Positions 1 through 64,000 of a DNA stretch of 64,000 nucleotides are shown here, in pieces (positions within the stretch are counted from its first letter, which is position 1; each line of letters opens with the position of its first letter). This stretch comes from Escherichia phage vB_Eco_Jura. The notes beneath the pieces were generated by a model that worked only from the letters and a program-made list of their open reading frames with translations, was not told the DNA's origin and searched no databases. The stretch lies in the sequence record LR999871. One strand, written 5' to 3'. The position numbers and the translations under genes were made by a program.

Positions 1-18700: not shown

Positions 18701-20273
18701 CATCACGAATAGTAACTTCTGCTTCTGGTGCTTGAGCCATAGCTTCTTGTGCTGCCTGTGCAACATAGTCATCAGCAACAGGAGATGCTTCTTCATTCTG
18801 CTTCATAACCCGTTCACCACGAGCTACCAAAGTGTTCTTAATAGGAGAAACAACCTTACCTGCTACACTACCAGCAGCTTTAACACCAGCCATTGTGGTA
18901 CGCAATACAGGAGCAGTTGCAGCACCTGCTAAACGAGCAGCACCAGCCGGAGCCTGTACAACACCAGCAGAACCAAAGCCATAAAGAGCACCTAAACCAG
19001 CTTGTGTACCGACACCTTTAAGCAGGTCTTGGTTCTTATCAATGTTTTGTTGCTGTGCAATATTCTGAGCCAGTTGGCCTGTAGCACCCTGAACACCTTC
19101 TTCCACTGTTTCACGGGCAAGGTTCATACCTACAGCACCTAAAGAACCAGCACGGAAAGGAGCCATCTCAAAACGAGATACTAGAGGACCAGTTGCAGCA
19201 GCAATAGGTAATTGAATAGCAGCAGCAGTAAGACCAGTTTCAGATGCAGTCTGACGACGAGCCTGTTCTGGAGACATACCATCTTTAATATGTTGTTGAT
19301 AAACAGGAGACTTCTCTAAGTCTTTAAGACTCATCTTCATAATTTCATCAGCAGTTTGTTGGTATGCACCACCAGCTTCCATTGCACCAACACCAACCAT
19401 ACCTGGTGCAGCTCTGCCTACAGTAGAAGCAATACGAGCCAGTGACTGAGTACCAGTACCTGCATCAATAGCACCAGCCAATGCAGCACTACGAAGAGTA
19501 TTTGCTGGAACAACTGCTTTACCCAGTAAAGATGCACCCCTTAATACAGGACCAGCACCTAATAGAGAACCTACCCCTTCTGCTAACCCATCAGAAATAA
19601 TAGAGTCAGTTTGAGCAGCGTTCTCAATTGAACCTACAAAATCACGTCCAAATTTAGATAAGGAAGCTACTATGTCATTAGTGCCTTCTTTCTTATCTGT
19701 TTGATACTGACGTTCACTCTCTACTTCACTCATTAAGTTACGAGCAGCAAAGAGCTTACGTTTATCTTGTAATGCTTGGCTTTGGGTAGCATGGACAGCA
19801 TCATTAAACTTACTCAATTGTTGAGCAATGACAGCACCTGCATCATCGTTGAGTAAGCCTGCTCCAAGAGCACCAATGCCCCCAAGGGTATTAACAAAAC
19901 CAAGACCAACACCAGTAGCAATATCCCCCAGTTCTTCCCCAGGAGTTCTTGTAGTAATCGAATCATTGAATACTTGGTTCCCTGCATCAGCACGAGCGTT
20001 GATAAGTTGTAAGCCTTGCTCAACACCATACTTATTCATGATTTGCATTGGAGTCAGATTCATAAAATCTGATTGCACTGTCCCTGGTTCAAATGCATTA
20101 GCCCCAACATTACCAGTACGGGCAGCTTGCATTTGATAAGCAGCATCAGGAGAAACAAGAGGAGTAGTGACACCTTGTTCAGCTTTCTTCTGGGCGGTTG
20201 CAGTAGAGACGTCAACTTGCTTTGCATTGGTTACGCTGTCTGCGAACCCAGCCAGTCTATCAAATACTGACAT
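9771..20273 (-). CDS. virion-encapsidated giant RNA polymerase (N4 vRNAP-type), 3500 aa
   Basis: Track start 20291 is TTG inside the SD; first ATG at 20273 follows AGGAAA, giving exactly 3500 aa. Central region has T7-like motifs: EADGVTNGP (motif A-like), RGIAKNPLTITIYGSG (motif B, R-x3-K-x8-YG), IFDGMN (possible motif C). Confidence 0.85.
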   Translation of the reverse strand: MSVFDRLAGFADSVTNAKQVDVSTATAQKKAEQGVTTPLVSPDAAYQMQAARTGNVGANAFEPGTVQSDFMNLTPMQIMNKYGVEQGLQLINARADAGNQVFNDSITTRTPGEELGDIATGVGLGFVNTLGGIGALGAGLLNDDAGAVIAQQLSKFNDAVHATQSQALQDKRKLFAARNLMSEVESERQYQTDKKEGTNDIVASLSKFGRDFVGSIENAAQTDSIISDGLAEGVGSLLGAGPVLRGASLLGKAVVPANTLRSAALAGAIDAGTGTQSLARIASTVGRAAPGMVGVGAMEAGGAYQQTADEIMKMSLKDLEKSPVYQQHIKDGMSPEQARRQTASETGLTAAAIQLPIAAATGPLVSRFEMAPFRAGSLGAVGMNLARETVEEGVQGATGQLAQNIAQQQNIDKNQDLLKGVGTQAGLGALYGFGSAGVVQAPAGAARLAGAATAPVLRTTMAGVKAAGSVAGKVVSPIKNTLVARGERVMKQNEEASPVADDYVAQAAQEAMAQAPEAEVTIRDAVEATDATPEQKVAAHQYVSDLMNATRFNPENYQEAPEHIRNAVAGSTDQVQVIQKLADLVNTLDESNPQALMEAASYMYDAVSEFEQFINRDPAALDSIPKDSPAIELLNRYTNLTANIQNTPKVIGALNVINRMINESAQNGSLDVTEESSPQEMQNVALAAEVAPEKLNPESVNVVLKHAADGRIKLNNRQIAALQNAAAILKGAREYDAEAARLGLRPQDIVSKQIKTDESRTQEGQYSALQHANRIRSAYNSGNFELASAYLNDFMQFAQHMQNKVGALNEHLVTGNADKNKSVHYQALTADREWVRSRTGLGVNPYDTKSVKFAQQVALEAKTVADIANALASAYPELKVSHIKVTPLDSRLNAPAAEVVKAFRQGNRDVASSQQKADSVNQVKETPVTKQEPVTSTVQTKTPVSEPVKTEPTTKESRPQAIKEPVSQSEKRDVNLTNEDNIKQPTESVKETETSAKESTVTEELKEGIDAVYPSLVGTADSKAEGIKNYFKLSFTLPEEQKSRTVGSEAPLKDVAQALSSRARYELFTEKDVANPAFNGEVIKRYKELMEHGEGIADILRSRLAKFLNTKDVGKRFAQGTEANRWVGGKLLNIVEQDGDTFKYNEQLLQTAVLAGLQWRLTATSNTAIKDAKDVAAITGIDQALLPEGLVEQFDTGMTLTEAVSSLAQKIESYWGLSRNPNAPLGYTKGIPTAMAAEILAAFVESTDVVENIVDMSEIDPDNKKTIGLYTITELDSFDPINSFPTAIEEAVLVNPTEKMFFGDDIPPVANTQLRNPAVRNTPEQKAALKAEQATEFYVHTPMVQFYETLGKDRILELMGAGTLNKELLNDNHAKSLEGKNRSVEDSYNQLFSVIEQVRAQSEDISTVPIHYAYNMTRVGRMQMLGKYNPQSAKLVREAILPTKATLDLSNQNNEDFSAFQLGLAQALDIKVHTMTREVMSDELTKLLEGNLKPAIDMMVEFNTTGSLPENAVDVLNTALGDRKSFVALMALMEYSRYLVAEDKSAFVTPLYVEADGVTNGPINAMMLMTGGLFTPDWIRNIAKGGLFIGSPNKTMNEHRSTADNNDLYQASTNALMESLGKLRSNYASNMPIQSQIDSLLSLMDLFLPDINLGENGALELKRGIAKNPLTITIYGSGARGIAGKLVSSVTDAIYERMSDVLKARAKDPNISAAMAMFGKQAASEAHAEELLARFLKDMETLTSTVPVKRKGVLELQSTGAGAKGKINPKTYTIKGEQLKALQENMLHFFVEPLRNGITQTVGESLVYSTEQLQKATQIQSVVLEDMFKQRVQEKLAEKAKDPTWKKGDFLTQKELNDIQASLNNLAPMIETGSQTFYIAGSENAEVANQVLATNLDDRMRVPMSIYAPAQAGVAGIPFMTIGTGDGMMMQTLSTMKGAPKNTLKIFDGMNIGLNDITDASRKANEAVYTSWQGNPIKNVYESYAKFMKNVDFSKLSPEALEAIGKSALEYDQRENATVDDIANAASLIERNLRNIALGVDIRHKVLNKVNLSIDQMAAVGAPYQNNGKIDLSNMTPEQQADELNKLFREELEARKQKVAKAKAEVKEEIVSEKEPVNPDFGMVGREHKASGVRILSATAIRNLAKISNLPSTQAATLAEIQKSLAAKDYKIIYGTPTQVAEYARQKNVTELTSQEMEEAQAGNIYGWTNFDDKTIYLVSPSMETLIHELVHASTFEEVYSFYQGNEVSPTSKQAIENLEGLMEQFRSLDISKDSPEMREAYVDAIATIEGHLSNGFVDPAISKAAALNEFMAWGLANRALAAKQKRTSSLVQMVKDVYQAIKKLIWGRKQAPALGEDMFSNLLFNSAILMRSQPTTQAVAKDGTLFHSKAYGNNERLSQLNQTFDKLVTDYLRTDPVTEVERRGNVANALMSATRLVRDVQSRGFNMTAQEQSVFQMVTAALATEAAIDPHAMARAQELYTHVMKHLTVEHFMADPDSTNPADRYYAQQKYDTISGANLVEVDAKGRTSLLPTFLGLAMVNEELRSIIKEMPVPKADKKLGNDVDTLLTNAGTQVMESLNRRMAGDQKATNVQDSIDALSETIMAAALKRESFYDAVATPTGNFIDRANQYVMDSIERLSETVIEKADKVIANPSNVAAKGVAHLAKLTAAIASEKQGEIVAQGVMTAMNQGKVWQPFHDLVNDIVGRTKTNANVYDLIKLVKSQISQDRQQFREHLPTVIAGKFSRKLTDTEWSAMHTGLGKTDLAVLRETMSMAEIRDLLSSSKKVKDEISTLEKEIQNQAGRNWNLVQKKSKQLAQYMITGEVGNNLLRNAHAISRLLGERITNSPVADVAAIDKLTTLYSLELMNKSDRDLLSELAQSEVEGMEFSIAYMVGQRTEEMRKAKGDNRTLLNHFKGYIPVENQQGVNLIIADDKEFAKLNSQSFTRIGTYQGSTGFRTGSKGYYFSPVAARAPYSQGILQNVRNTAGGVDIGTGFTLGTMVAGRITDKPTVERITKALAKGERGREPLMPIYNSKGQVVAYEQSVDPNMLKHLNQDNHFAKMVGVWRGRQVEEAKAQRFNDILIEQLHAMYEKDIKDSSANKSQYVNLLGKIDDPVLADAINLMNIETRRKAEELFGKDELWVRRDMLNDALGYRAASIGDVWTGNSRWSPSTLDTVKKMFLGAFGNKAYHVVMNAENTIQNLVKDAKTVIVVKSVVVPAVNFLANIYQMIGRGVPVKDIAVNIPRKTSEINQYIKSRLRQIDAEAELRAAEGNPNLVRKLKTEIQSITDSHRRMSIWPLIEAGEFSSIADAGISRDDLLVAEGKIHEYMEKLANKLPEKVRNAGRYALIAKDTALFQGIQKTVEYSDFIAKAIIYDDLVKRKKKSSSEALGQVTEEFVNYDRLPGRFRGYMESMGLMWFYNFKIRSIKVAMSMIRNNPVHSLIATVVPAPAMFGNVGLPIQDNMLTMLAEGRLDYSLGFGQGLRAPTLNPWFNLTH

Positions 20274-20336
20274 AGTAGGTTTCCTATACAAACTTATATC
20301 TATTAGAAATCACACTATACCTAGTGTAAGGACGAG

Positions 20337-20355
20337 AAAAAAGCCCCGAAGGGCT
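20337..20355 (-). terminator. terminator/attenuator upstream of the vRNAP gene
   Basis: Stem AGCCC/GGGCT with loop CGAA, followed on the minus strand by TTTTT; lies between the 20374 stop and the vRNAP start. Confidence 0.5.
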
Positions 20356-20373
20356 TTTGTATTATGGTAGAAA

Positions 20374-22308
20374 TTAACGAGGAAATATATCAGGGATACC
20401 CAATCGACGCCCGGCATCTCTGCCTAAACTTCTCCGGTTTGCCTCGCTCTCTTCCTGTTTAATATTTTGTAGGCTCTTAATATCCAAATTCTGAGGGTCA
20501 GCAGCTACAGCACTACGAGCACCATCAAGAAGACGTTTAGCAGTGTTAACTCGCTCCTGATAGCGAGGTAGTACACTTCTAAGGTTTTCCTGACCGGTTT
20601 GAATACGACGCTGTACTTCACGTAAATCAGCAAGTGCAGTATCTAACGTATTCTGTGCTGCATAGATGTTTGATTGAATTTGTGCAGTAAGCTGATTACG
20701 AGCATTCTGTTCAATAGCAGTACCAGTAGTTGCAAGTTTTGCATTTGCTTCTACGGCTGCTTTATCCAGTTGGTAATCACCACCCAAATCAATAACATCA
20801 GTATCAAAGGCATTTCGAATACCACTAAACCATCCCTCTGGTTTACCAGTGATACTACGTTGAATGATTGCTCCTGCCATAGCGGGAGAAATAGCATTCT
20901 GTTTTGCTACCTCATTGATTTGTCGAACCAGTGCACCTTGGTTAATACCTTTCAATTCGTTGCTATCAATAATACGTTTAGCTACCTGACCAGTCGTAGA
21001 AGGGTCAACAGTAGCTGCTTGGTATTCTGGCAGCAGAGTATTACCAATATTCTGCATATTACGAGTACCAACAGTATTACCAGCAACAGAAGTGAATGCT
21101 TGTTCCTGTAATGGATTAATAGAATTACCTGTTTCTGCTTGAGCAATGTAATCCTTCATTTCATCCCATGACAAGTTCTTATAAGCACCAGGAGTATCAT
21201 CTGGTAAAGCAGCCCATGTACTCTTCAAATTACCATTCTTACGAGCATTAAAAATAGCTTCACCCAGTTTGTCTTGGTTTTCTGGAGACATAGGAATGTT
21301 CTGCCAATCTTCACCAAATACCTTTGGAGCAAAGTCTTTAAGGGTATCTTGGTTAATCTGGTATGCACCAACAGGAGAAGCACCTAGTGTCTTCTTCATA
21401 GTGTCTTGATGCTGAACCACCTCACCTAAGTTCATCTGAGTAATAGGTACATCAGTTGGTGTGAACTTATAGGTAGTGTCATATGCAGAACCATTCCGAG
21501 TACCCTGAGTACCAGGAGGAGATAGAGATGCAGAACCAGTTCCCGGAGTATATGCACCTGGATATGCTCTATCTAACTGAGATAGTGCACGACTTACTGC
21601 TCCTGGTGACATTTGGTCGAACGTACCCTCTGCAAGCATACGAGCATCGTCAGAACTGTATGCACCACGACGAATATTATTCAGTAACTGCATAGCAGCC
21701 TGAGTATCCGCATCGTTACGCATATCAACACCTAAGTCGAATAAGCTACGACGTTGACCAATACCAGCAGTACCCTGTCCTTGAAGGTTGTTCATGTAGT
21801 CCATAACAACACCAGCAGGAAGGGTTTTTAATACATCCCCATACTGAGCCTGTGCTGCCTGAACCTTTCTTGGGTCACCAGATTGATAAGCCAGAGCCAA
21901 TTCCTGTAATGCAGGGGCAGCAGCATCAGTAGCTGCATTTACCTTCATGGTTCTGTCATTACTGTATCGAGTGAAATCCAGATTTTGTTGTTTAGATGCT
22001 TGGTCTAACAGATTGCCAGCACGATTATCTAAGTTCTCCATAGTACGAGAAGAAATTAGAGAAGGGTCATAGCCAGCAAATAATGCTCCAGAAGCTAAGG
22101 CATTACGATACTCATTAGGGTCTTGGTAGCGCATGGCTTCAGCCATAATTGCATCACCAGCTTGCTGTCTTGCAGAGTTTCGAAAATCACCTAATGCATT
22201 ACTCAATCCGGCAGTGGCATTACCCAGCATATTGGAGAAAGTACGAATACTATCCCCAACACCAGAGAAAGAAGGAGCATCAACATTACGCCATGTAATT
22301 TGAGCCAT
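20374..22308 (-). CDS. structural-module protein (644 aa), function unknown
   Basis: ATG preceded by AAGAGG; Gly/Ala/Gln-rich; a GAYQIN segment faintly recalls a transglycosylase motif. Position suggests a virion/internal protein. Confidence 0.6.
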   Translation of the reverse strand: MAQITWRNVDAPSFSGVGDSIRTFSNMLGNATAGLSNALGDFRNSARQQAGDAIMAEAMRYQDPNEYRNALASGALFAGYDPSLISSRTMENLDNRAGNLLDQASKQQNLDFTRYSNDRTMKVNAATDAAAPALQELALAYQSGDPRKVQAAQAQYGDVLKTLPAGVVMDYMNNLQGQGTAGIGQRRSLFDLGVDMRNDADTQAAMQLLNNIRRGAYSSDDARMLAEGTFDQMSPGAVSRALSQLDRAYPGAYTPGTGSASLSPPGTQGTRNGSAYDTTYKFTPTDVPITQMNLGEVVQHQDTMKKTLGASPVGAYQINQDTLKDFAPKVFGEDWQNIPMSPENQDKLGEAIFNARKNGNLKSTWAALPDDTPGAYKNLSWDEMKDYIAQAETGNSINPLQEQAFTSVAGNTVGTRNMQNIGNTLLPEYQAATVDPSTTGQVAKRIIDSNELKGINQGALVRQINEVAKQNAISPAMAGAIIQRSITGKPEGWFSGIRNAFDTDVIDLGGDYQLDKAAVEANAKLATTGTAIEQNARNQLTAQIQSNIYAAQNTLDTALADLREVQRRIQTGQENLRSVLPRYQERVNTAKRLLDGARSAVAADPQNLDIKSLQNIKQEESEANRRSLGRDAGRRLGIPDIFPR

Positions 22309-22318
22309 GTGATACCTC

Positions 22319-22771
22319 TTAACGAGTTAAGCGATTAGCTGCAATGTAAGCATCAGCCGTAGATTGGTCACGATTTTCTGCAACAGCACGACTACGAGCA
22401 CGGTCTTCCAGAGCAGTGTTATAGGACTTAATCTGGTTATTCAGATTAGTGTTAGTAACATCTTTAGCAAAAGAGAACTGATTCTTAGCTAACTTGTTAG
22501 CCTGTAATGCACCATAGATATTACCCAGTGCATTAAGACCACCTAACCCCAACTGGAAGGTAGGAATGTTCAGACCCAGTTGGTCAGTAAGCCCTTGAGT
22601 CTGTCCACCGGTATTCCCTGTAGCACCACCAGTAATGTTCTGAAGCCAGTCATTACTAAGGATGCCGGATTGCATAGGGTTATAGTTCATGGTTGGGGTA
22701 TTAAAGGAACCATATCCATAGCCAAAATTGCTTTGTGCAGATGGGGTTCCAAAAAGGAAATTAGTATCCAT
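22319..22771 (-). CDS. structural-module protein (150 aa), Gly/Asn/Thr-rich
   Basis: ATG preceded by AGGAGAA; low-complexity G/N/T-rich sequence. Confidence 0.6.
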   Translation of the reverse strand: MDTNFLFGTPSAQSNFGYGYGSFNTPTMNYNPMQSGILSNDWLQNITGGATGNTGGQTQGLTDQLGLNIPTFQLGLGGLNALGNIYGALQANKLAKNQFSFAKDVTNTNLNNQIKSYNTALEDRARSRAVAENRDQSTADAYIAANRLTR

Positions 22772-22784
22772 AAGGATTCTCCTG

Positions 22785-25442
22785 TTACGTATCTAAATCA
22801 AGCTGCAACGTTATATCTGCAAAGTTGGTAATCATGTTGTTAGACATATCAGCTATATCATGACCAGTCATAAGAGTACGGCTAAGGAATGAATCCAGTG
22901 GTTCAAATTGTTGGCCTACATTAGTTAGGTTCATTGGGTCAATGTAACCCATGCCCTCAGTGCCAAACATTTCCTCGTACTTTTCCTGAATGGTTTTCAT
23001 CTGGTCACGGTACTCTGCCATAAGTTTCTCTGTCTTTTTGACAGTTTCCATAGCAGAAGCATTGATGTAATCACTTATGCCATTTCCTACAGATGAAGTG
23101 AGTTTAATGATGTTGTCTGCTTTCATCATTTCACCCAGCATCGTAGACATGGATGAACCAGTGGATAAAGCTGTGCCGACATTCATGGCTACCATAGAGG
23201 CAATAGTAGCAACAATGATTCCAATCTTATCCCCAAGTAGACTAACAGAGACTGTTTGAATAATGGACATCAGAATCATAGCTGCAATGGCATTAGCCAC
23301 AGCCCCAACGATAATAGCAGCTAACCCTGCAAAACCTAATGCAGCACCAATAGAAGCAGCAGTACCCATTACCCCAGCACCAGCAGCAGGGGTAAAGAAC
23401 ACAGACACTACTACTGCAACAACAACCACTACTACTTTAAAGATGCCAGACTGATACCATTTCTTCTTAACTTTCTTATATGAGTTAAGAACCAGATAAC
23501 AACATGCTGTAGATAACTGAGTACCATTTACCAAAGACATACTACGGTAAATGTTGTTATGAAGAGGGATGATAAATCCAGACTCTTCATCATCATTTAG
23601 TGCATCTACACCAGAAATGCTTACAGATTTATTCTTGTAAACATTATTGTTATGGTTCAGGCCATAGACAGAAATCTTCCTCCATGAATTATCCCCATCC
23701 TGCCAATACATTGTTATCTTATCTAGCCTGTAGATAGTAAACCCAACTTTGTCATTACCCTTTTCAGAGTACATAACAGCTTTCTGCATAAGGACTACAG
23801 TACCTTCATAAGCAAACTTGAGCTGCCCTTTCTTGGCTCCAGAGAATGCTTTACCTGAACCAACGGACTCTTCAATGAAGTTCCAACTAATAGTCATGTT
23901 GTAACGGTATCCACCGTTAGAACGGATATTAATGGATTTAGAAGGTATTGTTGGGTATACGGGTCTTTTAGGGGGCTTCCCTATGGGAATATCCCTATTA
24001 CCACTACGAGATTCCCACCATTCCTGGTAAGCATCAAAGTCCCTGTTAGCCTGAGCAAAGCCTTCTACCAAAGCATCCATAGTTGGGTAGTTTGGGTCAG
24101 CAGGCATTGACTGATTCACTAACTGGAAGAATCTGTAGATGTACTCTTTAGCTGTATTTTCAGGGCTATTAAGAGAACAACCAAATACAGCATAGATATA
24201 CTGAATATCACCAATATCTTTGTTCTTCTTCAGGTCATCCATAATGTCAGAAATCTTACCCCCTGTAGCCTTCTTAAAGGCTTTCTTACAAAGAGTATAT
24301 GTAGAACCAGAAATCCAGTTCTTATCACTACGGATAGGGATGAATGAATAGAATCTGTTATTGGTCGTCTTATTAATAAACAGAGCATCAAGGACGGCAT
24401 TACCACTGTTCTGTTTATAAATAAACAATTGAGGCATACCACCAGCAGACATAGTAGTAACTACATCTGTATTCTGATAAGACCATGTATAACCTAAAGT
24501 ATCTGTAGTTACTGTAGTAGTTCTGGTTTCAGTAACCCCACCACCTAAATCAATAACTTCAGTGTTTGTAGTGGAACCAGTGGATACAGTGCCAGTCTGT
24601 ACCTGGGTCATTGTAGTCTTACGAATAATGATTAAGCCTACTTCACTTGGTTCACGAAATTCTTTCTCGTAAACATCTGAGAAATTAGTCCAACTAACCT
24701 GTTCTTCTTCAGTATTGGTACTTTCCTCATCAGGTCTGCCATCAGAGAATACACTCTTAATATGAGTAACTGTCTTCAGGGTAGCTGACTTAGGAGTATG
24801 GTTCTGAGATACCTGAGTCCATTCAGAAGTAGAAGGTAAGTCATCAGCAGATGATACAGATACAGCAGGGTGAACCACTGGGTCTGCAACACTAGTAGGC
24901 TGTATGTAGTAATAGTTCACATACAGATACATTGCATCCTGACTGAAATTCTCTGGGTAAAAGGATAACTCACTACCATCAGTAGCAGTGAGTACAATCC
25001 TGTCATCATCCATGATGTCTATTTCAAACTCTTCAGTAATACGGTCTGGATAATTCTCATAGAGGAATTTATCAGCCCATTCCTCAAAATCACCAAATCC
25101 AATCCTACTGCTCTGAACCTGTACCTCATAACCTGCTTTTTGAGGAACTTGCCATTTAACTACTTCAGGGTCTATCTGAGACAGTATTGACAAGTTCCCG
25201 TAAGCAATACCAATTGAAGGGTCATAGTTAGTTGCAGCCCAACCAGGGAATCTACGTAAACGAATACCAGGTCCATTTAAATAAGAGTCAGTGATGGTAT
25301 CACCCATACTAAAGTCAGATTTACTGACGATGTTACCAATCACCGTAGTCTTTAAATAATTTGGACGTTTATGTATATCCCCTGCCAAATTGTAGACAGA
25401 GGATGCTACGTAGATTTTAGTCTTACTGCTAAACAGTCCCAT
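22785..25442 (-). CDS. large virion protein (885 aa) with a cluster of predicted transmembrane helices
   Basis: ATG right after the upstream stop. About 120 residues of consecutive hydrophobic segments (VVVVVAVVVSVFF...AGLAAIIVGAVANAIAAMILMSIIQ...IIVATIASMVAMNVGTAL), as in ejection/channel proteins. Confidence 0.65.
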   Translation of the reverse strand: MGLFSSKTKIYVASSVYNLAGDIHKRPNYLKTTVIGNIVSKSDFSMGDTITDSYLNGPGIRLRRFPGWAATNYDPSIGIAYGNLSILSQIDPEVVKWQVPQKAGYEVQVQSSRIGFGDFEEWADKFLYENYPDRITEEFEIDIMDDDRIVLTATDGSELSFYPENFSQDAMYLYVNYYYIQPTSVADPVVHPAVSVSSADDLPSTSEWTQVSQNHTPKSATLKTVTHIKSVFSDGRPDEESTNTEEEQVSWTNFSDVYEKEFREPSEVGLIIIRKTTMTQVQTGTVSTGSTTNTEVIDLGGGVTETRTTTVTTDTLGYTWSYQNTDVVTTMSAGGMPQLFIYKQNSGNAVLDALFINKTTNNRFYSFIPIRSDKNWISGSTYTLCKKAFKKATGGKISDIMDDLKKNKDIGDIQYIYAVFGCSLNSPENTAKEYIYRFFQLVNQSMPADPNYPTMDALVEGFAQANRDFDAYQEWWESRSGNRDIPIGKPPKRPVYPTIPSKSINIRSNGGYRYNMTISWNFIEESVGSGKAFSGAKKGQLKFAYEGTVVLMQKAVMYSEKGNDKVGFTIYRLDKITMYWQDGDNSWRKISVYGLNHNNNVYKNKSVSISGVDALNDDEESGFIIPLHNNIYRSMSLVNGTQLSTACCYLVLNSYKKVKKKWYQSGIFKVVVVVVAVVVSVFFTPAAGAGVMGTAASIGAALGFAGLAAIIVGAVANAIAAMILMSIIQTVSVSLLGDKIGIIVATIASMVAMNVGTALSTGSSMSTMLGEMMKADNIIKLTSSVGNGISDYINASAMETVKKTEKLMAEYRDQMKTIQEKYEEMFGTEGMGYIDPMNLTNVGQQFEPLDSFLSRTLMTGHDIADMSNNMITNFADITLQLDLDT

Positions 25443-25445
25443 GTA

Positions 25446-26354
<909 letters not shown>

Positions 26355-26424
26355 TCATTGGTTCATTAAAAGAAAACGGCTCACGGTTTTACCCAGTGAG
26401 CCGTGCTGACTTACAGATTAACTC

Positions 26425-27051
26425 TTATTGCGAGTCTACGCTACCAGCAGCAATCTGAGCAGCAGCCAGAGTTTGCAATTCTTCCTTAGTCAGTGGAGGC
26501 AGAACTTCAATGGCAAACTCACGTACCCATGCAGACGTAATATTAGGCTGACCATTCTTACCTTTGGTAACTCGAATGTTCAGGAACTTACGTTCTTTGA
26601 GGAAGTTATAAATACAGTAAGGGATGTGATAGCCCTCATCAGTAGCTTCACCAAATGGAACGAATTTACGAACAGTACCAATATATTCGTTAGCTACTGT
26701 AATAATCTCACCAGGCAGGTCTTTCTTCTTAGGGTCAAGGTTCTGAATACGTACTCGAACCAGCTTTAATTGTTCTAAGCGTTGCTGGTGACGTAAAGAA
26801 GTTGCCGTAGTTACTGTACCTGTAGACAGAGCCAGAGGATTAGGCTGAGGTTCTACTGGTTCCTGAGCTTTATTTTCCTGTGCTGCTTCAATCTTCTTAC
26901 GAAGAGTTTCAGCACTAATATTATTTGAGTATGAAATACCCATCATATTAGCTCGTTGTTTCAGCAGAGAAAGTTCATCAACCTTAACTTCATCAACGGT
27001 GTCATCGTTGCCCTGAGTTAAATCAGCGGTCGGTTTATCGTTAATGCTCAT
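26425..27051 (-). CDS. head-assembly module protein (208 aa)
   Basis: ATG immediately downstream of the post-capsid hairpin; function unknown. Confidence 0.6.
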   Translation of the reverse strand: MSINDKPTADLTQGNDDTVDEVKVDELSLLKQRANMMGISYSNNISAETLRKKIEAAQENKAQEPVEPQPNPLALSTGTVTTATSLRHQQRLEQLKLVRVRIQNLDPKKKDLPGEIITVANEYIGTVRKFVPFGEATDEGYHIPYCIYNFLKERKFLNIRVTKGKNGQPNITSAWVREFAIEVLPPLTKEELQTLAAAQIAAGSVDSQ

Positions 27052-27077
27052 GTGTATATATCCTATTCATAAAGTAA

Positions 27078-27095
27078 GGGGAGGTTTCCCTCCCC
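27078..27095 (-). terminator. hairpin/attenuator just after the major capsid gene
   Basis: Stem GGGGAGG/CCTCCCC with loop TTTC, 18 nt after the capsid gene stop; modest T-rich tail on the minus strand. Confidence 0.4.
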
Positions 27096-27113
27096 CTGAT
27101 GTTAGCCCAACTA

Positions 27114-28319
27114 TTACAGCGGAGCTACAGTTTTAATAAGAGCCAGACGTTCTGGACGTTTAACCAGAATACCGTAGTACCATTTGATGCTGGAGAAGCC
27201 AGTTTCACCATATGGGTCATTACGGTCAGCAGTTTCTTTACCAGGCATCTTAGTCATAACGGTAAATTTAAGTGACTTACCGTCAGTCTGGAAGCCAATG
27301 GAGGTAAAGGAATCATCACCTACTACCAGCATTGGGTAAACGTCATAGTGCTCTTGGCCAGATACCATAGAGGTACGGTAACCAGGGTTAGCTCCAGTAG
27401 CCTGTGCACCAGCACCCGCCCAGTGCAGCATCTCTGGAACCTGAATGATACGGAACTTATCAATAGAACCGACTTCACCATTCATGATAGTACCTGCATC
27501 AGCATAGTGCTGAGTTTCGATAAAGGCTTTATTACCGAACAGGTCTTTCATTGCTTTCAGTTCTGGAACCAGTTCAGAACCTACATACATGACACGAGTA
27601 GCACCGATGACTTTAGTATCAATCATACGGGAACCAGTGATGATGGTAGTCTGAGTAGGAGTACGGTTCTCCGTCAGAATCTGGTCAAGACGCATCAGGT
27701 TCTTATAAGAAACTACAGACGGGGTAGAACCTTCACCAGTGATGGTGGAATCAGAAGTAGCAGCACCAGCATACAGAACAGTACCAGCAGCAGCCAGCAG
27801 GTCTTTTTGCAGTACAGCTTCAGTAATCTGAGTAGCACCATTCATCAGTTCACGGGACAGGTGTTCCATCAGGCCATCATCAGAATCGAAGTCAATAGAT
27901 TCCTGAGTGAACTCATAGAAGAAGCCAAACTTGTGAATAGAACCTTCACGAGCAATACGAGTAAAGCCAACACGGTTAACTCGACCACCGTTTTCAGTCA
28001 GTAGAGGCAGTTTGGAGGTAATGTTACCGATGTCTTTGCTGGAACCATACAGGTTACCGTTAACGATGGTAGCACCACTTGCATCAATACCCTGGTCATT
28101 GATGTTACGGTCATCCAGCAGAGGAACATATTCATATACCTTGATGGTCTTACCGTAATGCTTCGGCATGTTAGTTACAGAGGCCAGTGGCATGAAGTAC
28201 TGCTCTTTACGGGCAGTGATGATTGCTTTCTTCAGCCAGAAGAAGGTTTGCATCTGGTCAGAGTTAGCACCATCAATACTAGATTTCTGACCGTCAATAG
28301 GAGCGTTATAGTTCAACAT
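27114..28319 (-). CDS. major capsid protein candidate (401 aa)
   Basis: ATG preceded by AAGGAA; size, position between scaffold-like and head genes, and the downstream attenuator hairpin fit an abundant capsid protein; no alignment done. Confidence 0.6.
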
Positions 28320-28330
28320 GTCTCAATTCC

Positions 28331-29548
28331 TTATAGGCCGTTCAGCCGAGGTAGTTTCATAAAGTCCTCGTCACTCATTGCAAGAGGATTAACAAGGACT
28401 TCTGTCTTACGCGGTGTAACCCGTGATGGGGATGCCGCTGCTGCCTGTTGAGTATTAGTGATTTCAGACTTAGGAGTTGCAACACGAGTTGCTACTGGCT
28501 GAACCACTGGTTTAGGTTGTTCAACAGGTTTCTGCTTAATCAAATCATTAAAACCACCATTAGCAGCAAGGTAGTTACCGACTTGATTATAAGCATCCAG
28601 GAATGCTGTACCGATTGGGATTTGGCCTAAGATTTTGAGTCGTTCAATTTCAGAAACAATACGGTCGTAAATACCGTTAGCTTTCTGTTCAACGATGGTA
28701 TTAACCAGACCACGATTTTCCAGCAATGCCTGTTTGCTGTGGTCATCCCACGTAGTCGAAATTAACTGAAGAGTAGCTTGTCCTTCTGGAGTGGATTTAG
28801 CATCTTCCAGTTCGGTTGCAAATGCTGCTTCAGCATCTGACACACGGTGATTACCAGCTTGGTATTTAACTTCCTCTTCTGGATTAATATCCAGAACATC
28901 AATACCAGATTCTTTAACCAACTTCTTAATAGCATCAGGATTCCCTTTAACTAAATCGATAGCATAAGAGAGTTGCCCTTCATCTAATAATCCGTTGTTT
29001 TCTAACATCAGGAGATACTTACGATACGGCTGAATCTCCTGCATTTTACGGGTATAGTTAGCTCCCATTTGCATCAGGCTAATGACCTCTTCAGGACTCT
29101 GAGGAGTAATCATTTTGCCGTTAGCTTTAAACGGAGCCATTATCCGTTCATAACCAGCCTTATAGTCGAAGTCAGTTTTCTGGTCTGATACCTGCTTGTC
29201 TTCTTCTACTTTTGCTTGGCCTTGCTCAGTAGTAGAAGGTGCATTATCAGTAGCAGGCTTACTGTTGCTGTCAACCTTATTTGGGTCAACTGTAGCACTA
29301 TCATTACCAGTTGTGAATGCATCTGAATTGCTTTCTGATTCAGAAGTATTTTCTACTTCAGTTGGTTCAGTAGTTACTTCTGGTTCATCAGTTTGTTCAA
29401 CTTCAACAATTGGGTCTGGTTGTGCAGGAGTATTATTTTCTACCGGTTCCGGGTTGTTCTGAATGCTTGATGGACCAGGCATGTTCAGAATCTCTTCATC
29501 CGACATTTTAAAAATGTCGGAAGCTGTTTTTGCAGCTTCCGTAGTCAT
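28331..29548 (-). CDS. acidic low-complexity protein (405 aa), scaffolding-like candidate
   Basis: ATG preceded by GGAG; N-terminal 130 aa are strongly acidic and low-complexity (EPEVTTEPTEVENTSESESNSD...); sits between portal and capsid genes. Confidence 0.5.
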   Translation of the reverse strand: MTTEAAKTASDIFKMSDEEILNMPGPSSIQNNPEPVENNTPAQPDPIVEVEQTDEPEVTTEPTEVENTSESESNSDAFTTGNDSATVDPNKVDSNSKPATDNAPSTTEQGQAKVEEDKQVSDQKTDFDYKAGYERIMAPFKANGKMITPQSPEEVISLMQMGANYTRKMQEIQPYRKYLLMLENNGLLDEGQLSYAIDLVKGNPDAIKKLVKESGIDVLDINPEEEVKYQAGNHRVSDAEAAFATELEDAKSTPEGQATLQLISTTWDDHSKQALLENRGLVNTIVEQKANGIYDRIVSEIERLKILGQIPIGTAFLDAYNQVGNYLAANGGFNDLIKQKPVEQPKPVVQPVATRVATPKSEITNTQQAAAASPSRVTPRKTEVLVNPLAMSDEDFMKLPRLNGL

Positions 29549-29573
29549 GGGAGTATCTCCGAGTTAGGATTAA

Positions 29574-29921
29574 TTAAACTTCTTCAGGTTCACCACGAGC
29601 AACATCCAATGCATTCTCAATATCTGATTGGACACCTACCAGTGTTTCTGCTTTCTGAAGAGTAATTTCCAGGTAACGTTTTAAACAACCAGCAGCTTGA
29701 GCCATAGCAAGAGCATCAGCACGTTGACGGTCTTCAAGCAATGGGTCACAGGATTCTTGTACGTAACGAGCACAGTCTACAGTACAGAATTGCTCAAGAA
29801 TTACTTTACGGAAAAGGGAATTACCCATCAGCTTACGAACATCTTCTGCATAAGCACGAGCAGCTTTAATACCCTTCAGTTGATGTTCCAGTCCTTCAAT
29901 TTCTTTTTCTTTGCTGTACAT
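29574..29921 (-). CDS. hypothetical head-module protein (115 aa)
   Basis: ATG-initiated ORF between the portal gene and the scaffold-like gene. Confidence 0.55.
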   Translation of the reverse strand: MYSKEKEIEGLEHQLKGIKAARAYAEDVRKLMGNSLFRKVILEQFCTVDCARYVQESCDPLLEDRQRADALAMAQAAGCLKRYLEITLQKAETLVGVQSDIENALDVARGEPEEV

Positions 29922-29923
29922 AA

Positions 29924-32707
<2,784 letters not shown>

Positions 32708-32727
<20 letters not shown>

Positions 32728-33334
32728 TACACCTCTCCAGAGGGACATTACCAATACGATTAGCAATCCATCCTGTAGTGTACTCAGGCATATTAAGAGA
32801 TAAATAGTAGTTTAACTGTTTACCATCCAGAGACTTCAAAATGAGCTTACAGGCTTCTACTTTGCCTCGTTTATTCTGAAGGCTTTTATATGCACTTAGA
32901 GTTCCAGAACCGACTTTACCATCAACTTGTATTTTAGGGTAGTCTTTGCCATTTCTGGAGAAAGCATTAAGAGATTCTTGTAACCAACGAGATGGTCTTG
33001 CAGGTCCAGTATTAACACCAGCATCTACTAGTTTTTCTGTTACCGCTGGTGATACATCTGCAAACTTAACAAAGCCAGGCTTCAAGATGTAATCGTTGTA
33101 ATAAATACTTGATGCCATTTCCTGAGTTAAGTTCTTCATTGAACCATCCCAGTTATACATCGACTCTAGTTCTTGCTTATGCTTTTGAGCAACCTGAATA
33201 GTTACACCATGATTAGTTTCACCTCCTGGGTCTTTGGGGTCATTAACGTATCCACCCTCAACAGCAAATACAGCAGCAATGATTGCTGCAATAACCCCTC
33301 CAACACCGCCAACCTTCTTCTTACTTATTGCCAC
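32708..33334 (-). CDS. endolysin, GH108-type N-acetylmuramidase with N-terminal hydrophobic signal-anchor segment
   Basis: Start codon reads as GTG preceded by AGGAGG. N-terminal KKKVGGVGGVIAAIIAAVFAV then EGGYVNDPKDPGGETNHGVT (the GH108 EGGY...D.GG.T.GIT signature); C-terminal part resembles a peptidoglycan-binding module. Confidence 0.7.
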
Positions 33335-33584
33335 ACCAATCCTCCTTTGGTTTCAAACGAACCAGTCGGCAAATAATATTCAGCACAAAGAGTGCTATAG
33401 CAATGTTATTGCCATGTGGAATATCTTTGAGGATATGTTGGGGTAATGCAGAGAAAGAACTGGATAAGACATCCACACAAGAGAAGAACAATATTGCTAA
33501 TGTGCTAATCTGAATAGATGCCCATTTCCAACAACGTTTCCAATTAGGAACCATTTCCACATGTTTGGTTAACTTGCGAACCAT
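33321..33584 (-). CDS. holin candidate (about 87 aa, two TM segments)
   Basis: Track ORF trimmed to the ATG at 33584 (after GGGAG). Two hydrophobic helices (ISTLAILFFSCVDVL, IAIALFVLNIICRLV) and a basic C-terminus, immediately upstream of the endolysin. Confidence 0.4.
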   Translation of the reverse strand: MVRKLTKHVEMVPNWKRCWKWASIQISTLAILFFSCVDVLSSSFSALPQHILKDIPHGNNIAIALFVLNIICRLVRLKPKEDWCGNK

Positions 33585-33901
33585 GCAAAAATCTCCCGTC
33601 TGGCAGCAGCCAGTATACCAATAATGATACCTGCTCCAGCCCATACCCATTTACCAAACAATCCAGCACCAACAACTTTGTGTTTGATGGTAATGAACTC
33701 TTCAATAGTAGGGGCAGACTCAGCCAGAGACTTTTCTACATTCTCTAGTCGAGTGTCCATCTTATTAATAGACAGTTGAAGGTTACGTACAGCATCATCT
33801 AAATCTTGCCGAGATTTAGCATCACGGGCATTATTTTCGAAGAGTGTCTTCATACGTTCCTCCATTCGAGCTAGGAGCACCTCTACGGATTCATGACTCA
33901 T
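33569..33901 (-). CDS. lysis-cassette membrane protein (110 aa; holin/antiholin candidate)
   Basis: ATG preceded by AAGGA; cytoplasmic coiled-coil N-terminus and a single C-terminal TM (GKWVWAGAGIIIGILAAA). Confidence 0.45.
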   Translation of the reverse strand: MSHESVEVLLARMEERMKTLFENNARDAKSRQDLDDAVRNLQLSINKMDTRLENVEKSLAESAPTIEEFITIKHKVVGAGLFGKWVWAGAGIIIGILAAARREIFAWFAS

Positions 33902-33914
33902 GCTAAATCCTTAT

Positions 33915-33938
33915 CGAAAAAGCCGGGTATCCCCGGCT
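33915..33938 (-). terminator. terminator/attenuator upstream of the lysis cassette
   Basis: Stem AGCCGGG/CCCGGCT with loop TATC, followed on the minus strand by TTTTT, 14 nt before the 33901 start. Confidence 0.45.
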
Positions 33939-34004
33939 CTGTTAGTCCTAATGAACAGAGAGTGTGTTTATACACCCGTCAAATAGTACCGATATTTACT
34001 AATA

Positions 34005-35261
<1,257 letters not shown>

Positions 35262-35290
35262 TTAATACCCCCATTGCTGGGGGTTCCTTG

Positions 35291-41864
<6,574 letters not shown>

Positions 41865-43457
41865 TCACACGATATATGAAGAGAGTGGGTTAACACTTCC
41901 AGTATCATCACCATCATCCCACAATGGGTCACCTGATGTATTAACTGGAACCATACCTGCTTGTGGTTTCCACGGGTTCAGGTAGCCAAGCATTGAAATG
42001 GTATCAATACAGTCATCCTTACCTTTAAGACCATTGATAGTGGCTAAACGAATTTGCCCCATAAAGAGTGTCATGATTGGGCTATCTTTCATCTCAGCAG
42101 GAAAATACATCTTACCAGCTTTGAACCAGGGAACCACGAGGTTAAACCTTGATAGCTTACTGGTTACAGGATGAATACCAGGTTGACCTCCACGACTGGA
42201 TGCAAAGTTAAAGAACACATTACGGTTAAGCATTTCCTTCTGAAGAAGACAAATAAAACCACCTTGCTGTCCAGTAGTTTCTACACCAACTTGTTGTGGT
42301 TGATATTCCTGAACCAGACGGAATAAGTCATCAAAGTTCTTATCCATAGTTTGACGGCAAGCAATACCATCTACCCAGAACCAGTCACCGTTAGAACCAT
42401 ATGCCCATACTGATATTACAGAGTAGTCAGATACCTGCTTCTCGCTGGTAGCAAAGTCAGTGGTGATATAGAAGTTATAACAAGAACGTAGACGTAATAG
42501 CTGCGTACGGGAATACCATTTAATCTCTGAATCTTGAATCAGACGTTCATCTTCAGAGCTGATACGTAACATCAATTCCTGATAAAAGGATGCCAGCTTA
42601 CCTGTCTTCAATGCCATCTGGTATTGGTCATTGATGTAGTCATAGGAGAAACGGTCTTCCCAAGCACCTTGAAATTCTTCTCGCGTACATGGGAATTTCT
42701 CACATACAGGCCATACGTTGACATCCCAAGCACCAGATTCAACTGCTTCAATAAGAATATCTTCCTTATTAAAGGGAGTACCATTAAAGATTACCTTACG
42801 TCTTGTTGGGTCAAGAGCATGGTTCACACCCTTATATACCGTGTCTTTAATGGCTTCCATTGATGTACGTGAGCGAGCATCATCATCGCTAACTAAGTCA
42901 TCCAGTACACAAAGAACAGGACGTTTACCAAAAATCTTAGTACCACGAAGACCTGTCTTAGCACCAAACATCTTCACACCAAGACGGTGACCTTCAGCAT
43001 TTACAAACTCAAGGTAGTTATCTGTGAAGGTAGCTTTAGGAATCCATTGTTGTAGGAATGGTGAATTGTTGTATCGAAACTCAATGTTCTTACGGGCAGA
43101 CTTAACACCGTTATCCATAGAGTCAGATACATAAATCATTCCCTCTACTTTACCCAAGCTAGGTAGATGCCCAAACACCGCTAAGAACAGAGTAAAGTAT
43201 TCCATGAACAAAGTTGTCTTTGCTGCACCACGGAAACATAAGTTAGCAATGTACTGATTCTTACTGGTTATCTTATCCAGCATCTTTAAGTGAACAGGAG
43301 GGGTTTTGTTTGATTCCCCCTCCTTACCATTAACCAGCTTAATAAAGTTAGCAAAGGTCAGTGCAAACTCAGTTGGTATATACGTAGGGGTATTCAGAAC
43401 GGAATAGTCCACTTGGTCTAGCCATTCATCCAACTCCTGTTTAATTAGTTCAGACAT
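41865..43457 (-). CDS. terminase large subunit candidate (about 530 aa)
   Basis: Track start 43499 is TTG; first ATG at 43457 follows GAGGA and overlaps the upstream stop (ATGTCTGA). Walker A-like CFRGAAKTT, Walker B-like VLCVLDDLVSDDD, acidic C-terminal nuclease-like region. Confidence 0.65.
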   Translation of the reverse strand: MSELIKQELDEWLDQVDYSVLNTPTYIPTEFALTFANFIKLVNGKEGESNKTPPVHLKMLDKITSKNQYIANLCFRGAAKTTLFMEYFTLFLAVFGHLPSLGKVEGMIYVSDSMDNGVKSARKNIEFRYNNSPFLQQWIPKATFTDNYLEFVNAEGHRLGVKMFGAKTGLRGTKIFGKRPVLCVLDDLVSDDDARSRTSMEAIKDTVYKGVNHALDPTRRKVIFNGTPFNKEDILIEAVESGAWDVNVWPVCEKFPCTREEFQGAWEDRFSYDYINDQYQMALKTGKLASFYQELMLRISSEDERLIQDSEIKWYSRTQLLRLRSCYNFYITTDFATSEKQVSDYSVISVWAYGSNGDWFWVDGIACRQTMDKNFDDLFRLVQEYQPQQVGVETTGQQGGFICLLQKEMLNRNVFFNFASSRGGQPGIHPVTSKLSRFNLVVPWFKAGKMYFPAEMKDSPIMTLFMGQIRLATINGLKGKDDCIDTISMLGYLNPWKPQAGMVPVNTSGDPLWDDGDDTGSVNPLSSYIV

Positions 43458-44142
43458 CAATAATATCCTCGTCTTCTCGAACCAGTGTGGAACCTGCAAT
43501 TACTTTAGTAGGTGTACCGGCTTCAATAGCTGCTTTCTGAGCCTCAGCCAACTGGGTTAGTGTGTTCTTGAGTTCAGTCAATCCAGAGTTTTCTCTCAAA
43601 TCCAGATTGATATTAGTAACAGCATCCTTCGGTTTCTGGAGGTGAGTAAGGATAGAGTTGGCAGCATCACACTGTACCTTCTCACTGGTAGCATTCTTCA
43701 TGAGCCATGCCTGATGGTTCAATGCTTCCTGAAACAAATCCTGATTAACAATCCATACTGGAATCAGTGATTGTTCCATAATGAGGTTTACTAACTTACC
43801 TCTATGGTAAGCAGATACATAAGCAGAGATGTCCTTCTCACTGGTTCCCCTTGCTACTAATTCAGCTTGTCTGTTGGGGAATGTTTTGAAGTAAGCATCT
43901 TTGTTGCTATACCCCATGTGTTTGTAAGTAACATATTGAACAGCATTAAGGTAATCCTGGGTCTTAAACTTCCCATCCTTCATCACCCCAGCATAAGTCA
44001 CAAAGTTATTTCTAATTTGCTCTGCTGCTGTCTGGTCTTGGGTCACATTGTTAATCATGTTTACCAGTTGGTCAGTAACACTGCTTTTAAACTGGGGAGG
44101 CAATGCAGAAACAATGTCTTTCTTCGTCAGTAGTGTGCTCAT
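43450..44142 (-). CDS. terminase small subunit candidate (230 aa)
   Basis: First gene of the minus-strand operon (ATG after AGGAAG), directly upstream of and overlapping the large terminase; by position only. Confidence 0.35.
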   Translation of the reverse strand: MSTLLTKKDIVSALPPQFKSSVTDQLVNMINNVTQDQTAAEQIRNNFVTYAGVMKDGKFKTQDYLNAVQYVTYKHMGYSNKDAYFKTFPNRQAELVARGTSEKDISAYVSAYHRGKLVNLIMEQSLIPVWIVNQDLFQEALNHQAWLMKNATSEKVQCDAANSILTHLQKPKDAVTNINLDLRENSGLTELKNTLTQLAEAQKAAIEAGTPTKVIAGSTLVREDEDIIDV

Positions 44143-44269
44143 AGTCTTCCTACAAATTATCTAGAGTGAAGAGGATTCTTTTCTTGGGGTTAGCACCCCT
44201 TGCAGAAACCTATACATAGATTTAGACTTTAGACTTTCTTTAGTCTCCTTACAATAGTAAGACAGAGAC

Positions 44270-44611
44270 ATGGGGAGCCTATTGCCCAAAGGAACCAGTA
44301 ACATGAGACTATTCTATAGTTTTGACGGTAATGACCAATGGAATGAGATAGACTTCAGTAAAATAGGTGGAGCTATCCCAGTTGGAGGGGCTATGCCAGG
44401 TGACCATATCTTATGTCACGATGAGGAGTCTTTCCATTACATCTCAGGTATGATGTTAATCAATAACGTCACTGGGTTTACTGTCCATAAACCTGCACCA
44501 GTACGTGTCATTACCAAGCCTATCGAGGGTCTTGCATTCTTTACAAGAATACCTCAAAGTATCTCTATCAAACGACAGCGTGACGCCATCGAGATGACCG
44601 TGGTTGCTTGA
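44270..44611 (+). CDS. hypothetical protein (113 aa)
   Basis: ATG-initiated ORF, weak SD; first plus-strand gene after the divergent junction. Confidence 0.4.
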   Translation: MGSLLPKGTSNMRLFYSFDGNDQWNEIDFSKIGGAIPVGGAMPGDHILCHDEESFHYISGMMLINNVTGFTVHKPAPVRVITKPIEGLAFFTRIPQSISIKRQRDAIEMTVVA

Positions 44612-44774
44612 TAAGCCATTGCCCGCCCAGGAGTTGGTGGCGGGAAACAGGGAACTGTTTGAATAACCACTCCAGCTACATTCACCTATCTCCAAGACAC
44701 CTTTGTTATCTGCCATTGGGTGATGAGTAGTATCAGAGAGAACTGATTTAACAAACACACTCGGTATAGGAATT

Positions 44775-44797
44775 GGGAGCCAAATGGCTCCCTTTTT
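44775..44797 (+). terminator. rho-independent terminator
   Basis: Stem GGGAGCC/GGCTCCC with loop AAAT, then TTTTT. Confidence 0.6.
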
Positions 44798-44821
44798 CTT
44801 TTATGAACCAAGGAGTTCTAT

Positions 44822-45187
44822 ATGAACATTCGTCCTAATGAAGTTTATGGTATCAACCTAGAATACACTACAAACAAACCTGCTCTATTTCACTGTGGTT
44901 CCACCAATCTATTCCATGCTATGTGTGGTAATACCAAACCTCTTTACTTACCCGAATCAGACGATACTCATGCCCTACTAGGTAACTGGTTCTTAGAAGG
45001 TAAAGACATTAGTACCATTCTCCTTGAACCAAGGAAGAAAGTAGCAATACCTACTAATGCATGGAATAACGAAGTCATTTACTTCCTCGCACCTGAAGGC
45101 TTTGAACCAGTGATAGAACAGAATCACTTTAATCATGCAGTTACTTTCTACTTCAGAGAGACTTCAAAGTTATCTGCTTATAAATAA
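44822..45187 (+). CDS. hypothetical protein (121 aa)
   Basis: ATG preceded by AAGGAG at optimal spacing. Confidence 0.6.
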   Translation: MNIRPNEVYGINLEYTTNKPALFHCGSTNLFHAMCGNTKPLYLPESDDTHALLGNWFLEGKDISTILLEPRKKVAIPTNAWNNEVIYFLAPEGFEPVIEQNHFNHAVTFYFRETSKLSAYK

Positions 45188-45195
45188 GGAAAGCT

Positions 45196-45324
45196 ATGTG
45201 GTATATAACAGTTAAAGGTTTACCCGAACCAGTGATGATAGATAGCCTGGCATTCGTAGAAGTAGGTCATCCTATTCTTATAGAAGGTAAGTTGTATGAA
45301 GTTGTTAGTATTTATAAGAGATAA
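45196..45324 (+). CDS. candidate small protein (42 aa), absent from the ORF track
   Basis: ATG 4 nt after AAGGAAA; encodes MWYITVKGLPEPVMIDSLAFVEVGHPILIEGKLYEVVSIYKR. Confidence 0.4.
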   Translation: MWYITVKGLPEPVMIDSLAFVEVGHPILIEGKLYEVVSIYKR

Positions 45325-45432
45325 ATAGGAAGTCTATTAGATAGATACCCTATAATTTTTTCTTAGTGAAAATAGTCATAGTTACTTATGAGTTCAGTAT
45401 TTGGTGGGGCTACACCCCTTACACCATAAGCA

Positions 45433-45442
45433 CCCCCCCCCC
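45433..45442. repeat. poly(C) homopolymer tract (10 nt)
   Basis: Uninterrupted run of 10 C in the non-coding stretch 45325-45555, about 50 bp upstream of hairpin motif copy 1. Confidence 0.8.
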
Positions 45443-45491
45443 TGTCTTTACTAGTGTAGCCTTAGCCTACCCCACCTTGTACACGTTACAC

Positions 45492-45510
45492 GTTGCTTCG
45501 CAACTTATGG
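45492..45510 (+). promoter_or_regulatory. hairpin promoter candidate 1 (virion-RNAP type)
   Basis: GTTGC-TTC-GCAAC (5-bp stem, 3-nt loop) then CTTATGG; shares the 16-nt pattern GCT[CT]CGC-NN-CTT[TA]TGG with two other copies. 46 nt upstream of the ATG at 45556. Confidence 0.45.
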
Positions 45511-45555
45511 ACATGTTGTCCGTATCTTATCAATCAACTATTGGAGACTAATACT

Positions 45556-45882
45556 ATGACTACTCAGGCTAACGTTCGTATGACTGTAGGAACTCTGTTG
45601 GGTACTGTTAACGAAGCAGCAACTACTGTAGCTGATACATTCGGTACTGCTACTAAAGCAGTAGGTATGCTTAATCGTTATGTAACTAAACAAGCAGATA
45701 AACAAATCATTCGTGACAAATTAGAAATGCATGAGTTTACCAATAAACTTATTGAAGAAACTGCAATGCAAGAAGCTATTCGTCAGAAACAAATCTTAGA
45801 CTTCTGCAAAGATGAACAAAACAAAGAATTGTTCTCTAATGCCTATGACCGTCTTAGCAAAATCTTAGCAGACTCTAAATAA
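45556..45882 (+). CDS. early protein (108 aa), function unknown
   Basis: Track start 45493 is a TTG inside hairpin copy 1; first ATG at 45556 follows GGAG. Confidence 0.6.
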   Translation: MTTQANVRMTVGTLLGTVNEAATTVADTFGTATKAVGMLNRYVTKQADKQIIRDKLEMHEFTNKLIEETAMQEAIRQKQILDFCKDEQNKELFSNAYDRLSKILADSK

Positions 45883-45894
45883 TAACAAACAAAT

Positions 45895-45918
45895 GGAGGC
45901 TCCTCGGAGTCTCCTTTT
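45895..45918 (+). terminator. rho-independent terminator
   Basis: Stem GGAGGCTC/GAGTCTCC (one G-U) with loop CTCG, then TTTT; 13 nt after the 45882 stop. Confidence 0.5.
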
Positions 45919-45960
45919 ACATAGAACCGATAGTTCAATAACTATCTACTTTAAAGATAA

Positions 45961-45979
45961 GAAGCTCCGCTTCTTTTGG
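45961..45979 (+). promoter_or_regulatory. hairpin promoter candidate 2 (virion-RNAP type)
   Basis: GAAGC-TCC-GCTTC (5-bp stem, 3-nt loop) then CTTTTGG; core GCTCCGC-NN-CTTTTGG identical to copy 3. Confidence 0.45.
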
Positions 45980-46086
45980 ATGAAGTAATGCATCCAATCC
46001 TGTATGAAATCTTAACCTTTTGTCTGGGATTACTTACCGACAAAGTAGTCTCAACTAATCAAAATCAACTATCTGGAGAGTACAAA

Positions 46087-46473
46087 ATGGCTATCACTAC
46101 TTTTGCTAAAACCTTTGGTCAGGCTTCTACTAAAACCGAATCCAACAATGGTTCTCGTCCAAAAGCTCAGTTCTGGATTAACGTTGGCTATGTAGCTAAT
46201 GAAGGCACTGAAGATGAACGTTTCATCTCTCTGCCTACTGGTATTCCACTGGATACTCAGGAGCATCTGCCAACCAATTCCTCTAACGAAGACTTCCGTG
46301 CAATGCGTTGTGCACAGAACGATTTGTTAGACCAACTGATGGAATTTGCTAAGACTCTGGAACCGGGTCAAGAAGGAGTTATCTCACTGCAAGTTCAACT
46401 TCGTCGAGTTAAAGAAGAAGCTCCTGCTATCTCAGCAAGTGAGAATAAATATGCTCGTAAACTGACTTTCTAA
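46087..46473 (+). CDS. early protein (128 aa), function unknown
   Basis: Track start 45976 is the TTG inside the promoter motif; ATG at 46087 has a strong SD (GGAGAG, 7-nt spacing). An alternative ATG at 45988 has a weak SD. Confidence 0.55.
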
Positions 46474-46481
46474 TCTCTATA

Positions 46482-46506
46482 GGACTACCTTCGGGTAGTC
46501 CTTTTT
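46482..46506 (+). terminator. rho-independent terminator (UUCG tetraloop)
   Basis: Stem GGACTACC/GGTAGTCC, loop TTCG, then TTTTT; 9 nt after the 46473 stop. Confidence 0.7.
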
Positions 46507-46615
46507 AATTTTAACTATCTAAATACTAAAGTAGAGATTTTGACCCTTTTCGACGAAGGGATACTAAAAAGTAATGGATAGTTTGAGCAGATGTTTTAGA
46601 AGAAGGAGTATACAG

Positions 46616-46930
46616 ATGCATCCTCTTATAAAACGATTCCTGATGGACTATCAGGAGTGGTTAGATAATGGAGCCAGTGAACCTCATTACCTGTTTGATA
46701 GGGGTAGTGGACTGTGTGTTCAACTAGGCAAATATCTTAGAAGACAGCCAATCAGTGAAGAAACAGTAGATACTCTGTGTAAGAGCTTTACTCATTTACT
46801 TCCTGATAATGATACCAATCTACCATTCAATGTAGATGTTCTCGACTACATGATGGAATGTTCTGATGGAAGATGTCATCTGAACCAAAGTCGAATTAAT
46901 TGGATTAAGAGTCAGTTGGAGAGTAAGTAA
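46616..46930 (+). CDS. early protein (104 aa), function unknown
   Basis: Track ATG at 46574 has no SD; the in-frame ATG at 46616 follows AAGGAG. Confidence 0.55.
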   Translation: MHPLIKRFLMDYQEWLDNGASEPHYLFDRGSGLCVQLGKYLRRQPISEETVDTLCKSFTHLLPDNDTNLPFNVDVLDYMMECSDGRCHLNQSRINWIKSQLESK

Positions 46931-46933
46931 ATT

Positions 46934-47371
46934 ATGTCATATGAAATTGTAAAACATTGGACTTCTAAGGCTGGGCTGAAGGCTTGGGTATTGCTGGTAA
47001 ATGGTGGTAGCCATCATTGTGGTTATGTGGAAATACCAGAAGCATTACTGGATAAAAACTTCTATGACTATATATGTGATGATGAAGAAACACTTCATAT
47101 TACAGTACATGGTGGAGTTACCTATCAAGGTGTTCCTCAGTGGGCTGATGGGATTAAAGTCATAGGTTATGACTGTGCTCATGCAGGGGATAAACTGAAA
47201 TGTCCTAAACAATTCATTGGCTCTCTTAGGGAGAGACTCTATGAGGATTCTTATGGAGTATGGCGAGATGAAGAATACTGCATCAATGAATGTGAAAGCA
47301 TGGCAGACCAGTTAATTAACCTGATACCAAAATTAGGGTTTAACGATGAAATTCAGAACAGTAATGGTTAA
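46934..47371 (+). CDS. early protein (145 aa), His/Cys-rich, function unknown
   Basis: ATG-initiated; contains HHCGYV, VHGG, GYDCAHAGD, suggesting a metal site; no family recognised. Confidence 0.55.
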   Translation: MSYEIVKHWTSKAGLKAWVLLVNGGSHHCGYVEIPEALLDKNFYDYICDDEETLHITVHGGVTYQGVPQWADGIKVIGYDCAHAGDKLKCPKQFIGSLRERLYEDSYGVWRDEEYCINECESMADQLINLIPKLGFNDEIQNSNG

Positions 47372-47543
47372 TGCTCTTGATACCAGGGGTAATGAAATCA
47401 TTAGCTATAAAGTGCAAGGCTTTAAATGGTTCAAATGGAAAACATTAACTAGCTTTAAAGAATTTGAGAAAGATAAAGCTATTAAGTTAACCAAGAAATT
47501 GAACCAACGTAAGAAGATTAAATTAGTTACTGTAATTAAATAA
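47346..47543 (+). CDS. small basic protein candidate (65 aa)
   Basis: ATG inside the 3' end of the upstream gene in another frame; Lys-rich; no clear SD. Confidence 0.3.
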   Translation: MKFRTVMVNALDTRGNEIISYKVQGFKWFKWKTLTSFKEFEKDKAIKLTKKLNQRKKIKLVTVIK

Positions 47544-47553
47544 GGATAAGGCA

Positions 47554-47712
47554 ATGCGTAAATCACTAATCATGGGAACCAAAGAAGACGTTGCTAAGAT
47601 GAAAGCTAAACGTCAGATGAATAAAGCAGTAACGTTTGCAGAACGTTATAGTACGTCTGAACCAGTACGTCGTATTGTTACTTTCAACCATCCAGCTATT
47701 AAGGGTATGTAA
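47554..47712 (+). CDS. candidate small protein (52 aa), absent from the ORF track
   Basis: ATG 7 nt after AAGGA; MRKSLIMGTKEDVAKMKAKRQMNKAVTFAERYSTSEPVRRIVTFNHPAIKGM; its stop overlaps the next ATG (TAATG). Confidence 0.4.
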   Translation: MRKSLIMGTKEDVAKMKAKRQMNKAVTFAERYSTSEPVRRIVTFNHPAIKGM

Positions 47713-47921
47713 TGCAAACTAAAGATAAGAAAGACTTAGAACGTCTTCTCCGTGTATATGGTGATTATGCATTGTTAGCAGAGATAACTAATATTATCGA
47801 AGAAGACTGTCGTAACGGTTATGCCAATAACCCACAAGCAATAATTCATCGTGATGCAGTAGTGCTTAGAGAAGCAGTCAGTAAGATGCAAGCATTACAT
47901 CCATTAAGACAGCGAGCATAA
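47712..47921 (+). CDS. early protein (69 aa)
   Basis: ATG with TAATG overlap; followed by a GC hairpin and T-rich tract. Confidence 0.5.
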   Translation: MQTKDKKDLERLLRVYGDYALLAEITNIIEEDCRNGYANNPQAIIHRDAVVLREAVSKMQALHPLRQRA

Positions 47922-47925
47922 ATAG

Positions 47926-47956
47926 GAGGGGGCTACTAAGCCCTCTTCTTATTTTT
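47926..47956 (+). terminator. terminator candidate
   Basis: GC-rich stem GAGGG/CCCTC around a 10-nt loop, then TTCTTATTTTT. Confidence 0.4.
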
Positions 47957-47994
47957 ATCGTGGTTATTAAGCAACTATCTTAGAGGAAGGAATA

Positions 47995-48210
47995 ATGGAA
48001 CAGTTAAACTACGGTTATAAGATTAAACGCAATCAAGTAAGAGGTTCTTGGTTATTTCTCGTTTATGGTAAACCAATCTATGAATTACATCGTGGAGAGA
48101 AATCCAAGACCTATTACGTAACTCATATTGCTACAGGAAAAACTCCTGCATGTGCAGGATTGCTTCGTGATGCAATTATGAAAGCATGTATGTTAGAAGG
48201 ACTTCTATGA
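47995..48210 (+). CDS. early protein (71 aa)
   Basis: ATG preceded by GAGGAAGGA. Confidence 0.55.
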   Translation: MEQLNYGYKIKRNQVRGSWLFLVYGKPIYELHRGEKSKTYYVTHIATGKTPACAGLLRDAIMKACMLEGLL

Positions 48211-48521
48211 ACCAAATCATTGCTATCCCGCAGCATAAAGCTCGTATTGCTGACAGGAATATTCGTATTCATTATCCAATGCCTTTGAGTAATCCATTTC
48301 AGAAAAATGAGAGAACCACGGATGAAGATATAGCAGCAGCTTATGAGGCATATCTTCGTAACCGTTTGGTAAGTGGTGACAAGCTCATTACGGCTGAAAT
48401 GGAACGAATTGCTAAATTCGTTATAGATGATACTGACAAACCCGTTGGCCTCATTGGTAATGAACTGGAAGTGAATGTAATCCGTAAGATTATTATGGAG
48501 GCTCTTAATGGGAATCAGTGA
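48207..48521 (+). CDS. early protein (104 aa)
   Basis: Track start 48186 trimmed to the ATG at 48207, which follows AGAAGGA and overlaps the upstream stop (ATGA). Confidence 0.55.
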   Translation: MNQIIAIPQHKARIADRNIRIHYPMPLSNPFQKNERTTDEDIAAAYEAYLRNRLVSGDKLITAEMERIAKFVIDDTDKPVGLIGNELEVNVIRKIIMEALNGNQ

Positions 48522-48684
48522 ATCCCAGGCTATGGCTATTAAACAGTTAGCCTTCAACTGCCTTAGTGCTATGAAGGCATTTAATGAAGCAAAAACTTTC
48601 CCTGACCAGAATAAAGCTCGTATTCGACTTTATCAGTCTAAGAAAGATTTTGAAGAATATCTGGAAAGTATTACGGTGAAATAA
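48508..48684 (+). CDS. candidate small protein (58 aa), absent from the ORF track
   Basis: ATG 7 nt after GGAGG; fills the gap between annotated ORFs; stop overlaps the next ATG (TAATG). Confidence 0.45.
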   Translation: MGISESQAMAIKQLAFNCLSAMKAFNEAKTFPDQNKARIRLYQSKKDFEEYLESITVK

Positions 48685-49004
48685 TGAAAACAATATTAAT
48701 TGTTCATGATGCTGATTTTAATGATGTTGATAAAATGATGCGTAATATTGATTATGTAGCTCAGACAACTCCAGCATTTAAAGAAGAATTTACTCTATAT
48801 TGTGATGCTAATTCACCATTAGTTCCCATTCTGAAAGAAGCTGGTTTACCCTTCTCTACAGATAATTTCCCTGAAGAACCTGATTATGTAATTTCATTTA
48901 TTTATGACTTACATGATGGCTCAGAACCAAGTGAATTGACTATGAGTCAATGGAAATCCAGAAGACCTGTATATGCATTTCAGGTAGTTAAATCAAGGAG
49001 TTAA
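48684..49004 (+). CDS. early protein (106 aa)
   Basis: ATG in a TAATG overlap; no motif recognised. Confidence 0.55.
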   Translation: MKTILIVHDADFNDVDKMMRNIDYVAQTTPAFKEEFTLYCDANSPLVPILKEAGLPFSTDNFPEEPDYVISFIYDLHDGSEPSELTMSQWKSRRPVYAFQVVKSRS

Positions 49005-49006
49005 CT

Positions 49007-49375
49007 ATGTTAGGTGATAACACTAATGCTCTGTTTGGAGTGTCAGCCAGACCTATTATCATTGTTAATAAACATCATGGTAAAAAGGGTGAATATATTG
49101 GGCGTGGTTCTCCTCTGGGTAATCCATTCGTTATTGGTAAAGATGGAACCAGAGAAGAAGTAATTGCCAAATATAAAGTATGGCTACAAGAACAGATTGA
49201 TAAAGGTAATCCAGTTGTACTGGATGAATTAAATCGTCTTGGTAATAAAGCCATTGATGAAAAAGGATTAGCTTTACAGTGCTTCTGTTATCCAAAACCT
49301 TGTCATGGCGAGGTTATTAAAGAGAAGTTAGTAAAAGCTATGTATAACTACTTTGTGGAAAATCCTAATGGATAA
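49007..49375 (+). CDS. DUF4326-like protein (GNP motif), 122 aa
   Basis: ATG preceded by AAGGAG; YIGRGSPLGNPF ... QCFCYPKPCHGEV matches the DUF4326 hallmark as I recall it (Gly-Asn-Pro motif plus C-terminal Cys/His cluster). Confidence 0.5.
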   Translation: MLGDNTNALFGVSARPIIIVNKHHGKKGEYIGRGSPLGNPFVIGKDGTREEVIAKYKVWLQEQIDKGNPVVLDELNRLGNKAIDEKGLALQCFCYPKPCHGEVIKEKLVKAMYNYFVENPNG

Positions 49376-49553
49376 ACAATGCAAATGTGGTAAAGGCTAT
49401 GTATCCCAATGGGATGGTAAATGTGGTCATTGTAGAACCAAGAAAGAACAACGTGACCATGAATATGCACTTCAGGAAATGATTGTACCTGTTGAGAATT
49501 TAGGTATGGCTCCACTTGAGGCTTACAAATACATAAGGAGATTATGCAAATGA
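49368..49553 (+). CDS. small zinc-ribbon protein (61 aa)
   Basis: Track TTG start trimmed to the ATG at 49368; MDKQCKCGKGYVSQWDGKCGHCRTKK has a C-x-C ... C-x2-C arrangement. Confidence 0.45.
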   Translation: MDKQCKCGKGYVSQWDGKCGHCRTKKEQRDHEYALQEMIVPVENLGMAPLEAYKYIRRLCK

Positions 49554-49930
49554 AAGAAGTATTCGTATTTGGTTCTAACCTTGCTGGTGTACATGGTGCA
49601 GGTGCTGCAAAGACAGCATATAAGAAACATGGAGCCAGATGGGGTAAAGGGCATGGTCATTATGGTGACAGCTACGCTATTCCCACTAAAGATACCAATA
49701 TCAAAACGATGACTATTGAAGACATTCGTACATTTGTAAACGCCTTCATTGTCTATGCTGCTAATCATCCAGAACTTAACTTTAAAGTTACTCGTGTAGG
49801 TTGTGGATTAGCTGGTATTGATGATTCTGTTATGGCCTCTATGTTTGAAAATGCCACTGATAACTGTTCCTTTGACTTAGCATGGAAAAGTTACTTAGGG
49901 GATGATTTCAACTACTGGGGAACGTTCTAA
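49544..49930 (+). CDS. hypothetical protein with N-terminal glycine-rich loop (128 aa)
   Basis: ATG preceded by AGGAG; N-terminus VFVFGSNLAGVHGAGAAKTA...GDSYAIPTK looks like a beta-strand plus Gly-rich nucleotide-binding loop; family not resolved. Confidence 0.5.
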   Translation: MQMKEVFVFGSNLAGVHGAGAAKTAYKKHGARWGKGHGHYGDSYAIPTKDTNIKTMTIEDIRTFVNAFIVYAANHPELNFKVTRVGCGLAGIDDSVMASMFENATDNCSFDLAWKSYLGDDFNYWGTF

Positions 49931-49947
49931 CTCATACGTTAGGCAAT

Positions 49948-49968
49948 AAGCTGCTCCGCAGCTTTTGG
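49948..49968 (+). promoter_or_regulatory. hairpin promoter candidate 3 (virion-RNAP type), upstream of the RNAP subunit genes
   Basis: AAGCTGC-TCC-GCAGCTT (7-bp stem, 3-nt loop) then TTGG; core GCTCCGC-AG-CTTTTGG; 37 nt before the ATG at 50005. Confidence 0.45.
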
Positions 49969-50004
49969 TAATTAATATGTTTAACCAATTTTGGAGAATA
50001 TGCG

Positions 50005-50817
50005 ATGTCTACTATCGAACATCAGATGCACCTCGAAAAGCTGTACAACAAGAACCAACTGTTACCAAGAATGCGTCAGGAGTTTGAAGAAAACTCTGGT
50101 ATTGATTTCAAAGCCTTCTTTGCACATATAGGCATTGATTACAAATTTGGCATTGATGCAATGGTTCAAATGGCTCTGCATAAGCGAGCTGACCTACCAA
50201 CATTAGTTGGTACATTGCGTCATCATTGCAAATCTGCACAGGAAGTAGCAGACAACCTTTTTAAGATGGCAAGTGAGGATTGCTTTAACTTTGACCCGAC
50301 CATCGACAAGTTCATTGTCATTTATACAATCAGCGATGACGTACAGCATGAACTGGATTCATTTCAATATCCACTACCTATGGTAGTACGTCCTAAGCTG
50401 TTAACTAAGAATTATGGTACTGGGTACTTCACATGTAATAAGAGTGTGATTCTTAAGAAGAACCATACTGACGATGACATCTGCTTAGACCATCTGAACC
50501 GTATGAACAAGATTCCATTGTCTATCAATTGGGATGTAGCTCATATGGTTAAAAATGAATGGGCTAATCTGGATAAACCGAAAGAAGGTGAAACTCGTCA
50601 GGAGTTTGAAAAACGTGTACGTGCATTCCAGAAATATGACCGTACTGCACATGAAGTAATGGGTTTATTGACCCAGGAAGGCAATAAGTTCTATCTGACT
50701 CATCGTCCGGATAAACGTGGTCGTACCTATTGCCAAGGTTATCATGTAACATACCAGGGAACTTCTTGGTGTAAAGCCGTGATTGAACTTGCTGATAAGG
50801 AACTTATCAATGATTAA
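50005..50817 (+). CDS. phage RNA polymerase, small (N-terminal-type) subunit, 270 aa
   Basis: ATG preceded by GGAGAA. Assigned from its pairing with the catalytic-subunit gene downstream and the 270/404-aa sizes I recall for the N4 two-subunit enzyme; no catalytic motif expected here. Confidence 0.55.
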   Translation: MSTIEHQMHLEKLYNKNQLLPRMRQEFEENSGIDFKAFFAHIGIDYKFGIDAMVQMALHKRADLPTLVGTLRHHCKSAQEVADNLFKMASEDCFNFDPTIDKFIVIYTISDDVQHELDSFQYPLPMVVRPKLLTKNYGTGYFTCNKSVILKKNHTDDDICLDHLNRMNKIPLSINWDVAHMVKNEWANLDKPKEGETRQEFEKRVRAFQKYDRTAHEVMGLLTQEGNKFYLTHRPDKRGRTYCQGYHVTYQGTSWCKAVIELADKELIND

Positions 50818-51319
50818 AGACAGAATGCCTATGGGTTACTGGAACAAACCAATAGAAGAATTAGCAATAGCTCACCCAAAAGAAGCTGCTAATAGTGCTA
50901 GTGGTTACATACGTATATCCAGAAACAATAGGATTCATTATTTACATCGTTGGTTGTGGGAACAAAAACATGGTGCTATCCCTGCTGGACACACCATTGA
51001 CCATCTTAATGGAATCCGGACTGATTGCCGTTGGGAAAACATGCGTTGTATCCCTTGGGCAATTAACTTACGTAATAGTACAAAGCGTGCTGATAACACG
51101 TCAGGAGTAACAGGTGTCTCACTATGGAAATCTCCAAAAGGAGTGTTCTGGAGAGCAACTTGTACTGACAACTTAACAGGAAAACAACGATGTAAGGTGT
51201 TTTCCATAAATAAATACGGTTACAACTTTGCATTTGAATTAGCATGTGATGCTCGTGCCGATATGATTGAACGCCTGAACCAACAAGGTGCAGGTTATAC
51301 CGACCGTCACGGTCAATAA
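50810..51319 (+). CDS. HNH homing endonuclease with AP2-like DNA-binding domain
   Basis: Track start 50783 trimmed to the ATG at 50810 (after AAGGA, overlapping the upstream stop). HNH core GHTIDHLNGIRTDCRWENMRCIPWAINLRN; C-terminal SGVTGVSLWKSPKGVFWRA is AP2-like. Confidence 0.75.
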   Translation: MIKDRMPMGYWNKPIEELAIAHPKEAANSASGYIRISRNNRIHYLHRWLWEQKHGAIPAGHTIDHLNGIRTDCRWENMRCIPWAINLRNSTKRADNTSGVTGVSLWKSPKGVFWRATCTDNLTGKQRCKVFSINKYGYNFAFELACDARADMIERLNQQGAGYTDRHGQ

Positions 51320-51331
51320 TCCCTATAAGCA

Positions 51332-51352
51332 GGCTCTCCATAGTGGGGAGCC
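51332..51352 (+). other. 8-bp hairpin in the RNA leader of the catalytic RNAP subunit gene
   Basis: GGCTCTCC/GGGGAGCC (one G-U) with loop ATAGT, followed by an A/G-rich SD region rather than a T tract. Confidence 0.4.
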
Positions 51353-51373
51353 AAGAAGCAAGAGGAATATACA

Positions 51374-52588
51374 ATGCAAACTTTTACTGCCCGTGAATAT
51401 CTGAAAATTGACATTGCTAATAACTATGGTCTGGATAAAGAAGACTGGGATGACCGTATTGCATGGTTCGATAAGAATGAGAACAACCTGCTGAACCTTG
51501 TAAGAGAAGCTGAAGAACCAGCCCTGTTCTATGCTGGTGTTAAAGCATGGATGGACGTTAAGGAAGGTAAGCCAATTGGTTATCCTGTTGCACTGGATGC
51601 TACATCATCTGGTCTACAGATTCTGGCTTGCCTGACTGGTGACCGTAGAGCTGCTGAACTATGTAACGTTGTTAACTATCGTGATGAAAGTGGCAAAGTT
51701 AAACGTCGTGATGCTTATACAGTTATCTACAACAAGATGCTGAACACTCTTGGTAAAGGTGCTCGTATCAAACGTAATGACTGTAAACAAGCAATCATGA
51801 CTGCTCTGTATGGTTCAGAGGCTAAACCAAAGGAAGTATTTGGTGAAGGCATTATGCTCAACGTATTTGAAAGCACAATGAATGTGGAAGCACCTGCTGT
51901 ATGGGAATTGAATAAATTCTGGTTACAGTGTGGTAATCCAGAGGCTTTCGTATATCACTGGGTAATGCCAGATGGCTTTAACGTATATATCAAAGTAATG
52001 GTAAATGAAGTGGAGACTGTCCACTTCTTAGATAAGCCGTATGACTGTGTTCGTAAAGTACAAGGTACTGAAGAGAAGACTCGTATGCTATCTGCCAATA
52101 CCACCCACTCTATTGATGGCCTAGTAGTACGTGAGCTGGTTCGTCGTTGTGACTATGACAAGAACCAGATTGAATACATCAAGGCTCTTTGCAATGGTGA
52201 AGCTGAATATAAGACTTCTGAAAAGAACTATGGCAAAGCAATGGAACTGTGGGGCTACTATGAGAAGACAGGATTCCTGACTGCTCGTATCTTTGATTAT
52301 CTGGATTCTGAAACTATTAAATTAGTAAATACTCAGGACATTCTAGACCTGATTGAATCCATGCCTAAGAAACCATTCCATGTACTCACTGTACATGACT
52401 GCTTCCGTTGCCTGCCTAACTATGGCAATGACATTCGTCGTCAGTACAACAACCTGTTAGCTACTATTGCTAAAGGTGACTTACTATCTTTCATTATGAG
52501 CCAGGTTCTAGGCCAAGAAGTTACTATTGGCAAACTAGACCCGACTCTATGGGAAGATGTATTAGAAACCGAATACGCTCTATCTTAA
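51374..52588 (+). CDS. phage RNA polymerase, catalytic subunit (T7-like palm), 404 aa
   Basis: ATG preceded by AGAGGAA. T7 RNAP-type motifs in order: PVALDATSSGLQ (motif A, D...SG-Q), RNDCKQAIMTALYGS (motif B, R-x3-K-x7-YG), VHDCF (motif C). Confidence 0.8.
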   Translation: MQTFTAREYLKIDIANNYGLDKEDWDDRIAWFDKNENNLLNLVREAEEPALFYAGVKAWMDVKEGKPIGYPVALDATSSGLQILACLTGDRRAAELCNVVNYRDESGKVKRRDAYTVIYNKMLNTLGKGARIKRNDCKQAIMTALYGSEAKPKEVFGEGIMLNVFESTMNVEAPAVWELNKFWLQCGNPEAFVYHWVMPDGFNVYIKVMVNEVETVHFLDKPYDCVRKVQGTEEKTRMLSANTTHSIDGLVVRELVRRCDYDKNQIEYIKALCNGEAEYKTSEKNYGKAMELWGYYEKTGFLTARIFDYLDSETIKLVNTQDILDLIESMPKKPFHVLTVHDCFRCLPNYGNDIRRQYNNLLATIAKGDLLSFIMSQVLGQEVTIGKLDPTLWEDVLETEYALS

Positions 52589-52594
52589 TAACTA

Positions 52595-52627
52595 AGGCTA
52601 TCCCTACGGGGGTAGCCTTTATTTTTT
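52595..52627 (+). terminator. strong rho-independent terminator after the RNAP genes
   Basis: 10-bp stem AGGCTATCCC/GGGGGTAGCCT (one G-U), loop TACG, then TTATTTTTTT. Confidence 0.7.
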
Positions 52628-52672
52628 TAGTAAATCATAATGGATAGGCATTTAACCTATGAGGAAATTAAA

Positions 52673-53512
52673 ATGCCTGTTCTTAAAGTGATGTTCCATA
52701 AAGACACCAACGTAGCTACTGTACTGGATGCCAGTGGTAGCCTTAGTGATGGTTCCGTTGAGGTGGGTACTTTCCATCATCCTGATGAAACCTATCCCGA
52801 TAGTGTAACTATCTATCATGGTGTACGTGACCTGCTGTATAAACGCAGTGCTAAAGACCCATCTCAAACTGCTTCTTACCCAAATAACATTATCAATATG
52901 CAAGTTATCAGTATTGATATGAAGGCAACTCCTCGCCTGATTTTGGGTACTGCATTGCCTCGTGTAATCTCTACTATTGAAGGTAAAGATGTAACCTGGC
53001 ATGTAGATGTTGCTGGTGGTAAAGCACCATTGACTTACAAGTGGCAGTTTAAAGCTAATACTGTAGGTGCTGCTTTCGCTGATATTGATTCCGGAGAGAA
53101 TCCTACAGCTAAAACTGCAACTCTTATTAATCATGCAGTAACTGCTGAATCTGCTGGTACTTATAAAGTCATCGTTACTGATGCTAACGGTACTACTATC
53201 GAGAGTTCTTCTCTGCTGGTTGTAGGAGTTCAGGAACCACCTGAAGTAGCTTCTATTGTTGCTTATCCAAGTCCACTGGCTCTATCAGTAGCTGATGATA
53301 TTACCAATGGTAAAACAGTTAAGTTTTCTTCCCTGCCTGCTGGCTCTTTGATTGGTACTCTGTCCATTAAGACCCAGCCTGACAGTGGTAAAGCTACTGC
53401 TGAGATTAGTGGTAATGTACTGACAGTTAAACCTGTAGCCGCAGGTGACACTACTGTAGTGGTCACCAACGGAACCAAGGAAGTAACTGTTACGGTTAAT
53501 GTTACAGAGTAA
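52673..53512 (+). CDS. Ig-like domain protein, capsid decoration candidate (279 aa)
   Basis: Track ATG at 52640 has no SD; ATG at 52673 follows GAGGAAA. Thr/Val/Ser-rich beta-strand pattern (VTAESAGTYKVIVTDANGTT; VTNGTKEVTVTVNVTE) typical of Ig-like (BIG2-type) domains. Confidence 0.6.
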   Translation: MPVLKVMFHKDTNVATVLDASGSLSDGSVEVGTFHHPDETYPDSVTIYHGVRDLLYKRSAKDPSQTASYPNNIINMQVISIDMKATPRLILGTALPRVISTIEGKDVTWHVDVAGGKAPLTYKWQFKANTVGAAFADIDSGENPTAKTATLINHAVTAESAGTYKVIVTDANGTTIESSSLLVVGVQEPPEVASIVAYPSPLALSVADDITNGKTVKFSSLPAGSLIGTLSIKTQPDSGKATAEISGNVLTVKPVAAGDTTVVVTNGTKEVTVTVNVTE

Positions 53513-53533
53513 TGTGATTGTTTTTATGAATGT

Positions 53534-53556
53534 AGCCCTCCTTGTGAGGGCTTTTT
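53534..53556 (+). terminator. rho-independent terminator
   Basis: Stem AGCCCTC/GAGGGCT, loop CTTGT, then TTTT. Confidence 0.65.
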
Positions 53557-53581
53557 AGTATCTATAGGAGAGTAAATAATT

Positions 53582-53896
53582 ATGGCTAATAAGAACCGTC
53601 TTCGTGTATGGCATATCCCTCAAGTACCCGGCAAAGCCTTCTATGTTGAAGTAGATTCAGTAGAAGAAGGTGTACGTATCATTGATATACTAGCCAACTA
53701 TGACCTATTCCAGTATGAGAACAATATCAAAGGTGATTACTGCAATGTCTCTGGTTTACAGATGTATGATGAACATATCACTGATGATGAAATGGAAGAG
53801 ATGGGTCTGACTGACCGTTGGGTAGACTGGTACTATGAAGATGACCAGAGCTTTTTTGATAACCCGAAAGAGTATTTGAATAATCTCAAGAAGTAA
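53582..53896 (+). CDS. acidic protein (104 aa), function unknown
   Basis: ATG preceded by AGGAGAG; Asp/Glu/Tyr-rich C-terminus. Confidence 0.6.
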   Translation: MANKNRLRVWHIPQVPGKAFYVEVDSVEEGVRIIDILANYDLFQYENNIKGDYCNVSGLQMYDEHITDDEMEEMGLTDRWVDWYYEDDQSFFDNPKEYLNNLKK

Positions 53897-53936
53897 TTTC
53901 TTGGGGTTAATGACCCTTATTAATTCCTTATCCTTT

Positions 53937-53959
53937 GCCCTCCTATGGAGGGCTTTTTT
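53937..53959 (+). terminator. rho-independent terminator
   Basis: Stem GCCCTCC/GGAGGGC, loop TAT, then TTTTTT; the ORF-track start at 53935 lies inside this hairpin and is rejected. Confidence 0.7.
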
Positions 53960-53970
53960 ACGGAGTACAA

Positions 53971-54177
53971 ATGTTTAAGTTCTTAGACCTTATCTGGGCA
54001 GTCATTTTGCTGGTTGCTACAGGCTTTGTATATGGCTTCTTGCTCCCATCAATGATGTCTGCTTTAGACAGCATCATTGTTGTTATGGGCTTGATAGTCT
54101 GTATTGTGTGGCCTCTTATCGTAGGCCGTATCGTTTATCTTACAGTTAAGAAAAGGATGAGAAGAAAACATGTATAA
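53971..54177 (+). CDS. small two-TM membrane protein (68 aa), partner of the SPFH gene
   Basis: ATG preceded by ACGGAG; two hydrophobic helices and a basic C-terminus (KKRMRRKHV); 3' end overlaps the SPFH gene start. Confidence 0.5.
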   Translation: MFKFLDLIWAVILLVATGFVYGFLLPSMMSALDSIIVVMGLIVCIVWPLIVGRIVYLTVKKRMRRKHV

Positions 54178-55006
54178 GTACATTGCAGTAGCAATTGCAG
54201 GGCTAATCATTGCTCTAAGTTTAACGAGCTGCTATGACCGAGTTGAACCAGGTAATGTAGGTATTATCGTTAATCGTCTCGGTGAAGATAAAGGTGTGGA
54301 AAATGAGGTTAAAGGTGTAGGCCGTTACTGGCTCACTTGGAATGAAGAACTTTATACATTCCCGACCTTTAAGCAGATGAAGACCTATGATGGTCTGTTT
54401 TACTTCCAACTGTCTGATGGTACTCAGATAGGCCACCAGATGGCTATCAGCTATAAAGTGAACCCTACTAAGGTAACTAATATCTTCCAGACGTATCGTA
54501 AGGGAGTTAATGAAATTACCGAGCAGGATTTACGACAACGTATTGCTGATGTACTTAACAGACAGGGTAACCTGATTAACACTGATACATTTATTGATGG
54601 TGGTAAATCTAAGCTACTGGATAGTGTCACTGACACAATCCGTAAAGAGATGGAACCAGTAGGGATTGATATTATTGCTATCTCCTGGATTGGTGCTCCT
54701 GAATACCCTGATAATGTTAAACGTGCCATTAATGCCAAAGTAGAAGCTACTCAGAAAACTCTGCAACGTGAGCAAGAGATTCAGCAACGTGTAGCTGAAG
54801 CTAATATGGAACGTGAACAAGCTAAGGGTGTAGCAGATGCTATCCTGATTAAAGCTAAAGCAGAGGCTGATGCTATTCGTTTACGTGGTGAAGCACTCAC
54901 CGAGAACCCAAATGTAATGCAACTGGAAGCCATTAATAAGTGGAATGGTACATTACCTACCACAATGATTCCTGGGGCTACTACACCTTTCGTTAATGTG
55001 AAATAA
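54170..55006 (+). CDS. SPFH/band-7 (stomatin/prohibitin/HflK-C-like) lipoprotein
   Basis: N-terminal lipoprotein signal IAGLIIALSLTSC; SPFH-type core (VEPGNVGIIVNRLGE ... ISYKVNP) followed by an Ala/Glu/Gln-rich coiled coil (QREQEIQQRVAEANMEREQAKGVADAILIKAKAEADAIRLRGEA). Confidence 0.6.
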   Translation: MYKYIAVAIAGLIIALSLTSCYDRVEPGNVGIIVNRLGEDKGVENEVKGVGRYWLTWNEELYTFPTFKQMKTYDGLFYFQLSDGTQIGHQMAISYKVNPTKVTNIFQTYRKGVNEITEQDLRQRIADVLNRQGNLINTDTFIDGGKSKLLDSVTDTIRKEMEPVGIDIIAISWIGAPEYPDNVKRAINAKVEATQKTLQREQEIQQRVAEANMEREQAKGVADAILIKAKAEADAIRLRGEALTENPNVMQLEAINKWNGTLPTTMIPGATTPFVNVK

Positions 55007-55013
55007 CTAAGCA

Positions 55014-55042
55014 AACCCACCATTACGGTGGGTTTATTTTTT
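55014..55042 (+). terminator. rho-independent terminator
   Basis: Stem AACCCACC/GGTGGGTT, loop ATTAC, then TTATTTTTT. Confidence 0.7.
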
Positions 55043-55068
55043 GAAGTTATCTAACACTGGGTATTCCT

Positions 55069-55293
55069 ATGAAAGTAAATATTTTACGCCGTAAGAAAGT
55101 TCCTTTCTTTCAAATCAATTGTGGTTCATGCTTTCAACACGATGATGACTACTATATGAAGTGTAGTTATCAATCCAAAGAACACTTCTATGGTGTGAAT
55201 TTACAAACAGGTCATCTGTTCACATTTGATAATAATGACTTTGTTTATCCTGTGACCTTAGAAGCATGTATTCCTGACCCATTTAATAAATAG
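55069..55293 (+). CDS. hypothetical protein (74 aa)
   Basis: ATG-initiated; weak SD; Cys/His-containing. Confidence 0.45.
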   Translation: MKVNILRRKKVPFFQINCGSCFQHDDDYYMKCSYQSKEHFYGVNLQTGHLFTFDNNDFVYPVTLEACIPDPFNK

Positions 55294-55294
55294 T

Positions 55295-55651
55295 ATGGCT
55301 CAAGAAAAGAATCGTCGTCAGACACTTATCGAACGTATTCAGGCCAGAATCAAATTACAGGACTTAGGCTATACCGTTAATGGTCAGCCTAGTCTCTGTC
55401 ACATCTGGACTGGTTCACATTCAGGTAATGGACGTGGTGGGCAATATGGCAGGATTTCCGTGAATGGAGTTACCTCTGCAACTCACATTATTGCCTATAC
55501 CCATTATCATGGTTATATCCCCAATAAGATGCAAGTAGACCATCTCTGTAATAATCGTCTGTGCTGTAACCCTGAACATCTTGAATTGGTTACTCACCAA
55601 GAGAACCAGAGAAGAAGGGCTAAGCGTTCTAAATCTAAAGGAAATAAATAA
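55295..55651 (+). CDS. HNH endonuclease (second copy)
   Basis: ATG 2 nt after the upstream stop; HIWTGSHSGNGRGGQYGRISVNG ... VDHLCNNRLCCNPEHLELVTHQENQRR is a typical HNH nuclease core with a basic tail. Confidence 0.7.
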   Translation: MAQEKNRRQTLIERIQARIKLQDLGYTVNGQPSLCHIWTGSHSGNGRGGQYGRISVNGVTSATHIIAYTHYHGYIPNKMQVDHLCNNRLCCNPEHLELVTHQENQRRRAKRSKSKGNK

Positions 55652-55822
55652 ATGATTAAAAAACTTATTTGTAAACTTATTGCAGCAATCTTAATTAGTA
55701 TTATTGGTATTGCATGGGTAATTTCTACTCCAGATAACGTTATGCAACAAATTTATTATGCTGTGTATACATCAACCTCTTTTGTTTGGGTTTATGTAAT
55801 GTACCGTATTTGTAGCGACTAA
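55652..55822 (+). CDS. candidate small membrane protein (56 aa), absent from the ORF track
   Basis: ATG right after the HNH stop with AAGGAAA upstream; MIKKLICKLIAAILISIIGIAWVISTPDNVMQQIYYAVYTSTSFVWVYVMYRICSD, two hydrophobic segments. Confidence 0.4.
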   Translation: MIKKLICKLIAAILISIIGIAWVISTPDNVMQQIYYAVYTSTSFVWVYVMYRICSD

Positions 55823-55851
55823 TACTTAATATAGCTTAACTGGAGAGTAAA

Positions 55852-56910
55852 ATGGCTAGTATTGATTCTATTGCCGTATGTAATCCACGGCAGGTACGTA
55901 AATTTGTTGAACACTGTATCCGTTCAGGATTGGTTCCATTTATCACTTCATCTCCTGGTATGGGTAAATCTGCAATTGTTCATCAGATTGCAGAAGATTT
56001 TGGTCTGAAACTGATTGACCATCGTCTGTCTACTTCAGCACCAGAAGACCTGTCAGGTCTGCCTCGTTTTAAAGAAAATGGTCGTGCTGAATTTGCTCCA
56101 TTTGACGAGCTATTCCCACTGGAAGGGGATACTGTACCTGAAGGATTTAATGGCTGGCTCCTTTTTCTCGATGAGTTTAACTCTGCTCGTAAAGAGATTC
56201 AGGCTGCTGCTTATAAACTGGTACTCGACCGTATGACTGGTCAGAAGAAGCTACATCCTTATGTAGCTATCGTATGTGCTGGTAACAAAGCAACTGACCG
56301 TGCCATTACTAATAACCTGTCTACAGCTATGCAATCACGCCTTATTCATCTGGAAATGGAGACTGATTTTGATGTCTTTATGGAAGATGTAGCTATCCCT
56401 AACAAGTGGGATGAACGTGTAATTGCATTCCTGAATGCTAACCCAAATAAACTGAATGATTTTGAACCAGACCATCAAGAGAAGACTTTCTGTTGTTCTC
56501 GTACATGGGAGTTCGTTAACAAGATTGTTTCCATTCTCCCACCGGGACCGATTGATAGTGAAATGACTCTGCTGTTAGCAGGCACTATCACTTCTGGTGT
56601 AGCAACATCATTCGTCCAGTTTACTCAGGTCTATAGCAACATGGTGTCTTTGAATGAGATTTTGGATAATCCTAAGAAAGCTCGTATGCCTGAAGACAAT
56701 AACCTGTTGTGGGCTGTAGTCACTTCACTAATTAACAATACTGACGAAGATAATCATTCGAAAATCTTTGATTACGTTGAACGTATGCCGTTTACGTTCA
56801 AGGTTTTGTACTACCGTTCTGTAGGTAGTTTGGTTCCAGCTTTGGTTAAATTACCAAACTGGCGTGTTGCTGCAATCACATTATCTAAATACGTTCATGG
56901 TTCCAATTAA
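55852..56910 (+). CDS. AAA+ ATPase, MoxR-like
   Basis: ATG preceded by GGAGAG; Walker A SSPGMGKSAIV, Walker B LLFLDEFN, sensor-like VCAGN. Confidence 0.75.
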   Translation: MASIDSIAVCNPRQVRKFVEHCIRSGLVPFITSSPGMGKSAIVHQIAEDFGLKLIDHRLSTSAPEDLSGLPRFKENGRAEFAPFDELFPLEGDTVPEGFNGWLLFLDEFNSARKEIQAAAYKLVLDRMTGQKKLHPYVAIVCAGNKATDRAITNNLSTAMQSRLIHLEMETDFDVFMEDVAIPNKWDERVIAFLNANPNKLNDFEPDHQEKTFCCSRTWEFVNKIVSILPPGPIDSEMTLLLAGTITSGVATSFVQFTQVYSNMVSLNEILDNPKKARMPEDNNLLWAVVTSLINNTDEDNHSKIFDYVERMPFTFKVLYYRSVGSLVPALVKLPNWRVAAITLSKYVHGSN

Positions 56911-57076
56911 CAAGAAAGGAGTTACAGACCTCCTGTATGTTGCTGGCTTTAACGGTGAAGAAATTACCGTATATGCCCCAAGTCTGGCTGCTGCTAAACA
57001 AAAGGCAGTTGAATACTTTCGTCCAAAGAAACGTGTAGCCCATACTATTTGGGTTCATCTCGCAGAGGAAAACTGA
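56864..57076 (+). CDS. questionable small ORF (70 aa by track)
   Basis: Track start is TTG; the only in-frame ATG (56897) lacks an SD and lies inside the ATPase 3' end. Confidence 0.2.
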   Translation: MLLQSHYLNTFMVPINKKGVTDLLYVAGFNGEEITVYAPSLAAAKQKAVEYFRPKKRVAHTIWVHLAEEN

Positions 57077-57077
57077 T

Positions 57078-58220
57078 ATGTCCATGACAGATGCTCAATT
57101 AACCCGTGAATATGACAGATGTCAGGCTAAAGCCTTTATGGGCAAAACTGCTGCATTCTTTGGTTCACTGTTATGTTCTCTGAAGTTCCGTTGGGTAAAA
57201 GATGGCTGTGATACAGCACAAACCGATGGTGAGCATCTCGAATGGAATCCTGATTGGTTTGAGAGTCTATTACCTGAATCTCGTGTAACAGTACTCATGC
57301 ATGAACTATGGCATGTCGGCTTACTGCATTCTGTTCGTATGGGTTCTCGTGACCCAGAAGTATGGAATTATGCCTGTGATATTTATATCAACAATCAGCT
57401 TATTCAGGATGGCTACAGCTTTATAGGAATCGAAAATTGCTGGAAAGACCCTAAGTATGCTGGTTGGGCTGAAGAACAAATCTATGATGACCTCATGAGC
57501 AAACAGATACGTCCTCCTAAAGCATCAGGTGCTTTTGGGACTGGCTCAGGTGGTGACATGAAACCTTCCACTTCGAAGGCTAGTCAGGTGAATATTGTCA
57601 ATAATGTAGTAAGAGCCATGCACCAACAGAAACTATCTGGTGGTTCTTTGCCTGGGGTATTACCTGGAAAAATGGAAGAAGTTATTACTCAATTCCTGAA
57701 ACCAGTAGTACCGTGGCAGGTTTTACTTGAACGCTTCTTCAATGACCTGCAAGAAACTTACTACTCATGGCAACGGCCTAATCGTAGATACCCTGATATG
57801 TACCTACCATCCCCTATGGATGATGACGGTAGACTGGAACATCTGGCTTATTTCCTCGATACATCTGGCTCCATTAAACCTAAAGATGCTTTACGCTTTA
57901 GCTCTGAAGTGGCCTATGTAAAAGAGAAATATCAGCCTCAGAAGATGACTCTAGTTCAGTTCACTACAGAGATTGTAGATGAACAAGTCGTTGAAGATGG
58001 TGATAAGTTTACTGATGTCACTATCAAAGGACGAGGTGGTACTAGTCTGGTTCCTGTACGTGAGTGGATTATTAAGCATAAGCCTACTGCTGCCATTATC
58101 TTTACTGACTTAGAAGTCAGACCGATGGAACCATTGCCATTTGATATTCCTGTCATATGGGTAGTTATTCGTAACCCTGGTGCACAAGTTCCATTTGGGA
58201 AAGTTATTAACATTACATGA
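57078..58220 (+). CDS. vWA-domain protein with N-terminal HExxH metallopeptidase-like motif (MoxR partner)
   Basis: ATG preceded by GAGGAAAA; N-terminal VLMHELWHVGLLH (HExxH); C-terminal vWA MIDAS-like LAYFLDTSGSIKPKD. Confidence 0.7.
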   Translation: MSMTDAQLTREYDRCQAKAFMGKTAAFFGSLLCSLKFRWVKDGCDTAQTDGEHLEWNPDWFESLLPESRVTVLMHELWHVGLLHSVRMGSRDPEVWNYACDIYINNQLIQDGYSFIGIENCWKDPKYAGWAEEQIYDDLMSKQIRPPKASGAFGTGSGGDMKPSTSKASQVNIVNNVVRAMHQQKLSGGSLPGVLPGKMEEVITQFLKPVVPWQVLLERFFNDLQETYYSWQRPNRRYPDMYLPSPMDDDGRLEHLAYFLDTSGSIKPKDALRFSSEVAYVKEKYQPQKMTLVQFTTEIVDEQVVEDGDKFTDVTIKGRGGTSLVPVREWIIKHKPTAAIIFTDLEVRPMEPLPFDIPVIWVVIRNPGAQVPFGKVINIT

Positions 58221-58226
58221 GGTTTT

Positions 58227-58733
58227 ATGGTTGTTAATGGAAAACTATTGTTAGGTGCTATGCCCATTAAAGGCATGGTCAACAGTAAACTCAGTTCAGG
58301 TGAGACTACGTTTGGACTGGGAGAAGCTGGTTATGACATCCGTATTAAACAGGATGTTACCTTCTACCGATTTCTTGGTTTGATTCCCTGCATCAAGATT
58401 AAGGATGAAGGAAAGACCAAGTGGAAGTTTGGCACTTTCACATTAGCTTCTGCAATGGAACGTTTCAATGTACCTGCTGGCCTAGTAGGTATTGTCCATG
58501 ACAAATCTACATGGGCAAGGCGTACATTATCCGTATTCAATACCGTTATTGAACCAGGATGGTCAGGCTATCTGACTTTAGAACTGGTTTATCACGGTCG
58601 TAAAAAACTTCATATCCCTGCTGGTTCAGGTATTGCTCAGGTCATCTTCCATGAGACAGTAGAGAATACTGCTTACAATGGACGATACCAGAACCAGCCT
58701 AATCAACCTGTAGCTGCTAAGTCAGCTCGTTAA
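58227..58733 (+). CDS. dCTP deaminase/dUTPase-superfamily enzyme
   Basis: ATG preceded by GAGG; motifs in order GEAGYDIR, HDKSTWARR, TVIEPGWSGYLTLEL, GSGIAQVIFHE, paralleling the dCTP deaminase/dUTPase conserved boxes. Confidence 0.55.
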   Translation: MVVNGKLLLGAMPIKGMVNSKLSSGETTFGLGEAGYDIRIKQDVTFYRFLGLIPCIKIKDEGKTKWKFGTFTLASAMERFNVPAGLVGIVHDKSTWARRTLSVFNTVIEPGWSGYLTLELVYHGRKKLHIPAGSGIAQVIFHETVENTAYNGRYQNQPNQPVAAKSAR

Positions 58734-58746
58734 TTAAGGAAATATC

Positions 58747-58947
58747 ATGTCTATCTTTACTACTAAGGTTAATGGTCAAAAAGTTACTGTTGTTGCTCGT
58801 AACGTAGCTTACGTTACTGAAAACAGTGAAGGCCGTGGTGTAATTACTTTTACTAACGGCGATTCCATTGATACCCAAGTAGGTTATGACTCTATCCGTC
58901 GTAACGTAGCTAAAGCACTTGATGGTGCTAAAGACATCGCAGAGTAA
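58747..58947 (+). CDS. hypothetical protein (66 aa)
   Basis: ATG preceded by AAGGAAA. Confidence 0.55.
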   Translation: MSIFTTKVNGQKVTVVARNVAYVTENSEGRGVITFTNGDSIDTQVGYDSIRRNVAKALDGAKDIAE

Positions 58948-59022
58948 GGTGTTTACAGTAATGGGGCTATATAGTAGCCCCATTTATGGAAATTCCTTTC
59001 TCCATTGCTTAGTCCCAACTAT

Positions 59023-59045
59023 GCCCACTTTATGTGGGCTTTTTT
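59023..59045 (+). terminator. rho-independent terminator
   Basis: Stem GCCCAC/GTGGGC, loop TTTAT, then TTTTTT; preceded by a second hairpin at 58963-58981. Confidence 0.65.
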
Positions 59046-59060
59046 AATTAGAGACTATGT

Positions 59061-59303
59061 ATGAGCAAACTAGGTATACACGTTTACATAGATGAAGCCG
59101 AGAAGATATACCCCTATACATTATTTAGTTCCAGTGATTTACTTCAGATGAAGGTAAACTCCATCATCGTAAACTACTGGTATAACGATAAGAATTGGGA
59201 TTACTGGGCTGCACGACAGAAGAGTAAGAACAAGAAAGATATATTCAAAAGCAAATCAACTCCACACATGTTTCCTTGGTATCACAGAAACCGGAGATAT
59301 TGA
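59061..59303 (+). CDS. hypothetical protein (80 aa)
   Basis: ATG-initiated; Trp/Tyr/Lys-rich. Confidence 0.5.
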   Translation: MSKLGIHVYIDEAEKIYPYTLFSSSDLLQMKVNSIIVNYWYNDKNWDYWAARQKSKNKKDIFKSKSTPHMFPWYHRNRRY

Positions 59304-59764
59304 TGACAAGAATACCATTTTTAAAACCCAGAAAACGAACACCAAAGCTGTATCAAAAGACTTCAGAAGACGGTTTAGCCTTGAACCAGAAAGCTATTAA
59401 GGCTGTTAGTGCACTGGTTCAAGGTAAACAGGATGCTGTTGCTTTACGTCTTGTTGTTGAGCAAATCTTAGTTGCTCTGACACTGGCTCAAGTAGCTAAA
59501 CAAGAAGGTAAACAAGAAACCTGTAAAACAGCATTAGGTGCTTTGTACTGGTTGTATAAAGACCTTGCTAACAACTTTGAAATGTCTATGGATAAGTGGC
59601 AGGGCATTTCTTGTGTACTTGCTCTTAGAGAAGGGCAGGAATTACTGTCTACTCTACCAAAAGCAGAATTTAAACTAGCCTACACTGGAGCACATAAGAT
59701 TGTTCTTGGTTCCAGTAAGGACATCTTTAACCACCTCAAGCTATTCAAGGCTTTCTATGATTAA
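59303..59764 (+). CDS. hypothetical protein (about 153 aa)
   Basis: Track TTG start trimmed to the ATG at 59303 (after GGAG; TGATG overlap with upstream stop); Ala/Leu-rich helical sequence. Confidence 0.55.
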   Translation: MTRIPFLKPRKRTPKLYQKTSEDGLALNQKAIKAVSALVQGKQDAVALRLVVEQILVALTLAQVAKQEGKQETCKTALGALYWLYKDLANNFEMSMDKWQGISCVLALREGQELLSTLPKAEFKLAYTGAHKIVLGSSKDIFNHLKLFKAFYD

Positions 59765-60698
59765 TGCAAAAATCCTCGCTGATAGTATTACTCTTTCTGG
59801 TGACCGTCTGGTAACAATGGAGCTGGTTTATCCACGTTTCATTCATTCAGAATTTATGACTCACCGAGCACTTAATCGTAATGCTTCTAGTAGTCGTGCT
59901 ATTCCTACCCAACGCCTTATTGAGCAAGTTCGTAATGAACCAGTAATGCCAGTACATTGGGGTAAGAACCAGAAAGGAATGCAGGCAAGTGAAGAACTCA
60001 CTCCTATGGAAATTAAGGATGCCGAGTTCATCTGGGAAAATGCTGCCTCTGCTGCTGCTGTGTATGCTGAACAACTTCGTCGTGGACAAGTACATAAGCA
60101 GATTGTGAATCGTATTCTGGAACCATTCACGCATATCCGTGTAGTAGTGACAGCTACTCAATGGAATAACTTCTTTGGTTTACGCATTCATCCCGATGCT
60201 CAACCAGAGATTTGTGAATTGGCTACTAAGATGAAGGAACAGTATGACCAATCAAAACCCCGTACCTTGTTGGCTGGGGAATGGCATTTGCCGTACATTA
60301 CTAATAGTGATTACCTCGATGCTTACGATTATTGCAAACATCAACGAATTACTCGTGATGAACCAAGTAGTGATGAGATTAATTGCCTGTTAGTAAAAAT
60401 CTCTGCTGCTCGTTGTGCCCGTGCTTCCTATAACAACTTTAAAGGTACTCCTTCTACTATCGAAGAAGACCTGCGTTTGTTCTCTAAATTGGTTGAAAGT
60501 AAGCCTGTTCACGCAAGCCCTACTGAACATCAAGCAACTCCTCAGCATGTAATGAGTAAAGGCTTAAATGAGCCTACTGACCCATCTACATGGGAAAATG
60601 GCATTAGCCACATGGACAGAGATTTACGTTTATACTCAGGTAATCTGTGTGGCTGGATTCAATTCCGTAAGCTGCTTGCAGATGAATGCATCCACTAA
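59757..60698 (+). CDS. thyX: flavin-dependent thymidylate synthase (ThyX-like)
   Basis: Track TTG start trimmed to the ATG at 59757 (ATGATTAA overlap). ThyX-like signature FMTHRALNRNASSSRAIP (compare R-H-R-x7-S-x-R) and a second Arg/His-rich block. Confidence 0.5.
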   Translation: MINAKILADSITLSGDRLVTMELVYPRFIHSEFMTHRALNRNASSSRAIPTQRLIEQVRNEPVMPVHWGKNQKGMQASEELTPMEIKDAEFIWENAASAAAVYAEQLRRGQVHKQIVNRILEPFTHIRVVVTATQWNNFFGLRIHPDAQPEICELATKMKEQYDQSKPRTLLAGEWHLPYITNSDYLDAYDYCKHQRITRDEPSSDEINCLLVKISAARCARASYNNFKGTPSTIEEDLRLFSKLVESKPVHASPTEHQATPQHVMSKGLNEPTDPSTWENGISHMDRDLRLYSGNLCGWIQFRKLLADECIH

Positions 60699-60743
60699 GT
60701 AGGTCTTTTGTGGGTGTAGACCACTCATAATAAACTCCGCTAT

Positions 60744-60771
60744 TTGCCTCCTACATGGAGGCAATTTTTTT
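60744..60771 (+). terminator. rho-independent terminator
   Basis: Stem TTGCCTCC/GGAGGCAA, loop TACAT, then TTTTTTT. Confidence 0.7.
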
Positions 60772-60795
60772 GATTCCATGTACATAGGAGGCTAT

Positions 60796-61029
60796 ATGGC
60801 TAAACCACGTAAATTCCGTATTAAGGATAAGCCTGTAATGGGTAGTGCTGCTGGTCAGTCACATGAGAAAGGAGACATTGTTTATGAATGCCTTCAGTAT
60901 GATTACGGCGTTGCTCATGATGACACTCGTGCTACTGGTGTCCCACATACCTCAGTAACTCTTGAGGAAGATGGTAGTTACCCATTCTTCACTGTTCCTA
61001 CTCATAACCTGGAAGAAATTCATGATTGA
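60796..61029 (+). CDS. hypothetical protein (77 aa)
   Basis: Track start trimmed to the ATG at 60796, which follows ATAGGAGG. Confidence 0.55.
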   Translation: MAKPRKFRIKDKPVMGSAAGQSHEKGDIVYECLQYDYGVAHDDTRATGVPHTSVTLEEDGSYPFFTVPTHNLEEIHD

Positions 61030-61348
61030 CCCAAATATCATCCATGCCAAAACAGGCGAATCCCATAAGCTGTCTGAATATTCCAAAGTAGAAGATATTG
61101 CAGTTTGTCCTGCAAATATTGCTTCTCTTTGTATCTGTATTGCAGAGCTATCTAAAGAACGCCAACTATGGTTATCTCCTAATAAAACAATGGTTCAGGC
61201 AGGTCTGGCAGAAGTACAACGTATGCTGGATGAATGGTCTGAAGACCAGATGTTCATTGATGGCAATGCAGAAGCAATAACCGATGACATGGCCTCTGAT
61301 ATGGCTGTGTTTGTATTACAAGCAATGGCTGAAAAGCGTAGTAGTTAA
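61022..61348 (+). CDS. hypothetical protein (108 aa)
   Basis: Track TTG start trimmed to the ATG at 61022 (after GGAAGAAA; ATGATTGA overlap with upstream stop). Confidence 0.5.
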   Translation: MIDPNIIHAKTGESHKLSEYSKVEDIAVCPANIASLCICIAELSKERQLWLSPNKTMVQAGLAEVQRMLDEWSEDQMFIDGNAEAITDDMASDMAVFVLQAMAEKRSS

Positions 61349-61373
61349 TTAATAATTTACTGGAGAAAATTCG

Positions 61374-63899
61374 ATGCAAGTAGCTGACTCTACTGAACTG
61401 ACCACATCAGCAACGTTGGGTGCTCAAGATGCTATGGCCTTCGGTATTTCTGAAGACCCAGCATTCTTCCAAATACTCAGTGCTAACCTCTATTCTAATC
61501 AGAAACTGGCAATGGTACGTGAGACATTGTGCAATAGCTGGGATGCTCATATTGAGGGGAATAAAACAGATATTCCTATTCGTGTAACCATTGATAAAGA
61601 TGGTTTTCTTATCTTCCGTGACTATGGTTCTGGTATTCCTAAAGATAAGATTCAAGAAGTCTATGGGGTATATGGTGCATCTACCAAGAAAGCTAATACT
61701 GCTTCCACTGGTGGCTTTGGCTTAGGATGTAAATCCCCTATGGCCTATACAGACAGTTTTACTGTCACATCTATGTGTGACGGAACCAAGACTGTTTATC
61801 ACATTGCTAAATCTTCTGTTGAGACTAACGGTAAACCAGGGATTATTCCTATCGTTAGCGTACCTACTGAAGAATCAGGGCTTGAAGTTAAAATTCAGCT
61901 TCAGTCAGAAGATATTTTAGAAATTGATTCATACATTCGAGCCATTGTATTACATGGTGAGATTAAATGTATTTACTGCAATCAGTATACAGGACCAAAT
62001 ACAGTAGAATTACTGCCTGTACTGGGTATGTCTTTTGAACCAGGTAGCTATAACCTAGACCATAGCACATGGCATAAATATTACATGGGCAGTCATTCAA
62101 TATTTATCCGTTATGGTAATGTTATGTACCCTGCTTTGGATACCCCTGCTACACATGAAGCATTAAAACTGGTTAAACAGTTTATGCAGGTTATTAACTG
62201 TAGCCGTATCGTTGTTCAAGCTGCCCCATCATCACTAGCTGTAGCACCTAGCCGTGAAACACTGTCATCTCAAAAAATGACCGAAGACGGTATCGTAAAT
62301 TTGGCTGTAGCTTTAGTAGATAAAATGGAAGCAGATATTAAAGCTCGTCTTCCAAATGCTATTGAATATATTGGAAAAGCTATTAAAGAATATAGCCCTC
62401 ACCGTTTTGAGGTAAATAGTTATTTGCCTTACACCAATTTAGTGCCTGATGTTATTGTCAGTCGTTATATGTCCTCTACTTTATTCAGTAAGCAATATGC
62501 TCACCTGTGTAAGAAATGGGGGAATATGGAGATTGACCGTCAACTTGAACATCCTGCACTGGCTCATTTCTCTGGTTCTCAAAAAGCCCATCTCCGTAAG
62601 CATTTAAAGAGGGCTAAGGATTTACGTAATTACAGGGAATTAACTAAAGTATTTACTGATATGGCTATTAAGCCGATGTTCAAAACCTTTGCTAAATTAG
62701 GGATTACTAAAGGTATTTCTCTATTTCACTATCAATATGGTGTTGAACTGTGGCGTAATAATATTGTTAATAGTGTCCGTAGAATACACTCATTAAACTT
62801 CATGACTTATAGTTCTAAGAAGTGCCGTGTATTTGTTACCCCACGTATTACCAATATTGAAGATAGTCTGGTTGGGTATCCAGAGTTTGATAATCTTTCT
62901 ACTGAGACACTGGTGAAATATAACTCAATCATTGTCAAAGTTGGAACCAAGAAAGGTGAAGCAGAAGCTATGACTAATCTGCTCACTAAAGCAGGATACG
63001 AAGTCATTAATATGGCTGAATATCATGAGTGGGATTGTATAGCTCGTAGACGTAAAGAGGAACAAGAGGCTAAATTAGCCATTTCCAAATTACAAGCTAA
63101 GAAAGCTACTAATAAGAAAAAGGTTAGTCCTAATCGTCTTATTAGTATGAATATCCTTGAAATACCAAAAGAGCATCGTAGCTATTCGAGTGAAGTATGT
63201 GGTTCTCACTACGCTTCTCGTTCTCATGACCGAATGGTTGATGTAGATACTCCCCAGTATTACATCATACAGGAAGATATTAATAACTACACAGGAAGAC
63301 TTGGTGTTCTTTCTATGTGGCAATTAACCCCTGCTACCATTAAAGATGTGACTGTTGTTTGTCGTAATAAAATTGAACGTAATAAAGCTATTAAGCGAGG
63401 TGCTGTTCATTTGGATGAATGGACTGCTCCGTATATTGCTTCAGTTCTTACATCCAAACAATTCATTAAGTATGTCACTAAAGAACGTCAGAAAACGTTA
63501 AGTGATATTGGTATTTACTCCAAACACCTCAGATTACTGAGAAAACTAGATATTACATATGCCCCATTGAAAGGTCTGCGTTATGACCCAGAACTGGAGA
63601 ATGCTTATCTCTTCTTACAAAGTAGTAGCTACCCTAAGCTACGTGCATTGTTAGGGAAGGGTCTGATTACTGAAGAAGAGTATCACTTCCTCAGTGATGT
63701 TGATGTGCATTGCAAGACTTTCAGTAAGTACTCGGAACTTCGTAGGATACCGAAGATGTTCCTTGATATTGATGCTGGGGGTTATATGTTGGCTGCATGT
63801 ACTGTAGACACATTGCTTCGTGAAATCGAACAATTCCCTGAATCAATCCCTGCAATCAAACTGCTTGTAAAAGCTGCTCTTAAACGGAATACAGACTGA
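61374..63899 (+). CDS. rIIA-like protein with N-terminal GHKL (Bergerat-fold) ATPase domain, 841 aa
   Basis: ATG preceded by GGAGAAA. N-box MVRETLCNSWDA (E-x3-N-x2-DA), G1 box RDYGSGIP (D-x-G-x-G), G2 box TGGFGLGCK; size and N-terminal GHKL domain fit T4 rIIA-type proteins. Confidence 0.6.
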   Translation: MQVADSTELTTSATLGAQDAMAFGISEDPAFFQILSANLYSNQKLAMVRETLCNSWDAHIEGNKTDIPIRVTIDKDGFLIFRDYGSGIPKDKIQEVYGVYGASTKKANTASTGGFGLGCKSPMAYTDSFTVTSMCDGTKTVYHIAKSSVETNGKPGIIPIVSVPTEESGLEVKIQLQSEDILEIDSYIRAIVLHGEIKCIYCNQYTGPNTVELLPVLGMSFEPGSYNLDHSTWHKYYMGSHSIFIRYGNVMYPALDTPATHEALKLVKQFMQVINCSRIVVQAAPSSLAVAPSRETLSSQKMTEDGIVNLAVALVDKMEADIKARLPNAIEYIGKAIKEYSPHRFEVNSYLPYTNLVPDVIVSRYMSSTLFSKQYAHLCKKWGNMEIDRQLEHPALAHFSGSQKAHLRKHLKRAKDLRNYRELTKVFTDMAIKPMFKTFAKLGITKGISLFHYQYGVELWRNNIVNSVRRIHSLNFMTYSSKKCRVFVTPRITNIEDSLVGYPEFDNLSTETLVKYNSIIVKVGTKKGEAEAMTNLLTKAGYEVINMAEYHEWDCIARRRKEEQEAKLAISKLQAKKATNKKKVSPNRLISMNILEIPKEHRSYSSEVCGSHYASRSHDRMVDVDTPQYYIIQEDINNYTGRLGVLSMWQLTPATIKDVTVVCRNKIERNKAIKRGAVHLDEWTAPYIASVLTSKQFIKYVTKERQKTLSDIGIYSKHLRLLRKLDITYAPLKGLRYDPELENAYLFLQSSSYPKLRALLGKGLITEEEYHFLSDVDVHCKTFSKYSELRRIPKMFLDIDAGGYMLAACTVDTLLREIEQFPESIPAIKLLVKAALKRNTD

Positions 63900-64000
63900 T
63901 GAAACGAAATTATCTCGCCATTATTGCCCTGTCAGTAGACAGCCGTAACCTCACCTTATGGCAACCAGATGGTTCTACTATGGTCATCCCCCAAGGGGAT
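63899..64000 (+). CDS. 5' fragment of next gene (possibly rIIB-like), continues beyond window
   Basis: ATG in a TGATG overlap with the rIIA-like stop; frame MKRNYLAIIALSVDSRNLTLWQPDGSTMVIPQGD is open to the window edge. rIIB call is by gene order only. Confidence 0.35.
   Translation, partial: MKRNYLAIIALSVDSRNLTLWQPDGSTMVIPQGD

Follow-up and report, generated by a model that had tools for sequence, protein, structure and literature searches.

Stem-loops between the genes of polycistronic messages can act as decay barriers or as processing boundaries, examples being the REP hairpins in malEFG and the hairpins of the puf operon. A T7-type RNase III site needs a duplex of about 20 bp, i.e. about two helical turns. 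In T4-type phages, promoter-early stem-loops (PeSLs) reportedly flank variable genes, as Arbiol, Comeau and Krisch are said to have described in 2010.

Hairpins are also found next to phage polymerase genes. The gene 43 operator of T4 and RB69 consists of a hairpin upstream of the ribosome-binding site together with a sequence that overlaps this site, and RNase E processing is conserved upstream of T4 gene 32 (PMC3014915). In Aeromonas phage 25, an endonuclease insertion splits a polymerase gene, and a very stable hairpin directly upstream of the seg43(25) ribosome-binding site abuts this site without sequestering it (PMC2988022). In coliphage N4, gp15 and gp16 are the two halves of a heterodimeric, T7-like RNA polymerase II, which transcribes the middle genes (PMC4496689). 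RNA 3′ ends have been mapped in the N4-like phage LUZ7: the majority coincide with stable structures, an intrinsic terminator is predicted for only 14 of 61, and polymerases often read through (PMC9163698). In the literature that we searched, we found no RNA-end or expression data for the Enquatrovirinae, N4 and the G7C-type phages included. Here, we describe a hairpin that separates a homing endonuclease gene from the gp16 homologue in a close relative of N4.

A stable hairpin inside the early operon

We analysed a stretch of 64,000 nucleotides (hereafter the window) from Escherichia phage vB_Eco_Jura (sequence record LR999871), an N4-like coliphage (Enquatrovirus) that is about 98% identical to N4. 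Window positions correspond to the N4 coordinate + 45402. From 49900 to 52700, the identity to N4 and 14 other Enquatrovirus records amounts to 97.7-98.8%. The early region comprises the following features.

Near 45495: early promoter P1, a canonical hairpin around the template-strand heptamer
Near 45964: early promoter P2, likewise a canonical hairpin around this heptamer
49949-49967, + strand: early promoter P3 of the N4 virion RNA polymerase, AGCTGC-TCC-GCAGCT-TTTT-G (rules in PMC4496689)
50005-50817, + strand: RNAP1 (N4 gp15, 270 aa), with residues 1-242 identical to N4 and the last 28 chimeric
50810-51319, + strand: free-standing homing endonuclease gene of 169 aa (HNH_3 + AP2), the ATG of which overlaps the RNAP1 stop codon (ATGATTAA)
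51329-51359, + strand: full conserved leader element, GC-A-(hairpin)-AAGAA-GC
51332-51352, + strand: hairpin with arms GGCTCTCCA and TGGGGAGCC and the 3-nt loop TAG, the stem of 9 bp having one G-U pair and an A-U pair that closes the loop
51361-51366 and 51374-51376, + strand: Shine-Dalgarno sequence (SD) AGAGGA and ATG of RNAP2, the hairpin ending 8 nt before the SD
51374-52588, + strand: RNAP2 (N4 gp16, 404 aa), the palm/fingers subunit of the heterodimeric RNA polymerase II, N4-type (PMC4496689)
52594-52629, + strand: terminator, a hairpin followed by a T run, closing the RNAP1-HNH-RNAP2 unit

The heptamer GCGRAGC, characteristic of virion RNA polymerase promoters, is present on the template strand of the early region only at 45495, 45964 and 49953, and the P3 hairpin sequence ends 38 nt upstream of the RNAP1 ATG. 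No promoter-like element was seen between the hairpin and the RNAP2 ATG. Since P3 lies upstream and a terminator is found at 52594, the hairpin is predicted to lie inside a single early transcription unit, in the order P3, RNAP1 (gp15), HNH, hairpin, RNAP2 (gp16) and terminator.

Read directly from the sequence, the hairpin (GGCTCTCCATAGTGGGGAGCC) has the layout GGCTCTCC(A)-TAG-(T)GGGGAGCC. The eight pairs of the GC-rich stem reported in a preliminary description of this DNA are all present, one of them being a G-U pair, and an additional A-U pair brings the stem to 9 bp. The spacing given in that description was also confirmed, with 12 nt between the end of the HNH stop codon (51319) and the stem, and 21 nt (previously about 20) between the end of the stem, at position -22, and the RNAP2 ATG at 51374. 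The flanks are A/U-rich on the 5′ side and A/G-rich on the 3′ side. With RNAfold, the segment 51328-51356 reached -15.8 kcal/mol (z = -3.87), and none of 200 dinucleotide shuffles was as stable; with its flanks, the hairpin reached -18.4 kcal/mol (z = -2.4). Hairpins of equal stability numbered 12 per strand in the real window versus 1-5 in four dinucleotide shuffles, and the probability of finding one by chance in this 54-nt spacer is about 0.003. The hairpin is real and non-random. Its 21-mer is single-copy in the 64-kb window, even when 3 mismatches are allowed, and Rfam covariance models run against both strands of 51200-51480 gave no match at E ≤ 10.

We compared the hairpin with the features of an intrinsic terminator. 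A GC-rich stem-loop is present (9 bp, -15.8 kcal/mol) and a T/U tract is absent, the 13 nt directly 3′ of the stem (AAGAAGCAAGAGG) containing not a single T. Accordingly, a terminator scan of the region, which returned 32 sites (20 on the + strand), did not include 51332-51352. The strongest terminator-like sites of the + strand (5-6 G-C pairs), e.g. those at 45895, 46481, 47924, 52594, 53534, 53937, 55013, 59023 and 60744, are each followed by a T run. Compared with the terminators of the same genome, the hairpin has a stem of similar stability (-16 versus -14 to -20 kcal/mol), but it has no T tract and stands 21 nt upstream of a gene that needs to be co-expressed. Because it lacks a U tract, the hairpin is unlikely to be an intrinsic terminator, as the preliminary description had argued, and this class was ruled out. 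An RNase III site was rejected as well: the duplex is too short, comprising 9 bp at most, to which RNAfold adds just 2 marginal outer pairs.

Comparison of RNAP2 leaders in N4-like phages

We compared the sequences preceding RNAP2 in annotated phages, in IMG/VR contigs retrieved by an RNAP2 profile search, and in metagenomic contigs. They share the architecture (AT)GC-(A)-stem-loop-stem′-A(A)GAnn-GC-(0-4 nt)-SD-ATG, in which the stem takes the following forms.

AGCC / GGCT: N4 (4 bp)
GAGCC / GGCTC: phiG17, UE-S5a, L094, L102 and L104
GGGC / GCCC: L087-L089 and L095
GGG / CCC: Kpn16-P2
GGTTT / GAACC: L098 and L099
GGCA / TGCC: L133
GGCTCTCCA / TGGGGAGCC: the window and Gamaleyavirus phages ('type B')

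There are thus at least seven different stems, and the 3′ end of every one of them lies 18-21 nt before the RNAP2 ATG. Across alleles, the stem measures 3-9 bp and the loop, which is A/U-rich, 3-6 nt; the short alleles (3-5 bp) have local stabilities of about -2 to -5 kcal/mol. All alleles have the flanks GC...A(A)GAnnGC in common, and for some alleles RNAfold predicts that the outer GC/GC pairs are closed. The window has the same flanks on both sides and a distance of 21 nt, at the upper end of the range.

The pairing was assessed on a MAFFT alignment of 14 distinct alleles that had not been fitted to the structure. In this set of few and related sequences, the paired cells amounted to 82.9%, versus 58.8% after shuffling (0/500 shuffles), and the covariation score was 0.60, versus 0.23 after shuffling (0/500) and at most 0.17 when the partners were slid along the alignment. 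Both sides had changed in 4 of the 5 pairs. The L133 allele is misaligned by one base, which counts against the structure in this test. In two metagenomic type B variants, L023 and L050, a stem mismatch is uncompensated, though L023 can refold in another register. The comparison of leaders gives good support to the view that the hairpin of the window is the local, long 'type B' form of an RNAP2 (gp16) leader stem-loop whose structure is conserved among Enquatrovirinae-type N4-like phages. The phages G7C and Bas96 are devoid of the element, their endonuclease ORF running up to the RNAP2 SD, and the element is for this reason considered non-essential. The structure thus appears to be selected, yet dispensable. 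It is previously undescribed, and its kind, a leader or intercistronic RNA stem-loop, is unremarkable.

A scan of the metagenomes with the flank pattern returned 66 matches, only six of which were N4-like (L023, L032, L043, L046, L050 plus duplicates); the others were chance occurrences in purine-rich coding sequence. The linker motif AAGAMGC occurs 25 times, mostly inside long ORFs and not in spacers when its coordinates are read against the list of ORFs, and is over-represented relative to shuffles. A repeated element was rejected for both parts, the hairpin being single-copy and AAGAMGC not being a recurring intergenic signal.

The hairpin resides in a patch of non-N4 origin

N4 and 14 close relatives lack the HNH_3+AP2 gene and align to the window in two pieces that skip about 560 nt. 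The divergence from N4 starts at about 50733, upstream of the gene, and extends beyond it, as follows.

About 50733-51361, + strand: patch foreign to the N4 backbone, comprising the 3′ 85 nt of RNAP1, the HNH gene and a Gamaleyavirus-type spacer with the hairpin at its right end

At the left end of the patch, the last 28 residues of RNAP1 differ from those of N4 by 8 substitutions and one extra residue. The corresponding 85 nt are 67% identical to N4 and 88% identical to the HNH-bearing metagenomic contigs L087/L088, which also contain the nearest relative of the HNH gene (85% aa, 83% nt). At the right end, the spacer is 90-96% identical to those of the type B Gamaleyavirus phages compared (96% for PhAPEC5). 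The adjoining RNAP2 is about 77% identical to that of the type B Gamaleyavirus phages versus 98.8% to that of N4, the latter value applying to its first 600 nt. The junction falls between ...AAGAAGCAA and GAGGAATATACAATGCAAAC: the Gamaleyavirus-type spacer can be followed through ...CCAAGAAGCAA, where the sequence switches to that of N4 (GAGGAATATACAATGCAAAC). Homing with co-conversion of the flanks is a known mechanism (PMC2988022). Most likely, 50733-51361 was replaced by double-strand-break repair with flank co-conversion when the HNH_3+AP2 gene entered the RNAP1/RNAP2 junction. Such a co-conversion would explain how an N4-type genome came to carry a type B hairpin, acquired alongside the HNH gene. 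The point at which the RNA polymerase is split is a hotspot for at least two unrelated families of homing endonucleases.

The preliminary description had suggested that the hairpin uncouples the expression of the endonuclease from that of the polymerase, or that it is part of the endonuclease target site. The distribution of the two elements lends support to neither suggestion. The identical 21-mer precedes RNAP2 in the Gamaleyavirus phages E20, IME11, PhAPEC5, ECBP1, HK2 and pSb-1, whatever lies upstream, except that the HK2 copy has one C-to-T change that retains a G-U pair. The slot upstream of it is occupied by an unrelated 204-aa endonuclease in HK2 and pSb-1, and by small ORFans in E20, IME11, PhAPEC5 and ECBP1. 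In IMG/VR, the exact 21-mer was found in four isolate genomes only. Conversely, what comes after the closest relatives of the HNH gene varies: an N4-like spacer in UE-S5a, one with the GGGC/GCCC hairpin in L087-L089, one of 29 nt in L091 and, in Burkholderia phage HN03 and in L090, another three to five ORFs. In N4 and phiG17, which have no HNH gene, a shorter hairpin occupies the homologous position. Across the genomes compared, the hairpin does not track the HNH lineage, each occurring without the other. We considered the possibility that the small ORFs of E20 and PhAPEC5 were decayed endonucleases, which would tie the type B hairpin to a mobile element; tblastn revealed no similarity, and the idea was abandoned.

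Since the 21-mer follows unrelated contents and the HNH relatives precede other sequences, the HNH element does not include the hairpin. From this comparison of gene neighbourhoods, the hairpin belongs to the RNAP2 leader and the HNH gene goes with the 3′ end of RNAP1. In all the genomes compared, the HNH lineage is fused to the 3′ end of RNAP1, and the target of the endonuclease is for this reason more likely to be there than in the hairpin.

This arrangement can be compared with two of the systems mentioned above. Like the PeSLs, the element is a conserved intergenic stem-loop block that borders a slot with variable gene content; unlike them, it is single-copy rather than a member of a repeated family, and no promoter is associated with it. 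As in Aeromonas phage 25, a strong hairpin abuts a ribosome-binding site without sequestering it, at an endonuclease insertion where a polymerase gene is split. In that phage, the hairpin precedes the endonuclease gene, whereas here it follows the endonuclease gene and precedes the gene for a polymerase subunit.

Possible functions of the leader stem-loop

We tentatively favour the view, to which we would give slightly less than an even chance, that the hairpin is a non-essential leader stem-loop acting post-transcriptionally on the RNAP2 message, as a decay barrier or processing boundary. The hairpin would be transcribed within the early polycistronic mRNA (RNAP1-HNH-RNAP2) that the virion RNA polymerase starts at P3, and would itself neither start nor terminate transcription. 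It would fold just beyond the footprint of a ribosome halted at the upstream stop codon, 12 nt away, and would border the RNAP2 ribosome-binding site on its 5′ side, between a terminating and an initiating ribosome. Its stem of -16 kcal/mol would block 3′-to-5′ exonucleases and would define a structured end following endonucleolytic cuts in the A/U- or A/G-rich single-stranded stretches on either side. In this way, the stem would determine how long the RNAP1(-HNH) segment persists relative to the RNAP2 segment.

In common with known decay-barrier stem-loops, the hairpin is stable and GC-rich, has no U tract, lies between two cistrons with A-rich single-stranded flanks and is not needed for coding. 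It differs from them in that most alleles of the family have only 3-5 bp and in that its position is tied to the downstream start (18-21 nt) and not to the upstream stop. A decay barrier is also consistent with the RNA 3′ ends that are found in LUZ7 at stable structures without canonical terminator motifs (PMC9163698). The alleles of 3-5 bp are too weak to block exonucleases, so that a decay barrier cannot explain why the element is kept throughout the family and would perhaps apply to the 9-bp allele alone. Furthermore, the conserved single-stranded flanks (GC...AAGAMGC) are unexplained by a purely passive barrier. The preliminary description had envisaged an RNA processing or stability element; a function at the RNA level, be it in processing, in stability or in translation, continues to be the likeliest class, and the link to the endonuclease is the part that found no support.

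We also considered the possibility that the hairpin insulates the ribosome-binding site. Partition-function folding of 260-nt contexts gave a probability of being unpaired of 0.39 for the native ribosome-binding site, versus 0.44-0.65 when the stem was broken or deleted. The hairpin thus does not increase the accessibility of the SD and AUG and, if anything, decreases it, and the insulator was rejected. So was an alternative fold sequestering the SD, for which only 4 complementary bases are available (CUCU/AGAG) and which RNAfold does not predict.

If the hairpin had no function of its own, it would be a neutral palindrome kept by descent and passively carried with the HNH gene, serving at most as a patch of homology at the right edge of the variable slot. 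This explanation is unlikely, though several observations agree with it. The conservation of the spacer within Gamaleyavirus does not exceed that of RNAP2 (88-100% versus 90-96%), two variants have uncompensated mismatches, G7C and Bas96 are without the element, and folding indicates no benefit in accessibility. Yet pairing has been kept through at least seven stem sequences at one fixed position, and the compensatory changes clearly exceed those of the shuffled and slid controls. In addition, the spacer of the window is 90-96% identical to that of Gamaleyavirus phages, whereas the imported DNA flanking it is 60-72% identical to the same phages.

The hairpin, the conserved purine-rich linker and the SD might together bind a phage protein (RNAPII, one of its subunits, or an early factor binding single-stranded DNA or RNA), which would tune or repress the translation of gp16. 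T4 DNA polymerase gp43 acts in this way at an operator made up of a hairpin and the ribosome-binding site (PMC3014915). Such a translational operator is the main rival of the decay barrier, though we regard it as unlikely. The fixed distance to the ATG (18-21 nt), the variable but complementary stems, the A/U-rich loops and the conserved flanks near the SD would all suit an operator, and the element is unique to the RNAP2 gene, as the 21-mer occurs once and AAGAMGC does not recur intergenically. The weak alleles of 3-5 bp also make better sense as a recognition fold than as a barrier. The resemblance to the T4/RB69 operators (PMC3014915) extends to the small hairpin with its A/U-rich loop upstream of a polymerase gene, to the single-stranded RNA leading into the SD, and to a stem that differs between related phages. 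In contrast to the gp43 operators, the loop sequences are not conserved here, no protein partner is known, and the element is missing from some viable relatives, G7C and Bas96 managing without it. Moreover, stems of 3-9 bp and loops of 3-6 nt vary rather widely for a site that a protein recognises specifically, and the binding of purified N4 RNAPII to single-stranded DNA is not sequence-specific (PMC4496689). A more specific version, in which the split RNA polymerase II, or an early cofactor, would sense its own level through the hairpin, linker and SD and thereby set the synthesis of gp16, is improbable. If true, this self-sensing operator would be the RNA-polymerase counterpart of the T4 gp43 operator, and the recognition of a hairpin would echo the reading of DNA hairpins by the related virion polymerase.

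In outgroups from other subfamilies of the Schitoviridae (LUZ7, Axy24, L112, L114, L123, L127, L135, L146 and L152), a hairpin followed by a T run lies 25-45 nt upstream of RNAP2. A terminator of this type may be the ancestor of the Enquatrovirinae element; alternatively, the outgroup terminator and the Enquatrovirinae element may be independent ways of keeping the two polymerase genes apart. Even in degenerate form, a descendant of the RNAP1-RNAP2 terminator could act as a weak attenuator or pause site for the virion RNA polymerase and trim the RNAP2 message. The GC-rich hairpins with a T run in LUZ7, Axy24 and many N4-like IMG/VR contigs speak for such a site, as does the fact that many LUZ7 termination sites are weak and without a canonical motif (PMC9163698). 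It is nevertheless improbable, given the absence of T in the 13 nt after the stem, in contrast to the T runs of the strongest + strand terminator-like sites nearby, and given that gp15 and gp16 form a heterodimer (PMC4496689), so that a strong polarity between their genes would be wasteful. Termination is furthermore impossible for the alleles of 3-5 bp.

A hairpin-type DNA promoter, used either by the virion RNA polymerase or by RNAPII in the manner of LUZ7 middle promoters, would provide RNAP2 with a transcript of its own. The geometry does resemble that of LUZ7 middle promoters, which have a GC-rich stem of at least 6 bp, a loop of 3-4 nt and a G start about 15 nt downstream (PMC9163698): the stem has 9 bp, the 3-nt loop is TAG, and Gs are present at 51355 and 51358, i.e. 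13 and 16 nt from the loop centre (+13/+16). This match is one of geometry alone. LUZ7-type promoters recur as a family upstream of middle genes, whereas this hairpin is single-copy; the other strong + strand hairpins of the middle region are accompanied by T runs, similar hairpins without a T run do not form a family ahead of the middle genes, and the short alleles do not fit. RNAPII is here of the N4 type, and the promoters of N4 RNAPII are AT-rich and sequence-specific instead of being hairpins (PMC4496689, PMC9163698). As for the virion RNA polymerase, its promoters have a stem of 5-7 bp and a 3-nt loop; the loop of our hairpin can be 3 nt, and the stem has 9 bp. The N4 enzyme needs template -12A, a purine at -11, -10G (i.e. 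a G-R-A loop), a C:G loop-closing pair, -8G and +1C (PMC4496689). Both strands fail these rules, as the loop is CTA on the template strand and TAG on the + strand, closed by A:T in either case, and an N4 virion RNA polymerase promoter was ruled out. The hairpin shares with the N4 P1-P3 hairpins the 3-nt loop and the location in the early region of an N4-type genome; unlike them, it has neither the GRA loop, the C:G closing pair nor the -8G, its stem is longer, and it lacks a TTTT-G initiation tract downstream. The true P1-P3 promoters are located elsewhere. Taken together, these features make a promoter of either kind highly improbable.

That the hairpin is part of the homing endonuclease system, as a recognition or cleavage site or as a cis element of the mobile cassette, is hardly credible despite its position 12 nt past the HNH stop codon and inside the imported patch, since hairpin and HNH gene are each found without the other, the invariant neighbour of the latter is the RNAP1 3′ end, whose last 85 nt co-vary with it, a genome bearing an endonuclease normally has no cleavable target, and free-standing endonucleases usually cut a nearby conserved gene (PMC2988022).

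Implications

For annotators, the practical consequence is that the hairpin should be called neither a terminator nor a promoter. The locus would be a clean natural example of co-conversion, in which a 630-bp patch entered the backbone of a coliphage N4 relative, altered the C-terminus of one subunit of the polymerase and exchanged the regulatory leader of the second. It thereby bears on the notion that mobile nucleases reshuffle regulatory sequence as well as genes. N4-type phages need both halves of their split, T7-like RNA polymerase within minutes of the onset of infection, and a leader of conserved structure before the catalytic half would provide a concrete handle on the post-transcriptional control of that step.

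A chimeric RNAP1 beside the homing endonuclease gene

RNAP1 (gp15, 50005-50817), one half of the split T7-like phage RNAPII, is a chimera: it is identical to its N4 counterpart at residues 1-242, and its final 28 residues carry eight substitutions and one extra residue. At the DNA level, the 3' end of the gene (50733-50817) shares 88% identity with metagenomic contigs that bear an HNH endonuclease gene, versus 67% with N4. Judged from its sequence, this segment is probably a co-conversion tract, and the altered 3' end may be what protects the genome from the endonuclease that it encodes.

The gp15/gp16 junction as an insertion site

The junction between RNAP1 and the other polymerase half, RNAP2 (gp16), corresponding to 50733-51373 in the window, is an insertion hotspot across Schitoviridae (loci L003-L007, L013-L020, L087-L092 and L100). 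Its contents are of the following kinds.

Contents of the gp15/gp16 slot
HNH_3+AP2 endonuclease lineage
193-204 aa endonuclease lineage, unrelated to HNH_3+AP2 (HK2, pSb-1, Bas96, G7C)
ORFans

Among the loci compared, the spacer is bare in N4 and phiG17 alone. In L087, a metagenomic N4-like contig, RNAP1 is flanked on both sides by HNH_3+AP2 genes (1080-1556 and 2386-2895). Insertions at this junction are reminiscent of T4-like phages, where homing endonucleases split polymerase and reductase genes, and the analogy raises the question of whether the split of RNAPII itself might have originated in an endonuclease-type insertion here.

Loss of the leader hairpin and the start of gp16

G7C-type genomes (Bas96, L015 1440-1503; G7C, L100) entirely lack the RNAP2 leader hairpin (51332-51352 in the window), because no more than 2 nt separate the end of their endonuclease ORF from the RNAP2 ATG. 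The hairpin can thus be dispensed with.

The N4-type spacer (L001 2427-2465; L002 2427) contains an in-frame ATG 36 nt upstream of the gp16 start (ATGCAAGCC...), and this ATG has no Shine-Dalgarno sequence 5' of it. It is annotated as the gp16 start codon in the AL25 record, adding 12 residues, which is probably a mis-annotation.

Other hairpins

One 14-mer, GAGCC-AAAT-GGCTC, is present both in the terminator at 44775-44792 (GGGAGCCAAATGGCTCCC followed by TTTTTCTTTT) and in the leader hairpin that precedes RNAP2 in UE-S5a and L102; the match may be a coincidence or point to a common origin. A second strong hairpin (58960-58985; AATGGGGCTA-TATAG-TAGCCCCATT; -16.3 kcal/mol), without a proper T tract, lies within a 113-nt spacer; 40 nt farther on, at 59023, a canonical terminator follows. 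At 7429-7459 and 7556-7586, 127 nt apart, the window has two identical copies of a 31-nt sequence that can form a hairpin, just 5' of four clustered tRNA genes (Asn, Ser, Thr, Pro; 7700-8378).

Many N4-like phages outside Enquatrovirinae have a terminator-like hairpin with a T run 25-45 nt 5' of RNAP2.

Terminator-like hairpins preceding RNAP2
LUZ7, L019 ~1420-1460
Axy24, L016 ~1430-1465
L112, L114, L123, L127, L135, L146, L152

The sequences of these elements imply that the two polymerase subunit genes would be subject to attenuation or separate control.

Follow-up and report, generated by a model that had tools for sequence, protein, structure and literature searches.

The two genes at positions 53971–55006 of the window (the whole stretch of 64,000 nt that was analyzed) are gp19 and gp20 of phage N4, and we lean toward the view that they constitute a translationally coupled accessory membrane module, likely an SPFH ring that sits on the inner membrane and faces the periplasm. 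The window represents an Escherichia phage N4 isolate, with 98.6–99.6% nucleotide identity to N4 genomes. The gp17–gp22 gene order is common to the window and NC_008720 (98.6% nucleotide identity over 1.9 kb), and the gp20 protein is 99.6% identical to that of the reference N4. Relative to this reference the gp20 codons differ by 16 synonymous and 1 nonsynonymous changes, and relative to phage PMBT57 by 9 and 0, respectively; given this synonymous excess, the gp19 and gp20 ORFs are, judging from codon comparison, under purifying selection. A signature of horizontal transfer was not seen in GC content, which is 0.40–0.42 for the pair, the same as for its neighbors.

As a sequence feature the pair is already known, being present in GenBank entries since the N4 genome record. 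RefSeq N4 labels gp19 as 'membrane protein' and gp20 as 'lipoprotein', while in the N4-species phages PMBT57 and VEc25 (GenBank) gp20 is labelled 'putative SPFH domain protein'. In PHROGs, gp20 matches phrog_200 ('lipoprotein', E = 6.8e-95) and gp19 matches phrog_1130 ('membrane protein', E = 2.7e-20), which represent the families of the two proteins. The SPFH lipoprotein was also discussed in the paper on the N4-like phage GIB1, where its role was termed unclear (PMC13239085). These records contradict the sequence-only reading, in which the feature was supposed to be undescribed for N4-like phages. In the searchable literature, SPFH and bacteriophage N4 were not found together in any paper.

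Predicted fold and membrane anchor of gp20

The gp20 gene (54170–55006, + strand; ATG at 54170, TAA at 55006) encodes a 278-aa SPFH (prohibitin/HflKC-like) lipoprotein. Its N-terminus, MYKYIAVAIAGLIIALSLTSC, comprises a signal peptide (aa 1–20) and the lipobox LTSC, together at 54170–54232 of the + strand, with Cys21 (54230–54232) predicted to be acylated. The segment MYKYIAVAIAGLIIALSLTS followed by C agrees with the bacterial lipoprotein pattern of the Lgt/Lsp/Lnt pathway, which was searched for as [LVI][ASTVI][GAS]C ending the signal peptide. The lipobox Cys is nearly invariant, being kept in at least 90% of 12 divergent phage homologues. With a signal peptide and a lipobox, gp20 is expected to leave the cytoplasm and to be anchored by lipid at Cys21, the remainder of the chain being periplasmic.

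The SPFH/Band 7 domain occupies 54239–54799 of the + strand. The Pfam match to PF01145 (Band_7/SPFH) covers residues 24–210 of gp20 and positions 2–175 of the 176-position profile, with an E-value of 1.7e-23 and a score of 84 bits against a gathering cutoff of 23.6 bits, while in the model the alpha/beta core spans aa 19–178. In the AF2 monomer model (mean pLDDT 76) the core is followed by a single, continuous long helix of aa 181–245 (54710–54904, + strand), as read from its secondary structure. The C-terminal tail (54905–55003, + strand; pLDDT about 50) carries an invariant motif, K-W-(N/D)-G-x-L-P, whose residues W258, G260, and P263 are invariant in the homologue alignment, and is a candidate cap or oligomerization segment. 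The length of the long helix varies among homologues by 11-residue indels. A 'serine protease' label found on some homologue records was rejected, as no protease domain was found with Pfam.

Comparison of the gp20 model with PDB using Foldseek gave matches with a probability of 1.00, E-values from 1e-13 to 1e-8 and 240–300 aligned columns, and the similarity to cage-forming SPFH proteins extends along the full length of gp20. They included prohibitin (8rrh, E = 1e-13), HflK/C (7vhq and 7wi3), erlin, stomatin, QmcA-YbbJ (8z5g), and flotillin, with only 16–18% identity of gp20 to the prohibitin and HflK/C structures. The gp20 family profile searched against PDB likewise found prohibitin (E = 3.7e-13 over residues 14–256), and structural matches in BFVD link gp20 to phage SPFH proteins. 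The long helix aligns to the coiled coil of prohibitin-2 and corresponds to the part that forms the wall in SPFH cages. Pfam, the AF2 model, Foldseek, and the profile search thus uphold the initial proposal from the sequence, namely a lipoprotein of SPFH fold carrying a coiled coil. According to the model, mature gp20 would have the complete protomer plan of a cage-forming SPFH protein, i.e., an anchor, a core, a helix of ~65 residues, and a conserved tail, and the KW(N/D)GxLP tail together with the long helix is compatible with assembly of gp20 into a ring or cage oligomer.

Prohibitin (PHB1/PHB2) and E. coli HflK/HflC, which form cages at energy-transducing membranes on their intermembrane-space or periplasmic side, are the best matches of gp20 in profile and fold. 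They present the anchor, the SPFH core, the coiled-coil helix, and the C-terminal segment in the same order as gp20, and the soluble part of HflK/C is directed toward the periplasm, as predicted for gp20. They differ from gp20 in the anchor, which is an N-terminal TM helix instead of a lipid-modified Cys left after signal-peptide cleavage, and in being heteromeric pairs, while gp20 is a single gene. This likeness raises the question of an HflK/C mimic, i.e., a phage cage that binds or displaces host FtsH or competes with HflK/C in the periplasm, which would alter the turnover of FtsH substrates or shield phage membrane proteins from FtsH. HflK and HflC count among the nearest relatives of gp20 with a solved structure, and HflC (TIGR01932) is the best NCBIfam match to gp20. 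The phage protein would also have the periplasm-facing topology of HflK/C, which occupy the periplasmic side of the inner membrane. Moreover, homologues from Stx lambdoid prophages lie in the early-left region beside xis/int, and in lambda this region carries the FtsH inhibitor cIII. The same idea was invoked by published annotations of prophage copies (PMC10269572, PMC4936722). Yet the score for TIGR01932 was 19.6 bits vs. a cutoff of 134.4, so that the HflC equivalog level was not reached, and the profile search ranked HflK and HflC below prohibitin and erlin. In addition, most carriers of the family (N4, Kayvirus, crAss, Vequintavirinae) are strictly virulent phages with no lysogeny decision to influence, and the family is found also in Gram-positive phages. 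We thus consider mimicry of HflK/C unlikely.

gp19 and its coupling to gp20

The gp19 gene (53971–54177, + strand; ATG at 53971, TAA at 54177) is a 68-aa ORF preceded by a Shine-Dalgarno motif GGAG (53962–53965, + strand), read from the sequence 5 nt upstream of the ATG. The start codon of gp20 lies inside the end of gp19, in ATGTATAA, giving an 8-nt overlap, and the earlier description of a two-TM 68-aa protein overlapping the start of a lipoprotein gene was correct. Two hydrophobic 19-residue windows, aa 7–25 and 34–52, have Kyte-Doolittle means of 2.4 and 2.7, and the C-terminus (KKRMRRKHV) is basic, consistent with the positive-inside rule. The protein is predicted to be an inner-membrane hairpin with both the N- and C-termini inside and a periplasmic turn. 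Strongly conserved positions were seen only around this short turn; the family alignment retains Y21, P26, S30, V37, and G40 and, largely, P48.

In SPFH-NfeD operons (E. coli QmcA-YbbJ, Pyrococcus PH1511-PH1510, Bacillus FloA/FloT with NfeD partners) a small membrane gene is likewise tightly linked to the SPFH gene and conserved, and an NfeD-type partner had been assumed for gp20. This assumption has to be abandoned. Pfam gave no NfeD match for gp19 at E ≤ 0.1, a search with 10 family members (gp19 and nine relatives) gave no NfeD or OB-fold match at E ≤ 1, and since two 19-residue TM segments are already contained in 68 aa, there is no room for the OB domain of NfeD. gp19 therefore differs from the partners in these operons in having neither an NfeD domain nor an OB fold. 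QmcA itself is a structural match to gp20 (8z5g), but its SPFH domain is cytoplasmic, in contrast to the predicted periplasmic one of gp20.

Conservation and distribution of the pair

Searches of large databases with gp19 only returned just 2 and 5 relatives. So short a protein cannot reach useful E-values in databases of that size, and its family was gathered by synteny instead. We examined 80 IMG/VR viral loci with gp20 homologues of at least 60% identity, and in 74 of them a two-TM ORF of the gp19 family, defined with a strict hydropathy threshold, ended between −20 and +3 nt from the SPFH start. In the remaining six a gp19-type ORF was visible in four, truncated in one, and degenerate in one, which raises the count to 78/80. 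Members of the gp19 family were encountered in nine or more phage lineages. It abuts the SPFH gene in an N4-like Alcaligenes phage, P1-like phages, an SSU5-like phage-plasmid, an Stx prophage, and crAss loci, and lies one to three genes upstream of it in Vequintavirinae and Bruynoghevirus, with SPFH identity down to 29–35%. That the two genes are kept together across such distant phages argues for a functional rather than accidental pairing. A natural fusion of the partner with the SPFH protein (P0074, 347 aa) was rejected as Rosetta-stone evidence: it arises through loss of one nucleotide from an A7 run where the SPFH gene starts, at its start codon, and is a frameshift or sequencing error.

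Homologues of gp20 were found by tblastn in 722 of 50,697 phage records, from Gram-negative and Gram-positive hosts, with a patchy distribution over unrelated phage families. In loci with annotated neighbors, the genes around them are typically early ones or serve replication or recombination. Such homologues have come up in papers on N4-like, Kayvirus, Vi01-like, and T4-like phages, and the same family includes Kayvirus MbpS, the Vi01-like 'SPFH band 7 lipoprotein', ORFs of the T4-like phages RB43, 44RR, and Aeh1, and proteins of GIB1 and Vibrio phage pVa5. Members from Gram-positive phages cannot be periplasmic, unlike gp20 as predicted. Annotated phage SPFH proteins usually have a small membrane ORF upstream, yet the type of partner varies by lineage: in Kayvirus, CbK-like phages, and PhiSH19 it is a protein unrelated to the gp19 family, with 1, 3, and 2 TM segments, respectively, and the basic loop of the PhiSH19 protein suggests a topology opposite to that of gp19. 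Phage P1 plp ('putative lipoprotein') and upl were rejected as homologues of the pair, as plp is read from the opposite strand, has a length of 125 aa, and is unrelated; only some P1-like phages, e.g., Ro157c2YLVW, carry the SPFH pair at the plp position. For this reason the CRISPRi non-essentiality data for P1 (PMC10695390) do not apply to the pair. In the CRISPRi-ART study N4 was used solely for rII tests and not genome-wide.

Bacterial flotillin/SPFH scaffolds organize secretion and signaling complexes. A generic membrane-microdomain scaffold, which would help other phage envelope proteins to be inserted, secreted or assembled and play no part in exclusion or protection, agrees with the broad host range of the gp20 family and was proposed for Kayvirus MbpS and secretion of Tgl (PMC7150955). 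At the same time, no third gene conserved with the pair across lineages was found in the fetched loci, and a periplasmic location restricts the possible clients, which leaves this explanation a slim chance.

In Kayvirus, MbpS and the upstream 1-TM protein MbpV, described as resembling holins, are encoded in the lysis region, between lysK and tgl (PMC7150955). A role in lysis timing could be envisaged, in which an SPFH assembly restrains a holin-like gp19 or the lysis machinery and so contributes to lysis inhibition and the large burst of N4. The N4 factors for lysis inhibition are not yet named, as is also the case for its superinfection-exclusion system (PMC12642591). gp19 does give a weak match to a holin family, but it is non-significant (E = 0.044) and falls far short of the threshold, and the pair maps far away from gp60–63, the lysis cassette of N4. 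Furthermore, more than 60 spontaneous rapid-lysis mutants of N4 mapped to gp61, gp63, vRNAP, the terminal repeat, and single miscellaneous sites, with none in gp19 or gp20 (PMC12642591), which argues against a required role of the pair in lysis inhibition. Control of lysis by the pair is thus improbable.

Membrane destination of gp20

In Escherichia coli, Asp at the +2 position is the Lol-avoidance signal by which lipoproteins stay in the inner membrane; an aromatic residue at +2 can have the same effect on model lipoproteins. Among the 80 gp20 homologues with at least 60% identity, 77 have Cys-Asp-Arg at the mature start, whereas N4 gp20 starts with CYD, i.e., Tyr at +2 and Asp at +3. Inner-membrane retention of the N4 protein is thus assumed by analogy and from this possible effect of aromatic residues. 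Under the simple +2 rule, the Tyr predicts Lol transport outward, and outer-membrane vesicles of Pasteurella are reported to contain PM0222, an SPFH protein from a prophage island that is a candidate relative of gp20 (PMC9872710); both points count against retention. Phenotype data exist for the Pasteurella protein.

Receptor-blocking phage lipoproteins are a known class. By the same reasoning gp20 could be an outer-membrane lipoprotein of the T5 Llp or phi80 Cor kind that masks the N4 receptor NfrA or alters the outer membrane, with gp19 acting separately. Several lines of evidence speak for the inner membrane instead: the Cys-Asp signal prevails in the close homologues, different lineages keep the gene tightly coupled in translation to that of an inner-membrane hairpin protein, and homologues occur in phages of Gram-positive hosts, which have no outer membrane. 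Neither Pfam nor PHROGs revealed similarity to the Llp or Cor families. An outer-membrane role is hence very doubtful.

Flanking hairpins and the upstream gene gp18

A terminator-like hairpin at 53937–53959 (+ strand), with a 7-bp GC-rich stem, a 3-nt loop, and a T6 run, closes the gp18 unit, leaving 12 nt to the start codon of gp19; its stem-loop (53937–53953) has an RNA folding energy of −15.8 kcal/mol (z = −2.55). A second one, at 55013–55042 (+ strand), starts 6 nt past the gp20 stop and has a 9-bp stem and a T-run; the folding energy of 55013–55035 is −14.3 kcal/mol (z = −4.0), and 0 of 200 shuffled sequences were as stable. No sigma-70-like promoter was detected in the 17 nt separating the upstream hairpin from the gp19 start. 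The pair was originally described as bracketed by its own terminators. Terminator-like hairpins do flank it, but such sites are common throughout this arm of the genome: 31 hairpin/T-run sites were found on the + strand in 18 kb vs. 10.4 expected, and comparable ones follow gp16, gp17, and gp18. Genes here are thus generally arranged in units bounded by terminators, and gp19–gp20 is no exception.

Upstream lies gp18 (53582–53896, + strand), encoding a P22-gp17-like protein of 104 aa (Pfam PF17420 GP17, E = 2.4e-56; phrog_1510; annotated as gp18 in NC_008720). The family carries the label 'superinfection exclusion'; we report gp18 as upstream context and do not claim its membership in the module. 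The same order of a gp17-like gene, a small two-TM ORF, and an SPFH lipoprotein gene was found also in Kuttervirus PhiSH19. As a general third component gp18 was rejected, since of the roughly 100 loci fetched, those of N4 and PhiSH19 were the only ones in which such a gene adjoins the pair.

Proposed role of the gp19–gp20 module

In the arrangement that we favor, the inner membrane would bear, on its periplasmic side, a ring- or cage-shaped gp20 oligomer that gp19 would touch via its periplasmic turn. The small protein could supply in trans a transmembrane 'palisade', which the lipid-anchored gp20 does not have, or it could be a client enclosed by the gp20 cage. The assembly would in this way fence off a patch of the inner membrane during infection. 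Our best guess for the role of the pair is protection of the inner membrane, either by blocking delivery of a superinfecting genome or by stabilizing the membrane through the latent period of N4, which is hours long. The functions put forward originally (membrane remodeling, protection from FtsH, and superinfection exclusion) are likewise hypothetical. Such a function is, in view of the patchy distribution across phage sequences, accessory and not core.

Known exclusion proteins (Imm and Sp of T4, SieA of P22, HK97 gp15, the lipoprotein Ltp of Streptococcus phage TP-J34, T5 Llp) are, like the pair, small inner-membrane proteins or lipoproteins that are early, accessory, and patchily distributed, and T4 Imm resembles gp19 in size and two-TM topology. 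None of them is known to have an SPFH fold, and the Pfam, PHROGs, and PADLOC searches detected no sequence or profile similarity to gp19 or gp20. The favored explanation is weakened by the gp19-type partner not being universal and by the searches with named systems: PADLOC defence models gave no match for gp18, gp19 or gp20, and named exclusion-protein families in Pfam and PHROGs gave none for gp19 or gp20. As N4 has no identified superinfection-exclusion system (PMC12642591), the gp18–gp20 cluster is nevertheless a reasonable candidate for one.

Cellular SPFH proteins reportedly build membrane cages, as seen by cryo-EM between 2022 and 2026. Formation of such cages and what they sequester could conveniently be studied in a minimal system consisting of a compact, lipid-anchored viral SPFH protein and its partner of 68 aa. 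In its boldest form, to which we assign a low probability, the hairpin of the gp19 family and the SPFH lipoprotein would represent a widespread, unrecognized phage 'membrane shield', a cage on the periplasmic face that blocks later genome delivery. If so, the pair would be the missing superinfection-exclusion system of N4, thought to feed into lysis inhibition. No SPFH cage before it would have had a defined viral function or a transmembrane ring contributed by a separate protein.

Organization of the gp19-gp20 locus

The locus comprises two plus-strand ORFs, gp19 (ATG at 53971 to TAA at 54177; 68 aa) and gp20 (ATG at 54170 to TAA at 55006; 278 aa). The start codon of gp20 lies within the 3′ end of gp19 (ATGTATAA), and the resulting 8-nt start/stop overlap is of the kind typical of translational coupling. 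A GGAG motif is located 5 nt upstream of the gp19 ATG. The gp19 product contains two strongly hydrophobic 19-residue stretches (aa 7–25 and 34–52) with a short turn between them and a basic KKRMRRKHV tail, from which the positive-inside rule predicts an N-in/C-in hairpin. The N-terminus of gp20, MYKYIAVAIAGLIIALSLTS followed by C, represents a signal peptide with an LTSC lipobox and Cys21, and the protein matches Pfam Band_7/SPFH with an E-value of 1.7e-23 (84 bits; gathering score 23.6). The sequence-only reading, a two-TM protein overlapping and coupled to an SPFH lipoprotein, was thus correct in coordinates and structural interpretation. The GC content of the pair is that of the neighboring genes.

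Terminator-like hairpins with T-runs flank the pair on the plus strand at 53937–53953 (−15.8 kcal/mol, z −2.6) and 55013–55035 (−14.3 kcal/mol, z −4.0). The claim that the pair has its own terminators holds in this sense, but these are not peculiar to it. Similar plus-strand sites are found 3′ of gp16 (52594), gp17 (53534) and gp18 (53937), and further ones at 46481, 47924, 59023, and 60744. Over the 18 kb from 46000 to 64000, 31 plus-strand sites were observed vs. 10.4 expected in shuffled sequence (approximately threefold), indicating that the arm is built of short terminator-delimited units, of which the pair is one among several. The gap of 11 nt between the T-run of the upstream hairpin and the gp19 ATG accommodates no sigma-70-like promoter, the nearest consensus match lying within gp18.

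Megablast with region 53500–55400 returned 15 genomes of the Escherichia phage N4 species (98.5–99.6% identity, full query covered). Compared with the N4 reference, the window shows a circular permutation: from the offset between window 53971 and N4 8057, the left end of the reference would map to approximately 45915, so that the terminal-repeat junction should fall within the window. Between N4 isolates (window vs. loci L001 and L002), gp20 holds 17 of approximately 20 nucleotide differences across 1.5 kb, and 16 of the 17 codon changes in it are silent; in gp18 and gp19, 0–1 differences were seen. The divergence of gp20 is locally raised and under purifying selection, possibly through allele exchange. 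Downstream, gp21 (55069–55293; 74 aa) shows a zf-UBP-like zinc finger below threshold (E 1e-3; 19.8 bits vs. cutoff 22.7), gp22 (55295–55651) is an HNH_3 homing-type endonuclease (E 8.6e-20), and gp25 of N4, approximately 1.5 kb beyond gp22, is another annotated HNH endonuclease. Upstream, gp18 (53582–53896) strongly matches Pfam GP17 (P22 gp17-like, “superinfection exclusion”; E 2.4e-56). The order gp17-like gene/small two-TM ORF/SPFH lipoprotein recurs in Kuttervirus PhiSH19, where the gp18 homolog is 56% identical, and is absent from the other approximately 100 loci examined. Given this restriction to N4 and PhiSH19, co-occurrence with gp18 provides no evidence on the role of the pair.

Annotation and published record

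In RefSeq N4 (NC_008720), gp19 and gp20 are named “membrane protein” and “lipoprotein” and are neighbored by gp18 (“superinfection exclusion, similar to P22 gp17”) and gp21/gp22. PHROGs covers both as phrog_1130 “membrane protein” (gp19, E 2.7e-20) and phrog_200 “lipoprotein” (gp20, E 6.8e-95). The SPFH domain is already annotated in the gp20 of PMBT57 (“putative SPFH domain protein”) and VEc25 (“SPFH domain-containing protein”). Several GenBank/UniRef homologs are called “serine protease”; as Band_7 was the sole domain detected, this name looks like a propagated mis-annotation, perhaps derived from “membrane protease subunit, stomatin/prohibitin homolog”.

Phage SPFH proteins have also been noted repeatedly in publications: among novel ORFs of T4-like phages in 2006 (PMC1524935), in a conserved protein of PhiSH19 in 2011 (PMC3220722), as the Kayvirus protein MbpS in 2020, stomatin-like by HHpred with a suggested role in secretion (PMC7150955), as an HflC-like moron of Burkholderia phage CSP3 (PMC10269572), and as an “SPFH band 7 lipoprotein” of Vi01-like Sajous1 with three MS retrievals by table count (PMC10892097). 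The impression that such a feature was undescribed in N4-like phages is therefore unfounded, and the feature is not new. In none of these papers was a verified homolog assayed for function, and no paper in the literature searched joins SPFH with N4 itself. A Pasteurella prophage SPFH protein that may be akin to gp20 was reported from outer-membrane vesicles, with TLR1/2 agonist activity (PMC9872710).

Structure of gp20

With an alignment of 25 sequences as input, AlphaFold2 gave a model (mean pLDDT 76) that shows an N-terminal helix corresponding to the signal peptide (aa 2–18), an alpha/beta SPFH core (aa 19–178), a single unbroken helix (aa 181–245), and a short helix (aa 249–256) followed by a low-confidence tail. 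Foldseek against the PDB gave full-length alignments (240–300 columns, probability 1.00) with the human prohibitin complex (8rrh, E 1.3e-13) as well as HflK/C (7vhq, 7wi3, 9cz2), erlin1/2, stomatin, QmcA-YbbJ (8z5g), flotillin, and major vault protein. In a search with a profile of 12 divergent phage homologs, prohibitin came first (E 3.7e-13, residues 14–256), ahead of erlin, HflK, HflC, and QmcA. These results uphold the predicted SPFH fold and identify gp20 as a genuine SPFH protein, belonging to the prohibitin/HflKC branch and having the full protomer plan of cage-forming members. The HflC equivalog model scored gp20 at only 19.6 bits (cutoff 134.4), and gp20 is not an HflK/HflC ortholog. 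Homologs share an invariant C-terminal motif, K-W-(N/D)-G-x-L-P (W258, G260, P263), at the position where cellular SPFH proteins close their cages, and differ in the length of the wall helix by 11-residue indels.

Distribution of gp20 and its two-helix partner

By tblastn, gp20 matched 722 records in a set of 50,697 from phages, and in 673 the match spanned 80% or more of the query. Among the carriers are Staphylococcus Kayvirus (275 Staphylococcus records), Pseudomonas Bruynoghevirus, Vequintavirinae and Ounavirinae of Erwinia, Klebsiella, and Salmonella, crAss-like and Lak phages, Caulobacter CbK-like, Burkholderia, and P1-like phages, and Stx-converting prophages; BFVD added relatives from Rhizobium, Vibrio (N4-like pVa5), and Streptomyces phages and giant viruses. 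“Bacterial” homologs (60–65% identity) reside on approximately 110-kb elements with DNA polymerase III alpha, gp32, RecA, and Rep3, consistent with SSU5-like phage-plasmids. One such contig (L018, 664–1409) has two genes of the HdeA family (periplasmic acid-stress chaperone) inserted close to its DNA polymerase gene and within a few kb of the SPFH pair. Among N4-like phages the family occurs in Enquatrovirus, Petruschkyvirus, Erwinia S6 and Pastis, GIB1, and pVa5; it is an accessory family of patchy occurrence and does not belong to the N4-like core.

Searches of very large databases with gp19 alone returned almost no relatives, as the query is too short. Synteny was used instead, in 80 IMG/VR loci whose gp20 relatives share at least 60% identity. 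Under a strict hydropathy threshold, 74 had a two-TM ORF of 57–78 aa ending −20 to +3 nt from the SPFH start; in the remaining six the partner is visibly there (four), insertion-truncated (one), or degenerate (one). These partners are homologous to gp19: in the alignment, Y21, P26, S30, V37, and G40 are conserved and P48 largely so. The conservation runs from the end of TM1 through the short periplasmic turn (consensus P-x-[ML]-[IV]-S-x-x-[DS]) into the beginning of TM2. The gp19 family adjoins the SPFH gene in a P1-like phage, SSU5-like phage-plasmids, an Alcaligenes N4-like phage, a crAss-like phage, and, unannotated, Stx prophages, e.g., a 62-aa ORF directly upstream of SPFH in Stx2a phage Stx2_EH1846 (LC567840; locus L004, ~1755–1944). 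In Vequintavirinae and Bruynoghevirus (SPFH 35–58% identical to gp20) it lies 1–3 genes upstream. Different small membrane proteins precede the SPFH gene in other lineages: one with a single TM in Kayvirus (MbpV), one with three in CbK-like phages, and in PhiSH19 a 69-aa two-TM ORF, unannotated and with a basic inter-helix loop, directly upstream of SPFH (minus strand; JN126049 ~74932–75139, L100 ~2433–2640). The partner had been likened to NfeD-type membrane proteins; none of ten gp19-family members matched NfeD at E ≤ 1, leaving NfeD as an analogy: SPFH-NfeD operons resemble gp19-gp20 in the logic of linkage, not in ancestry.

Two candidates were rejected. The 347-aa P0074, an apparent partner-SPFH fusion present in two samples (locus L101, 1501–2544, vs. 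L003, 1733–2777), arises from the loss of one nucleotide in the A7 run at the SPFH ATG and is either an allele with a frameshift or an error of sequencing. P1 plp/upl are not homologs of gp19/gp20, and P1 CRISPRi data are thus inapplicable to the pair.

Membrane localization and possible roles

Asp at position +2 is the classical Lol-avoidance signal of E. coli and keeps a lipoprotein in the inner membrane. Of 80 close gp20 homologs, 77 have Cys-Asp-Arg at the mature N-terminus, and N4 and its nearest relatives have Cys-Tyr-Asp/Glu instead; aromatic +2 residues reportedly kept a model lipoprotein in the inner membrane in the 1999 work of Seydel et al. Together with coupling to the inner-membrane hairpin gp19, this suggests, as the most economical reading, an SPFH assembly that sits on the inner membrane and faces the periplasm. 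The lipid anchor would stand in for an N-terminal TM helix, and gp19 could be the transmembrane element of the assembly or a client enclosed by it. HflK/C occupy the same side of the membrane. The idea that the pair modulates FtsH is appealing in topology and has a lambda precedent, but gp20 falls short of the HflC model and the carriers are mostly virulent phages.

A protective or exclusion role would fit the accessory, patchy distribution of the family and its location among early, replication or recombination genes in N4, SSU5-like, Vequintavirinae, and crAss genomes. It also has precedents: T4 Imm and TP-J34 Ltp are small inner-membrane proteins or lipoproteins that stop incoming DNA. The exclusion system of N4 is stated to be still unidentified (PMC12642591). 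Yet, neither gene showed homology to any defense or exclusion family in Pfam, PHROGs or PADLOC, and none of more than 60 N4 rapid-lysis mutants maps to gp19/gp20, which speaks against such a role or, at minimum, against a required link to lysis inhibition. These results do not discriminate among the candidate roles. Lysis control, an idea favored by the Kayvirus genomic context, receives no support from that of N4. The module is compact and widespread among phages and joins an SPFH protein to a conserved two-helix partner; N4 lends itself readily to testing its function.

Follow-up and report, generated by a model that had tools for sequence, protein, structure and literature searches.

The HNH endonuclease gene gp22 of N4-type Escherichia phages is an old resident of Schitoviridae genomes

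The small HNH endonuclease gene gp22 of Escherichia phage vB_Eco_Jura represents an ancient resident lineage of Schitoviridae, which is fixed within genera and mostly inherited vertically. The gene was flagged in a preliminary description of a window of 64,000 nucleotides (the whole stretch of DNA analysed, sequence record LR999871), where it was taken, together with another HNH gene within 5 kb, as a sign of repeated invasion by selfish nuclease genes. This reading suits the other gene, here called HNH1, and not gp22.

Positions 54900–56000 of the window are 98.6–99.9% identical in nucleotide sequence to 15 Escherichia phage N4-type genomes (Enquatrovirus), and the window is by this measure an N4-type genome itself. 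The free-standing HNH gene of 118 codons was recovered exactly where it had been described (Table 1), with a match to HNH_3. Its product is 100% identical to gp22 of phage N4 (YP_950500, annotated as "endonuclease" or "putative homing endonuclease"), the position between gp21 and gp23 is likewise shared, and the two are the same gene with no difference between them. The genome paper on N4-like roseophages (PMC2784036) names N4 gp22 as a putative HNH or homing endonuclease. The finding of the gene is in this respect ordinary, the HNH endonuclease gene of N4 being already known and annotated. The literature found on the function, expression or essentiality of gp22 consists of genome annotations, and no functional study was found. 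The neighbours in the N4 reference are gp20 (an SPFH lipoprotein), gp21, gp23 and gp24 (an ATPase). The description of the gene as lying between accessory genes holds in the window, where gp20 and gp21 are found upstream and gp23, then gp24, downstream. No Rfam match at E ≤ 0.1 was found in 50000–58000 and no notable repeats in 54900–56000.

Table 1. Features of the window discussed in the text, with their positions and the evidence for each.
Feature	Coordinates	Strand	Description	Evidence
HNH1	50783..51319	+	HNH_3+AP2, 178 aa; between RNAPII subunit genes gp15 and gp16	Pfam
Intrinsic terminator hairpin after gp20	55013..55035	+	9-bp stem, 5 GC pairs, ATTTTTT tail	
gp21	55069..55293	+	74 aa, unknown function; first gene after terminator	PHROG 7431
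gp22	55295..55651	+	Predicted 118-aa single-domain HNH_3 / His-Me-finger endonuclease	ORF, Pfam, PHROG, AF2, Foldseek
Catalytic beta-beta-alpha-metal core of gp22	55541..55606	+	H83, C85-x4-C90-x4-H95, N104	Invariant in 43 homologues, I-PpoI alignment
gp23	55652..55822	+	56-aa small membrane protein	ORF, PHROG 23946, hydropathy
gp24	55852..56910	+	AAA ATPase	Weak Pfam AAA_5/AAA matches; N4 annotation; synteny in ~40 loci

The gp22 protein matches the Pfam family HNH_3 (PF13392; E=8.6e-20, 70.6 bits for a cut-off of 24.8) and zf-His_Me_endon (E=1.5e-6, 28.8 bits for a cut-off of 27). No other Pfam family was matched at E ≤ 0.01; none of the accessory DNA-binding modules AP2, NUMOD and IENR1 was detected by Pfam, which found the nuclease domain alone. 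The protein also matches PHROG 1872, "endonuclease" (E=5.5e-46). The AlphaFold (AF2) model, with a pLDDT of 91.5, consists of strands 79–83 and 96–100 followed by helix 101–116, as is required of a beta-beta-alpha-metal fold. The top PDB matches of the model found by Foldseek are I-PpoI (E 1.4e-3, prob 1.00, TM 0.48) and I-HmuI, with SMAD MH1 domains ranking next. Across 43 aligned homologues, 16 positions are invariant, including the HNH catalytic residues D82, H83, N92 and N104, as well as C35 (codon 55397–55399), C85, C90 and H95. In a profile alignment, H83, C85, C90, H95 and N104 fall on the I-PpoI motif SHLCHNTRCHNPLHL...N with identical spacing; the E-value of this profile match is weak (0.37), but the alignment agrees with the fold match. 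Kringle matches returned by a single-sequence PDB search with gp22 were discarded as due to chance, and profile and fold searches were required.

Profile, fold and the conserved catalytic and zinc residues all place gp22 in the HNH / His-Me-finger superfamily. The invariant residues, the AF2 model and the fold and profile matches together identify gp22 as a His-Me-finger nuclease of one domain, which has a zinc site like that of I-PpoI and lacks any accessory DNA-binding domain. Judging from the fold and the invariant residues, H83 would be the general base that activates water, D82 and N104 would hold the catalytic divalent metal, and C35, C85, C90 and H95 would be the ligands of a structural zinc. 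The superfamily is huge: 53,694 cluster representatives match at E ≤ 1e-10, of which 199 remain at E ≤ 1e-30. Among the top library matches of the gp22 profile, many (P0117, P0119–P0122 and others) are proteins of 250–610 aa with 2–5 tandem HNH_3 cores.

I-PpoI, a His-Cys box homing endonuclease (PDB 1cyq/1a74), shares with gp22 the H-x-C-x4-C-x4-H...N motif, the spacing of which implies a common zinc site and common catalytic His and Asn residues. I-PpoI is a eukaryotic, intron-encoded protein of 162 aa with a second zinc site, whereas gp22 is free-standing, has 118 aa and is about 18% identical. I-PpoI acts as a homodimer that recognises a long rDNA site. I-HmuI, the intron-encoded HNH nicking endonuclease of phage SPO1 (PDB 1u3e), has the HNH His-Me-finger fold and the DH...N arrangement in common with gp22. 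This protein of 174 aa carries extra C-terminal DNA-binding modules, whereas gp22 consists of the nuclease core and a basic C-terminal tail alone. I-HmuI is a monomer with one active site that nicks one strand. By analogy, I-HmuI-like nicking of one strand is predicted for gp22. Because there is one active site and no extra DNA-binding module, the monomer would nick one strand, and both strands would be cut only by a dimer.

The sequence of gp22 is distinct from that of HNH1, as the preliminary description had it, the two being only 32% identical over a stretch of 62 catalytic-core residues. HNH1 is absent from all 15 Enquatrovirus records, which match positions 50300–51900 in two pieces (1089 nt, against 1601 nt in the window). 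In comparison with vB_Eco_SPSP, positions 50803–51361 of the window, an insertion of 559 bp, stand in place of 47 bp. About 27 mismatches crowd at 50682–50809, within the 3'-terminal ~130 bp of gp15; elsewhere over 7 kb the identity is 99.0–99.8%. This cluster of mismatches in the gp15 flank looks like a donor-derived or co-conversion tract.

Relatives of HNH1 occur in only nine phage records, and the closest all lie at the gp15/gp16 junction. The nucleases found there in UE-M3, UE-S5a and UE-M6 are 77.5% identical to HNH1, and that of Burkholderia HN03 58.7%. Two contigs, L091 (79%) and L047 (64%), have an HNH1-type nuclease at the same junction; the amino acid identity is 77–79% in the Gamaleyavirus-like phages, and an unrelated HNH is present at this place in G7C. 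The split-RNAPII junction between gp15 and gp16 is a hotspot of homing. An association of homing endonucleases with two-subunit RNAPs had already been proposed (PMC5418858). By its insertion, absent from 15 relatives, and the mismatches in the adjacent flank, HNH1 fits the idea of invasion, and has all the appearance of a recent mobile insertion, a textbook homing event. Free-standing phage HNH genes such as HNH1, ST15.1 and gp24.1 of G7C and those of the T4 Mob proteins have the superfamily and the presence/absence variation in common with gp22. HNH1 is sporadic, restricted to one junction and provided with an AP2 domain, whereas gp22 is widespread, fixed within genera and devoid of accessory domain.

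The gp22 gene was found at the same site in 15 of 15 sequenced Enquatrovirus records. A tblastn census (E ≤ 1e-22) detected gp22-type genes in 232 phage records, with one full-length copy each (one location that spans 80% or more of the gp22 protein), compared with 452 N4-like records for the RNAPII large subunit gp16. Sorted by genus name, the records with gp22 relative to those with gp16 amount to 90/100 for Pseudomonas, 17/17 for Achromobacter, 14/14 for Pectobacterium, 10/10 for Stenotrophomonas, 16/21 for Erwinia, 23/29 for Klebsiella and only 17/68 for Escherichia. For Vibrio they are at most 6/92, some or all of these six being ~38-kb phages that are not N4-like. The gene is therefore outside the Schitoviridae core gene set, about half of the family being without it. 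In Litunavirus, 70 of 75 records have gp22, and the other five are fragments or belong to another genus; gp22 is fixed in this genus as it is in Enquatrovirus. In lineages with a gp16 only 31–60% identical to that of N4, gp22 is 52–62% identical, and it ranks among the best-conserved non-core proteins of Schitoviridae.

The age of gp22 was assessed by comparing N4, Moo19 and KP8. The synonymous divergence (pS) of gp22 is 0.57–0.79, against 0.63–0.77 for gp15, gp16, gp24, gp25 and gp26, so that all are equally saturated. As this saturation equals that of core genes, gp22 has co-diverged with the core genome, and a recent invasion is excluded on this measure. The non-synonymous divergence (dN) is 0.08–0.11 for gp22, 2–3 times lower than the 0.18–0.35 of the same five genes, and dN/dS is 0.05–0.08. 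Of the genes in the region, gp22 is the one most strongly constrained by purifying selection. Pairwise identities of gp22 and gp16 are correlated (Mantel p~0.001), with a low Spearman coefficient of 0.32 because the gp22 identity plateaus near 60%; the coefficient is 0.80 for the comparison pair gp16 and gp24. Clusters of gp22 mostly track the gp16 clades. The exception is Littlefix, the gp22 of which is 78% identical to that of clade-1 Pseudomonas phages, although gp16 is 30% identical; this discordance points to one clear horizontal transfer.

The position of gp22 was compared in 80 IMG/VR loci fetched with the gp22 profile. About 40 are Schitoviridae loci with the HNH gene between gp16/gp17 and gp24, and these include Pectobacterium- and Klebsiella-type phages with a gp16 about 30% identical. 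In Litunavirus, the gp22-type gene lies between the DNA polymerase/dCMP deaminase genes and rIIA; it follows rIIB in roseophages and rIIA in Littlefix. About 25 loci have no other N4 gene within 20 kb, yet their gp22 copies are 43–64% identical. In several of the six non-N4-like loci that were inspected by eye, from the N-termini, the HNH gene is beside large polymerase-, primase- or helicase-like ORFs. In the N4 genome of 70 kb, gp22 is found at 9.4 kb, among early/middle genes. It belongs to the variable gp17–gp24 island of small membrane and accessory genes, including gp18 (superinfection exclusion), gp19 and gp20, of which gp24, a conserved Schitoviridae gene, is the downstream anchor.

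Several genes around gp22 call for separate comment. The pair formed by the gp19 membrane protein and gp20 SPFH lipoprotein genes (53935–55006) adjoins gp22-type HNH genes in several lineages (L036, 10324–11400; L038, 10652–11700; also L037, L044 and L046). The gp20 protein is 79–85% identical to that of N4 in Pectobacterium- and Klebsiella-type phages with a gp16 only 30–33% identical. This suggests that N4-like phages of enterobacteria have swapped the gp19–gp20 cassette horizontally, and not together with the HNH gene, since gp22 is only 53–62% identical; a recent joint movement of gp22 and the cassette was ruled out on the same ground. Further downstream, gp25 (57078–58220) is labelled "HNH endonuclease" by RefSeq in N4 (NC_008720), as are Moo19 gp38 and KP8 gp036. 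Pfam finds in gp25 a metallopeptidase-like DUF2201_N and a VWA-like DUF2201 (E=1.3e-86 and 1.9e-46) and no HNH match, and the label is probably a propagated misannotation.

Annotation is also confused in Litunavirus. In vB_Pae1396P-5 (L006, 3753–4339), the depositors have a 192-nt "HNH endonuclease" (4148–4339) and an overlapping 399-nt ORF (3753–4151, "ferredoxin" or hypothetical), where tblastn finds a single intact gp22-type frame of 111 residues (4001–4333). The homologue of the 399-nt ORF in Ka4 has 97 aa, and the long 3' end in Litunavirus thus enters the HNH region. The dCMP deaminase gene of the same phage (3072–3521) is 98–100% identical to that of Ka4 (L134, ~3640–4090), while the surroundings are 55–80% identical. 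The two genera have thus recently exchanged a segment the size of one gene, which lies about 400 bp upstream of the HNH site. It was considered whether a recombination tract ends at the boundary of the Litunavirus HNH gene; this was rejected, as the block of high identity is the dCMP deaminase gene and the identity drops to 0.56–0.73 before the boundary.

The presence/absence variation expected of a mobile gene was found between genera and not within them. G7C and other Gamaleyavirus-like contigs are without gp22, the whole gp18–gp23 block being replaced in G7C. In Luzseptimavirus Ka4, of the sister genus of Litunavirus, gp22 is missing from the syntenic site, where homologous flanks are separated by 98 bp instead of the 392 bp of Litunavirus. 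A natural deletion of 1.55 kb was found in a KP8-like metagenomic contig (L133, 4001–4255; Logan SRR32829898). It joins residues 1–50 of the HNH protein to the last ~34 residues of the homologue of KP8 gp034, across a short microhomology, GTATG. The catalytic half of the nuclease is gone, five small genes are taken out, and the fusion ORF comes directly before gp24. From the absence in Gamaleyavirus, the absence in Ka4 as against the fixation in Litunavirus, and the KP8-like deletion, gp22 is an accessory, non-essential gene, open to loss, relocation and occasional transfer.

In the window, the stop codon of gp21 is 1 nt before the ATG of gp22, and the ATG of gp23 directly follows the TAA stop of gp22. 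Among the loci examined, gp21 occurs in N4 loci only. The terminator after gp20 is also annotated in vB_Eco_SPSP and AL25, and no strong terminator was found before gp24 in the scan. Because of this terminator, the lack of a strong one before gp24, and the abutting of gp21, gp22 and gp23, the arrangement suggests that gp21–gp22–gp23–gp24 form one transcription unit starting after the gp20 terminator, probably with translational coupling from gp21 to gp22 and from gp22 to gp23. Strong intrinsic terminators also follow gp16 (52594–52619), gp17 (53534–53552) and gp18 (53937–53953). As 13 terminator-like sites are found in 6 kb, for 3.7 expected, the accessory genes between 52594 and 55035 would be insulated as single- or two-gene units.

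With modest confidence, we read gp22 as an ancient, resident and active homing-type endonuclease that is kept by selection through a persistent role in homing or exclusion. Expressed from the gp21–gp24 unit, it would cut or nick the DNA of co-infecting related phages that lack the gene or have a sensitive site. Such cutting would bias inheritance toward the genomic neighbourhood of gp22, by homing or marker exclusion, and this bias would keep the nuclease under selection. The presence/absence variation between related genera, the varied positions, the one transfer outlier and the one deletion allele are what is left of the idea of a selfish element once recent invasion is removed from it. Several observations speak against homing. 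Close relatives have no empty-site allele, and gp22 is not surrounded by a co-conversion tract. Typical site-specific free-standing homing endonucleases have AP2, NUMOD or IENR1 modules, which are missing from gp22. A purely selfish element would not usually co-diverge vertically for so long at so low a dN/dS, and a domesticated function fits this record equally well. Of the marks by which a homing gene is recognised, intrageneric empty sites, recent acquisition and an accessory DNA-binding domain were all lacking in gp22.

The homing or exclusion role is nevertheless favoured, on sequence comparisons, over a domesticated metabolic role, which is possible and less probable. The nuclease would then have been co-opted long ago for a benefit to the phage unrelated to its own spread, and ordinary selection acting on the phage would maintain it. 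It might nick DNA so as to start or resolve recombination-dependent replication, process replication intermediates, or attack the DNA of the host or of competitors. Purifying selection stronger than anywhere else in the region and co-divergence with core genes would be expected of such a protein, as would its maintenance as a single full-length copy in 232 genomes, an invariant active site, a macro-position conserved over deep divergence, and a higher conservation than that of RNAPII. The company of rIIA/rIIB, DNA polymerase and dCMP deaminase genes in other lineages, and of the polymerase-, primase- or helicase-like ORFs in some non-N4 contigs, is also in keeping with domestication. Such a function is harder to reconcile with the absence of gp22 from roughly one half of Schitoviridae, among them sister genera that share the rest of the gene set, with the natural deletion variant and the changing position, and with the occurrence of the same subfamily at similar identity in unrelated phages. 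We know of no N4 replication or packaging function that maps to gp22. More specifically, gp22 could be a domesticated nickase and not a parasite, retained through most of the history of Schitoviridae for replication nicking or as an anti-competitor weapon, with the turnover of gp17–gp24 resulting from the recombination that it stimulates; this version is offered tentatively.

It is improbable that gp22 invaded recently as a selfish homing endonuclease, in one of two independent and recent events within 5 kb. In favour of this, the HNH_3 domain is typical of free-standing homing endonucleases, the nearby HNH1 is truly a recent insertion, and gp22 does vary in presence between genera. Conservation at the locus with no empty-site allele, which the preliminary description had itself named as the observation that would count against invasion, is what was found among close relatives, both in Enquatrovirus (15/15) and in Litunavirus (70/75). 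The orthologues in Moo19 and KP8 have a synonymous divergence as saturated as that of the flanking core genes, and the distribution is family-wide with conserved macro-synteny. No co-conversion tract was seen around gp22. A single difference from the N4 prototype occurs in the 357 nt of the gene, against 1.8–3.3% in the flanks, which was considered as a signal of a sweep or gene conversion and found not significant: in a sliding window over 12.6 kb, equally deep troughs occur elsewhere, and the gap at gp22 is only the fourth longest.

A role in packaging, in which gp22 would cut concatemers with the terminase in the manner of HK97 gp74, is very improbable. HK97 gp74-type HNH proteins are small, single-domain and kept by selection like gp22 (~120 aa, a single HNH domain). 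The gp22 gene is away from packaging genes: none of the ~55 Schitoviridae loci examined has a terminase or portal gene adjoining it, and no packaging-like gene was seen by eye beside the HNH gene in several of the six non-N4-like loci. Packaging-type HNH proteins belong to PF01844, and gp22 matched only HNH_3 and zf-His_Me_endon. The half of the family that lacks gp22 packages its DNA the same way.

The preliminary description also had gp22 immediately followed by an ORF for a 56-aa peptide with two transmembrane (TM) segments. Position, size and one clear TM segment (residues ~5–27, strongly hydrophobic, Kyte-Doolittle mean up to 2.85) stand; the second segment (residues ~33–52) is aromatic and weakly hydrophobic, with a maximum of ~1.0, although the KP8 homologue was annotated as 2-TM by its depositors. 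The protein is N4 gp23 and matches PHROG 23946 over its full length (E=3.9e-37). Homologues were found only in Enquatrovirus and KP8-like phages. It is very improbable that gp22 and gp23 form a functional two-gene module, such as a nuclease tethered to or regulated by the membrane, or a toxin/immunity-like pair. The two genes do abut, and a small TM ORF always follows the HNH gene in Enquatrovirinae. In Moo19 and KP8, however, this follower is no homologue of N4 gp23, and the gp23 homologue of KP8 is two genes downstream of the HNH gene. A small TM ORF of any kind is downstream in only 11 of 77 loci, on which count a conserved module of HNH and mini-ORF was rejected, and small membrane or accessory genes (gp18, gp19, gp20) are a general feature of this island. 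On this comparison, gp23 would be a lineage-specific membrane peptide, an operon-mate and not a functional partner of the nuclease.

An HNH gene flanked by accessory genes need not be a recent selfish insertion: the window holds both a recent invader, HNH1, and an old resident, gp22. If gp22 is a competition nuclease or a replication nickase, this would explain the long retention of so small a nuclease, and might explain why gp17–gp24 is a hotspot of gene turnover.

What the first reader, a model, noticed from the sequence alone, without database searches (positions are those of the whole stretch)
55852..58220. MoxR-type AAA+ ATPase paired with a vWA protein that carries an HExxH metallopeptidase-like motif
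The ATPase (Walker A/B, VCAGN) is followed by a 380-aa protein with N-terminal HELWH and a C-terminal vWA domain with a D-x-S-G-S MIDAS motif. MoxR-vWA pairs act as chaperone/metal-insertion systems; the added HExxH motif suggests a latent protease or metal site. The target of such a system in a phage early region (virion maturation or a host factor) is unknown.
Basis: partly seen in the sequence, partly recalled or inferred. Interest (0 to 1): 0.45.

Follow-up and report, generated by a model that had tools for sequence, protein, structure and literature searches.

The report
Known N4 ATPase–protease-adaptor gene pair
These are the long-known gp24 and gp25 genes of phage N4: a ring-forming motor ATPase and a partner that carries a protein-grabbing domain and a zinc-protease-like domain. 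Every N4-like phage has them, but nobody has tested what they do.

Summary
The window is an Enquatrovirus genome (99.8% identical to phage PMBT57, 97.9% to N4), and the two ORFs are N4 gp24 and gp25.

- **gp24 (55852-56910):** an AAA+ ATPase. Its predicted fold is closest to the MoxR-class enzymes CbbQ and NorQ.
- **gp25 (57078-58220):** Pfam DUF2201_N (zincin, E 1e-86) plus DUF2201 (VWA, E 2e-46).
- **Motif conservation:** HExxHx4H is 92-96% conserved, and the MIDAS residues D-x-S-x-S…T…D are 98-100% conserved, across 150 cluster representatives.
- **Gene linkage:** the ATPase lies directly upstream of gp25 in 77 of 77 related phage loci. The same pairing is seen in most non-schitovirus phages sampled, in conjugative plasmids and in most bacterial loci sampled.

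None of this is new. gp24 and gp25 have been listed as core genes of N4-like phages since 2009-2014. The MoxR + metallopeptidase-vWA pair was described in jumbo phages in 2021. The genes are middle genes, not early ones.

The function is untested. I infer an ATP-driven remodeller whose adaptor captures a target through MIDAS and clips it with the zincin, acting inside the cell at the replication stage.

In relatives, an intein and an HNH homing-endonuclease insertion (probable group I intron) sit in the most conserved motifs, which suggests both genes are indispensable.

Interest is low to moderate.

The parts
55852..56910 (+). gp24 orthologue: MoxR-class (CbbQ/NorQ-like) AAA+ ATPase, 352 aa, 39.5 kDa
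   Evidence: 99.8-97.9% nt identity to PMBT57 and N4, where it is gp24 'ATPase'. phrog_1297 'ATPase' E 1e-136. Pfam AAA_5 and AAA hits are just below cut-off. The AF2 model (pLDDT 88) best matches CbbQ 6l1q and NorQ 9qh4/9qhd in Foldseek (E 3e-9).
55951..55974 (+). Walker A / P-loop SPGMGKSA (K39)
   Evidence: Read from the sequence. G38, K39 and S40 are invariant in 42 homologues.
56041..56097 (+). Predicted helix-2 insert: conserved PEDLSGLP followed by a beta-hairpin (aa 64-82)
   Evidence: DSSP of the model shows strands 70-73 and 79-82 between core strands beta2 and beta3. P64, D66, G69, L70 and P71 are invariant. In CbbQ/NorQ this element lines the pore that takes the VWA 'finger' (PMC9976466). 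The assignment here is an inference.
56158..56178 (+). Walker B LLFLDEF (D107, E108)
   Evidence: Read from the sequence. D107 and E108 are invariant. In phage U1G an HNH homing-endonuclease insert (probable group I intron) splits the gene exactly here.
56272..56286 (+). Sensor-1 strand VCAGN (N145)
   Evidence: Read from the sequence. A143, G144 and N145 are invariant.
56338..56340 (+). R163, candidate arginine finger just before core strand beta5
   Evidence: Invariant. Its position, N-terminal to strand 164-169 in the model, matches the MoxR arginine finger described in PMC7159879. This is an inference.
56897..57076 (+). 59-aa basic ORF (pI 9.1) between the two genes; an accessory gene, not part of the core module
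   Evidence: phrog_19202 E 2e-33. Annotated in PMBT57 and AL25. Found in only 15 of about 80 related loci, always between the ATPase and the VWA gene. In many other loci the two genes abut within 0-14 nt.
57078..58220 (+). gp25 orthologue: zincin + VWA adaptor protein, 380 aa, 43.3 kDa
   Evidence: N4 gp25. Pfam DUF2201_N E 1.3e-86 and DUF2201 E 1.9e-46. 14,156 cluster representatives at E<=1e-3.
57105..57812 (+). N-terminal zincin-like domain (aa 10-245, Pfam DUF2201_N)
   Evidence: Domain match. Weak secondary matches among 83 family members: PhageMetallopep in 19, SprT-like in 14 (best 6e-5), Peptidase_M48 in 14. hhalign of the family profile against E. coli SprT gives E 2.6e-4. Weak profile hits to minigluzincin MJ1213, BepA and HtpX.
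57300..57329 (+). HELWHVGLLH = HExxHx4H, putative zinc site (H75, E76, H79, H84)
   Evidence: Conservation in 150 representatives: H75 96%, E76 92%, H79 95%, H84 92%, with Asp as the main replacement at H84. Invariant in 50 phage homologues and in 6 distant bacterial or plasmid homologues. H84 aligns with the third His of SprT. Its role as third ligand is inferred.
57366..57380 (+). NYACD of the WNxACD motif (N97, A99, C100, D101), second conserved block of the zincin domain; W96 lies just upstream at 57363-57365
   Evidence: Conservation: W96 86%, N97 91%, A99 96%, D101 98%. Two homologues carry inteins inserted between A99 and C100.
57843..58217 (+). C-terminal VWA domain (aa 256-380, Pfam DUF2201)
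57858..57872 (+). MIDAS motif part 1, DTSGS (D261, S263, S265)
   Evidence: All three residues are 100% conserved in 151 sequences.
58041..58043 (+). MIDAS threonine T322 (in GRGGTS)
   Evidence: 98% conserved.
58107..58109 (+). MIDAS aspartate D344 (in IIFTD)
   Evidence: 99% conserved.
55013..55035 (+). Terminator-like hairpin that closes the upstream unit, so the unit holding the pair starts after it
   Evidence: 9-bp stem with a T-run. Annotated as a terminator at the same place in phage AL25.
59023..59039 (+). Terminator-like hairpin ending the unit gp21-gp22(HNH)-gp23-gp24-small ORF-gp25-gp26(dCTP deaminase)-gp27
   Evidence: Hairpin found. AL25 annotation. Neighbour domains.

Best explanation
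**What it is.** The two ORFs are the orthologues of phage N4 gp24 and gp25. They form a conserved two-gene module.

**What is shown.**
- gp24 is a MoxR-class AAA+ ATPase of the CbbQ/NorQ type. All catalytic motifs are intact.
- gp25 is an adaptor with an N-terminal SprT-like zincin domain (HExxHx4H) and a C-terminal VWA domain with a complete MIDAS.
- The two genes are almost always adjacent and co-oriented in phages, plasmids and bacteria.

**How it most likely works (inferred from CbbQ-CbbO and NorQ-NorD).**
1. gp24 forms a hexameric ring.
2. One gp25 docks on the ring through its VWA domain.
3. The MIDAS-bound Mg2+ captures an acidic side chain of a target protein.
4. ATP hydrolysis by the ring is passed through the VWA domain and its linker, remodelling the captured protein or gp25 itself.
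5. The tethered zincin domain then cleaves the target.

The result would be an ATP-gated, adaptor-delivered protease working in trans.

**Target class (inferred, weakest step).** I favour an intracellular housekeeping job at the middle, DNA-replication stage. The target would be a conserved protein or nucleoprotein complex of the phage's own replication or transcription apparatus, or proteins bound to its DNA. I favour this over virion maturation or a strain-specific anti-defence role.
For: **Identity**
- 97.9-99.8% nt identity to N4 and PMBT57, with matching gene annotations.

**ATPase class**
- AF2 model with pLDDT 88. Its strand pattern shows a helix-2 insert hairpin and a pre-sensor-1 hairpin.
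- Best Foldseek hits are CbbQ and the NorQ/NorQD complexes.
- The profile's best PDB sequence hit is midasin.
- Walker A, Walker B, sensor 1 and R163 are invariant.

**Adaptor**
- MIDAS 98-100% conserved and zincin residues 92-98% conserved.
- The same residues are invariant in distant bacterial relatives.
- SprT-like affinity.

**Coupling**
- ATPase directly upstream in 77 of 77 phage loci.
- The same holds in Asteriusvirus jumbo phages, where the ATPase scores hhalign E 2e-29.
- It also holds in conjugative and other plasmids and in six of the seven bacterial chromosomal loci read; no ATPase was called upstream in L101.

**Mechanistic template**
- In NorQD, a VWA 'finger' enters the NorQ pore, MIDAS binds the target rather than the ATPase, and ATPase activity remodels the NorD linker (PMC9976466; PMC13036017).

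**Stage and place**
- N4 middle transcripts (PMC4193335).
- One terminator-bounded unit shared with dCTP deaminase, next to ThyX and rIIA.

**Housekeeping importance**
- Core genes of all N4-like phages (PMC4193335; PMC7650795).
- Inteins sit in the WNxA|CD motif of gp25 homologues, and an HNH homing-endonuclease insert, probably a group I intron, sits at Walker B of a gp24 orthologue.

**Not virion-specific**
- Homologous pairs occur on conjugative plasmids next to T4SS, toprim and ParB genes, and in bacterial operons with UvrD helicases.
Against: - No experiment on gp24 or gp25 was found in the searchable literature. ATPase activity, complex formation, proteolysis and substrate are all untested.
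- Pfam AAA_5 and AAA matches of gp24 are below the curated cut-offs, and NCBIfam has no model.
- No solved structure resembles the N-terminal domain in the lists obtained. The VWA hits crowd them out. The zincin fold and the third ligand therefore rest on sequence only.
- The SprT match is weak (probability 42%).
- gp25's VWA domain is minimal, and a NorD-like 'finger' was not identified.
- The target class is argued from context only.
- In Asteriusvirus the pair is flanked by structural genes. The only published proposal is virion assembly (PMC7824862).
Confidence: 0.5

Rival explanations
1. Virion-assembly chaperone and protease. The pair would help fold, load or trim structural or ejected proteins, such as the 3,500-aa virion RNA polymerase, during particle assembly. 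Iyer et al. proposed this for the same architecture in jumbo phages, by analogy with ATV p618/p892.
For: - Published proposal for the jumbo-phage MoxR + metallopeptidase-vWA pair (PMC7824862).
- The ATV MoxR/VWA precedent, cited there and in PMC7911831.
- In Asteriusvirus Ecwhy_1 the pair is flanked by genes annotated as structural.
- Roseophages have a second structural module near the gp24/gp25 homologues (PMC4193335).
- Core-gene status fits a morphogenetic role.
Against: - These are middle genes, co-transcribed with nucleotide-metabolism genes and on the opposite strand from the late structural block.
- Homologous pairs live on conjugative plasmids and in bacterial operons that make no virions.
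- The phages carrying it have different morphologies: podoviruses and myoviruses of several families.
Confidence: 0.2
2. Host-takeover or counter-defence protease. The module would capture and destroy a host protein, either a defence factor or a conserved host regulator, when a mobile element enters a new cell.
For: - The pair is shared by phages and conjugative plasmids, which face the same host barriers.
- Bacterial relatives sit in neighbourhoods that look like defence islands, with BrxL, Cas6, UvrD helicases, toxin-antitoxin pairs and an E2/JAB/ThiF set. This suggests a conflict-related module.
- vWA proteins fused to peptidases are effectors in known MoxR-vWA conflict systems (PMC7159879; PMC12839542).
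- Zincin anti-restriction proteins of the ArdC type are noted in phages (PMC7824862).
Against: - The pair is universally conserved and slowly evolving in Schitoviridae, at 50-60% identity across genera and hosts from Escherichia to Roseobacter. This is unlike typical accessory anti-defence genes.
- It is expressed in the middle class, not the early class.
- There is no match to any PADLOC model.
Confidence: 0.15
3. Pure chaperone or metal-handling pair with a non-proteolytic zincin-like domain. The HExxH site would only bind a metal or a peptide, and the pair would remodel or metallate a client as NorQD and CbbQO do, without cutting it.
For: - All characterised CbbQ/NorQ-type pairs are remodellers, not proteases (PMC9976466, PMC13036017).
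- The catalytic activity of DUF2201_N has never been shown.
- About 4-8% of representatives lack one of the HExxH residues.
Against: - The catalytic Glu (E76, 92%) is conserved along with the three His. A mere metal-binding site would not need it.
- The affinities are to active peptidase families: SprT-like, M48 and PhageMetallopep.
- N4 encodes no obvious metalloenzyme client.
Confidence: 0.1

Closest known systems
Phage N4 gp24 / gp25 (Schitoviridae core genes)
   Same: These are orthologues: 97.9% nt identity over the whole stretch, with the same order and neighbours. They are listed among the 14 core genes of N4-like phages as 'unknown' and 'vWFA domain' (PMC4193335), and as 'AAA+ ATPase' and 'gp25' (PMC7650795). 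Phage genome papers already annotate gp25 homologues as pfam13203 metallopeptidase (PMC6992544).
   Different: Nothing of substance. This genome also annotates the 59-aa ORF between them, which the N4 record leaves unannotated.
MoxR AAA+ ATPase + metallopeptidase-vWA pair of group 2.2 jumbo phages (Iyer, Anantharaman, Krishnan, Burroughs, Aravind 2021, PMC7824862)
   Same: Same architecture and same families. The Asteriusvirus ATPase matches the gp24 profile at hhalign E 2e-29. Its neighbour matches gp25 over 96% of its length.
   Different: Those are 350-kb myoviruses, where the pair sits among structural genes. Here it is a core middle gene of a 70-kb podovirus. The proposed virion-maturation role has not been tested in either.
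CbbQ-CbbO (Rubisco activase) and NorQ-NorD (FeB insertion into nitric oxide reductase)
   Different: - Sequence identity is only 16-18%.
- gp24 has about 90 extra C-terminal residues.
- gp25's N-terminal domain is a zincin, not a client-specific domain.
- gp25's VWA domain is much smaller, and no 'finger' was recognised.
- No metalloenzyme client is known.
Acidianus two-tailed virus p618 (MoxR) / p892 (VWA)
   Same: A virus-encoded MoxR + VWA pair thought to act as chaperone and co-chaperone (cited in PMC7824862 and PMC7911831).
   Different: It is an archaeal virus with no peptidase domain, and its role is tied to extracellular tail growth. Homology to gp24/gp25 was not tested here.
MoxR-vWA ternary conflict systems (VMAP, iSTAND, FtsH, beta-propeller; Kaur et al. 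2020, PMC7159879)
   Same: A MoxR-vWA couple in which the vWA protein is often fused to a peptidase effector thought to stay inactive until triggered.
   Different: The phage has no third component. The peptidase is a zincin of another family. gp24 lacks the N-terminal motifs described for VMAP-type MoxR. Only one bacterial relative gave a sub-threshold hit to Pfam bpMoxR.
SprT/Wss1-like minimal zincins (and ArdC-type plasmid zincins)
   Same: HExxH followed a few residues later by a third His, preceded by a TDG…NP strand-loop. Weak but repeated profile matches.
   Different: The spacing is x4 rather than x5. There is no zinc ribbon or DNA-binding domain. Similarity is marginal (hhalign probability 42%). 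DNA dependence is unknown.

Membership tests
N4 gp24/gp25 orthologous pair (Schitoviridae core genes) | Sequence orthology and conserved position between gp23 and gp26 (dCTP deaminase) | tested here: met
   97.9% nt identity to N4 over 2,769 nt, with the same flanking genes.
MoxR-class AAA+ ATPase (CbbQ/GvpN/NorQ subgroup) | AAA+ core with Walker A, Walker B, sensor 1 and arginine finger | tested here: met
   Motifs are present and invariant in 42 homologues.
MoxR-class AAA+ ATPase (CbbQ/GvpN/NorQ subgroup) | Helix-2 insert and pre-sensor-1 beta-hairpin; fold closest to known MoxR members | tested here: met
   The predicted strand pattern shows 70-73/79-82 and 132-134 before strand 138-145. 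Top Foldseek hits are CbbQ 6l1q and NorQ 9qh4/9qhd, E 3e-9, target TM 0.64-0.67. This rests on a predicted model, not a solved structure.
MoxR-class AAA+ ATPase (CbbQ/GvpN/NorQ subgroup) | Match to the curated sequence models (Pfam AAA_5 or AAA_3; NCBIfam) | tested here: not met
   AAA_5 scores 19.3 bits against a cut-off of 22, AAA scores 19.6 against 21.2, and there is no AAA_3 or NCBIfam hit. Bacterial members of the same ATPase family do pass AAA_5 at 25-47 bits, and RefSeq names them 'MoxR family ATPase'.
MoxR-class AAA+ ATPase (CbbQ/GvpN/NorQ subgroup) | Genomic pairing with a VWA-domain protein | tested here: met
   Directly upstream of the VWA gene in 77 of 77 related phage loci, and in the plasmid and most bacterial loci sampled.
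MoxR-class AAA+ ATPase (CbbQ/GvpN/NorQ subgroup) | Hexameric ring; ATPase activity stimulated or coupled by the VWA partner | not testable with these tools
   Needs biochemistry, cryo-EM or a multimer prediction.
VWA domain with MIDAS | Rossmann-like VWA fold | tested here: met
VWA domain with MIDAS | DxSxS … T … D metal-ion-dependent adhesion site | tested here: met
   D261, S263 and S265 are 100% conserved, T322 98% and D344 99% in 151 sequences.
Zincin metallopeptidase (Pfam DUF2201_N; SprT-like affinity) | HExxH on an active-site helix plus a third zinc ligand | tested here: inconclusive
   HExxH is 92-96% conserved. H84 (92%, replaced by Asp in 7 sequences) is the likely third ligand and aligns with that of SprT. 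D101 or E133 cannot be excluded, because no coordinates or structural neighbours were obtained for this domain.
Zincin metallopeptidase (Pfam DUF2201_N; SprT-like affinity) | Match to the curated family model | tested here: met
   DUF2201_N at 291 bits against a cut-off of 23.2, covering profile positions 2-269 of 271.
Zincin metallopeptidase (Pfam DUF2201_N; SprT-like affinity) | Peptidase activity | not testable with these tools
   No assay was found for any member of the family.
HNH endonuclease (the label RefSeq and PHROG give to gp25) | HNH / His-Me finger domain | tested here: not met
   gp25 has only DUF2201_N and DUF2201. The real HNH_3 protein is the neighbour gp22 at 55295-55651. The label on phrog_1314 and NC_008720 gp25 is an annotation error.
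Known anti-phage defence or candidate systems (PADLOC-DB 2.0) | Match to any model | tested here: not met
   No hit for the phage proteins. Bacterial relatives give only marginal P-loop hits.

The most novel reading that the evidence does not exclude
The module could be a machine that clears proteins from DNA. A SprT-like protease would be delivered by a MoxR motor and strip tightly bound proteins from the incoming or replicating genome. In Schitoviridae, which inject a giant RNA polymerase that stays on the DNA, this would license the switch from early transcription to replication. In conjugative plasmids the same module would process proteins that travel with the transferred strand. In bacteria it would work with UvrD-type helicases and HEAT/LRV-repeat proteins in an undescribed multi-gene system. 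My evidence does not exclude this. The only support is the weak SprT affinity, the middle-stage DNA-metabolism context, and the helicase, BRCT and HIRAN neighbours of bacterial relatives.
Probability: 0.08. Interest if true: 0.75.

Novelty: already known. Interest (0 to 1): 0.3.

Why it matters
gp24 and gp25 are two of only about 14 genes shared by all N4-like phages. Apart from gp53, gp55 and gp69, they are among the few core genes with no assigned role. The same pair is spread over jumbo phages, rV5-like phages, conjugative plasmids and thousands of bacterial gene clusters. Learning its substrate would fill a gap in the N4 life cycle. It would also assign a function to a very large 'domain of unknown function' family (DUF2201) and show how a MoxR motor can be coupled to a protease. 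The finding itself adds nothing to what databases and papers already state.

Tried and rejected
1. **The 59-aa ORF as a third subunit: rejected.** A profile search finds it in only 15 of about 80 related loci. In many loci the two genes abut.
2. **The ~300-aa gene between ATPase and VWA on Burkholderia and Rhodovastum plasmids as a conserved partner: rejected.** The two are homologous to each other (32% identity), but have no relative in the phage loci, Arcobacter or Thermus.
3. **The 'anti-sigma factor' gene upstream of the rV5-like gp25 homologue as a hidden ATPase: rejected.** hhalign probability is 0.2%. In that phage the MoxR ATPase lies about 3 kb away on the other strand.
4. **Known defence or anti-defence family: no support.** No PADLOC hits.
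5. **NCBIfam:** no model.
6. **PDB by sequence:** nothing significant for either protein alone. A profile of the ATPase reaches only midasin (E 0.002).
7. **Structural neighbours of the zincin domain:** both PDB searches of the whole gp25 model returned only VWA hits.
8. **The single genome-contig scan was spent on one protein.** It gave only two close loci, one of them a 69-kb 'archaeon MAG' contig that encodes a gp24-gp25 pair at 68% identity and so is probably phage-derived. Bacterial context was recovered instead through plasmids and the look-up of encoding contigs.
9. **Literature:** ten full-text searches found no functional study of gp24/gp25 or DUF2201. The ATV paper could not be fetched.


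Full report
**1. What the window is**

A 2.8-kb stretch around the finding is 99.8% identical to Escherichia phages PMBT57, SPSP and AL25, and 97.9% identical to phage N4. In the N4 records the two ORFs are gp24 ('ATPase; similar to S. coel. protein 1') and gp25 ('similar to S. coel. protein 2'). They lie between gp23 and gp26, the dCTP deaminase. The window is therefore an Enquatrovirus (Schitoviridae) genome, and the finding concerns two named genes.

**2. Check of the observation**

- gp24, 55852-56910, 352 aa: Walker A SPGMGKSA (aa 34-41), Walker B LLFLDEF (103-109), VCAGN (141-145).
- gp25, 57078-58220, 380 aa: HELWH (75-79) and DTSGS (261-265).

Chance would give about 0.008 HExxH and 0.006 DxSGS motifs in a protein of this composition. 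More to the point, gp25 matches Pfam DUF2201_N ('putative metallopeptidase domain', E 1.3e-86) and DUF2201 ('VWA-like domain', E 1.9e-46), far above the curated cut-offs.

It overlaps the end of gp24 by 14 nt and ends one base before the gp25 start codon. It belongs to phrog_19202 and is annotated in PMBT57 and AL25.

**3. The ATPase**

Sequence models barely see gp24. Pfam AAA_5 and AAA are just below threshold, NCBIfam has nothing, and PDB by sequence gives only midasin at E 0.002 with a family profile.

An AlphaFold2 model built on 42 homologues is confident (pLDDT 88, pTM 0.79). Its best matches among solved structures are the MoxR-class ATPases CbbQ (6l1q, 5c3c) and NorQ (the 2026 NorQ and NorQD cryo-EM entries). 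These come ahead of dynein, midasin, MCM and the MoxR-proper protein 2r44.

The model shows a beta-hairpin between core strands 2 and 3 (a helix-2 insert) and a short strand before the sensor-1 strand, which I read as the pre-sensor-1 hairpin. These are the marks of this clade. The P-loop, D107/E108, N145 and R163 (just before strand 5, the position of the MoxR arginine finger) are invariant in the alignment.

'MoxR-type' is therefore right, more precisely CbbQ/NorQ-like. Two caveats apply: the curated sequence models are not passed, and about 90 C-terminal residues have no counterpart in CbbQ or NorQ.

**4. The partner**

An exhaustive search found 14,156 cluster representatives at E<=1e-3. 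Aligning the best 150, at 34-51% identity, gave these conservation figures:

| Site | Residues and conservation |
|---|---|
| MIDAS | D261, S263, S265 100%; T322 98%; D344 99% |
| Zincin site | H75 96%; E76 92%; H79 95%; H84 92% (Asp is the main substitute) |
| Other zincin-domain residues | R87 94%; N97 91%; A99 96%; D101 98% |

The same residues are invariant in 50 phage homologues. They are also invariant in six bacterial or plasmid relatives that share only 22-45% identity.

The zincin domain has no solved relative by sequence. There are weak profile matches to the minigluzincin MJ1213 and to the M48 proteases BepA and HtpX. Among 83 family members, 19 also touch Pfam PhageMetallopep, 14 SprT-like (best 6e-5) and 14 Peptidase_M48.

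A profile-sequence comparison with E. coli SprT gives E 2.6e-4 (probability 42%). It aligns the TDG…NP segment, HExxH and the following His. I read the site as HExxHx4H of the SprT/Wss1 kind, but the third ligand is not proven.

**5. Linkage of the two genes**

Eighty related loci were fetched from IMG/VR, nearly all on contigs of 30-78 kb. In all 77 that include upstream DNA, a gp24 homologue lies upstream on the same strand. In many the two genes are 0-14 nt apart. In others the gap holds unrelated inserts.

The 59-aa ORF occurs in only 15 loci, always in that gap. It is an accessory passenger, not a subunit.

Outside Schitoviridae, gp25 homologues occur in 688 phage records and gp24 homologues in 840.

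- Asteriusvirus jumbo phages: the ATPase is adjacent and clearly the same family (hhalign E 2e-29).
- rV5-like phages: the ATPase is about 3 kb away on the other strand.
- Also a cyanophage and large Pseudomonas phages.

Seventy-seven plasmids carry gp25 homologues.

- Burkholderia and Rhodovastum plasmids: the order is ATPase, a ~300-aa unknown gene, then DUF2201. It sits next to T4SS genes or to toprim and ParB genes. The plasmid ATPase aligns with gp24 over its full length (E 8e-30).
- Synechocystis pSYSA, Thermus oshimai pTHEOS01 and a Miltoncostaea plasmid: a 'MoxR family ATPase' lies directly upstream.

Seven bacterial chromosomal or metagenomic loci were read, and six have an AAA_5 ATPase directly upstream. 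The two genes are a co-inherited module.

**6. What is already known**

- Zhao et al. [quoted passage not shown]
- Chan et al. 2014 include both among the 14 core genes of N4-like phages and call them middle transcripts (PMC4193335).
- Wittmann et al. 2020 list 'AAA+ ATPase' gp24 and gp25 in the family panproteome (PMC7650795).
- Phage genome papers annotate gp25 homologues as pfam13203 metallopeptidase (PMC6992544).
- Iyer et al. [quoted passage not shown] They propose virion assembly with peptidolytic processing, by analogy with Acidianus two-tailed virus (PMC7824862).

I found no experimental work on the pair in ten full-text searches. The finding is a correct re-reading of a known, functionally open gene pair.

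**7. How it probably works**

The best template is NorQ-NorD and CbbQ-CbbO.

- One VWA protein binds a hexameric MoxR ring.
- A protrusion of the VWA domain enters the pore lined by the helix-2 inserts.
- MIDAS binds the client, not the ATPase.
- ATP hydrolysis remodels a linker of the adaptor and, through it, the client (PMC9976466; PMC13036017).

Applied here, gp24 would be the ring and gp25 the adaptor. MIDAS would capture an acidic residue of a target, and the zincin, tethered about 10 residues upstream of the VWA domain, would cut it. Conservation of the catalytic Glu together with the three His argues for a working peptidase rather than a mere metal site. All of this is inference. Nothing here shows a complex, ATPase activity or cleavage.

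**8. Which target?**

Several observations bear on this.

1. The genes are middle genes. They lie in one unit bounded by terminator-like hairpins at 55013-55035 and 59023-59039, together with an HNH endonuclease, a small membrane protein and dCTP deaminase. ThyX and rIIA follow downstream. The late structural genes are on the other strand.
2. The pair is a slowly evolving core gene pair across hosts from Escherichia to roseobacters. This does not fit a typical accessory anti-defence gene.
3. Homing elements have settled in the most conserved motifs.
   - Two gp25 homologues carry inteins between A99 and C100 of the WNxA|CD motif.
   - In phage U1G the gp24 orthologue is split exactly at Walker B, between …LLFL and DEFNSA…. 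The ~880-nt insert holds an HNH homing endonuclease and a sub-threshold group I intron match.
   - This is the usual habitat of such elements: indispensable genes.
4. The module also lives on conjugative plasmids and in bacterial operons, so it is not tied to virions.
5. Sampled bacterial relatives sit with UvrD-type helicases, a 720-750-aa unknown protein and HEAT/LRV-repeat proteins. These lie near BrxL, Cas6 or toxin-antitoxin genes.

From these I favour an intracellular, replication-stage housekeeping role on a conserved protein or nucleoprotein complex. Virion assembly (0.2) and host takeover or counter-defence (0.15) remain live rivals.

**9. Verdict**

- The kind of system and this very gene pair are already known.
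- Interest is low to moderate. It comes only from the fact that a universally conserved core module of Schitoviridae, and the huge DUF2201 family, still lack a tested function.

Noticed in passing
window 57078-58220; NC_008720 gp25; phrog_1314: RefSeq and PHROGs label gp25 and many of its homologues 'HNH endonuclease'. The protein has no HNH domain, only DUF2201_N and DUF2201. The real HNH_3 protein is gp22 at 55295-55651. This is a propagated annotation error.
   Followed up: yes
proteins P0248 and P0252 (gp25 homologues), equivalent to window 57372/57375 (between A99 and C100): Two gp25 homologues carry inteins at the same site, inside the conserved WNxA|CD motif of the zincin domain. Both have canonical Cys…HN|Cys boundaries. 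P0252 passes the Pfam Intein_splicing cut-off.
   Followed up: yes
L103 (Escherichia phage U1G, MZ394712) 1501-3435; equivalent to window 56169/56170: The gp24 orthologue is interrupted exactly at Walker B (…LLFL | DEFNSA…) by about 880 nt. The insert holds an HNH homing endonuclease and a sub-threshold Rfam group I intron match (23.7 bits against 50). Pseudomonas phage ZC03 also shows the ATPase in two pieces with an HNH gene.
   Followed up: partly
L094, L095, L096, L097, L098/L099, L100, L101; L090 (Thermus oshimai pTHEOS01): Bacterial relatives of the pair recur in larger operons. Cyanobacterial loci have HEAT/LRV/DUF2336-repeat proteins and pentapeptide-WD40 proteins. Thermus-type loci have a 315-320-aa protein, MoxR, DUF2201, a 720-750-aa unknown protein and a UvrD helicase, next to BrxL or Cas6. 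This could be an undescribed multi-gene (defence-like?) system. PADLOC has no model for it.
   Followed up: partly
L085 6013-6942, L086 6066-6965: Burkholderia and Rhodovastum plasmids carry a homologous ~300-aa gene (32% identity) with no Pfam match, wedged between the ATPase and the DUF2201 gene. It lies next to T4SS or toprim/ParB genes.
   Followed up: partly
window 56897-57076: A 59-aa basic ORF (phrog_19202). Its homologues occur in 15 of about 80 related phage loci, always in the gap between the ATPase and the VWA gene. N4's own record leaves it unannotated.
   Followed up: yes
L087 (Acinetobacter baumannii 'plasmid' pRBH2-3, NZ_CP110465, 75 kb); L003 ('archaeon' MAG contig JANQNF010000027, 69 kb): Both records look like N4-like phage genomes filed under other labels. 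pRBH2-3 carries a phage-type RNA polymerase gene and the gp24/gp25 pair. The 'archaeon' contig encodes a gp24-gp25 pair at 68% identity to this one.
   Followed up: no
window 54170-55006 and 53582-53896: gp20 is an SPFH/Band 7 (prohibitin-like) protein with an N-terminal lipoprotein-like signal. gp18 matches the P22 gp17 superinfection-exclusion family. Both lie just upstream of the unit that holds the pair.
   Followed up: no
window 7700-8375: Four tRNA genes cluster on the + strand upstream of the 3,506-aa virion RNA polymerase ORF (9771-20291, minus strand).
   Followed up: no
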